From an uncultured Rhodospirillales bacterium (GTDB lineage: Bacteria; Pseudomonadota; Alphaproteobacteria; Rhodospirillales; 2-02-FULL-58-16): a stretch of DNA of 27,428 nucleotides. The stretch covers positions 1 through 27,428 of the forward strand of contig CAJXGZ010000001.1 of NCBI GenBank assembly GCA_913053795.1, given 5' to 3'. The position numbers and the translations under genes were made by a program. The first letter of the stretch is position 1, and each line of letters opens with the position of its first letter. Under the pieces are notes generated by a model, which was given only the letters and a program-made list of their open reading frames with translations, was not told the DNA's origin and did not search any database. Positions 1 through 27,428 of this stretch are shown one piece after another.

Positions 1-706
1 CGAAAACCTTCTTGCGGCCTTGGGTCAGACGTTTCTCGGCCAGGGAAACCATGTCGATCATCCGCCCGTAGGCCTCCTTGGCGCTGTCGGCGAAGGTGAA
101 AATCCCGTGCTTGATCAGCACCAGGGCCTCGACGCCGGGGTTGCCCTCATAAACCTCCAGGGCTTTCTTGGCGAGACCGAAGCCGGGCTTCATATAAGGA
201 ACGACGCCGGCGCGGCCTTTGTAGACCTCATGGGCCAGTTTGCCGCCGTCGGCCTGGTTGGTGACGGCCAGCACGGCGTCTGAGTGGGTGTGGTCGCAAT
301 ATTTGTGAGGCAGAAAGGCGTGCAGCAGGAACTCCACGGACGGATCGGGGGAATGGCTGTCCAGAAGATGGCAGGCCCTGGCGTTGTTCATGTCCCTGTC
401 GTCCAGCTTGTCGAGCTTGGCCAGCTTCAACAGCGGCTCAAGGCGCACGGCGGCAAAACCCGCCGCCTCGATACGGCCCATATCATGGCCGCTGCCCTTG
501 ACGAACAGGGCGGGGACGGCCTCGCCGGTTACGCATTTGGCCGGCGTCTTGACCGAGGCGTTGCCGCCGCCGTGCAGCACCAGCTTGGGATCGCCTCCCA
601 ACAGCCGCGCCGAATAAACGCGCAAGGCGATGTCCGCGCTAACGCCCTGCCCGGCGTGGCTCTCGACGGCCGCCCGGGCGCCCTTTTCCGACCACAAGTT
701 TTTCAT
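1..706 (-). CDS. Bifunctional class II aldolase/short-chain dehydrogenase, N-terminal part (runs off the window edge)
   Basis: Manual translation from ATG at 706 (absent from the ORF track): MKNLWSEKGA...LVLHGGGNASVK...VKGSG...PSVEFLLHAFLPHKYCDHTHSD...LIKHGIFTF. These are class II aldolase motifs of the aldolase/SDR fusion family. AAGGTGG lies upstream. Confidence 0.85.
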   Translation of the reverse strand, partial: MKNLWSEKGARAAVESHAGQGVSADIALRVYSARLLGGDPKLVLHGGGNASVKTPAKCVTGEAVPALFVKGSGHDMGRIEAAGFAAVRLEPLLKLAKLDKLDDRDMNNARACHLLDSHSPDPSVEFLLHAFLPHKYCDHTHSDAVLAVTNQADGGKLAHEVYKGRAGVVPYMKPGFGLAKKALEVYEGNPGVEALVLIKHGIFTFADSAKEAYGRMIDMVSLAEKRLTQGRKKVF

Positions 707-773
707 GGGACCACCTTTTAGCATAGATAAAGCGCGTTTTGCGCCAACTTTCATCACGCGCTATGATGAAGGC

Positions 774-1170
774 ATGAACGCGCGCCGCATATTGATGATC
801 GCGCTGTTTTTCCTGCTTGGGGCCTGCGACGATTACGGCGGCGCCTGGACCCGCCAGCCCGAGGATCTTGAGGGGAATTTAAGCGCCCAAGCCCAAGACC
901 TTTTGAAGTGGGCCATGGAGGGCGTCCCCGCCGGGGAGCTTGCGCGACCACCACACCCATGTGCTGGGCATGAATTCCGGCGCCTGGGTCAACCCAAGGG
1001 GCTTAAGCTGGGCCCATCCCATCGAGCGCATTAAGACGCTGATTTACCTCAGCGCCTCGGACATCACCGGCCTGACCCGGGCCGGCGAGCAGTACGCGGA
1101 CCGGCTGGCCCGCCTGATCCACAAGCCGAAATCCCGGTGCGCCGGCAGGATCAGCGTTGAAGCAGCGTAG
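774..1170 (+). pseudogene. Frameshifted, truncated amidohydrolase-family lipoprotein
   Basis: MNARRILMIALFFLLGAC (lipobox) ...GVPAGEL continues after a one-base shift near 940 as LRDHHTHVLG (HxH metal motif) ...ADRLARLIH, then ends abruptly before AT-rich DNA. Confidence 0.7.
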
Positions 1171-1211
1171 TCAATGCATGTTTGATAATAACTTATATTT
1201 TGTTGGTTAAT

Positions 1212-1352
1212 ATGACCTTGTATGGGGTTGAGTACAAAGGGAAAAAGGGGTGGGTCAGTGAAATGTTGACCGATAGAGCGCCAAAAGGAATAGGAAGTGA
1301 CTTTTGTCCAAGGAATCCGAGAGGATTATTTGCAGGGTGTGATAAGCGTTAA
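1212..1352 (+). other. 46-codon ORF in AT-rich filler, possible gene fragment
   Basis: MTLYGVEYKGKKGWVSEMLTDRAPKGIGSDFCPRNPRGLFAGCDKR; VEYKGKKGWVS resembles the end of a bacterial SH3b domain. Confidence 0.3.
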
Positions 1353-1354
1353 AC

Positions 1355-2176
1355 TTAATATTGGCCCCCCATTTTCCCCGCCAGCAAAGCCGGGTCCAGG
1401 TGGGTCTTTTTCAACGTGACGCCCCAGTGCAGGTGGGGGCCGGTGGCGCGGCCCGAGGCGCCGACTTTGCCGATGACCTGGCCCTTGGCCACCCATTGGC
1501 CTTGCGCCACCAGGATTTCGCTCATGTGGGCGTAGACGCTTGTTAGGCCGTGGCCGTGGTCGATCAGCATGGTTTTGCCGGTATAGAACATGTCGGGGTG
1601 AGCCAACGCCACGGCGCCGTCGGCGGCGGCTTTTACGGGCTCGCCCCGGGGAGCGGCGATGTCGACGCCGTTATGGGGCCTTTTGGGCTTGCCGTTGAGG
1701 ATGCGCTGGCTGCCGTAAACGCCGGAGATGCGTCCCCGAACCGGCCATGCGAAGCCCGAGACGAAGTAAGCCCTGTCCGTGTCCAGGCGGCGCACGGCGC
1801 CGATCTTGGCGTTGTCGGCCTTGATGCGTAGCAAGGCCTTGGGGTTCGGCGTCACCTGGCGCTTAGGCAAACCGTCGATGCGTTGAATTTCGTACTCCCG
1901 CCCGGCCACTTCGAGAACACGGGATTGGACGCCGCCATCGGGGCGCGTCACCACCAGCTTGACTTTGGCCGGGGCGTCGCGGCCGAACCCCATCAGGAAA
2001 AAGCCGTCTTTTGAGACCCGGACCTTGCGGCCCTCGATGGCGACTTGCGCACCGGGAGCGGCGCGTCCCACCACCAGCCCGCCTTGCGTCAAAGCCCCGT
2101 CCAACTCCAACGCCTGAGCGGGAATCGCACCGGTCAGAAAGAAAATCAGGAAGACAAGGAAGAGCGCCGCCCTCAC
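1355..2176 (-). CDS. M23 family metallopeptidase with signal peptide
   Basis: Hydrophobic N-terminus, HNGVDIA (HxxxD) and GPHLHW (HxH) motifs; start overlaps the xseA stop. Confidence 0.92.
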   Translation of the reverse strand: MRAALFLVFLIFFLTGAIPAQALELDGALTQGGLVVGRAAPGAQVAIEGRKVRVSKDGFFLMGFGRDAPAKVKLVVTRPDGGVQSRVLEVAGREYEIQRIDGLPKRQVTPNPKALLRIKADNAKIGAVRRLDTDRAYFVSGFAWPVRGRISGVYGSQRILNGKPKRPHNGVDIAAPRGEPVKAAADGAVALAHPDMFYTGKTMLIDHGHGLTSVYAHMSEILVAQGQWVAKGQVIGKVGASGRATGPHLHWGVTLKKTHLDPALLAGKMGGQY

Positions 2177-3612
2177 AGCAAGGTTCCCTGTCCGCCTTGG
2201 TCCGGGGGCGGTTTCTTTCGGGGCTTTTGTTTGCCGGCGGCGGCGGCCTCTCTTTCGCCGTCATGGAAGCGGATGGATATTCCCATTCCAGGTTTTAATT
2301 TGGCGGCGGAGCCGAGGTGGCGGCCTTGGACGTCGCTGACCAGGGCGAAGCCGCGCTCAAGCACCCGCTTATGGGAATAGCTCTCCAGCAACGCCGCTTC
2401 CCTGTCGAAGTGCGCGCGTCTTTCGCGCAGCAGGCCCTTGGCGGCCATCTCCAAGGCCCGCGCCCGTCCCTCCAGCAGGCGGGCGGCGTGGGCGATGGCG
2501 CGGCCGGGATCGGTGAGCTTGGCCGCCAGCTCCCTGAGACGGGCGCTTCGCCGCTCCACCCCCGCCTTCAAGCTGTTCTTCAGCCGCTCGACCCAGTCGT
2601 CCAGGCGTTGCGCCGCCTCCTCGGCCAAGCGTCTGAGGTTGGGCAGTCCCCGCGCCAGCCCCTCCAGGCGGGCGGCGTTGTTGTCCAAAAGGCGCGCCAT
2701 GGCGCCGGTTAGCCGGGCGCCGCCGTCCATCACCTGGGCCAACAGATCCAGGCGCACCGGAACCGCCATTTCCGCAGCCGCCGTCGGCGTCGGCGCCCGC
2801 TTGTCGGCGGCGAAATCGATGAGGGTCGTGTCGGTCTCGTGCCCGACCGCCGAGATCAAGGGAATTTCGCTGGCGAAGGCGGCGCGGACGACTTCTTCCT
2901 CGTTGAAGGCCCAAAGGTCCTCCAGGCTTCCGCCTCCGCGGGCGACGATCAGCACGTCGGGACGGGGAACGGCGTCCTTTGGCGTCACGCAGGTGGCGGA
3001 CTCTAAACGGTTAAAACCCTCGATGGCGGCGGCGATTTGCTGGGACGCCTCTTTGCCCTGCACCAGAACCGGCCACAGTAGAACCCGGCGAGGGAAGCGC
3101 TCGGACAGGCGGTGCAGGATATCGCAGATCACCGCCCCCGTCGGCGAGGTGACGACGCCGATGACCTCGGGCAGGAAGGGGATCGGCTTTTTCTTGTCAG
3201 CATCGAACAGCCCCTCTTCGGCCAGCTTTTTCTTACGGTCCTCAAGCAGTTTCAACAGTGCGCCCTCGCCGGCGAGCTCCATGCTCTCAACGACGATCTG
3301 GTAACTGGAGCGGGCGGCGTAGGTGGTGATGCGCCCGGTGGCCACCACCTCCATGCCGTCCTCGGGAGCCATTCCCAGACGCCCGGCGACGCCACGCCAG
3401 CAGACGCCGTCCAGCACCGCGTCCGCGTCTTTGAGCTTGAAATAAAGGTGGCCCGAGGCGGCGCGCTTGAAACCGGTAATTTCGCCGCGCACCCGAACCC
3501 GGGAGAAGGAATCCTCGACGGCGCACTTCAGCGCGCCCGCCAACTCGCCAACGCTTAGGACCGGCGAATTGCGCTCGCCGCTTCCATAAGATGTATTTTC
3601 AACCGTTGCCAT
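2173..3612 (-). CDS. xseA: Exodeoxyribonuclease VII large subunit
   Basis: [64 protein letters not shown]. Start placed at ATG 3612 (MATVEN). Confidence 0.97.
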
Positions 3613-3686
3613 CTTCGCCAGTATGTACGATACAGGAGCCGTCGGCAAAAAATAAGAAACCAATCGAAATAACGTGGAGTCGTCGA

Positions 3687-4964
3687 ATGAGGGTCTTGGT
3701 GGTTGGGTCGGGAGGACGCGAACACGCCCTGTGCTGGGCGATCGCAAAATCACCCAAGTGTAAAAAGCTCTATTGCGCACCCGGCAACGCCGGCATCGCC
3801 AAAGTCGCCGAATGCGTGGACATCGGCGCGGATGACATTGACGATTTGGTCTGCTTCGCCATCGAGAACGACATCGATTTCGTCGTCGTCGGCCCCGAGG
3901 CGCCCCTGGTCGCCGGATTGGTGGACCAATTGATGAAATCCGGCATCAAGGCCTTCGGTCCCAGCGCCCAAGCCGCCAAAATAGAAGGCTCCAAGGGCTT
4001 CATGAAAGACCTGTGCGCCAAATACAATATCCCCAGCGGATACTATGACCGCTTCGACGAGCCCGACGCCGCCAAGGAATACATCCTGCGCAAACGCGCC
4101 CCCATCGTCGTCAAGGCGGACGGCTTGGCCGCCGGCAAAGGCGTCATCCTGTGCCGCAACGAGAACGAGGCCTACGCCGCCATTGACCATATTATGGCCG
4201 AGCGCGCCTTCGGCGAAGCCGGCGACGAGGTGGTGATCGAGGAGTTCCTGAGAGGCGAGGAGGCCAGTTTCTTCGCCCTTGTCGATGGCGAACATGCGCT
4301 GCCCTTGCTTTCCGCCCAGGACCACAAGTCGGCCCACGACGGCGGGGAAGGCCCCAATACCGGCGGCATGGGCGCCTATTCGCCGGCGCCGGTGATCACC
4401 GGCAAGATGGCGAAAACCATCATGAACACCATCATCTTGCCCACCGTCGAAGCCATGGCCGCCGAGGGCGTCCCTTATAAAGGCGTGCTCTACGCCGGCC
4501 TGATGATCACCAACGACGGCCCCAAGGTTCTGGAGTTCAACGCCCGCTTCGGCGATCCCGAAACCCAGCCGCTGATCCTGCAACTGAAATCGGACCTTCT
4601 GGAGGCTTTGCTGGCCTGCGCCGAGGGTCGATTGGACAAACTAAAGCTGAAATGGCGCGATGAAGCAGCGCTAACCGTGGTCATGGCCGCCAACGGCTAC
4701 CCCGGCTATTACGAGAAGGGCGCACAAATCAAAGGCCTTGAAAAAGCCGAGGAATTGGACAACGTGGTTGTCTTCCACGCCGGAACCGTCGCCGACGGCC
4801 CCAATGTCTTCGCCAACGGCGGACGGGTGCTGGGCGTCACCGCCCTCGGCAAGACGGTGGCCGACGCTCAGAAACTTGCGTATCAAGCCGTCGATCTGAT
4901 CGACTGGCCGGAAGGATTCTGCCGCCGCGACATCGGTTGGCGCACAATAAAAAGGCGAAAATAA
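3687..4964 (+). CDS. purD: Phosphoribosylamine--glycine ligase
   Basis: [54 protein letters not shown] precedes ATG 3687. Confidence 0.98.
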
Positions 4965-4967
4965 ATA

Positions 4968-5372
4968 ATGAAAAAACTGGAATTGCCGTCTTCCCTGAAA
5001 ATGCATAACGAAACAATCGATGCCGAACATCAAAAACTCGTCGACTTTATCAACACTATCGCGAACACCTGCAACAAAGGGAAATTCGAGGACGCCGCGC
5101 GTCTGCTGGAAGACTTTTTAAGCTTCTTAAAACGGCACTTCCAACACGAGGAGGACATCCTTCGAAAGGAGAAATTTCCGCAAGTGGGTGATCACGCCGA
5201 ATATCACAAAAAACTGCTCCGTGATTCGGCCCGGCTCTTAAAACTGTTCGACGCAGCCAGCGAAAGCGATGAGGCGAATGAAAAATTCATTATAGCGTTG
5301 AGGTATTTTCTTTTGGATGACGCCCTGAAAGCCGACGTAATGTTCAAGTCATTTCTGTCGGCTCCGGAATAG
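4968..5372 (+). CDS. Hemerythrin-family protein (atypical last ligand)
   Basis: IDAEHQKL, HFQHEE, HAEYHKKL; the terminal HxxxxD motif reads DALKAD. Confidence 0.88.
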   Translation: MKKLELPSSLKMHNETIDAEHQKLVDFINTIANTCNKGKFEDAARLLEDFLSFLKRHFQHEEDILRKEKFPQVGDHAEYHKKLLRDSARLLKLFDAASESDEANEKFIIALRYFLLDDALKADVMFKSFLSAPE

Positions 5373-5374
5373 AG

Positions 5375-5466
5375 CGCCCCTCACCGCCTCTCCCTGAAAA
5401 ACGCTTGCAGCAATTCCGCCGAAGCCTTTTCTGAAACGCCGCCGTAGACTTCCGGCTTGCGGTTGC
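5375..5466. repeat. 92-bp direct repeat, copy 1 (displaced tadA 3' end)
   Basis: Matches 6568-6659 at 90 of 92 positions (differences 5394/6587 and 5460/6653); encodes the last ~28 TadA codons on the minus strand. Confidence 0.95.
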
Positions 5467-6567
5467 GGGCCGCATGGATAAGACCGACCGCAGCCGCTGA
5501 AGTCCTCTCCTCTCTTCCCCTCCACCCTCTATCTATAATTGCTTTTAAATTTAATTTCCTATTTTCTTTCCTAGGATTACGGTATAAAACTATTAAAACA
5601 CTAATTAATAAGATGATCATTAACCTTTAACAATGGAAAGGGGGAGCATTCAATGTCTGATGGCTCTACTATTTTGTATGCTTGGGTCAATCCGCTCAGC
5701 ATCGACAAAAAACTGGACCACACCTGGGTAACCAATTACAAACCACCACCTGTTTACGACAAGATCACGGATTTACCCGCAGATCATTTCTATTGGTACT
5801 GTTGGGGGGATTATCACCCAGAGGGGCACAGCGACATCTACCCGGAAGGCGCCGTCGGTTCGGCGCCGGGTAATCTGGGGATTTCCTCATGCATCTGTGC
5901 GCCAAACGATCCAAAGGCGCATGGCTCAATATTTAAATATGGTCTTGATGGCGTTTGTCATCAGCTTGCCAATCAGGCGCTATACTCGACAAATGGCCCG
6001 CTGACGGTCAATAAAGCCCGTGGATACTCCTTAAGTTCCTTCCTATTTGGAACGTATGGTTCGAACAAATCAGATTGGGATAAACTGCGACGGAAATGCT
6101 CGGTATCCGCAGATGGGGAGGCTCCATTGAAAGACGATTTTGTTGATAAGGCTTCCGAGCGCCTCAAGGATGACCCTCAGAAGCTGAAGGATCTTCTCGC
6201 CATTCGTGAGAATTTTCAGGCGGAGATGGAGAAGAGGCGCGAACAAGAGATTGTCTCTGCTGAGGACTTCACGGCAAGCGCAAATAAAACCATTCAGGAT
6301 TTCTTGGCGCAAGCGGCGGAGCTGTTAGGGCCGGAGGACTATAAAGCCCTGTTTGAGTTCGACGTCGGCGAGGAGGTGTCCCTTGTCGATCTTGAAACCA
6401 CAAAGATGTTCCTTGAAACCACAAAGAAGCCCCTCTAGACGTTCTCCGCGAAGCCCACAGAGGGTGAGGGTGAACTCTTAAGCTTCATGGCGCGGGAACC
6501 TTGCCCGCCTGGAAACCGGCCCCGGACCTTATCTCCTCGCCGGGGTCGGTAATTCAGCGGCGCGGCC
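5467..6567. mobile_element. 1.1-kb insert between the two tadA-end repeats (mini-island or island remnant, no integrase)
   Basis: Flanking 92-bp direct repeats, AT-rich segment 5520-5650, lower-GC cargo gene. Confidence 0.6.
5653..6438 (+). CDS. Hypothetical protein, 261 aa; possible permuted papain-like (His before Cys) domain plus helical C-terminus
   Basis: GGAG ribosome-binding site, long open frame; DHTWV ... YGLDGVCHQLAN motif order. Confidence 0.8.
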   Translation: MSDGSTILYAWVNPLSIDKKLDHTWVTNYKPPPVYDKITDLPADHFYWYCWGDYHPEGHSDIYPEGAVGSAPGNLGISSCICAPNDPKAHGSIFKYGLDGVCHQLANQALYSTNGPLTVNKARGYSLSSFLFGTYGSNKSDWDKLRRKCSVSADGEAPLKDDFVDKASERLKDDPQKLKDLLAIRENFQAEMEKRREQEIVSAEDFTASANKTIQDFLAQAAELLGPEDYKALFEFDVGEEVSLVDLETTKMFLETTKKPL

Positions 6568-6659
6568 CGCCCCTCACCGCCTCTCCTTGAAAAACGCTTG
6601 CAGCAATTCCGCCGAAGCCTTTTCTGAAACGCCGCCGTAGACTTCCGGCTTGTGGTTGC
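6568..6659. repeat. 92-bp direct repeat, copy 2 (intact tadA 3' end)
   Basis: Matches 5375-5466 with 2 mismatches. Confidence 0.95.
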
Positions 6660-7026
6660 ACGTGGCCTGCGCAAAGACGCGCGCCCCATGCTCGACGCCG
6701 CCGCCCTTGGCGTCGTAGGCGCCGAAGTAAAGGCGGCGAATGCGGGCCAGGGAAATGGCCCCGGCGCACATGGCGCAGGGCTCCAGGGTCACGTAAAGGT
6801 CACAGCCCTGAAGTCTGGAGCTCCCCTGCAAGGAAGCGGCGCGGCGAATGGCCACCATCTCGGCGTGGGCCGTGGGATCGTCGAACTCCACCGTCCGATT
6901 GCCGCCGACCGCCAGCACGTCGCCGCCGGCTCCGTCAACCACCACCGCCCCCACCGGAACCTCGCCCAGCTCCGCCGACTTCCTGGCTTGCTCAAGAGCC
7001 AACGCCATAAAACCGTTTACAGTCAT
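6574..7026 (-). CDS. tadA: tRNA adenosine(34) deaminase
   Basis: GEVPVGAV, DPTAHAE, LYVTLEPCAMCAGAI. Start placed at ATG 7026. Confidence 0.93.
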   Translation of the reverse strand: MTVNGFMALALEQARKSAELGEVPVGAVVVDGAGGDVLAVGGNRTVEFDDPTAHAEMVAIRRAASLQGSSRLQGCDLYVTLEPCAMCAGAISLARIRRLYFGAYDAKGGGVEHGARVFAQATCNHKPEVYGGVSEKASAELLQAFFKERR

Positions 7027-7048
7027 GAACACACCATGCTTTTCTCTT

Positions 7049-7140
7049 ATACCAACCTGCACAGATAAACACCCATTGTGACGGCGATGCGAGGCTTCCG
7101 GACGTCGTCACAGTGGGTGTTTATCTGTGCAGGCTGGTAT
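7049..7140. repeat. 38-bp inverted repeat (3 mismatches, 16-nt loop), REP-like palindrome
   Basis: Arms 7049-7086 and 7103-7140; core CACAGATAAACAC/GTGTTTATCTGTG. Confidence 0.9.
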
Positions 7141-7168
7141 TATAGCTTACGTCAAGTAGAGTGCATTC

Positions 7169-7912
7169 ATGAAAACGCCCGCCATCGGCATAACCCTGGA
7201 TTCCGAAGAGCCTGGAGGCTACTCCAAGTTTCCCTGGTACGCCTTGCGCCGGAACTACGCCAGCGCCGTGGTTCACGCCGGCGGATTGCCCATCGCCCTG
7301 CCACACGAGACGGAGCATGTTGAGGCCTACCTCAATCATATAGACGGCCTGTTGGTCACCGGCGGCGATTTCGACGTGGATCCCGACCTGTTCGGCGCCG
7401 AGTCGCGCCATAAGGCGGTCACCACCAAGGACGGACGCACCGCCTTCGAGTTGGCCGCCGTCCGCGCCGCCCTTGGGCGCGACATGCCGATCCTCGCCAT
7501 TTGCGGCGGCCAGCAGCTTCTGCACGTGGTCCTCGGGGGAACCCTGATCCAGCATATCGCCGACGAGGTCCCGGGTGCGCTTGCTCACGAACAGCCCAAT
7601 CCCCGCGACGAGCCCGGCCACCAGGTGAGCATCGTCGAGGGCTCCCTGCTTCACGACATCGTCGGCGTCGCAACCATGCAGGTGAACAGCGCCCACCACC
7701 AGGCGGCCAAGGACGAGCCGGAAAGCTTGAAGGTCAACGCCCGCGCCCCCGACGGCGTGATCGAAGGCGTCGAAGTCCCCCTCAAGCGGTTTTGCCTGGG
7801 CGTCCAGTGGCATCCCGAGTTCGCCATCAGCGAAGGCGACGTGCGCATCTTCGCCGCCTTCATCGAGGCCTGCCGCAAGAGCGCCCCCGACGAGAATGCC
7901 CGACAAGAATGA
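7169..7912 (+). CDS. Gamma-glutamyl-gamma-aminobutyrate hydrolase family (peptidase C26, class I glutamine amidotransferase)
   Basis: DGLLVTGG.D, LAICGG.Q nucleophile, VNSAHHQ, GVQWHPE. Confidence 0.92.
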   Translation: MKTPAIGITLDSEEPGGYSKFPWYALRRNYASAVVHAGGLPIALPHETEHVEAYLNHIDGLLVTGGDFDVDPDLFGAESRHKAVTTKDGRTAFELAAVRAALGRDMPILAICGGQQLLHVVLGGTLIQHIADEVPGALAHEQPNPRDEPGHQVSIVEGSLLHDIVGVATMQVNSAHHQAAKDEPESLKVNARAPDGVIEGVEVPLKRFCLGVQWHPEFAISEGDVRIFAAFIEACRKSAPDENARQE

Positions 7913-8665
7913 ATGAACGCCCCCTCTAAAGCCGCCGCCGAAAAACCTGAGCGCGTCGCCAAGGCGCTGGCTCGCTCAGGGCTCTGTTCGCGCCGCGAGG
8001 CGGAGCGCTGGATTGCGCTCGGCAGGGTGGCGGTGGACGGAAAAACTCTTCAAGAGCCCGGGGTCACGGTCACCTCGGAAAACAAAATTACCGTCGACGG
8101 AAAGCCGATTCCCGAAGCCAAGGCGACCCGGCTGTGGCGTTATCACAAGCCGCCGGGACTACTCACCAGCCACGGCGACCCACAGGGGCGCCCTTGCGTC
8201 TTCGATCGCCTGCCCAAGGAGCTGGGGCGGGTGATCTCGGTGGGGCGGCTGGACCTGAACTCGGAAGGGCTGCTTTTGATCACCAACGACGGCGGCTTGT
8301 CGCGCAAGCTGGAGCTTCCTTCCACCGGCTGGACGCGGCGCTACCGGGCGCGGGTCTACGGCCAGGTGGACGAAGCGCGCCTTGAGAGTCTCGCCAAGGG
8401 CTCCACCATCGACGGCGTCGCCTACGGCCCCATCCGCGCCAAGATGGACAGCCGCCGCAAGGGCAACGCCTGGCTGACGCTGTCCCTCACCGAGGGCAAG
8501 AACCGCGAGGTCCGCAAGGTGCTGGAACACCAGGGACTTCAAGTGAGCCGCCTCATCCGCATCGCCTATGGTCCCTTTCAGTTGGGCCAGCTCAAGCGCG
8601 GCGAGGTCGCCGAGATCACCGGCAAGGCTTTGCGCGAGCAACTGGGCAAGGCGCTCCAGCCATGA
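7913..8665 (+). CDS. rluB: rRNA pseudouridine synthase, RsuA/RluB family
   Basis: S4 domain (ERVAKALARSGLCSRREAE), YHKP, VGRLDLNSEGLLL, EGKNREVR. Confidence 0.88.
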   Translation: MNAPSKAAAEKPERVAKALARSGLCSRREAERWIALGRVAVDGKTLQEPGVTVTSENKITVDGKPIPEAKATRLWRYHKPPGLLTSHGDPQGRPCVFDRLPKELGRVISVGRLDLNSEGLLLITNDGGLSRKLELPSTGWTRRYRARVYGQVDEARLESLAKGSTIDGVAYGPIRAKMDSRRKGNAWLTLSLTEGKNREVRKVLEHQGLQVSRLIRIAYGPFQLGQLKRGEVAEITGKALREQLGKALQP

Positions 8666-9228
8666 GGATCGTCGGCGGTTCGGCCCGCGGCCGCGCCATC
8701 AAGGCCCCCCCGGGGGCTCGCGGTCTGCGCCCCACCTCGGACCGGGCGCGCGAAGCCATTTTCAACATCCTGGAGCATGGCGTTGACGGCCCCGGCATCG
8801 ACGGAGCCGCCGTCGCCGATGTCTTCGCCGGAACCGGCGCCCTGGGCCTGGAGGCCCTGTCCAGAGGCGCCGCCAGCGCCGTCTTCATCGACAACGACGG
8901 AGCCGCCATCGCCTGCTGCCGCAAAAACGCCGCCGCCATCGGCAAGTGGCGCAACGCCGTCTTCCTCAAGCTTGACGCCGGCAACCCGCCGCCGCCGCCC
9001 TTGGCGGCCAAGGCGCCGTGCGCTTACGCTTTCCTCGACCCGCCTTACGAAAGCGGGCTGCTGATCCCCGCCCTTACCGGCTTGGCGGCCAAGGGCTGGA
9101 TCGGCCCGGGCTCCATCTGCGTCGCCGAAACCTCGGCAAAGGAAATCTTCGAGCCCCCCCGGGGCTTCCAACTCCTGGATGAGCGAACCTACGGCGCCGC
9201 CAAGGTCTCGTTCCTCAAAAAAGGCTGA
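8662..9228 (+). CDS. rsmD: 16S rRNA m2G966 methyltransferase
   Basis: MRIVGG, LRPTSDRAREAIFN, DVFAGTGALGLEALSRGA, FLDPPY. Confidence 0.96.
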   Translation: MRIVGGSARGRAIKAPPGARGLRPTSDRAREAIFNILEHGVDGPGIDGAAVADVFAGTGALGLEALSRGAASAVFIDNDGAAIACCRKNAAAIGKWRNAVFLKLDAGNPPPPPLAAKAPCAYAFLDPPYESGLLIPALTGLAAKGWIGPGSICVAETSAKEIFEPPRGFQLLDERTYGAAKVSFLKKG

Positions 9229-9230
9229 CG

Positions 9231-11051
9231 TCACCTCCTGCCGAACAGTTTTTCGATGTCGGCCAGCTTCAGCTCGACGTAGGTGGGGCGTCCGTGGCTG
9301 CATTGTCCGGAGTGGGGCGTCGCCTCCATCTGGCGCAGCAGGGCGTTCATCTCAGGCGCGTTGAGCCTGCGCCCGGCGCGGACGCTGGAATGGCAGGCCA
9401 TGGTCGCCGCCACCGCGCCCAGGCGGTCCTTGAGGGACGCCGACCCGTCTCCTTCAGCCCCATACCCTGGCGCCAAATCGCCGGCCAAGTCCCGCACAAG
9501 CCCTTGCAAATCGGCTTCGCCCAGCAGCGCCGGGGCCTCGCGCACCACCACGGCGCCGGGGCCGAAGGCCTCCACCGCTAGGCCCAAGTCCAGCAATTCC
9601 TCGGCATGGGCCGCCAGGCGCTCGGCCGAGACCTCGTCCAGCTCCACCACTTCGGGGATCAACAGCCCTTGGCGGGGAACGCCGCCGTTCTCCATGCCCT
9701 GCTTGATGCGCTCATGGACCAGGCGCTCATGGGCCGCGTGCTGGTCGACGATGACGATACCGTCGGCGCTTTGGGCGACGATATAGGTCTCATGCACCTG
9801 CGCCCGCGCCACGCCCAGGGGATAATCGCCCATGTCGTCTTCATCCGCCTCGGAAGCGGGCGGCGGCGCCTGAGGCGCCGCTTCCATGTCGGGCAAGGGC
9901 GCGTGATAGGCGGCGGCCTGTTCAGACATTCCACGGGCAGACATTCCGCGAGACGGCGAATATCCTCCCCCCACGCCGCCCACGCCGCCGGGACGCGCCG
10001 CGCCGAGGGCCGCGCTTGAAACGGATGTGGAGGCCCGGTGCCCGGCTTCGGCCAGGGCGTGACGGATGGCGCCGACAATCAGCCCCCGCACTGTCCCTGA
10101 GTCACGGAAGCGCACCTCGGTTTTCGCCGGATGCACGTTGACGTCCACCGCTTCCGGCGGGGCCTCCAGGAACAGCGCCACCAGGGGGTAGCGGTCCGAC
10201 GCCAGGAAATCTCTGTAAGCCCCGCGAACCGCCCCGTACAACAGCTTGTCGCGCACCGGGCGGCCATTGACGAACAGGAACTGCTTGGCTGCGTTGTTGC
10301 GGTTCAAGGTGGGCAAGCCGACAAAGCCGGTCAGGCGCAAGCCGTCGCGCTCGGCGTCGATGGGCAGGGCGTTGTCGGCGAAGCCGGTTCCCATGACGGC
10401 GCCGAGCCTTTCCAGGCGGGCGTCGAACAAGTCTCCGCAGCCCGACATGGGGGCGACGCTCAATTTCACCATGTCCCGGGCGCCGTCGTTCAACGTGAAG
10501 GCGATCTCCGGGCGCGCCATGGCGAGGCGATTCACGGTCTCCACGGCGTGCGCCAATTCGGTGCGCTGGGTCTTCAGAAACTTGAGCCGCGCCGGGGTGG
10601 CGTAGAACAGGTCCCTAATCTCGACGCGGGTTCCCTGGTTGAGGGCCGCCGGCTCAACCTCGCCCTTGGCGCCGCCGGCCACCGAAATGGACCAGGCGGA
10701 GTCCGAATTGGCTCGGCGGCTGACAATGGAGAGCCGGCTGACGGCGCCCATGGAGGGCAGCGCCTCGCCGCGAAAGCCGAGGGTGGAGATGCGGATCAAA
10801 TCGTCGTCGGCGAGCTTTGAGGTGGCGTGACGCTCCACCGCCAGCGCCAATTCTTCCGGGTCCATGCCGCATCCGTCGTCGGTCACCGAGATCAGCGCCC
10901 GCCCGCCGTCGCGCATGGTGACGGAGATGCGCCGGGCGCCGGCGTCGATGGCGTTCTCCACCAGCTCCTTGACGGCGGAGGCGGGCCTTTCCACCACTTC
11001 TCCGGCGGCGATGCGGTTAATCAGGTTTTCCGGCAGCAGGCGGATGGTCAT
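9231..11051 (-). CDS. mutL: DNA mismatch repair endonuclease MutL
   Basis: [56 protein letters not shown]. Confidence 0.98.
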
Positions 11052-12658
11052 GACCCGCGCCCTAAGAGTTTCTTGTAGTGATTAATCAGCCCGTTGGTGG
11101 AGCCGTCGTGGTTGTCCACGTCTGCTTCCGCCGTCAGTTGGGCCGCCGTCAGTTGGGGAAGAATCTCTTTCGCCAGCCGCTTGCCCAGCTCGACTCCCCA
11201 CTGGTCAAAGGAGTTGATGCGCCAGATCACGCCCTGAACGAAGATCTTGTGCTCATAAAGGGCGATCAGCATGCCGAGGGACCGGGGGTCCAGTTTGCGA
11301 AACAGGATGGAGTTGGTGGGGCGCCCGCCCTCGAAATTCTTGTGCGGCGCATGAGCGTCTTTCTTGCCCAGCATCAGGGCTTCGGTCTGGGCGAAAAAGT
11401 TGGCGAGCAGGATGGCGTGGCGTTCAGGCCCGGCGTTACAGCTCTCGGCGGCGGCGATGAAGTCGCTGGAGATCATGCGCGTCCCCTGGTGGAGCAACTG
11501 GAAAAAGGTGTGCTGGGCGTTGGTTCCGGGGGCGCCGAAAATGACGGGGCCGGTGTGGTGGTCAACGGGGTCGCCGTCCCGGGTCACGCTTTTGCCGTTG
11601 CTTTCCATATCCGCCTGCTGAAGGTAGGCGGGCAGGCGGCGCAAGTTATGGTCATAGGGCAGCACGGCGTGGGCCTGGGCGCCGAGGAAGTTGCAATTCC
11701 AAACCCCGATCAGGGCCAGGATCGCGGGCATGTTGGACTCCAAGGGCGCCTCCAGGAAATGCCGGTCCATGGCGTAAGCCCCTTCCAGCATTTCCTCGAA
11801 GCGCTCGGCGCCGGCGGCGACGGCGATGGACAAACCGATGCTGGACCACAGCGAGAATCGCCCCCCCACCCAATCCCACAAGCGGAACATGTTTTGCGTC
11901 TCGACGCCGAAGTCCGCCACCGCGCTTTCATTGGCGGAGAGCGCCGCGAAATGGCGGGCCACCGCCTCCTCGCCCAGGGAATCGGCGACCCAGGCCCGGG
12001 CGGTGGCGGCGTTGGACATGGTTTCCTGGGTGGTGAAGGTCTTGGAGGCGACAATGAACAGGGTGGTTTCCGGGTTCAAGGCTTTAAGGGTCTCCGCCAT
12101 GTGGGCCCCGTCGACGTTGGAGACGAAATGCACATTGAGCCCCGGCTTGTGATAGGGAGCAAGCGCCTGGCACGCCATGGCGGGGCCCAAATCCGAGCCG
12201 CCGATGCCGATATTCACCACATCGCTGACGGGCTCTCCCGTGTGCCCCTTCCAGATGCCGCCGCGCACCGCCACCGAGAAGGCGCGCATTTGGCCCAGGA
12301 CGTCGCGCACCCCGGGCATGACGTCGGCGCCGCCGGTTACCACCGCCTCGCCGGAGCGGTCGCGGAGCGCCGTGTGCAGGACGGCGCGGTCCTCGCTAAC
12401 ATTGATATGCCCGCCTGAGAACATGCGGTCCCGCCACCCCTCCACGTCTTCCTGGCGGGCCAGGTCGAACAGCAGCTTCATGGTTTCCGCGGTCACCAGG
12501 TTCTTGGAGTAGTCCAGCAGGAAATCGTCCAAGGCCAGGGAGAAATGCGCGAAGCGGCCGGGATGCCCGTCAAACAACGCGCACATGGAAGCCGCCGCCA
12601 TCTTCTCGCGGTGGGCCTCCAGCGCCTTCCAGGCGGGCGTTTGGGTCAACGAAGCCAT
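11048..12658 (-). CDS. pgi: Glucose-6-phosphate isomerase
   Basis: [47 protein letters not shown]. Confidence 0.98.
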
Positions 12659-12978
12659 TTTTCTCCTACACCTTTTCTAGCAGCCAACGCCGTCCGAGCC
12701 GACTCCGTTTTTGACGAGAAATAAGGGTTTTTTAGGGCTTTTTTGTATGTTTTCAAGCGTTTTTCCCCCGTTTTTTTCATTGGTTTTCCTTGTTTTTCAA
12801 GGGCTTGCACATGTTTTCCCCGTGTAATTCTGGTCATCCCTGGTCACTGAGGGACGTTTATGGCCTTTTCCCCACCCCCCAAATAAGAACCCAACATGAA
12901 TATTAGCAGATAATAATCGGATGTCAAGTATAAATAGGATGTTTATCTGTTTTTCTTGGTTGGGAGAAAGGAAGAATT

Positions 12979-13068
12979 AACCGCGAAGGACGCACAGGCG
13001 CACGGAGGATGGCGCGCAGGAAGGAAACGAGTGACGCGGATGAACCCGTGTCATTTAAAGAAAAACAA
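12979..13068. repeat. Degenerate repeat remnants, including a collapsed copy of the 15139-15237 element
   Basis: CGCGGATGAAC (13035-13045) equals 15159-15169 and is joined directly to CCGTGTCATTTAAAGAAAAACAA (13046-13068), similar to 15218-15237. A loose CGC(G/A)(A/C) iteration lies at 12979-13008. Confidence 0.6.
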
Positions 13069-13115
13069 TTAAATTCACCTTGATTTTTGTGCATACATTC
13101 GTACATATAATATAG

Positions 13116-13151
13116 ATGGAGTTCGAATGGGATAAAGCCAAGCGCACATGA
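13116..13151 (+). pseudogene. brnT: BrnT toxin remnant (about first 10 codons only)
   Basis: MEFEWDKAKR is the characteristic BrnT N-terminus; it stops at TGA overlapping the brnA ATG. TATAAT at 13106-13111 suggests a leaderless start. Confidence 0.75.
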
Positions 13152-13366
13152 AAGACGATGAGATTGATTATTCAGACATCCCGGAGACCGACGCGCGGTT
13201 CTGGGAAGGCGCCGAACTCGTCTTGCCCGCAAACAAGGAACGGGTCACCATCCGCCTGGACCGGGACGTGGTCGATTGGTTCAAGGACCACGGCAAGGGC
13301 TACCAAACCCGCATCAACGCCGTCTTGCGCGCCTTCGTCAACGGCCGGCGAGGATCGGAGCGGTGA
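13148..13366 (+). CDS. brnA: BrnA antitoxin family (DUF4415), probably N-terminally shortened
   Basis: EIDYSDIPE, VTIRLDRDVVDWFK..GKGYQTRINAVLR. Confidence 0.9.
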   Translation: MKDDEIDYSDIPETDARFWEGAELVLPANKERVTIRLDRDVVDWFKDHGKGYQTRINAVLRAFVNGRRGSER

Positions 13367-13463
13367 TGAGGCGCAATCACTCGGAATGGCCTTTTGGCGT
13401 CAATCTTTCCTTAATGACGTTTGTTCATGATTGTGGTTTTATGGGCGCGGTGGAGGATTAATC

Positions 13464-13985
13464 ATGACGTCAGTCGCGACAATCGGCTACGAAGGAGCCT
13501 CTTTGGAGGACTTCCTTGCAGTTCTTGCATTTGCTGGCGTTACCACCCTGATTGATGTCCGCGAAGCTCCTATTTCCCGCCGCAAGGGTTTTTCAAAAAA
13601 TATTCTCCGTGAAGCGCTGGAGAATATCGGGATCGATTACATCCACCTTGTCGGCCTTGGCAATCCCAAGAACGGGCGTGACGCCGCCCGCGAGGGGCGG
13701 CTTGATGACTATATAAAAATATTCTCTGCTCAAATGACGACCTCGAAGTTCAAAGCAGACCTGGAAAGGGCCGCCGAGATTGCTAGTGAAGGTGGAGCTT
13801 GCCTTATGTGCTACGAGCGCGACCCGAACGGCTGTCATCGAAAGATTGTGTCCGAAGCATTATACGATATTATTGATGCTAATATCAGCCATCTTGGGGT
13901 CCGGAAAGGAATTTCAAAGAATGGCGGTGAAGTCAGGTCACGAACGCGTTTTAATGCTGGTGAAAGCGCTGCCCCATGCGGGTGA
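13464..13985 (+). CDS. DUF488 family protein
   Basis: ATIGYEG, LIDVREAPISRRKGFSK, Y.HLVGLG, LMCYERDPNGCHR. GGAGG precedes ATG 13464. Confidence 0.9.
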   Translation: MTSVATIGYEGASLEDFLAVLAFAGVTTLIDVREAPISRRKGFSKNILREALENIGIDYIHLVGLGNPKNGRDAAREGRLDDYIKIFSAQMTTSKFKADLERAAEIASEGGACLMCYERDPNGCHRKIVSEALYDIIDANISHLGVRKGISKNGGEVRSRTRFNAGESAAPCG

Positions 13986-14682
13986 CAAACACGGCGAAAC
14001 CGTCTGCTGCGCAGGCGTAACTCCTGAACGTAAGTGGCGCCGTCAATTTCCAGTTCCTTTCCGCTATCTTGAAGACCAGAAATTCATCCGTTGGCAATGG
14101 ATCGAATATGATTGGCGGAAGCCAACTGATGATAAACGTCCAGAGAGTCAAAGGGTTCAAGAAGGAACGATCAGACCCGGCAAAGAAATGCCAAAAAAAG
14201 AACGGGCCGAATTCCTTCATCCGTTAATTGTCAGTTCCACTCTTGAAGCGGCCAACAACGGCGCGACGTTAGCGCTCATCCGACCAAGAGATACTGTGTT
14301 CACGTTCAAGAAAAAACGCCCTGAAGCCATAAATAAGGAGAGGCATGGGTATACAGCGGCGGCAAGCCAATTGTCTTTTCTAACGCAACGACAGAAGCCT
14401 CTTGAGCCTTGCCCCTACGAGTTCAAGTTCAAGTACACTACGGATGACGGCCGTCGCCACGAAAACATTTGTGGCGATTGGGAAACAGCGGCAATGTTTT
14501 ACAGGTTTGAAAAGATTTCTGGAGAAAAAGACGCCCTAAGAAAAATGGATGAAACTTTCAACATTGAATACCCAGAAAGAGGAATGGTTTTCGCCTTAGG
14601 AGCTCACTCACGATATCCAGATTCATGGTTGCTGGTTGGAGTGATCCGTCTTGATGAAGTGGACCAGTTGTCCCTCCTGTAA
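13921..14682 (+). CDS. Uncharacterised DUF488-partner protein, 253 aa
   Basis: LVKALPHAGDKHGETVCCAGV...RQFPVPFR...RWQWIE...DKRPES...CGDWE; start overlaps the DUF488 3' end by 65 nt; AAGGA upstream. Confidence 0.8.
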   Translation: MAVKSGHERVLMLVKALPHAGDKHGETVCCAGVTPERKWRRQFPVPFRYLEDQKFIRWQWIEYDWRKPTDDKRPESQRVQEGTIRPGKEMPKKERAEFLHPLIVSSTLEAANNGATLALIRPRDTVFTFKKKRPEAINKERHGYTAAASQLSFLTQRQKPLEPCPYEFKFKYTTDDGRRHENICGDWETAAMFYRFEKISGEKDALRKMDETFNIEYPERGMVFALGAHSRYPDSWLLVGVIRLDEVDQLSLL

Positions 14683-14734
14683 AGAGGAAAGGGGGGCAGT
14701 CACTTCGCCGCCAATTCACTAGGAGCGGCGCGCC

Positions 14735-15023
14735 ATGCAGATGCACAATCCGCCCCATCCTGGAGAGGCTGTTCGGGAGTTTTGTTTGGAGCCGTTGGGG
14801 CTTAGAGTCACCCGGGCGGCCAAGGGGCTGGGGGTGTCGCGCAAGGCGTTGTCGGAGCTGCTCAACGGCCATTCGGGGGTTTCGCCGGAAATGGCCATAC
14901 GCCTGTCCAAGGCCTTCGGCGGCGGGCCTTAAAAGCTGGCTGACCCAGCAGATGCATTACGACCTGTGGAAAGCCTCGATGCGCACCGATGACATTGAGG
15001 TGGTGGCGTTCGAGGCGGCTTGA
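14735..15023 (+). pseudogene. higA: HigA-family antitoxin, frameshifted
   Basis: MHNPPHPGE...[17 protein letters not shown] hits TAA at 14930-14932; the expected continuation SWLTQQMHYDLW...AA* lies in the +1 frame and ends at 15023. Confidence 0.85.
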
Positions 15024-15067
15024 GGCTCCAAATCATCCGTGATGGCCCCCGCACATAAAAGGTGAGT

Positions 15068-15132
15068 GGGGTCAGGTCTTGAATGTTGCATTTGATAAAA
15101 ATATATAAATTCAACATTCAAGACCTGACCCC
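15068..15132. repeat. Perfect 21-bp inverted repeat with 23-nt AT-rich loop (GGGGTCAGGTCTTG-type REP-like element)
   Basis: GGGGTCAGGTCTTGAATGTTG (15068-15088) and CAACATTCAAGACCTGACCCC (15112-15132). Confidence 0.92.
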
Positions 15133-15138
15133 AAACTC

Positions 15139-15222
15139 CACGGATTCACACGGATGGGCGCGGATGAACATGAAAGGCGGCTTTAATCTTTGTTCATCCG
15201 CGTTCATCCGTGTGAATCCGTG
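15139..15222. repeat. 32-bp inverted repeat (2 mismatches) built from CACGGAT/CGCGGAT iterations
   Basis: Arms 15139-15170 and 15191-15222, 20-nt loop. Confidence 0.92.
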
Positions 15223-15242
15223 TCATTAAAAAAACAACGATG

Positions 15243-15275
15243 AAAAGAGCCCGCTCCGAATCACCCGGAATGGGC
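15243..15275 (-). terminator. Possible intrinsic terminator overlapping the hemerythrin stop
   Basis: Imperfect 10-bp stem GCCCATTCCG/CGGAGCGGGC followed by UCUUUU on the minus strand. Confidence 0.35.
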
Positions 15276-15671
15276 GCTGTGAAAATCCCTATCGTAAGTG
15301 GCGAAGTGGACGCCGAACCAGCGGCTCATGGATTTCGCCAAGTCCTTTTCATAATCCTCCCATGAGTCCCCGGTGACGCTTTCCATGATGTCGCGGATTT
15401 CATCCAGCAATTTTCCATGGTCTTCCTTGTGGGCGGCGTAGCCCTTAAAGCCGATGTCGCGCATAATCTTTTCCTCAAGGGCGAAATGGGCCTCGATGAG
15501 GGCGTGAATCTCGCCGAGATATTGCTTGATTACGTCCTCGGCGCCATCGGGGGAGCAATCGGCGCCGGCCTTGCCGTGCATCTCGTTGATGAGGTTGATC
15601 AGGACTTCATGTTCATGGTCCACGGACGGGTTCCCGCATTTAAACGCGTCTTTCCAGGTCATTAACGCCAT
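15261..15671 (-). CDS. Bacteriohemerythrin (canonical ligand set)
   Basis: MTWKDAFKCGNPSVDHEH, HFALEE, HKEDH, WFGVHFATYD. Start placed at ATG 15671. Confidence 0.92.
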   Translation of the reverse strand: MALMTWKDAFKCGNPSVDHEHEVLINLINEMHGKAGADCSPDGAEDVIKQYLGEIHALIEAHFALEEKIMRDIGFKGYAAHKEDHGKLLDEIRDIMESVTGDSWEDYEKDLAKSMSRWFGVHFATYDRDFHSAHSG

Positions 15672-15912
15672 GTGTTTTTCCTTACGCCGGCTTGGATAAG
15701 AGCGGCCACGAACACTATATAGAAAGATAATGGGCAATTCGCATCAATCAAGATGGTGGCGGCTCAAAGGCCCGCCGCCGCTTAAAACGCCGAGAATGGG
15801 TTTTGGAAAGTTTTTATTAACACTATGAACTTAAAAGTAGGATGTTGAAGTTACGTGGAAAACTATCTTTTCACCGCTTTCATCAGCCAATTGGCTCGGA
15901 CAGGATGGCGCT

Positions 15913-16449
15913 ATGACAGAATTACAAGAAACTGAAATGCTGAAAAAAGAGCTCTTCGGTCTTTTCCAATACATCCAGAGGGTTCGCGAGGAAATCGTCG
16001 CCATCGAGCGCGACGCCGACGACGTCCATCAATTTGAAAGCATGTCCGACCAGTTGGACGCTATCGTCAAGGCCACCGAGGAAGCCACCGAAACCATCAT
16101 GATCGCCATGGAAGGCAACGAAGAGGCGGTGGTGGAATTAAAAAAGACCATCACCGATCCCGAACAAACAGCCCTGCTCGTCAAAATCGTTGAAAACGGG
16201 CAGAAGGTCTTTGAGGCCTGCGCCTTCCAGGACATCACCGGCCAGCGGGTCACCAAGATCGCCAAATCCGTCACCTATGTGGAAAAAAGGGTCAACGCCC
16301 TGATGGACATCTGGGGCAAGGAAGAGCTGGAGAAGGTCGAAATCAAGCCGGAAGAGAAAAAGACCGAGGACGAAAAGATGCTCCACGGTCCGCAACTGGA
16401 AAAAGAAAACTCCCTCGGCCAATCCGAAATCGACGCCCTGTTCGATTGA
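15913..16449 (+). CDS. cheZ: Protein phosphatase CheZ (alphaproteobacterial type)
   Basis: QLDAIVKATEEATETI, ACAFQDITGQRVTK (DxxxQ), LHGPQ, QSEIDALFD. Confidence 0.88.
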   Translation: MTELQETEMLKKELFGLFQYIQRVREEIVAIERDADDVHQFESMSDQLDAIVKATEEATETIMIAMEGNEEAVVELKKTITDPEQTALLVKIVENGQKVFEACAFQDITGQRVTKIAKSVTYVEKRVNALMDIWGKEELEKVEIKPEEKKTEDEKMLHGPQLEKENSLGQSEIDALFD

Positions 16450-16548
16450 TACAAAAGACCCACGCCTTATGACCTCTACACATCGGATGCGAAACCGTGT
16501 AGTATTCTCATCCGTTTTTATTCATAAACTTCAATATGGATTAAAAAA

Positions 16549-17088
16549 ATGGCGCGCCATGTCTCTTTTCTTTTCGCTCTTCTCCTCGGCGGCTTGGTCA
16601 TGACCGGCGCAGCCTTGGCGGGCGACCCGGAAAACACGCTCTTTCTGGACCTGAAAGACGGCCGCGTGGTCATCGAAATGAGGCCCGATCTGGCCCCTAA
16701 CCATGTCGCCCAGATCAAGAAGCTCGTCCGTGAAGGCTATTACGACGGGCTTAAGTTCCATCGGGTGATTGACGGCTTCATGGTCCAAGGCGGCGACAAC
16801 GGCAAAGGCGGCTCGGGCGTCAAGCTCAAGGCCGAGTTCTCCGACGAACGTCACCTGCGCGGGGTGACGTCCATGGCCAGGACGTCCGATCCCAACAGCG
16901 CCGACGCCCAATTCTTCATCATGCTGGGGGCGTCGCCTCACCTGGACGGCCAGTACACCATCTGGGGCAAGGTGGTCGAAGGCATGGAGTTCGTGGATAT
17001 GATCAAAAAGGGCTCTTCGGTGATGAACGGCATCGTCAGCAAGCCCGACAGCATCACCCGCATGCGGGTGGCCTCGGACGTTAAGTAA
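16549..17088 (+). CDS. Cyclophilin-type peptidyl-prolyl isomerase with signal peptide
   Basis: FHRVIDGFMVQGGD, SMART..PNSA..QFFI, HLDGQYTIWGKV. Confidence 0.95.
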   Translation: MARHVSFLFALLLGGLVMTGAALAGDPENTLFLDLKDGRVVIEMRPDLAPNHVAQIKKLVREGYYDGLKFHRVIDGFMVQGGDNGKGGSGVKLKAEFSDERHLRGVTSMARTSDPNSADAQFFIMLGASPHLDGQYTIWGKVVEGMEFVDMIKKGSSVMNGIVSKPDSITRMRVASDVK

Positions 17089-17145
17089 TGGACGTTAAGT
17101 AATGGGCGTTAAGTAATGGGCGTCAAGTAGTAGGCGTTAAGTAGA
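17076..17145. repeat. Tandem repeat, 5 x 14 bp (consensus GGRCGTTAAGTAAT)
   Basis: Units begin at 17076, 17090, 17104, 17118 and 17132; the array spans the stop codons of the cyclophilin gene and aspS. Confidence 0.92.
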
Positions 17146-18981
17146 CGCCTTTTCCCCTTCTTTCGATCCGTCATCCGTCTTTTTCGCCCCGGGTAATTTG
17201 GGGGGTAAATTGAGGCGGATGTGCAGCTCCTTCAGGCGCCGGGGCTCGACGGCCGACGGCGCGCCCATGAGCAGATCCTGAGCCTGCTGGTTCATGGGGA
17301 AGGCGATGACCTCGCGGATGTTGGGCTCGCCGGCCAGCAACATGACCATGCGGTCGATCCCCGGGGCCGCGCCGCCGTGGGGCGGGGCCCCGAACTTAAA
17401 GGCGGAAAGCAGGCCGCCGAACTGCTCCTCCACCTCTTTCTTGGCGTATCCGGCGATTTTAAAGGCCTTGTACATGATACTAGGGCTGTGGTTGCGGATG
17501 GCGCCGCTGGATAACTCGACGCCGTTGCAGACGATGTCGTACTGGTAGGCGAGGATGTCCAACGGGTCCATGGTCTCCAAGGCCTCCAGGCCCCCTTGCG
17601 GCATGGAGAAGGGATTGTGGCTGAACTCCACCTGGCCTGTATCCTCGTTCAGTTCGTACATGGGGTAATCGACGATCCAGCAGAAACGGAACGCGTTCTC
17701 CTCTAAAAGCCCCAACTCGGCGCACACCCTGGCCCGCGCCGCGGCGGAGAACCTTTCGGCGTCCTTCTTTTGGCCGCAAACAAAAAATACGGCGTCGCCG
17801 TCGCCGGCGCCAACGGCCTCCTTGATGGCGGCGATGCGGTCCTCTTCCAGGTTCTTGCCGATGGGCCCCTTGGCCTCGCCGCCGGCGAAAATGATGTAGC
17901 CGAGGCCGCCGGCCCCCTCGTCGCGCGCCCAATCGTTGAGCTTGTCGAAAAAGCTGCGCGGCCTTGAAGCCGCCCCCGGCGCCGGAAGGGCGCGCACGAC
18001 GGCCCCCTTTTCAACATTGCGGGCGAACAGGCCGAAGCCGGAGCCGCGAAAGGCTTCGGTGACGTCGCGCATCTGAAGCGGATTGCGCAGGTCCGGCTTG
18101 TCGTCGCCGTATTTCTCCATGGTCTCGGCGTAGGTTATGCGGGGGAACGGCGGCGCATTAACGCCGCGCGCGGCGCTGAATTCCTCGAATACGTCATGGA
18201 GGACCGGCTCTATTGCCGAGAAAACGTCCTCCTGTGTGGCGAAGGCCAACTCGAAGTCCAACTGGTAGAACTCCCCCGGAGAGCGGTCGGCGCGGGCGTC
18301 CTCGTCGCGAAAGCACGGCGCGATCTGGAAATACTTGTCGAACCCCGACACCATGAGAAGCTGCTTGAACTGCTGGGGCGCCTGGGGCAGGGCGTAGAAC
18401 TTTCCCGGATGGTTGCGGCTGGGCGTCAGATAGTCCCTGGCCCCTTCCGGCGACGAGGCGGTGAGGATCGGCGTCTGGATCTCCAGGAACCCTTGATCCG
18501 TCATGTGGCGGCGGAAGGACGAAATGACTTGCGAGCGCAACTGGATGTTGGCGTGCATGCCCTGGCGGCGCAAATCGAGAAAGCGGTGGCGAAGGCGCAT
18601 GTCGTCGGAAAACTCGGCGTCGCCGGCCACCTGCATGGGCAGCGTATCGGCCGGCGACTCGACGTGGATATGCTCCACCCGGAGCTCCACCTGGCCGGTG
18701 GGAAAGCTGGGGTTGATGGTGTCTTCCGAGCGCTTGACCACAGTGCCGGTGACGGTGAGCACGCTTTCGGGCCGCGCTTTCTCGGCGGTTTCGAACAGCG
18801 GACTGGAGACGTCGATGACGATCTGAGTCAATCCGTAATGGTCGCGCAAGTCGATGAAAAGCAGATTGCCGTGATCGCGCTTGCGGTGCAGCCAGCCGGA
18901 AAGGCGGGCCTTCCGGGAAGCGTCCTCCAGCCTCAATTGGCCGCAGGTGTGGGTGCGGTAGGGATGCATATCCTCGGTCAT
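17137..18981 (-). CDS. aspS: Aspartate--tRNA ligase
   Basis: [60 protein letters not shown]. Confidence 0.98.
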
Positions 18982-19202
18982 CGTAAGCCTTCACAAATGT
19001 TCGCGCGAATAAGGGGACGGGGGGGCGAATTTGTCAAGGTAAGCATCGAACTCTTCAGTCATGGCCGTGCTCGACACGGCCATCCACGTCTTTTTCGCCC
19101 CGCGAAAGAGAAGGCCAGCCTAGCGCACAGCTTGCCCGTCAAACACGAACCGCCTATGGTCTTTCTTATCCCTTTGATTGCGTCAACGGAGTGGAGGCAT
19201 TG

Positions 19203-19418
19203 ATGGAATGGCTGCTGATAATCGTCCTCTTTTCATCGACGGAGGATATCGACCACGCGCCGGTTCGATTCGAAACCCAACCTGAGTGCATTGCCGCGGC
19301 AGAGGCGTTTGTCAGGAAATTTCCTGCGTTTGAGTTCCGGGATCGCTCGGATAAACGAGCGGTGGAGACTCCCGTTATCCGCTCCTATGTAGAATGCATC
19401 CCGAAACCTTCCGGCTAA
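19203..19418 (+). CDS. Small hypothetical protein, 71 aa
   Basis: GGAGG ribosome-binding site; hydrophobic N-terminus and two Cys (ECIAAA...ECIP). Confidence 0.6.
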   Translation: MEWLLIIVLFSSTEDIDHAPVRFETQPECIAAAEAFVRKFPAFEFRDRSDKRAVETPVIRSYVECIPKPSG

Positions 19419-19455
19419 TTCATGGGGACATTCGACTTTATGATTAATCGGGACA

Positions 19456-19671
19456 CTATTTCCCGTCAGTAATCAAGAGTTCGTGGGGTTCCACGTTGAG
19501 GGCTTTTGCGATTTTGCTCAGCACGAGGGCGGAAGGGTTGCGCACCCCGCGCTCGATGCCGCTGATGTAGGTGCGGTGCATGCCGCACTCGAAGGCGAGC
19601 TGCTCCTGGGACAACTTTCTTTGGAGCCGGATGGCCTTCAGATTTCGGCCCACTTGCTTGCGGATATCCAT
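19456..19671 (-). CDS. XRE-family HTH regulator resembling restriction-modification controller (C) proteins
   Basis: VGRNLKAIRLQRKLSQEQLA...HRTYISGIERGVRNPS; the HRTY recognition helix is typical of C proteins. Confidence 0.9.
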   Translation of the reverse strand: MDIRKQVGRNLKAIRLQRKLSQEQLAFECGMHRTYISGIERGVRNPSALVLSKIAKALNVEPHELLITDGK

Positions 19672-19694
19672 GCCCGCAAGAACGCCACGGCGAA

Positions 19695-19720
19695 CATTAT
19701 TGGTCTACAGACTATGAGTC
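19695..19720 (-). promoter_or_regulatory. C-box-like operator
   Basis: Minus strand GACTCATAGTC-TGTA-GACCAATAATG: a perfect GACT-N3-AGTC box, a 4-nt spacer and a degenerate second box, ending 23 nt before the regulator ATG. Confidence 0.7.
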
Positions 19721-19767
19721 TCATTTTTGTTTACGAATAGCGCCCGCAACGCTAACCTCACACCCCC

Positions 19768-20232
19768 ATGAAGCCCAAACCGTCACCATCAAGAAACCAC
19801 ACGCTATTATTAAAAGCCGCCCTTTGCCTCGCCCTAACCGCATCGACGGCGACGGCGGCCAAAGCCCCGCCCATCCTAGGCCCCTACACCGCCCGCGTCA
19901 TCTCCATCCAAGACGGCGACACCCTAACCGTGGACGTCCCCCTATGGCCCGGCCTAACAATGCGCACAAAAGTCCGCCTAGCCGGAATAGACGCCCCTGA
20001 ACTAAAAGCCGCCTGTAAGAAAGAGCGCACTCTGGCAATCCAAGCCCGCACCCACCTAACCACCCTAGCCACCCCCCAAGTCCGACTCACCGACGTACGG
20101 CTAGGCAAATACGCGGGCCGCGTCGTGGCGCGGGTGCTAACCATGACCGGCGAGGATGTATCGGCAGTGATGCTGAGCAAGGGACTAGCGCGGGCCTATG
20201 ACGGAGGGAAGCGTGAAGGATGGTGTGATTAA
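19768..20232 (+). CDS. Thermonuclease (SNase-like) family protein with N-terminal signal-like region
   Basis: VISIQDGDTL, VRLAGIDAPE, KYAGRVVA, MLSKGLA. Confidence 0.9.
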   Translation: MKPKPSPSRNHTLLLKAALCLALTASTATAAKAPPILGPYTARVISIQDGDTLTVDVPLWPGLTMRTKVRLAGIDAPELKAACKKERTLAIQARTHLTTLATPQVRLTDVRLGKYAGRVVARVLTMTGEDVSAVMLSKGLARAYDGGKREGWCD

Positions 20233-20284
20233 CCTGCATTTTTTCAATTTAATGTATAATGTCTGAAATTTTTTGGAGAGAAAA

Positions 20285-20537
20285 ATGTTTGGAATGACTT
20301 TTCCAGTTAAGGTCTATGACCGCCTGTCTAAGAAAGGCTGGGAACCTGATGATATTGGTGGATATAAAGGGCAGGAAATATTTAGACAAATTTGTTATGC
20401 GCTAAAAGAATAATGGGTATGACGCTGATAGGGCGGCAATTTTATGGGATAAATGTTTGAGGGATGATGCTGAGGCATTGAAAACAATGCGTGACGATAC
20501 GGGATTAATCGGCATGACCCTTTTTGGGACAGATTAA
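20285..20537 (+). pseudogene. Frameshifted small hypothetical gene (AT-rich)
   Basis: GGAGAG upstream; MFGMTFPVKV...ICYALKE* (TAA 20411-20413) continues in the +1 frame as KNNGYDADRAAILW...LFGTD*. The shift falls in an A4 run. Confidence 0.5.
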
Positions 20538-20555
20538 ATGGATATTTGATAGGTG

Positions 20556-20622
20556 GGGGTCAGGGCAGGGGCAGGTCTTGCATTTTAGCATTTTCGCCTC
20601 TTTTGAATTAAGCATCCTGACC
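20556..20622. repeat. Degenerate GGGGTCAGG...CCTGACC element
   Basis: GGGGTCAGG (20556-20564), CAGGTCTTG (20572-20580) and CCTGACC (20616-20622) match parts of the 15068-15132 element. Confidence 0.55.
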
Positions 20623-20928
20623 TTACGCCGTTTCCGGCGTTTCGCCTGAAGCGGTCGCGCGGACGATGCGTTTTAGTTCATCGGCCATTTTTTGTGTTGC
20701 GATGCTCAGGTCGTGATTTAGCTGCATGGTCGACCAAAGGCCGGGGCCGGCGCCAAAGTAAACGCCGAGGCGCAGCGCCGTTTCCACCGTCACTGTGCGC
20801 TCGCAGTTGATGATGGCCGTGATGCGATTGGCGGGGACTCTGATTTCAAGCGCAAGCTTGTTGGCGCTCAATTTGCGGGCCGCCAATTCCCGCTTTAGCA
20901 ATTTTCCGGGATGTGTGCGTGTGCGCAT
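20623..20928 (-). CDS. higA: HigA/VapI-family antitoxin
   Basis: THPGKLLKREL...SANKLALEIRVPANRITAII...VTVETALRLGVYFG...LW..MQ..HDL. Confidence 0.9.
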   Translation of the reverse strand: MRTRTHPGKLLKRELAARKLSANKLALEIRVPANRITAIINCERTVTVETALRLGVYFGAGPGLWSTMQLNHDLSIATQKMADELKRIVRATASGETPETA

Positions 20929-20949
20929 GGTGTGGCTCCTTCATTACGC

Positions 20950-20979
20950 CTAATGATAGTCGACAATTTCCACGTCCTC
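20950..20979 (-). pseudogene. higB: HigB toxin C-terminal remnant
   Basis: EDVEIVDYH* directly upstream of the higA ribosome-binding site; DVEIVDYH is the usual end of HigB killer proteins. Sequence further upstream shows no HigB resemblance. Confidence 0.7.
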
Positions 20980-21065
20980 CAAAACAATTTCGGGGACATG
21001 ATGTAATTGCTTAATTTCACGGGTTCCAAGGGCCTTGCCCTTGGTTGGGGTTAAGGGGGCGGGTA

Positions 21066-21100
21066 GCTGACGGCTGATAGCTGACGGCTGATAGCCGACC
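21066..21100. repeat. Heptamer tandem repeat, 5 x GCTGA(CG/TA)
   Basis: GCTGACG GCTGATA GCTGACG GCTGATA GCCGACC. Confidence 0.85.
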
Positions 21101-21117
21101 GCTTCCACCATCGCTCC

Positions 21118-21161
21118 GGGTGGGCCGCCCGCCCTAACGGGTGGGCCAGCCCCCGCCCTAA
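21118..21161. repeat. Two small tandem palindromes, REP-like
   Basis: GGGTGGGCCGCCCGCCCTAA and GGGTGGGCCAGCCCCCGCCCTAA; read on the minus strand each is TTAG followed by a GGGCGGG/CCCACCC hairpin. Confidence 0.6.
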
Positions 21162-21216
21162 AGAGACGGCGGCGCTCCCCTAGCGGGTGTTTCCAATTTC
21201 GCCGCCGGGAAACATC

Positions 21217-21245
21217 CTTACAAACTCCCGGTTTATCTATATATT
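21217..21245 (+). promoter_or_regulatory. Candidate sigma70-type promoter for the hdr/kor operon
   Basis: CTTACA (21217-21222), 17-nt spacer, TATATT (21240-21245), 33 nt before the hdrB ATG. Confidence 0.4.
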
Positions 21246-21278
21246 CCGTCACTTCGTTGGAGTGGGGCGCGTTCCATA

Positions 21279-22157
21279 ATGAAGCTCAGTTACTACCCAG
21301 GCTGTACGCTCAAGGACAAGGCGAGGAACTTCGAGGACTCCACCATTTCCTCGATGAAGTTCCTTGGCGTCGAGCTTGAAGAGCTTGAGCGCTGGAACTG
21401 CTGCGGCACGGTTTTCTCCCTGGCCAGCGACGACTTGATGCGCCATTTGGCCCCGGTCCGCAATCTGATCCGGACCAAGGAGGCCGAGGCCGGGGAGCTC
21501 ACCACCACCTGCGCCATGTGCTACAACACGCTGAAAAGGGCCAACCTGCACGTCAAGGCCAACCCGGACATCTTGGAGCGGATGAACGACTTCATGTACG
21601 ATGAGGAAGTGGACTACGAAGGCGACGTCGAGGTCACCCACCTGATGGAGGTCTTGCGCGACAAGATCGGCTACGAGGCGCTGTCGGAGAAAGTGACCAA
21701 GCCCCTGGAGGGCCTGAAGGTGGCCGGCTATTACGGCTGTTTGCTGACGCGGCCCAGGGAAGTGGCCTTCGACGACGTGGAGAACCCCTCCTTTTTCGAG
21801 GGTTTGATTGAAGCCCTCGGCGCCAGTGCGGTGGACTTCCCCCACAGGTCCGAGTGCTGCGCCTCCTACCAGACCGTCGACAAGCCGGAGATCGTGGCTC
21901 AGCAAACACAGAAGATTCTCAAGTCCGCCAAGGCCCAGGGCGCCGACATCGTCGCCGTCAGCTGCCCCCTTTGCGCCTTCAACCTGGACAGCCGCCAAGA
22001 GGACGCGGCGCGCGCATACCCGGGCTTCGAACATATTCCCGTGGTTTATTTCACCCAGTTGATGGCCATGGCTTTCGAGAGGCCCTCCACCGAGATCGGC
22101 TTGGACGCCCATTACATAAACCCCTGTCCGGTGCTTGCCGAGAAAGGATTTTTGTAA
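21279..22157 (+). CDS. hdrB: Heterodisulfide reductase subunit B family (two CCG domains)
   Basis: YYPGC...WNCCG...CAMC and YYGC...ECCAS...CPLC. Confidence 0.92.
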   Translation: MKLSYYPGCTLKDKARNFEDSTISSMKFLGVELEELERWNCCGTVFSLASDDLMRHLAPVRNLIRTKEAEAGELTTTCAMCYNTLKRANLHVKANPDILERMNDFMYDEEVDYEGDVEVTHLMEVLRDKIGYEALSEKVTKPLEGLKVAGYYGCLLTRPREVAFDDVENPSFFEGLIEALGASAVDFPHRSECCASYQTVDKPEIVAQQTQKILKSAKAQGADIVAVSCPLCAFNLDSRQEDAARAYPGFEHIPVVYFTQLMAMAFERPSTEIGLDAHYINPCPVLAEKGFL

Positions 22158-22414
22158 TGTTCTTCGGAGCCCTCAAAAGTCAGAAAGGCGCACTCACCAT
22201 CAATAAAAATTGGTGCAAGGGCTGTGGTTTTTGCGTTGAATACTGCGTTGAGGACGTTTTGGAAATTTCATTGGAGTACAACGCAAAGGGCTACCATCCG
22301 CCTTTTGTCAAGGCCGCCGAGAATTGCAACAATTGCCGTATGTGCGAAATCATTTGTCCTGAATTCGCGCTTTTCGTTACGCCCGTTGAAGAGCCCGTTG
22401 AAGAGGAGAAGTAA
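22157..22414 (+). CDS. korD: 2x[4Fe-4S] ferredoxin, delta subunit of 2-oxoacid oxidoreductase
   Basis: CKGCGFCVEYC and CNNCRMCEIICP with the GYHPP linker; TAATG coupling to hdrB. Confidence 0.88.
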   Translation: MFFGALKSQKGALTINKNWCKGCGFCVEYCVEDVLEISLEYNAKGYHPPFVKAAENCNNCRMCEIICPEFALFVTPVEEPVEEEK

Positions 22415-22416
22415 CC

Positions 22417-23583
22417 GTGCGCAAGATCGCCGCTAATCCCAAGGCCGTCGACACCGGCACCCATTTTTTGGACGGCAACCACGCCGTTACCGAAGGCGGT
22501 CTCGTCTCCGGGGCCAACTTTTTCGCCGCCTACCCGATTACGCCCTCCACCGAGATCGCCGAGCTGTTCGCCGAGCGCATTCCCAAGATCGGCGGCATCT
22601 TTATCCAGATGGAGGACGAAATCGCCGCCTTGGCCGCCAACATCGGCGCCGTTTGGGGCGGCGCCAAGGTGATGACCACCACCTCTGGTCCCGGATTTTC
22701 GCTGATGATGGAAAACATCGGCCTGGCGGTGATGATGGAGGTCCCCATGGTCATCACCAACGTCCAGCGCGCCGGCCCTTCCACCGGGCTGCCCACCTAC
22801 GTCGCCCAGCAGGACATGATGCAGGTGCGCTGGGGCTCTCACGGCGATTACGAAATCATCGCGCTCTGCCCCGATTCGCCCCAGGAGTGCTTCGACCTCA
22901 CCATCGAGGCCTTCAACCTGTCGGAGACCTACCGCGTTCCTGTCTTCATCATGATCGACGAATGCATCGGACATATGCATGAAAAGGTGGTGATTCCCGA
23001 GGCCAAGGACATCAACGTCCTGGACCGCCGCTGGTACGACGGCCCCAAGGGGCAATACAAACCCTACAAGGTCGGCAAGGACGGCATCGCGCCCATGGCC
23101 AAGGCCGGCGACGGCCACCACATGCACGCCACCGGCCTGACCCATGACGAACGCGGCTACCCGGCCCTCACCGTCGCCCAGCAGAAAATCGTCATTCCCC
23201 ATTTGATCGACAAGATCAAGAATAACGCCGACAAGATCATCAAACTCGAGGAAACGGACGTCAAAGGCGCCGAGGTCGTCGTCATGTCCTACGGCATTAC
23301 GTCCAGGGTGGCGGTCAGGGCCGTTCAATTGGCGAAGGAGGCCGGAATCAAGGTCGGCTCCATCCGCCTGATCACCGCATGGCCCTTCCCCGAAAAGCGA
23401 ATCAAGGAAGTGGCCAAGGACGTGAAGGCCATCATCTTCCCCGAAATCAACATGGGACAAATGGTGTTGGAGGCCGAAAGGTGCGCCGGCGGACAGTGCA
23501 AGGTCGTCTCCATCCCCCACCCGGGCGGCGACGTCCATGACCCCGACGACATCGTCGCCGCCATCAAGGAGGCAATCAAATGA
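22417..23583 (+). CDS. korA: 2-oxoacid:ferredoxin oxidoreductase alpha subunit
   Basis: GNHA, YPITPSTEI, QMEDEIAA, TSGPGFSLM, QRAGPSTGLPT. Confidence 0.93.
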   Translation: MRKIAANPKAVDTGTHFLDGNHAVTEGGLVSGANFFAAYPITPSTEIAELFAERIPKIGGIFIQMEDEIAALAANIGAVWGGAKVMTTTSGPGFSLMMENIGLAVMMEVPMVITNVQRAGPSTGLPTYVAQQDMMQVRWGSHGDYEIIALCPDSPQECFDLTIEAFNLSETYRVPVFIMIDECIGHMHEKVVIPEAKDINVLDRRWYDGPKGQYKPYKVGKDGIAPMAKAGDGHHMHATGLTHDERGYPALTVAQQKIVIPHLIDKIKNNADKIIKLEETDVKGAEVVVMSYGITSRVAVRAVQLAKEAGIKVGSIRLITAWPFPEKRIKEVAKDVKAIIFPEINMGQMVLEAERCAGGQCKVVSIPHPGGDVHDPDDIVAAIKEAIK

Positions 23584-24500
23584 CCGAGACAACCGCCGAA
23601 GACCAAGAATACGCCGACGGGGAGGATTTCATCGAAGGAAACCCCATGGCCAACTTCCTGCGCATGGAGCGGATGCCCCATATCTGGTGTCCCGGCTGCG
23701 GCATAGGCACGGTCGTCACCTCTTTCGCCGAAGCCGTCAAGAAAAGCGGCATCGATATGGACAAGCTGGCCGTGGTCTCGGGCATCGGCTGCACCGGCCG
23801 GGTCGCCGGCTACGTCAACCTGGATTCCTTTCACACCACCCATGGCCGCCCCATCGCCTTCGCCACCGGACTGAAGCTGGCCAACCCCGAACTCAAGGTG
23901 GTGGTCTTCAGCGGCGATGGCGACATCATGGGCATCGGCGGCAATCACTTCATCCACGCCGCCCGGCGCAACATGGACCTGATCGTCATCTGCGTGAACA
24001 ACTTCACCTACGGCATGACCGGCGGCCAAGTGACGCCGACGACGCCGAAAACCGCCAACGCCTCCACCGCGCCCCACGGCAATTTCGAGAACGCTTTCAG
24101 CCTGCCGTTCCTGGCCGACGCCTGCGGCGCCAACTACGTCGCCCGCTGGACCTCCCTGCACGCCCGGCGCATCACCGGCTCAATCCAGGAGGCCTTCAAC
24201 AAGAAAGGCCTGTCCTTCATTGAGGTGATCACGCCCTGCACGACGCTATACGCCCGCAGGAACCGCCTCGGCGACGGCCTGGACGCTTTGCAGTACTATC
24301 ACGACAAGTCCGAGATCAAGCACGGCGCCGACACCCGGGAAGTCGACATCGGCTTTCAGGACAAGATCATCATGGGAAAGTTCGTCGATAGGGACAACCC
24401 CTCGTTCCTGGAGGCCATGAACACCCAGTTCAGCACCGTCATGGGCGACGATTACCAGCTTTACGGCAAGACCGAATGTGAAGGGGATTGCGGCGAATGA
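23580..24500 (+). CDS. korB: 2-oxoacid:ferredoxin oxidoreductase beta subunit (TPP-binding)
   Basis: WCPGCG, SGIGC, HGR, GDGD...GGNH, NNFTYGMTGGQ. Confidence 0.93.
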   Translation: MTETTAEDQEYADGEDFIEGNPMANFLRMERMPHIWCPGCGIGTVVTSFAEAVKKSGIDMDKLAVVSGIGCTGRVAGYVNLDSFHTTHGRPIAFATGLKLANPELKVVVFSGDGDIMGIGGNHFIHAARRNMDLIVICVNNFTYGMTGGQVTPTTPKTANASTAPHGNFENAFSLPFLADACGANYVARWTSLHARRITGSIQEAFNKKGLSFIEVITPCTTLYARRNRLGDGLDALQYYHDKSEIKHGADTREVDIGFQDKIIMGKFVDRDNPSFLEAMNTQFSTVMGDDYQLYGKTECEGDCGE

Positions 24501-25096
24501 GTGAAATCAGATTCTCAGGATTTGGCGGACAGGGAATCGTGCGTTGCGCCCTGATCGCCGGCAAGGCGGCGAACATTTTCGACGACAAGTTCGCCACCAT
24601 GACCCAGAGCTTCGGCCCCGAGGCCCGCGGCGGCGCCTGCGCCTCGCAGCTGGTGGTTTCCGATGAGCGCATCGCCTATCCTTACGTCACCAAGGCGGAC
24701 ATTCTCATCACCTTGTCTCAGGAGGCCTACGACAAGTACGAGCCGCAAATGAGCGATGACGGCGTCCTCATCGCCGACCAGGACCTGGTCAAGACGCGGC
24801 CCGCGCGCGACAACATCACCTTGCACGTGGTGCCGGCGACCCGCTTCGCCGAGGAGCTGGGCAACCGCATTTTCACCAACTTGGTGACTCTCGGGTTCTT
24901 TACCGGAATCACCGGGGTGGTTTCCCCCGAAGCCATGAAGAACGCCCTGCCCGGCCTGGTCCCGGACCGGTTTCTCACGCACAACGTCAAGGCCTTTGAA
25001 AGAGGATACGATTACGCCAAGGAAGTCTTGGGCGAGAGCAAGGGCAAGGCGAAGGCGGGCAAGACCAAGGTAAACAAGAAAAAAGGTAAGAAGTAG
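24497..25096 (+). CDS. korC: 2-oxoacid:ferredoxin oxidoreductase gamma subunit
   Basis: EIRFSGFGGQG, SFGPEARGGAC; ATGA overlap with korB. Confidence 0.93.
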   Translation: MSEIRFSGFGGQGIVRCALIAGKAANIFDDKFATMTQSFGPEARGGACASQLVVSDERIAYPYVTKADILITLSQEAYDKYEPQMSDDGVLIADQDLVKTRPARDNITLHVVPATRFAEELGNRIFTNLVTLGFFTGITGVVSPEAMKNALPGLVPDRFLTHNVKAFERGYDYAKEVLGESKGKAKAGKTKVNKKKGKK

Positions 25097-25139
25097 GGCC
25101 GCTGAAGGCGCGGCCGCTGATAGCTTCCGAGGAAATGGG

Positions 25140-27095
25140 ATGACAAAGCGCACCGGAGTTTTCGTCTGCCACTGCGGCACCAACATCGCCGCGACCGTCG
25201 ACGTCAAAAAGGTGAAAGAGGAACTGGCCAAGGAGGAAGGCGTGGTCTTCTCCGAGGACTACCTCTATATGTGCTCCGAGCCGGGCCAGAACACGGTTAT
25301 CGAGGCCATCAAGGACAACAAGCTGGACAGCGTCGTCGTCGCCTGCTGCTCGCCCACCCTCCACGAAAAGACCTTCCGCGACGTCACCGAGCTCGCCGGC
25401 GTCAATCAGTTCCAATGCGAAATCGCCAACATCCGCGAACAGTGCAGCTGGGTCCACAAAGACAAGGACGTGGGCACCGAAAAAGCCATCAAGATCACCC
25501 GCAGCGCCTTCATGAAGGTCATGCGCAACGAATCCCTGACCCCCCAGCGCATTCCCGTCACCCGCCGGGTGATGGTCATCGGCGCCGGCATCGCCGGCAT
25601 CCAGGCGTCCCTGGACATGGCGGCGGCCGGCTATGAAGTGGTCCTGGTGGAGAAAGACCCCACCATCGGCGGCAACATGCTCAAGTTGTCCGAGACCTTC
25701 CCGACGCTGGACTGCTCCCAGTGCATCCTCTCGCCCAAGATGGTGGAGCTGTCAAAAAACCCCAAGATCAAGCTGCACATCAAAAGCGAAGTTACGGAAG
25801 TCACCGGCTTCGTCGGCAACTTCAAGGCCAAGATCCACAAGAAGCCCACTTACGTGGACGCCGAGCTGTGCAAACTGTGCGATCATTGCACGGACGTCTG
25901 CCCGATCATCGTTCCCAACGAATACGATTTAGGGCTCACCGGGCGCCGCGCCATTTTCATTCCCTTCGCCCAGTCCATTCCCGCCACCTTCTACCTGGAC
26001 GAAGACACCTGCATGGGCATCAATCCCATCTCCTGCGGCAAGTGCGCCGAGCCCGACGTTTGCGAGCCATTGGCCATCGACTTCGACATGCAGCCCGAGA
26101 CCATCGAGGAAGAGATCGGGGCCATCATCGTCGCCACCGGGTTCGAGCTTTACGGTAAGGAAAAACTGTCCGAATACGGCTATGGCAAGTACCCGGACGT
26201 GCTCGACGGCCTGCAATTCGAACGGCTGTGTTCGGCCTCCGGCGCCACCGGCGGCCACATCCTGCGCCCTTCGGACCACAAGGTTCCCAAGAAAATCGTC
26301 TTTATTCAATGCGTCGGCTCGCGCGACCCCGAGCTTCACTGCCCCTATTGCTCCAAGGTCTGCTGCATGTACACGGCCAAGCACGCCATGCTGTACAAAA
26401 AGCACGTTCCCGACGGCAAGGCGCACATTTTCTATATCGACATCCGCTCCGGCGGCAAAGGCTACGAGGAATTCATCCAGCGCGCCATCGACGACGATCA
26501 CGTCATGTACCTGCGCGGCAAGGTGTCCCAGCTTTACGAAGAAGACGGCAAGATCATCGTCCAGGGTTCCGACACCCTGTCCGGACAAATGGTCGAGATC
26601 AACGCCGACATGGTGGTGCTGGCGGTGGCCATGGTTCCGACCAGGGGAACCAGGGAAATGGCCAAGGTCCTCAAGATTTCCCTGGACAAGGACGGCTTCC
26701 TGGCCGAGGCCCACCCCAAGCTGAAGCCGGTGGAAAGCGTCACCGCGGGCGTCTTCCTGGCCGGCGCCGGCCAATCGCCGAAGGACATCCCCGAAACCGT
26801 GGCCCAGGCCAGCGCGGCGGCGGCCAAGGCGATCATCCTGCTGTCCCAGGAAACCCTGGCGGCGTCGCCCTCGGTGGCCCGGGTGGTCACGGATCTTTGC
26901 ACCGGCTGCGCCATGTGCGTACAGGCCTGCCCCTTTGACGCCATTAAGCTCGACGCTGAAAAGGCAAGCGTCAACGAAGCCTTGTGCCAAGGCTGCGGCA
27001 CCTGTACGGCCACCTGTCTGCGCGCCGCCATCGACGTCAAGAACAACACGCCGCTGCAAATTTTTGACATGATCAACGTCGCGCTCGGAGGGTGA
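25140..27095 (+). CDS. hdrA: Heterodisulfide reductase subunit A (FAD and Fe-S)
   Basis: CHCGTNI, ACCSP, NIREQC, VIGAGIAG, FPTLDCSQC, central ferredoxin Cys clusters, CVGSRD...YCSKVCC, C-terminal CTGCAMCVQACP and CQGCGTCTATC. Confidence 0.96.
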   Translation: MTKRTGVFVCHCGTNIAATVDVKKVKEELAKEEGVVFSEDYLYMCSEPGQNTVIEAIKDNKLDSVVVACCSPTLHEKTFRDVTELAGVNQFQCEIANIREQCSWVHKDKDVGTEKAIKITRSAFMKVMRNESLTPQRIPVTRRVMVIGAGIAGIQASLDMAAAGYEVVLVEKDPTIGGNMLKLSETFPTLDCSQCILSPKMVELSKNPKIKLHIKSEVTEVTGFVGNFKAKIHKKPTYVDAELCKLCDHCTDVCPIIVPNEYDLGLTGRRAIFIPFAQSIPATFYLDEDTCMGINPISCGKCAEPDVCEPLAIDFDMQPETIEEEIGAIIVATGFELYGKEKLSEYGYGKYPDVLDGLQFERLCSASGATGGHILRPSDHKVPKKIVFIQCVGSRDPELHCPYCSKVCCMYTAKHAMLYKKHVPDGKAHIFYIDIRSGGKGYEEFIQRAIDDDHVMYLRGKVSQLYEEDGKIIVQGSDTLSGQMVEINADMVVLAVAMVPTRGTREMAKVLKISLDKDGFLAEAHPKLKPVESVTAGVFLAGAGQSPKDIPETVAQASAAAAKAIILLSQETLAASPSVARVVTDLCTGCAMCVQACPFDAIKLDAEKASVNEALCQGCGTCTATCLRAAIDVKNNTPLQIFDMINVALGG

Positions 27096-27098
27096 CTG

Positions 27099-27251
27099 GT
27101 GTCTAGTACCCACTTTGAACCCAGAATCGTCGCCTTTCTGTGCAAGTGGTGCTCCTCGGCGGGCAGCGACCTCGCCGGCGTTTCGCGCATGCAGTACCCG
27201 GCCAACATCGTGCCGATCACCGTCATGTGCTCGTCGCGGGATGGCACGTAA
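27099..27251 (+). pseudogene. mvhD: MvhD (hydrogenase/Hdr-associated [2Fe-2S] subunit), truncated after ~47 codons
   Basis: [42 protein letters not shown], then DGT*. Family similarity stops at about 27240. Confidence 0.85.
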
Positions 27252-27273
27252 ACGCGGTCGCCGACCCGGTAAT

Positions 27274-27428
27274 TCATAGCCCGCTCCACTCGGGGATAAT
27301 GTCGAACCTGGGGTGAATGCCGGCCTTGTTGACGGGCCCGTCGGGCAGGCCCTCGTCTTCCCGGCAGAGCTCGCAGAGGATGATTTCCTCAACGCCGTCT
27401 CGGAATTCCAACGCCGCGACCGGCGCTA
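27274..27428 (-). CDS. 3' end of an unknown gene entering from beyond the window
   Basis: APVAALEFRDGVEEIILCELCREDEGLPDGPVNKAGIHPRFDIIPEWSGL*; coding-like codon use; ATGA overlap with a next minus-strand start at 27277. Confidence 0.5.
   Translation of the reverse strand, partial: APVAALEFRDGVEEIILCELCREDEGLPDGPVNKAGIHPRFDIIPEWSGL

What the first reader, a model, noticed from the sequence alone, without database searches (positions are those of the whole stretch)
13464..14682. DUF488 + uncharacterised partner: candidate two-gene nucleic-acid repair or anti-phage module
Seen: two overlapping, lower-GC genes between TA remnants. DUF488 keeps its D-V-R..SR and C-x-E-x4-CHR motifs; the partner has a K-A-x-P...ETVCCAG start plus aromatic and basic motifs. 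From recollection of the family literature (needs checking): DUF488 proteins are proposed Cys-dependent phosphoesterases and occur beside DarTG-type systems and dual-OB-fold proteins. Inference: the partner is a nucleic-acid-binding, perhaps OB-fold, subunit that targets DUF488 to damaged or modified DNA/RNA. I know of no demonstrated function for this pair.
Basis: partly seen in the sequence, partly recalled or inferred. Interest (0 to 1): 0.65.

Follow-up and report, generated by a model that had tools for sequence, protein, structure and literature searches.

The report
Catalogued DUF488 plus dual-OB gene pair
Two overlapping genes, a phosphatase-like DUF488 enzyme and a protein with two single-strand-DNA-binding (OB) folds, form a real, strictly linked, horizontally mobile pair, but it is already listed as the untested anti-phage candidate PDC-M19, so this is one more copy of a known unknown.

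Summary
The window has an intact DUF488 gene (13464-13985) and an intact partner gene (13921-14682). They overlap by 65 nt in a low-GC stretch between a brnT/brnA remnant and a frameshifted higA.

The partner has no Pfam family.

The link to DUF488 is very strong:
- DUF488 lies directly upstream in 78 of 79 assessable genomes.
- The pair persists at about 25% identity, in another orientation, on conjugative plasmids and in the lysogeny module of Gordonia phages.
- Natural in-frame fusions of the two proteins exist.

The pair is patchy among relatives (4 of 41 genomes) and sits beside recombinases, transposases, toxin-antitoxin, restriction-modification and Kiwa genes.

It is not undescribed. 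Both proteins match PADLOC candidate PDC-M19 (A and B), proposed by Payne et al. 2024 through guilt-by-embedding and never tested. This scan reached the same verdict on at least eight other genomes.

Function remains inferred: a single-strand nucleic-acid binder coupled to a Cys-dependent phosphoesterase-like enzyme, probably acting in conflicts between mobile elements and phages. This copy differs in having a DUF488 without the N-terminal extension and a subfamily-specific Cys/His set.

The parts
13464..13985 (+). DUF488 gene (173 aa). It is a stand-alone DUF488 domain with a variable C-terminal tail, and matches PADLOC PDC-M19A.
   Evidence: Pfam PF04343 E 1.6e-29 and PF22751 at 27.8 bits. 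PADLOC PDC-M19A E 5.8e-33, covering only positions 150-288 of the 294-position profile. D31, R33, S38, R39, C116, E118, C124, H125 and R126 are at least 95% conserved in 78 linked copies. The fold of the equivalent domain in a natural fusion resembles Cys-phosphatases, Z 8.1-8.3.
13921..14682 (+). Partner gene (253 aa): a tandem (dual) OB-fold protein that matches PADLOC PDC-M19B.
   Evidence: No Pfam hit even at E 10. PADLOC PDC-M19B E 4.1e-35 over its full length. AF2 model pLDDT 82. The N-terminal OB resembles SSB, PriB and RPA; the C-terminal OB resembles RPA70 DBD-C, Teb1 OB-C, RMI1 and Stn1. It matches AFDB and Atlas clusters named Dual OB-containing domain.
13921..13985 (+). 65-nt overlap of the two reading frames. 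The partner is in the +1 frame relative to DUF488, which suggests coupled translation.
   Evidence: ORF coordinates, sequence, and conserved N-terminus of homologues. Comparable overlaps occur in related loci.
13452..13456 (+). GGAGG ribosome-binding site, 7 nt before the DUF488 start codon.
   Evidence: Read from the sequence.
13116..13366 (+). Upstream flank: brnT remnant (11 codons, 13116-13151) and intact brnA antitoxin (13148-13366). Not conserved next to the pair elsewhere, so not part of the module.
   Evidence: BrnA_antitoxin PF14384 E 1e-18, sequence, and no conserved neighbour family across 80 loci.
14735..15023 (+). Downstream flank: an orphan, frameshifted higA. Its frame changes near 14927-14930. 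Not part of the module.
   Evidence: TIGR02607 HigA E 1.5e-21, covering positions 1-61 of 81. The C-terminal part reads on in another frame.

Best explanation
This is a copy of the two-gene cassette that PADLOC lists as phage-defence candidate PDC-M19. It is carried here in a small, horizontally acquired, low-GC islet.

Shown:
- The two genes are obligately linked.
- They are sometimes fused into one polypeptide.
- They move between chromosomes, conjugative plasmids and temperate phages.

Inferred mechanism:
- The 253-aa partner uses its two OB folds to bind single-stranded nucleic acid or a nucleic-acid end, such as phage or plasmid replication or transfer intermediates.
- It forms a complex with the DUF488 protein.
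- DUF488 is a phosphatase-fold enzyme with an invariant C-x-E-x5-C-H-R strand-loop-helix motif.
- DUF488 then removes or transfers a phosphate-containing group (a terminal phosphate, or a sugar-phosphate or NAD-derived adduct) on the bound nucleic acid.

The most likely biological role is in conflict between mobile elements, namely defence of the host or lysogen against incoming phage. It is unlikely to be housekeeping repair.
For: Identity:
- PADLOC PDC-M19A matches at E 5.8e-33 and PDC-M19B at E 4.1e-35.
- PDC-M19 is cassette CAS_00089 in Table S8 of Payne et al., bioRxiv 10.1101/2024.01.29.577857.

Linkage:
- DUF488 lies directly upstream of the partner in 78 of 80 genome loci. One exception is cut by a contig end. 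The other is rearranged next to an IS fragment and a resolvase.
- The pair persists at 22-29% partner identity. It is convergent on pRL8, pYS1, and Streptomyces and Pseudomonas plasmids and in 7 Gordonia phages, and co-directional in Calothrix.
- Natural in-frame fusions exist: P0176 (409 aa) and L007:5500-6729 (410 aa).

Folds:
- The partner has two OB domains.
- The top solved matches for the fusion model are tandem-OB ssDNA-end binders: CTC1 at E 5e-6, TEBP-alpha and Teb1.
- The fusion model has pLDDT 93 and pTM 0.73.
- The DUF488 domain resembles laforin, PRL, KAP and Sulfolobus PTP at Z 8.1-8.3.
- The catalytic-looking residues are invariant.

Mobility and conflict context:
- The pair was found in 4 of 41 related genomes and lies in low-GC DNA.
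- 26 plasmid records carry the partner, half of them conjugative.
- In the phages the partner gene (gp43) lies directly downstream of the immunity repressor gene (gp44), with the convergent DUF488 gene (gp42) next and the integrase gene (gp39) about 1.2 kb away.
- Neighbours include serine recombinases (10 loci), ParB-methylase fusions (5), type III R-M (4), DUF4238 (4), Kiwa, type I HsdR, ArdC, KAP NTPase, HicAB, HigBA and transposases.
Against: - No experiment on PDC-M19 or on any DUF488-DuOB pair was found. Every functional step is inference.
- Some copies sit among purely metabolic genes (L104).
- In this window no known defence system lies within five genes.
- Fold matches of the DUF488 domain to Cys-phosphatases are middling. 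Z is about 8, equalled by tetrapyrrole-methylase Rossmann-like domains at Z 9-9.6. The motif is not the canonical C-x5-R.
- The residues conserved across the whole partner family include several acidic ones (E26, D71, E75, D186, E188). This is unusual for a plain ssDNA binder.
- Nucleic-acid binding has not been shown.
Confidence: 0.55

Rival explanations
1. Anti-defence or DNA-entry protection module of mobile elements. The dual-OB protein coats incoming single-stranded plasmid DNA or phage DNA, and DUF488 removes a host-inflicted modification or damaging end group. The pair would then help the mobile element establish itself rather than defend the host.
For: - Half of the 26 plasmid records carrying it are conjugative.
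- In L091 it sits with ArdC, ParB and a Toprim protein. On pRL8 it sits with a Toprim/DUF3991 protein and a very large DEAD-box helicase. ParB-N6/N4 methylase fusions recur in 5 loci.
- From my own knowledge, such genes are typical of plasmid leading regions.
Against: - In the Gordonia phages the pair lies in the lysogeny module, with the partner gene directly downstream of the repressor gene. Such a position points to expression in the lysogen rather than at entry.
- Many chromosomal copies, including this one, are not on a recognisable conjugative element.
- Leading-region position was not tested.
Confidence: 0.2
2. Accessory nucleic-acid repair or end-healing enzyme pair with no role in conflict. 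The OB protein recognises damaged single-stranded DNA or RNA, and DUF488 cleans a blocked terminus.
For: - Tandem-OB folds resembling SSB, RPA, RecO and telomere-end binders.
- A phosphatase-like fold.
- Some copies lie among ordinary metabolic genes or near RecJ, RadC and ImuB-like fragments.
Against: - Very patchy distribution: 4 of 41 relatives, and 1 of 14 in the same family.
- Atypical GC.
- Presence on plasmids and phages and next to recombinases and transposases.
- A core repair function would be expected to be vertically inherited.
Confidence: 0.15
3. Toxin-antitoxin-like addiction pair, in which one protein is toxic and the other neutralises it, stabilising the islet or element that carries it.
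For: - Compact, overlapping two-gene operon.
- It sits among toxin-antitoxin genes here (brnA, higA) and elsewhere (HicAB, HigBA).
- Notes from this scan report antitoxin-type AbrB/wHTH domains fused to DUF488 in archaeal copies. I did not check this.
Against: - This copy has no DNA-binding antitoxin-type domain. It is 173 aa and matches only positions 150-288 of the 294-position PDC-M19A profile.
- Gene orientation is not conserved. Convergent pairs are common in the distant branch.
- Stable natural fusions of the two proteins exist.
- Both proteins are larger and far more conserved than typical type II pairs.
Confidence: 0.1

Closest known systems
PADLOC-DB v2 phage-defence candidate PDC-M19 (genes A and B); Payne, Hughes, Fineran and Jackson, bioRxiv 10.1101/2024.01.29.577857
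   Same: Both proteins match the PDC-M19 profiles (A at E 5.8e-33; B at E 4.1e-35 over its full length) and the genes are adjacent. It has the same two-gene composition, DUF488 plus a dual-OB protein.
   Different: - The DUF488 protein matches only positions 150-288 of the 294-position main A profile, so it lacks that profile's N-terminal ~150 positions.
- The partner is from a mainly alphaproteobacterial subfamily. That subfamily scores lower on the main B profile than plasmid, phage and cyanobacterial copies, which reach E 1e-48 to 1e-74.
- Here the pair is not embedded in a BREX, DISARM or R-M system.
- PDC-M19 itself is untested.
PADLOC candidate PDC-M45 (three genes, two of them DUF488-like)
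   Same: The window's DUF488 also matches PDC-M45B (E 1.3e-21) and PDC-M45C (E 3.6e-15). Two related loci (L003, L006) carry a second DUF488 gene upstream of the pair. The L003 copy matches M45B.
   Different: Only one DUF488 gene is present here and in the whole assembly. The best matches are to PDC-M19.
Pfam DuOB (PF22557), the dual OB-containing domain
   Same: - The same two-OB architecture by predicted structure. AFDB clusters named Dual OB-containing domain match at E 1.7e-7. An Atlas cluster that is 100% DuOB matches at TM 0.71.
- Distant homologues of the partner hit DuOB at E 0.002.
   Different: The window's protein gives no DuOB match even at E 10. Membership rests on fold and on weak transitive sequence links.
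Tandem-OB ssDNA and end binders (SSB, PriB, RPA70, CTC1, TEBP-alpha, Teb1, POT1)
   Same: Fold of both domains, with Z up to 9.7 for the first OB and 5-7 for the second. CTC1 matches at Foldseek E 5e-6.
   Different: There is no sequence similarity (6-12% identity). The family-wide conserved residues include an acidic set (E26, D71, E75, D186, E188) not typical of these binders. There is no evidence of telomere or replication roles.
Cys-based PTP / dual-specificity phosphatases of the rhodanese-phosphatase superfamily. The placement of DUF488 there is my recollection of Burroughs and Aravind 2023, NAR Genom Bioinform lqad029, which I could not read here.
   Same: - A Rossmann-like fold with invariant Cys and Arg at a strand-loop-helix.
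- VIA Z 8.1-8.3 to laforin, PRL, KAP and Sulfolobus PTP.
- E. coli YeaO (DUF488) matches at TM 0.69 by hit.
   Different: The motif is C-x-E-x5-C-H-R, not C-x5-R. The Z values are middling and equalled by unrelated Rossmann-like domains. No enzymatic activity is known.

Membership tests
PADLOC PDC-M19 | A protein matching a PDC-M19A profile | tested here: met
   E 5.8e-33 to PDLC04505 and E 5.8e-21 to PDLC04504. Only the DUF488 part of each profile is matched.
PADLOC PDC-M19 | A protein matching a PDC-M19B profile | tested here: met
   E 4.1e-35 to PDLC04508, residues 8-252 against profile positions 4-268 of 269.
PADLOC PDC-M19 | The two genes adjacent in one cassette | tested here: met
   The genes overlap by 65 nt. 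Adjacency holds in 78 of 80 related loci.
PADLOC PDC-M19 | Protection against phage (the function implied by the name) | not testable with these tools
   No paper in the held library mentions PDC-M19 in its text. The source preprint lists it only as an untested candidate.
Pfam DUF488 (PF04343) | Score above the gathering cut-off and conserved D-x-R, S-R and C-x-E...C-H-R residues | tested here: met
   103.4 bits against a cut-off of 22.2. The residues are invariant in 78 linked copies.
Pfam DUF488-N3a (PF22751) | Score above the gathering cut-off | tested here: met
   27.8 bits against a cut-off of 27. This is marginal, and only the C-terminal half is matched.
Pfam DuOB (PF22557) | Sequence match to the family profile | tested here: not met
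   No hit at E up to 10 for the window's protein. Distant homologues reach only 18.6-18.7 bits against a cut-off of 27.
Pfam DuOB (PF22557) | Two tandem OB folds in one domain | tested here: met
   AF2 models. Structural matches to DuOB-annotated clusters and to solved OB proteins for each half.
Type II toxin-antitoxin pair | Small co-directional pair with a DNA-binding, autoregulating antitoxin | tested here: not met
   No HTH, RHH or AbrB domain in either protein here. Orientation is not conserved across the family. Toxicity was not tested.
Cys-dependent PTP/DSP phosphatases | C-x5-R P-loop signature | tested here: not met
   The motif reads C116-x-E-x5-C124-H-R126. Fold similarity is only middling, Z about 8.
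   No DarT or DarG family appeared in the about 15 annotated neighbourhoods read. No targeted search was made.

The most novel reading that the evidence does not exclude
The dual-OB partner may not be a passive ssDNA clamp. The residues conserved in every branch of the family, including phage and archaeal-plasmid copies, are a charged set on and near the canonical ligand face of the first OB and at the start of a helix in the second: E26, R41, R48, D71, R73, E75, S76, R95 and D186-W187-E188. This would fit a second catalytic or specific ligand-recognition site. The pair, or its natural fusion, would then be a two-active-site machine that recognises and chemically processes a particular modified or phosphorylated nucleic-acid end or NAD-derived adduct. 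That biochemistry has not been described for any defence or anti-defence system.
Probability: 0.15. Interest if true: 0.7.

Novelty: new member of a known kind. Interest (0 to 1): 0.3.

Why it matters
DUF488 is a very widespread domain, present in 7 of 14 control genomes including E. coli YeaO, and it has no known activity. The obligate pairing with a tandem-OB protein, and the natural fusions, are the best available handle on its substrate. They point to single-stranded nucleic acid.

If PDC-M19 were shown to block phage, or to protect incoming plasmid DNA, it would add a new enzymatic principle to bacterial immunity: a Cys-phosphatase-fold enzyme guided by an SSB-like subunit.

This window's copy adds little beyond another example. 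It is, however, a compact version with a stand-alone 173-aa DUF488, which makes it convenient for biochemistry.

Tried and rejected
- Pfam and NCBIfam on the partner gave nothing, even at E 10.
- Sequence searches of the PDB with DUF488 and with the partner profile gave nothing useful.
- Full-text search for 'PDC-M19' found 0 papers. Of the 33 papers that mention 'DUF488', the 30 listed gave no functional study by title or abstract (I read the DUF488 passages of only one). 'DuOB/dual OB' returned only irrelevant hits.
- The Burroughs and Aravind 2023 paper on the rhodanese-phosphatase superfamily could not be opened by DOI or PMC id. Its content is cited from memory only.
- Zinc-site idea for the partner: the Cys/His set (C30, C164, H180, C184, H229) is not conserved outside this subfamily. 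I rejected it as a family-defining feature. It may still bind metal in this subfamily.
- Conserved third gene: clustering neighbours of 80 loci found no family in more than 10 loci. brnA and higA are therefore not part of the module.
- Island-bounding repeat: the 67-nt palindrome at 15067-15133 is dispersed on many contigs of the same genome. It is a REP/MITE-like element, not a specific island end.
- My ORF-based neighbour calling was crude: longest ORF first, and it sometimes swallowed DUF488. Neighbourhood statements therefore rest mainly on annotated records and on the collection's own gene calls.

Full report
**What is in the window**

The + strand carries two intact, overlapping ORFs.

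The first runs 13464-13985 (173 aa). A GGAGG lies 7 nt before its ATG. It is a DUF488 protein: PF04343 at E 1.6e-29, and just above the cut-off for the DUF488-N3a subclade model.

The second ORF is open from 13780. Its real start is most likely ATG 13921 (253 aa, stop at 14682). The residues encoded between 13921 and the next ATG at 13954 (SGHERVL) align with the conserved N-termini of homologues. An AAGGA lies 10 nt upstream. The genes therefore overlap by 65 nt in different frames.

GC is 0.49-0.52 across them, against 0.61-0.70 in mutL and pgi upstream and about 0.6-0.64 in aspS downstream.

Upstream lies a brnT stump of 11 codons fused to an intact brnA. Downstream lies a higA with no higB, and that higA is itself frameshifted. 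The one small error is that the DUF488 motif reads C-x-E-x5-CHR rather than x4.

**Identity of the pair**

The partner has no Pfam or NCBIfam match, even at E 10. Both proteins do match PADLOC-DB v2 models. DUF488 matches PDC-M19A at E 5.8e-33, and the partner matches PDC-M19B at E 4.1e-35 over its full length.

PDCs are the 145 'phage defence candidates' that Payne et al. derived by 'guilt-by-embedding' in BREX, DISARM and type I R-M loci. They added the PDCs to PADLOC without testing them (bioRxiv 10.1101/2024.01.29.577857). PDC-M19 is cassette CAS_00089, made of two protein families, in their Table S8. No paper in the held library mentions PDC-M19 in its text. Among the 30 listed of the 33 papers mentioning DUF488, no title or abstract pointed to a functional study.

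After I had reached this result, the scan's own index showed at least eight earlier follow-ups on other genomes with the same verdict.

**Linkage**

The partner family is large:
- 699 proteins in the 90%-clustered collection, all unnamed or 'hypothetical'.
- 2036 representatives at 50% identity.
- At least 340 places in the species-representative genome collection, found with two patterns specific to this subfamily.

In 78 of the 80 fetched loci a DUF488 gene lies immediately upstream on the same strand. One exception is cut by the contig end. The other (L019) has an IS fragment upstream, a resolvase downstream and a truncated partner.

The link survives deep divergence and rearrangement, at 22-29% partner identity:
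- The two genes are convergent, with abutting or overlapping 3' ends, on Rhizobium pRL8, Burkholderia pYS1, and Streptomyces and Pseudomonas plasmids.
- They are also convergent in seven Gordonia temperate phages. There gp43 is the partner, directly downstream of the immunity repressor gene gp44, with the integrase gene gp39 nearby, and gp42 is DUF488 at E 1.2e-29.
- They are co-directional on a Calothrix plasmid.

Two natural in-frame fusions of DUF488 to the complete partner exist: P0176 at 409 aa and L007:5500-6729 at 410 aa. Together these are strong comparative evidence that the two proteins act together, probably as a complex.

**Folds**

An AF2 model of the partner has pLDDT 82 and pTM 0.79. 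An AF2 model of the L007 fusion has pLDDT 93 and pTM 0.73. Both show two OB barrels.

- An all-against-all structural comparison aligns the first barrel with PriB, SSB, RPA and TEBP OB domains, with Z up to 9.7.
- The second barrel aligns with RPA70 DBD-C, Teb1 OB-C, RMI1 and Stn1, with Z 5-7.
- Foldseek's best solved hits for the fusion are tandem-OB ssDNA-end binders: CTC1 at E 5e-6, TEBP-alpha and Teb1.
- AlphaFold-DB clusters and ESM-Atlas clusters annotated 'Dual OB-containing domain' (Pfam DuOB, PF22557) match at E 1.7e-7 and TM 0.71. DuOB also occurs fused to DEAD-box helicases.
- The phage and Sulfolobus-plasmid homologues hit the DuOB profile weakly, at E 0.002.

The DUF488 domain of the fusion model aligns with Cys-dependent phosphatases (laforin, PRL, KAP, Sulfolobus PTP; Z 8.1-8.3). 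It aligns equally well with tetrapyrrole-methylase Rossmann-like domains. It also aligns with E. coli YeaO. This agrees with my recollection that Burroughs and Aravind (2023) placed DUF488 in the rhodanese-phosphatase superfamily. I could not open that paper.

In 78 partner-linked DUF488 proteins, D31, R33, S38, R39, C116, E118, C124, H125 and R126 are at least 95% conserved.

**Conserved residues of the partner**

Within the close subfamily, many aromatic and basic residues and a Cys/His set are invariant. Across 90 diverse full-length family members, the Cys/His set is largely lost. What remains everywhere, including in phage and archaeal-plasmid copies, is K15, P18, E26, R41, P44, R48, D71, R73, E75, S76, R95 and D186-W187-E188.

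This charged and partly acidic set is not what a plain ssDNA clamp needs, and it is unexplained. It could be the DUF488 interface, a metal site or a second active site. I could not map it in 3D because model coordinates are not exposed.

**Context**

The pair is patchy. It was found in 4 of 41 related genomes and 1 of 14 in the same family. The assembly has a single DUF488 gene.

No neighbour is conserved. The most recurrent neighbour families in 80 loci are:
- serine recombinases (10 loci)
- ParB-N6/N4 methylase fusions (5)
- type III R-M mod plus res (4)
- DUF4238 (4)

.

Annotated metagenome neighbourhoods show HicAB; a DDE transposase, RadC and Kiwa; type I HsdR, a transposase, ArdC, ParB and Toprim; HigBA, SNase and IS1595; an IS200-type transposase; and a KAP NTPase. 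One neighbourhood is purely metabolic. Twenty-six plasmid records carry the partner, and 13 of them are conjugative.

This fits a self-contained, horizontally moving cassette that lodges in variable or defence-rich DNA. It is not a formal enrichment test.

In this window there is no known defence system within five genes, only decayed toxin-antitoxin loci. The 67-nt palindrome just downstream (15067-15133) is a dispersed REP/MITE-like repeat of this genome, not an island end.

**Mechanism and rivals**

Shown: obligate pairing, occasional fusion, mobility, tandem-OB and phosphatase-like folds, and invariant Cys/Arg residues.

Inferred: the OB protein binds single-stranded nucleic acid or an end and presents it to DUF488, or is regulated by it. 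DUF488 then acts on a phosphate-bearing group.

- I rate a conflict role as most likely. Defence of the host or lysogen is favoured by the phage lysogeny-module position and by the embedding in R-M systems that led to PDC-M19.
- An anti-defence or DNA-entry role for plasmids is the main rival, given ArdC, ParB-methylase and Toprim neighbours on conjugative elements.
- Housekeeping repair fits the distribution poorly.
- A toxin-antitoxin reading fits poorly with the unconserved orientation and the stable fusions.

**Verdict**

Its value is as a compact representative for experiments, not as a discovery.

Noticed in passing
window 14735-15023: The orphan higA is itself broken. The frame ends at 14932, but the typical HigA C-terminal part (SWLTQQMHYDLWKA...) continues in another frame at 14928-15020. 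This implies a single-base frameshift near 14927-14930.
   Followed up: partly
window 13116-13151: brnT is reduced to 11 codons (MEFEWDKAKRT), ending in an ATGA overlap with an intact brnA. It looks like a clean internal deletion of the toxin that kept the antitoxin and the coupling signal.
   Followed up: partly
window 15067-15133 (also 15139-15222): A 67-nt near-perfect palindrome has at least 15 similar copies on other contigs of the same assembly (C24, C252, C166, C85, C310, C111, C204, C32 and others), so it is a REP/MITE-like dispersed repeat. A second hairpin follows it. A 33-nt piece (15213-15245) is 82% identical to 13041-13073 on the other side of the four-gene islet.
   Followed up: partly
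L102 4838-8267 versus window 14735-20232: The closest homologous locus (partner 71% identical) has an intact higB-higA directly upstream of the pair and an SNase-family gene downstream. The window has a higA remnant beside the pair and an SNase gene at 19768-20232. These may be remains of one larger shared island.
   Followed up: no
L094 (Gordonia phage Eviarto) 3018-5265: In seven Nymphadora-type temperate phages the dual-OB gene (gp43) directly follows the gene annotated as immunity repressor (gp44, 316 aa, weak HTH_31 match). It converges on a DUF488 gene (gp42), next to the integrase. This is a position typical of lysogen-expressed genes.
   Followed up: partly
L003 4921-5349 and L006 4915-5304: Two related loci carry a second DUF488 gene upstream of the DUF488-dual-OB pair. 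The L003 copy matches PADLOC PDC-M45B at E 3.9e-48. This links the two-gene PDC-M19 and three-gene PDC-M45 candidates.
   Followed up: partly
L096 (Sulfolobus islandicus pSOG2) 3995-5355: On archaeal conjugative plasmids the dual-OB homologue is followed by an overlapping 168-aa gene with no Pfam or PADLOC match. It may be a very divergent DUF488 or a replacement partner.
   Followed up: no

Follow-up and report, generated by a model that had tools for sequence, protein, structure and literature searches.

A probable 5' half of 'rTCA cluster 1', with interleaved Kor and Hdr genes, on a broken contig of an alphaproteobacterial vent MAG

The window, meaning the whole stretch of 27,428 nucleotides analysed here, is one entire MAG contig from an uncultured Rhodospirillales bacterium. 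It probably holds the 5' half of 'rTCA cluster 1', a proposed system of NADH input through Flx, bifurcation at HdrA and Kor as electron acceptor, in a hydrothermal-vent alphaproteobacterial MAG in which assembly has broken the locus. The gene order, to which the first-pass annotation had assigned a different function, had already been published with an rTCA function: 'rTCA cycle cluster 1' was described in sulfur-oxidising Gammaproteobacteria, namely in two tubeworm symbionts, Ca. Endoriftia persephone and that of Escarpia laminata, and in Thioflavicoccus mobilis (Rubin-Blum et al., 2019, PMC6315080). In the published model, NADH enters via Flx and HdrA bifurcates, Kor receives the low-potential electrons for 2-oxoglutarate synthesis, and the high-potential electrons go to HdrBC and a soluble fumarate reductase (PMC6315080). 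With Endoriftia, the cluster was observed to be co-expressed operon-wide and with the rTCA genes (Mitchell et al., 2024, PMC11636981). The cassette may explain how very low-potential electrons reach the reverse TCA cycle from NADH; what is new here is its presence in a few alphaproteobacterial vent lineages, and that its fumarate-reductase/hdrC part can be unlinked.

Genes of the Window

The identities of the genes between 21279 and 27233 (hdrB, korD, korA, korB, korC, hdrA and the start of mvhD) were confirmed with Pfam and NCBIfam (Table 1); all are co-oriented and translationally coupled, and their cofactor motifs are intact throughout. HdrB retains all ten cluster cysteines, arranged as C-X31-CC-X35-CxxC and C-X38-CC-X34-CxxC, and matches the solved HdrB 7BKB_B over its full length; its NCBIfam matches, to the SdhE/MfrE-type and CoB_CoM_SS_B models, score about 172 bits each, both below cut-off. 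HdrA, with its FAD fold, its N-terminal, inserted and C-terminal Fe-S domains and 31 Cys, can be aligned over its whole length with the solved Methanothermococcus HdrA 5ODC_A (residues 4-645, 664 bits), which bears out the earlier reading that its FAD and Fe-S motifs are kept.

Table 1. Features of the cassette region, in positions of the window.
Feature	Position	Strand	Description
promoter-like site CTTACA-17-TATATT	21217..21245	+	34 nt upstream of hdrB; consensus scan only
hdrB	21279..22157	+	heterodisulfide-reductase subunit B-like; Pfam CCG 1.4e-18, two CCG domains
korD	22157..22414	+	85-aa 2x[4Fe-4S] delta subunit, 2-oxoacid:ferredoxin oxidoreductase; Fer4 families
korA	22417..23583	+	alpha subunit; POR_N 2.8e-69 and PFOR_II (Pfam)
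korB	23580..24500	+	TPP-binding beta subunit; TPP_enzyme_C 2e-32 (Pfam)
korC	24497..25096	+	gamma subunit; POR 1.3e-31 (Pfam)
hdrA	25140..27095	+	full-length 651-aa bifurcation-type flavo-iron-sulfur subunit; Pfam, HdrA2 model 805 bits
mvhD/flxD, first 45 codons	27099..27233	+	FlpD positions 1-38 (Pfam)
chimeric contig tail	27234..27428	.	last 195 bases, foreign to the locus; stop at 27251 included

The Kor set of four subunits is complete, with a TPP-binding beta and a 2x4Fe-4S delta subunit beside alpha and gamma. Against the curated NCBIfam cut-offs KorA alone scores high enough, for the generic 2-oxoacid model NF006412 (534 bits vs. a 411-bit cut-off), and its nearest solved structures are 1YD7, 8YS5 (2-oxoglutarate synthase) and 6N2N. 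The best models for beta and delta are 2-oxoglutarate-specific, but the scores fall short of the model cut-offs: KorB reaches 251 bits with the 2-oxoglutarate ferredoxin oxidoreductase beta subunit, where 364 are required, and KorD reaches 63 bits with OGOR_delta and 45 with OorD. The genomic context of Kor (acl, idh, acn, tfr) favours 2-oxoglutarate as the substrate. The Lys-rich C-terminal tail of KorC is not conserved, as the tblastn alignments to relatives stop near residue 181-183.

The overlaps recorded at first pass were located at the nucleotide level. The stop of hdrB and the start of korD share TAATG, and the korD ATG is thus at 22157 and not at 22154; ATGA overlaps join korA to korB and, provided that korC begins at ATG 24497, korB to korC. 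That start is the likely one, with TTG 24488 as the alternative. The remaining gaps measure 2 nt (korD/korA), 3 nt (hdrA/mvhD) and 43 nt (korC/hdrA), and no terminator-like sites were found on the plus strand between the cassette genes. The consensus scan that returned the promoter-like site found 6 sites vs. 1.6 expected. In the host's family hdrB is the first operon gene; in the window, an antitoxin-like gene on the opposite strand and an accessory stretch lie upstream of it.

A Chimeric Contig End and the Remainder of the Cassette

The array of seven coupled, co-oriented genes reported at first pass stands in its identities, order and overlaps, and falls short at its 3' end: mvhD is genuine for 45 codons only and the tail is chimeric, so the array is not a complete operon. 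The mvhD start of the window is identical in an independent assembly, DRJY01000101.1 (L098), and the two part exactly after 27233; the Logan depth at the tail rises from 4.9 to 13.5 in run X1. As the loose end of another Logan contig enters at 27212, about 22 nt are shared. Within the tail no Pfam family was found, nor was a second copy of it in the MAG. Both DRJY01000101.1 and Logan contigs from runs X1 and X2 continue through an intact 141-aa MvhD/FlxD into the start of flxC. The continuity of 19000-21300, which the first-pass annotation had singled out for checking, is supported by overlapping Logan pieces at even depth in three runs; none of the loose ends listed marks a break there, and no single Logan piece covers the whole stretch.

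The genes expected to follow were located on two other contigs of the host MAG. Contig C377 encodes FlxC (aa 30-343), FlxB and FlxA (aa 1-72), and contig C39 encodes FlxA (aa 89-274), AclB, AclA, a monomeric IDH and aconitase. The full host unit would presumably read hdrB-korDABC-hdrA-flxD(mvhD)-flxC-flxB-flxA-aclB-aclA-idh-acn, on the assumption that two short gaps in the assembly interrupt what is physically contiguous. The misleading 'Flx-less' picture came from two chimeric joins that fall within a single operon of this MAG.

Orthologues of hdrC (with the relatives' HdrC as query) and of tfrAB were not found in the host MAG, which is 84% complete; its HdrC-like matches are only weak (27-29% identical) and adjoin the DsrC genes, two in number, on C305 and C53. 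The MAG has genes for form II RuBisCO and phosphoribulokinase as well, so that rTCA need not be the host's main pathway. Further OFOR genes occur on C45 (an 893-aa open frame), C237 and C80.

Gene Order in Relatives

The seven-gene order is present in six relatives, and in 10 of the best 80 loci of a public genome scan, which speaks against a chance arrangement. The longer order hdrB-korDABC-hdrA-flxDCBA-aclBA is conserved in the four relatives whose contigs are long enough, and two more agree to the contig end. In G002, the closest complete relative, hdrA is followed by FlpD, two Fe-S proteins (one with Fer4_22, HydB/AsrA-like), a HydG/AsrB-like protein with NAD_binding_1 and DHODB_Fe-S_bind domains, and the beta and alpha subunits of ATP-citrate lyase. 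This 13-gene order recurs in G018, G028 and G001, and in G006 as far as its contig goes; aclB-aclA lies 3' of the module in G002, G018, G028, G001, L019, L022 and L027.

The position of the fumarate-reductase genes varies. G018, G028, G001, L018 and the gammaproteobacterial L022 have tfrBA-(rbr)-hdrC immediately 5' of hdrB, and in the versions from anaerobes (L023, L025, L026) tfrBA lies downstream of flxA. Within the host's family tfrB-tfrA-rbr-hdrC is present but unlinked in G002, where it forms an operon about 45 kb from the cassette on the same contig, and in G006; tfrA is present in G011. The tfrB-tfrA-rubrerythrin-hdrC unit has moved to a separate locus in this family. The cassette itself was recovered from 3 of the 34 sampled families of the order.

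Phylogeny and Transfer

The trees of HdrA and of KorA plus KorB are congruent, with one topology, and in both the proteobacterial clade, in which the gammaproteobacterial L022 nests with the alphaproteobacterial cassettes, lies within clusters from MAGs labelled Aminicenantes, Clostridia and Acidobacteriota. This nesting supports what would be an old transfer of the module from anaerobes. The transfer proposed at first pass is upheld to that extent, but it was not recent: the GC content of the cassette is host-like, and the HdrA identity to four relatives (84/71/72/71 %) tracks that of AspRS (84/77/76/70 %). HdrAs linked to Kor group in a clade of their own (98* support). Compared with the HdrAs of plain Flx-Hdr loci, they show no clade-specific insertion that would hint at a docking surface, just a deletion of 4 aa and a single diagnostic residue.

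Proposed Function

The earlier suggestion that Kor and Hdr belong together is very probably correct, given their interleaved order across phyla and the congruent trees. From gene content and order we infer the electron donor, the direction of flow, any physical complex and the specificity for 2-oxoglutarate; NADH, entering by way of Flx, is the likely donor, and Kor most likely serves as an acceptor. NADH would be oxidized at FlxA, which has an NAD-binding domain, a FAD-type fold and a 2Fe-2S site, and electrons would run through FlxB, FlxC and FlxD to reach HdrA at its bifurcating flavin. From there, the low-potential electron would pass to the four-subunit 2-oxoglutarate:ferredoxin oxidoreductase, either via KorD directly or through free ferredoxin, and power the reductive carboxylation of succinyl-CoA. 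HdrC and HdrB would hand the high-potential electron on to TfrAB, a soluble fumarate reductase, or else to a thiol/disulfide serving TfrAB. Electron transfer from NADH to fumarate, which is exergonic, is therefore proposed to cover the cost of the reverse TCA step at ferredoxin level. Among partners for HdrB, the soluble fumarate reductase is more likely than the DsrC, lipoyl protein or glutathione put forward earlier, as tfrBA is linked in most versions of the cassette. In MAGs labelled as anaerobes the module is also found with no acl, and its function is thus not tied to a complete rTCA cycle. Since the alphaproteobacterial vent lineages with the cassette have form II RuBisCO and phosphoribulokinase too, Endoriftia-type autotrophy by two pathways would extend beyond the Gammaproteobacteria.

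A stricter form of this proposal, possible but doubtful, is that Kor is hard-wired into the Hdr/Flx particle, with KorD feeding the TPP site in the absence of free ferredoxin and the fumarate-reductase/HdrC half exchangeable in the host's family. The core of this idea is already published; its alphaproteobacterial host and split architecture would be new. If true, 2-oxoglutarate synthesis in microaerobic vent bacteria that also possess a Calvin cycle would be driven by NADH, which would bear on the long-standing question of the source of ferredoxin-level reductant for rTCA organisms near oxygen.

Co-regulation of the genes, with no physical complex among their products and no structural significance in the interleaving of kor and hdr, is an unlikely explanation of the arrangement. 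Flx-Hdr would then make free reduced ferredoxin for Kor, pyruvate synthase and other enzymes, as would suit both the lack of a specific insertion in the Kor-linked HdrAs and the additional OFOR genes of the host, which would need ferredoxin too. Against this, korDABC keeps exactly the same place between hdrB and hdrA across phyla, overlapping stops and starts included, and the Kor and HdrA trees are congruent; together, order and congruence exceed what co-regulation usually preserves.

The direction of flow might also be the reverse. Both 2-oxoacid:ferredoxin oxidoreductases and flavin-based bifurcating enzymes are reversible, and MAGs labelled Aminicenantes, Clostridiales/Eubacteriales and Acidobacteriota contain the arrangement hdrCB-korDABC-hdrA-flxDCBA-tfrBA with no ATP-citrate lyase, which would suit confurcation: low-potential electrons from 2-oxoglutarate oxidation (Kor) and high-potential ones from succinate or a thiol would meet at HdrA and reduce NAD+. 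The module would then be a branch of the oxidative TCA cycle in which the uphill transfer from succinate to NAD+ becomes feasible. This reading is rather improbable for the present locus, as aclBA follows the module in all proteobacterial copies with sufficient contig, joined in the host by idh and acn, and as the Endoriftia cluster is co-expressed with rTCA genes (PMC11636981).

That Kor takes the place of a hydrogenase or Flx module in feeding HdrA-MvhD, with 2-oxoacid oxidation coupled to a thiol/disulfide at HdrB, as the first-pass annotation had it, is highly improbable: the lack of a visible Flx gene inside the window was caused by the chimeric contig end, flxC, flxB and flxA exist on host contigs and directly follow mvhD in all close relatives with long-enough contigs, and the two DsrC genes of the host, which might have favoured it, have no counterpart in G002, which nevertheless retains the cluster. 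Such a role could survive for distant Flx-less clusters only, namely Kor-linked HdrA loci (55-59% identical; Thermoplasmata, Cloacimonadota, Heimdallarchaeota and others) that lack flxCBA in the flanks covered.

Comparison with Known Systems

With 'rTCA cycle cluster 1' the order hdrB-korD-korA-korB-korC-hdrA-flxD-flxC-flxB-flxA-aclB-aclA-idh is identical and matches the gene list in the supplement of PMC6315080; the likeness to the symbionts is drawn from this order and from the gammaproteobacterial MAG L022, and extends to the CBB genes that the host MAG also carries. The two differ in that the host is alphaproteobacterial here rather than of the Chromatiaceae, and in that tfrB-tfrA-(rbr)-hdrC is not adjacent to hdrB.

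The NADH dehydrogenase/heterodisulfide reductase FlxABCD-HdrABC of Desulfovibrio vulgaris (Ramos et al., 2015, cited in PMC6315080) shares with the cassette an NAD-binding FlxA, Fe-S FlxB and FlxC, an MvhD-like FlxD, HdrA and HdrB. Here, in contrast, four Kor genes separate hdrB from hdrA, and the linkage is to acl and tfr, not to alcohol dehydrogenase; plain hdrB-hdrA-flxDCBA loci make up the 50-54% identity tier of HdrA homologues.

Methanogen MvhAGD-HdrABC (5ODC, 8RVU, 7BKB) is matched by HdrA residues 4-645, by HdrB over its full length and by the presence of MvhD. It differs in its donor module, which is Flx here: methanogen-type MvhA/MvhG genes are absent beside mvhD, where flxCBA follows in relatives and the host genome, no hydrogenase or formate dehydrogenase genes accompany the cassette, and CoM-S-S-CoB is unexpected in a bacterium. 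The best-scoring named model for HdrA is Methanosarcina HdrA2B2C2 (NF040770), at 805 bits vs. 1100 and hence below cut-off. HdrA matches NF040770 positions 1-640 and MvhD positions 646-775, and the two together therefore equal a split HdrA2; the proteins here are separate rather than fused and have other partners.

OorDABC/KorABCD enzymes share the delta-alpha-beta-gamma order and domain set, but the genes here sit inside an Hdr/Flx operon. The earlier distinction from the sHdr layout, which is marked by a short HdrA devoid of ferredoxin domains, the order hdrC1B1A-hyp-hdrC2B2 and lipoate-binding proteins, holds, as the full-length 651-aa HdrA (vs. 5ODC) and the different gene order both argue against sHdr.

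Gene Content and Continuity of the Hdr-Kor Array

The window spans all of contig C1, the longest of the 396 that make up its metagenome-assembled genome (MAG), G000 (2.47 Mb; completeness 84%, contamination 4.9%). Positions 1-19000 contain housekeeping genes (xseA, purD, mutL, pgi, aspS, two hemerythrin genes, and a CheZ-like gene), followed by a short accessory stretch of XRE/antitoxin-type genes and an SNase-family nuclease gene (see table). In the vent-metagenome run X4, representing a related strain (95-99% identical), depth fell to zero over 19575-20834 and loose ends occurred at 18764 and 21104; this part of the accessory stretch is a strain-variable islet. Support for continuity across 19000-21300 comes from overlapping pieces that are evenly covered in three runs; none of the loose ends shown marks a break there.

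From 21279 onward, hdrB, korD, korA, korB, korC, hdrA, and the start of mvhD (the FlpD gene, flxD) are present as named in the first-pass annotation, with korD beginning at 22157, not 22154, and mvhD at 27099. The genes are tightly coupled: hdrB/korD overlap in TAATG and korA/korB in ATGA, as do korB/korC if korC starts at 24497, while gaps of 2, 43, and 3 nt separate korD/korA, korC/hdrA, and hdrA/mvhD, respectively. HdrB comprises two CCG domains with 10 of 10 cysteines (C-X31-CC-X35-CxxC and C-X38-CC-X34-CxxC). It scored ~172 bits against both the CoB-CoM HdrB model and that of the SdhE/MfrE "anchor" of type-E fumarate reductases, each time below the cut-off, and these equal scores fit a role in linking to a fumarate reductase. 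Together, korD, korA, korB, and korC encode a four-subunit 2-oxoacid:ferredoxin oxidoreductase; its 2-oxoglutarate specificity is tentative because only KorA passed a curated NCBIfam cut-off, that of a generic 2-oxoacid model. HdrA has 651 residues, of which 4-645 align with the solved methanogen HdrA (5ODC_A; 664 bits), upholding the earlier distinction of this layout from sHdr. KorC ends in a lysine-rich tail that is absent from relatives, alignments to them ending at about residue 181-183 of 202.

Truncation of the Operon by Assembly

The homology of MvhD is lost beyond codon 45 (position 27233). Contig DRJY01000101.1 of a separate public assembly, GCA_011052025.1, encodes an identical HdrA, then an intact 141-aa FlpD and the first part of a further gene; the two contigs are identical through 27233 and unrelated beyond it. 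Logan contigs from two vent-metagenome runs span 26144-27233, and past that point they agree with the mvhD-frame sequence of DRJY01000101.1. In run X1, depth climbs over the tail from 4.9 to 13.5, and another contig enters at 27212, leaving ~22 bases common to two unrelated sequences. Genuine interruption of mvhD by an insertion or rearrangement was rejected in view of the separate assembly, the Logan contigs, and the exact divergence point; positions 27234-27428, including the apparent stop at 27251, are an assembly chimera foreign to the locus. A search of Pfam with the minus-strand ORF in this tail returned no family.

A second chimera was found on contig C39 of the same MAG, where a CheW-like N-terminus (residues 36-120 match Pfam CheW, 6.8e-20) runs in frame into FlxA around residue 89 of the latter. 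With two misjoins in a single operon, strain variation or repeats may well be misleading the assembler at this locus.

The missing genes lie on two other contigs: C377 (2221 bp) has flxC (residue 30 onward), flxB, and flxA (residues 1-72), and C39 has flxA (residue 89 onward), aclB, aclA, and genes for isocitrate dehydrogenase (monomeric NADP type; 1244 bits) and aconitase (677 bits). Immediately after the aconitase gene, the last of this cluster, comes an IS3-family transposase gene (290 bits). In G002, the closest complete relative (HdrA 84% identical), five genes with coupled starts come after mvhD, and the resulting 13-gene order is common to this and three other relatives' genomes (G018, G028, and G001); that of G006 matches up to the end of its contig. 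The seven genes first described are real and their array is truncated at 27233. The appearance of an Hdr-Kor unit without Flx input is the product of contig breaks, and the central claim of the first-pass annotation, that Kor replaces the Flx input to HdrA-MvhD, is wrong.

Features of the window, its genome, and relatives' genomes (window positions unless a locus or contig is named)
Feature	Location	Remark
XRE-type regulator gene	19456-19671	Between aspS and hdrB
SNase-family gene	19768-20232	Between aspS and hdrB
Antitoxin-like gene	20623-20928	Between aspS and hdrB
KorC C-terminal tail	25036-25096	~20 residues
Minus-strand ORF	27277-27426	In chimeric tail
CheW-FlxA misjoin	L104:369-1289	G000, contig C39
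IS3-family transposase gene	L104:9657-10586	G000, contig C39
flxC of G002		First after mvhD; 343-aa Fe-S protein
flxB of G002		Second; 357-aa Fer4_22 protein, HydB/AsrA-like
flxA of G002		Third; 274-aa NAD_binding_1 + DHODB_Fe-S_bind, HydG/AsrB-like
ATP-citrate lyase beta, then alpha, of G002		Fourth and fifth
tfrB-tfrA-rubrerythrin-hdrC of G002	L099 (G002:C1:99000-110000), minus strand 4397-8145	340, 556, 184, and 144 aa
korDABC, mvhD, hdrB beside hdrA	L028, L031, L036, L037, L040, L043	55-59% HdrA identity; varied orders
cbbM, phosphoribulokinase, cbbR	L102:153-3481	G000, contig C269
cbbM, phosphoribulokinase, cbbR	L101:3745-7056	G002, contig C14
HdrA paralogue gene	G008:C551:856-2133	Single in-frame TGA
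HdrA paralogue gene	G023:C16:636505-637800	Single in-frame TGA

Relationship to the Published rTCA Cassette

The array is very probably the rTCA cassette known from the Escarpia/Riftia symbionts and Thioflavicoccus mobilis, in which the order is frdB(tfrB)-frdA(tfrA)-hdrC-hdrB-korD-korA-korB-korC-hdrA-flxD-flxC-flxB-flxA-aclB-aclA-idh (Rubin-Blum et al., 2019; PMC6315080). The order hdrB-korDABC-hdrA-flxD had already been published with an rTCA function. Co-expression of the whole published cluster, intergenic regions included, has been reported for Endoriftia (Mitchell et al., 2024; PMC11636981), and a 2026 survey repeated the idea, still as a hypothesis. A literature search returned nothing specific on an alphaproteobacterial copy or on the biochemistry of a Kor-Hdr cluster; the order and proposed function are published, and the window adds a new alphaproteobacterial member to this known kind of cluster.

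One minor architectural difference from the Endoriftia/Thioflavicoccus-type cassette is that the tfrBA-rubrerythrin-hdrC unit is unlinked from the hdrB operon in the window's own family. Neither hdrC nor tfrBA lies upstream of hdrB in the window, whereas tfrBA-(rubrerythrin)-hdrC directly precedes hdrB in G018, G028, G001, a Rhodospirillaceae MAG (L018), and a gammaproteobacterial MAG (L022). The unit forms a separate operon in G002, ~45 kb from the main operon on the same contig, and its genes are on other contigs in G006 and G011. When relatives' proteins were used as queries, the sole matches in the window's own MAG were SdhA/NadB-type paralogues (35-36% identity), which does not show absence of tfrBA and hdrC since 16% of the genome is missing. 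KorD as a stand-in for a missing HdrC is unnecessary for the relatives, which encode hdrC elsewhere, and perhaps also for the window's MAG.

Distribution and Phylogeny

A scan of public genomes for relatives of HdrA, with one genome per species, gave three identity tiers among the best 80 loci. At 65-73% identity, the interleaved hdrB-korDABC-hdrA-flxD order is kept, with flxCBA next wherever the contig extends that far; aclBA comes after flxA in alpha- and gammaproteobacterial MAGs, and in several MAGs labeled Aminicenantes, Clostridiales/Eubacteriales, or Acidobacteriota hdrC precedes hdrB, three of them with tfrBA after flxA. At 55-59%, kor genes adjoin hdrA-mvhD-hdrB in other orders and the flanks retrieved show no flxCBA; among the hosts are Thermoplasmata, Heimdallarchaeota, Cloacimonadota, Thermotogae, Planctomycetota, and Anaerolineae. 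The plain hdrB-hdrA-flxDCBA arrangement occupies the 50-54% tier.

In a tree from a quick search, rooted on this plain tier, the Kor-linked HdrA sequences form one clade (support 98). Within it, the proteobacterial copies constitute a clade of 11 (support 100), with a gammaproteobacterial sequence nested inside and the Aminicenantes/Clostridia/Acidobacteriota copies as sisters. A KorA+KorB tree built likewise had the same shape, indicating that Kor and Hdr travelled together and, with the conserved interleaved order, supporting the proposal of a Kor-Hdr functional unit. The suggested ancestry in anaerobes also stands on these trees, and transfer from anaerobes to Proteobacteria would be the simplest reading of its direction. 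Such a transfer was not recent, because the GC content of the cluster is host-like and the HdrA identities to G002, G001, G028, and G018 (84, 71, 72, and 71%) parallel those of AspRS (84, 77, 76, and 70%). Orthologues were found in 10 of 300 other genomes of the host's order, spread over 3 of 34 families and, at genus level, 5 of 110 (6 of 111 with its own genus counted). A protein atlas placed the host no more precisely than Pseudomonadota. Its probable assignment to the Alphaproteobacteria is based on named MAGs in the clade (Rhodospirillaceae, Rhodomicrobiaceae, and "Alphaproteobacteria"), which are different genomes from the relatives compared here, and on a gene of UPF0262, which we take to be an alphaproteobacterial family, adjoining the cluster in G002. 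In the wider Kor-linked clade, at the 55-59% tier, the idea of Kor as a partner without Flx might still apply. Separately, two HdrA paralogues (~40% identity), in relatives' genomes G008 and G023, may be selenocysteine-containing HdrA proteins, judging from their in-frame TGA codons.

Proposed Function in Concert with Fumarate Reductase

Given the established workings of HdrABC-MvhAGD and FlxABCD-HdrABC, a mechanism coupling NADH to Kor and fumarate is reasonably likely. NADH would enter at FlxA and the HdrA flavin would bifurcate, one electron passing uphill to Kor or ferredoxin for the reductive carboxylation of succinyl-CoA and its counterpart running downhill via HdrC and HdrB to either TfrAB or a thiol. 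What the data themselves show is the identity of the genes, their cofactor motifs and conserved coupling, their association with acl/idh/acn (and, among relatives, with genes of a soluble fumarate reductase), and the agreement of the phylogenies. In an alignment of Kor-linked HdrAs (16 close, 10 distant) with 40 plain Flx-Hdr HdrAs, no docking insertion specific to the former was found; the groups are separated only by a 4-residue deletion near position 606 and one diagnostic residue, N635 (vs. G), so that nothing in the structure points to a docking surface. DsrC was rejected as a conserved substrate of HdrB, since G002 possesses the cluster and has no DsrC, though the window's MAG has two. 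The latter genes (C305 and C53; 164 and 155 bits) each lie near a weak HdrC-like match and may stem from a dsr-type locus that is present twice or duplicated between strains.

Genes for a Second Carbon-Fixation Pathway

Besides the acl/kor/idh/acn genes of the rTCA cycle, G000 and G002 both encode form II RuBisCO (CbbM; 791 and 860 bits, respectively; cut-off, 489 bits), phosphoribulokinase, and CbbR. This alphaproteobacterial vent lineage thus holds key genes of two carbon-fixation pathways, a combination on which a literature search found no paper for the Alphaproteobacteria and which has likewise been reported for Endoriftia and Thioflavicoccus. The presence of CBB genes beside the rTCA cassette is a side observation, possibly worth a separate study.
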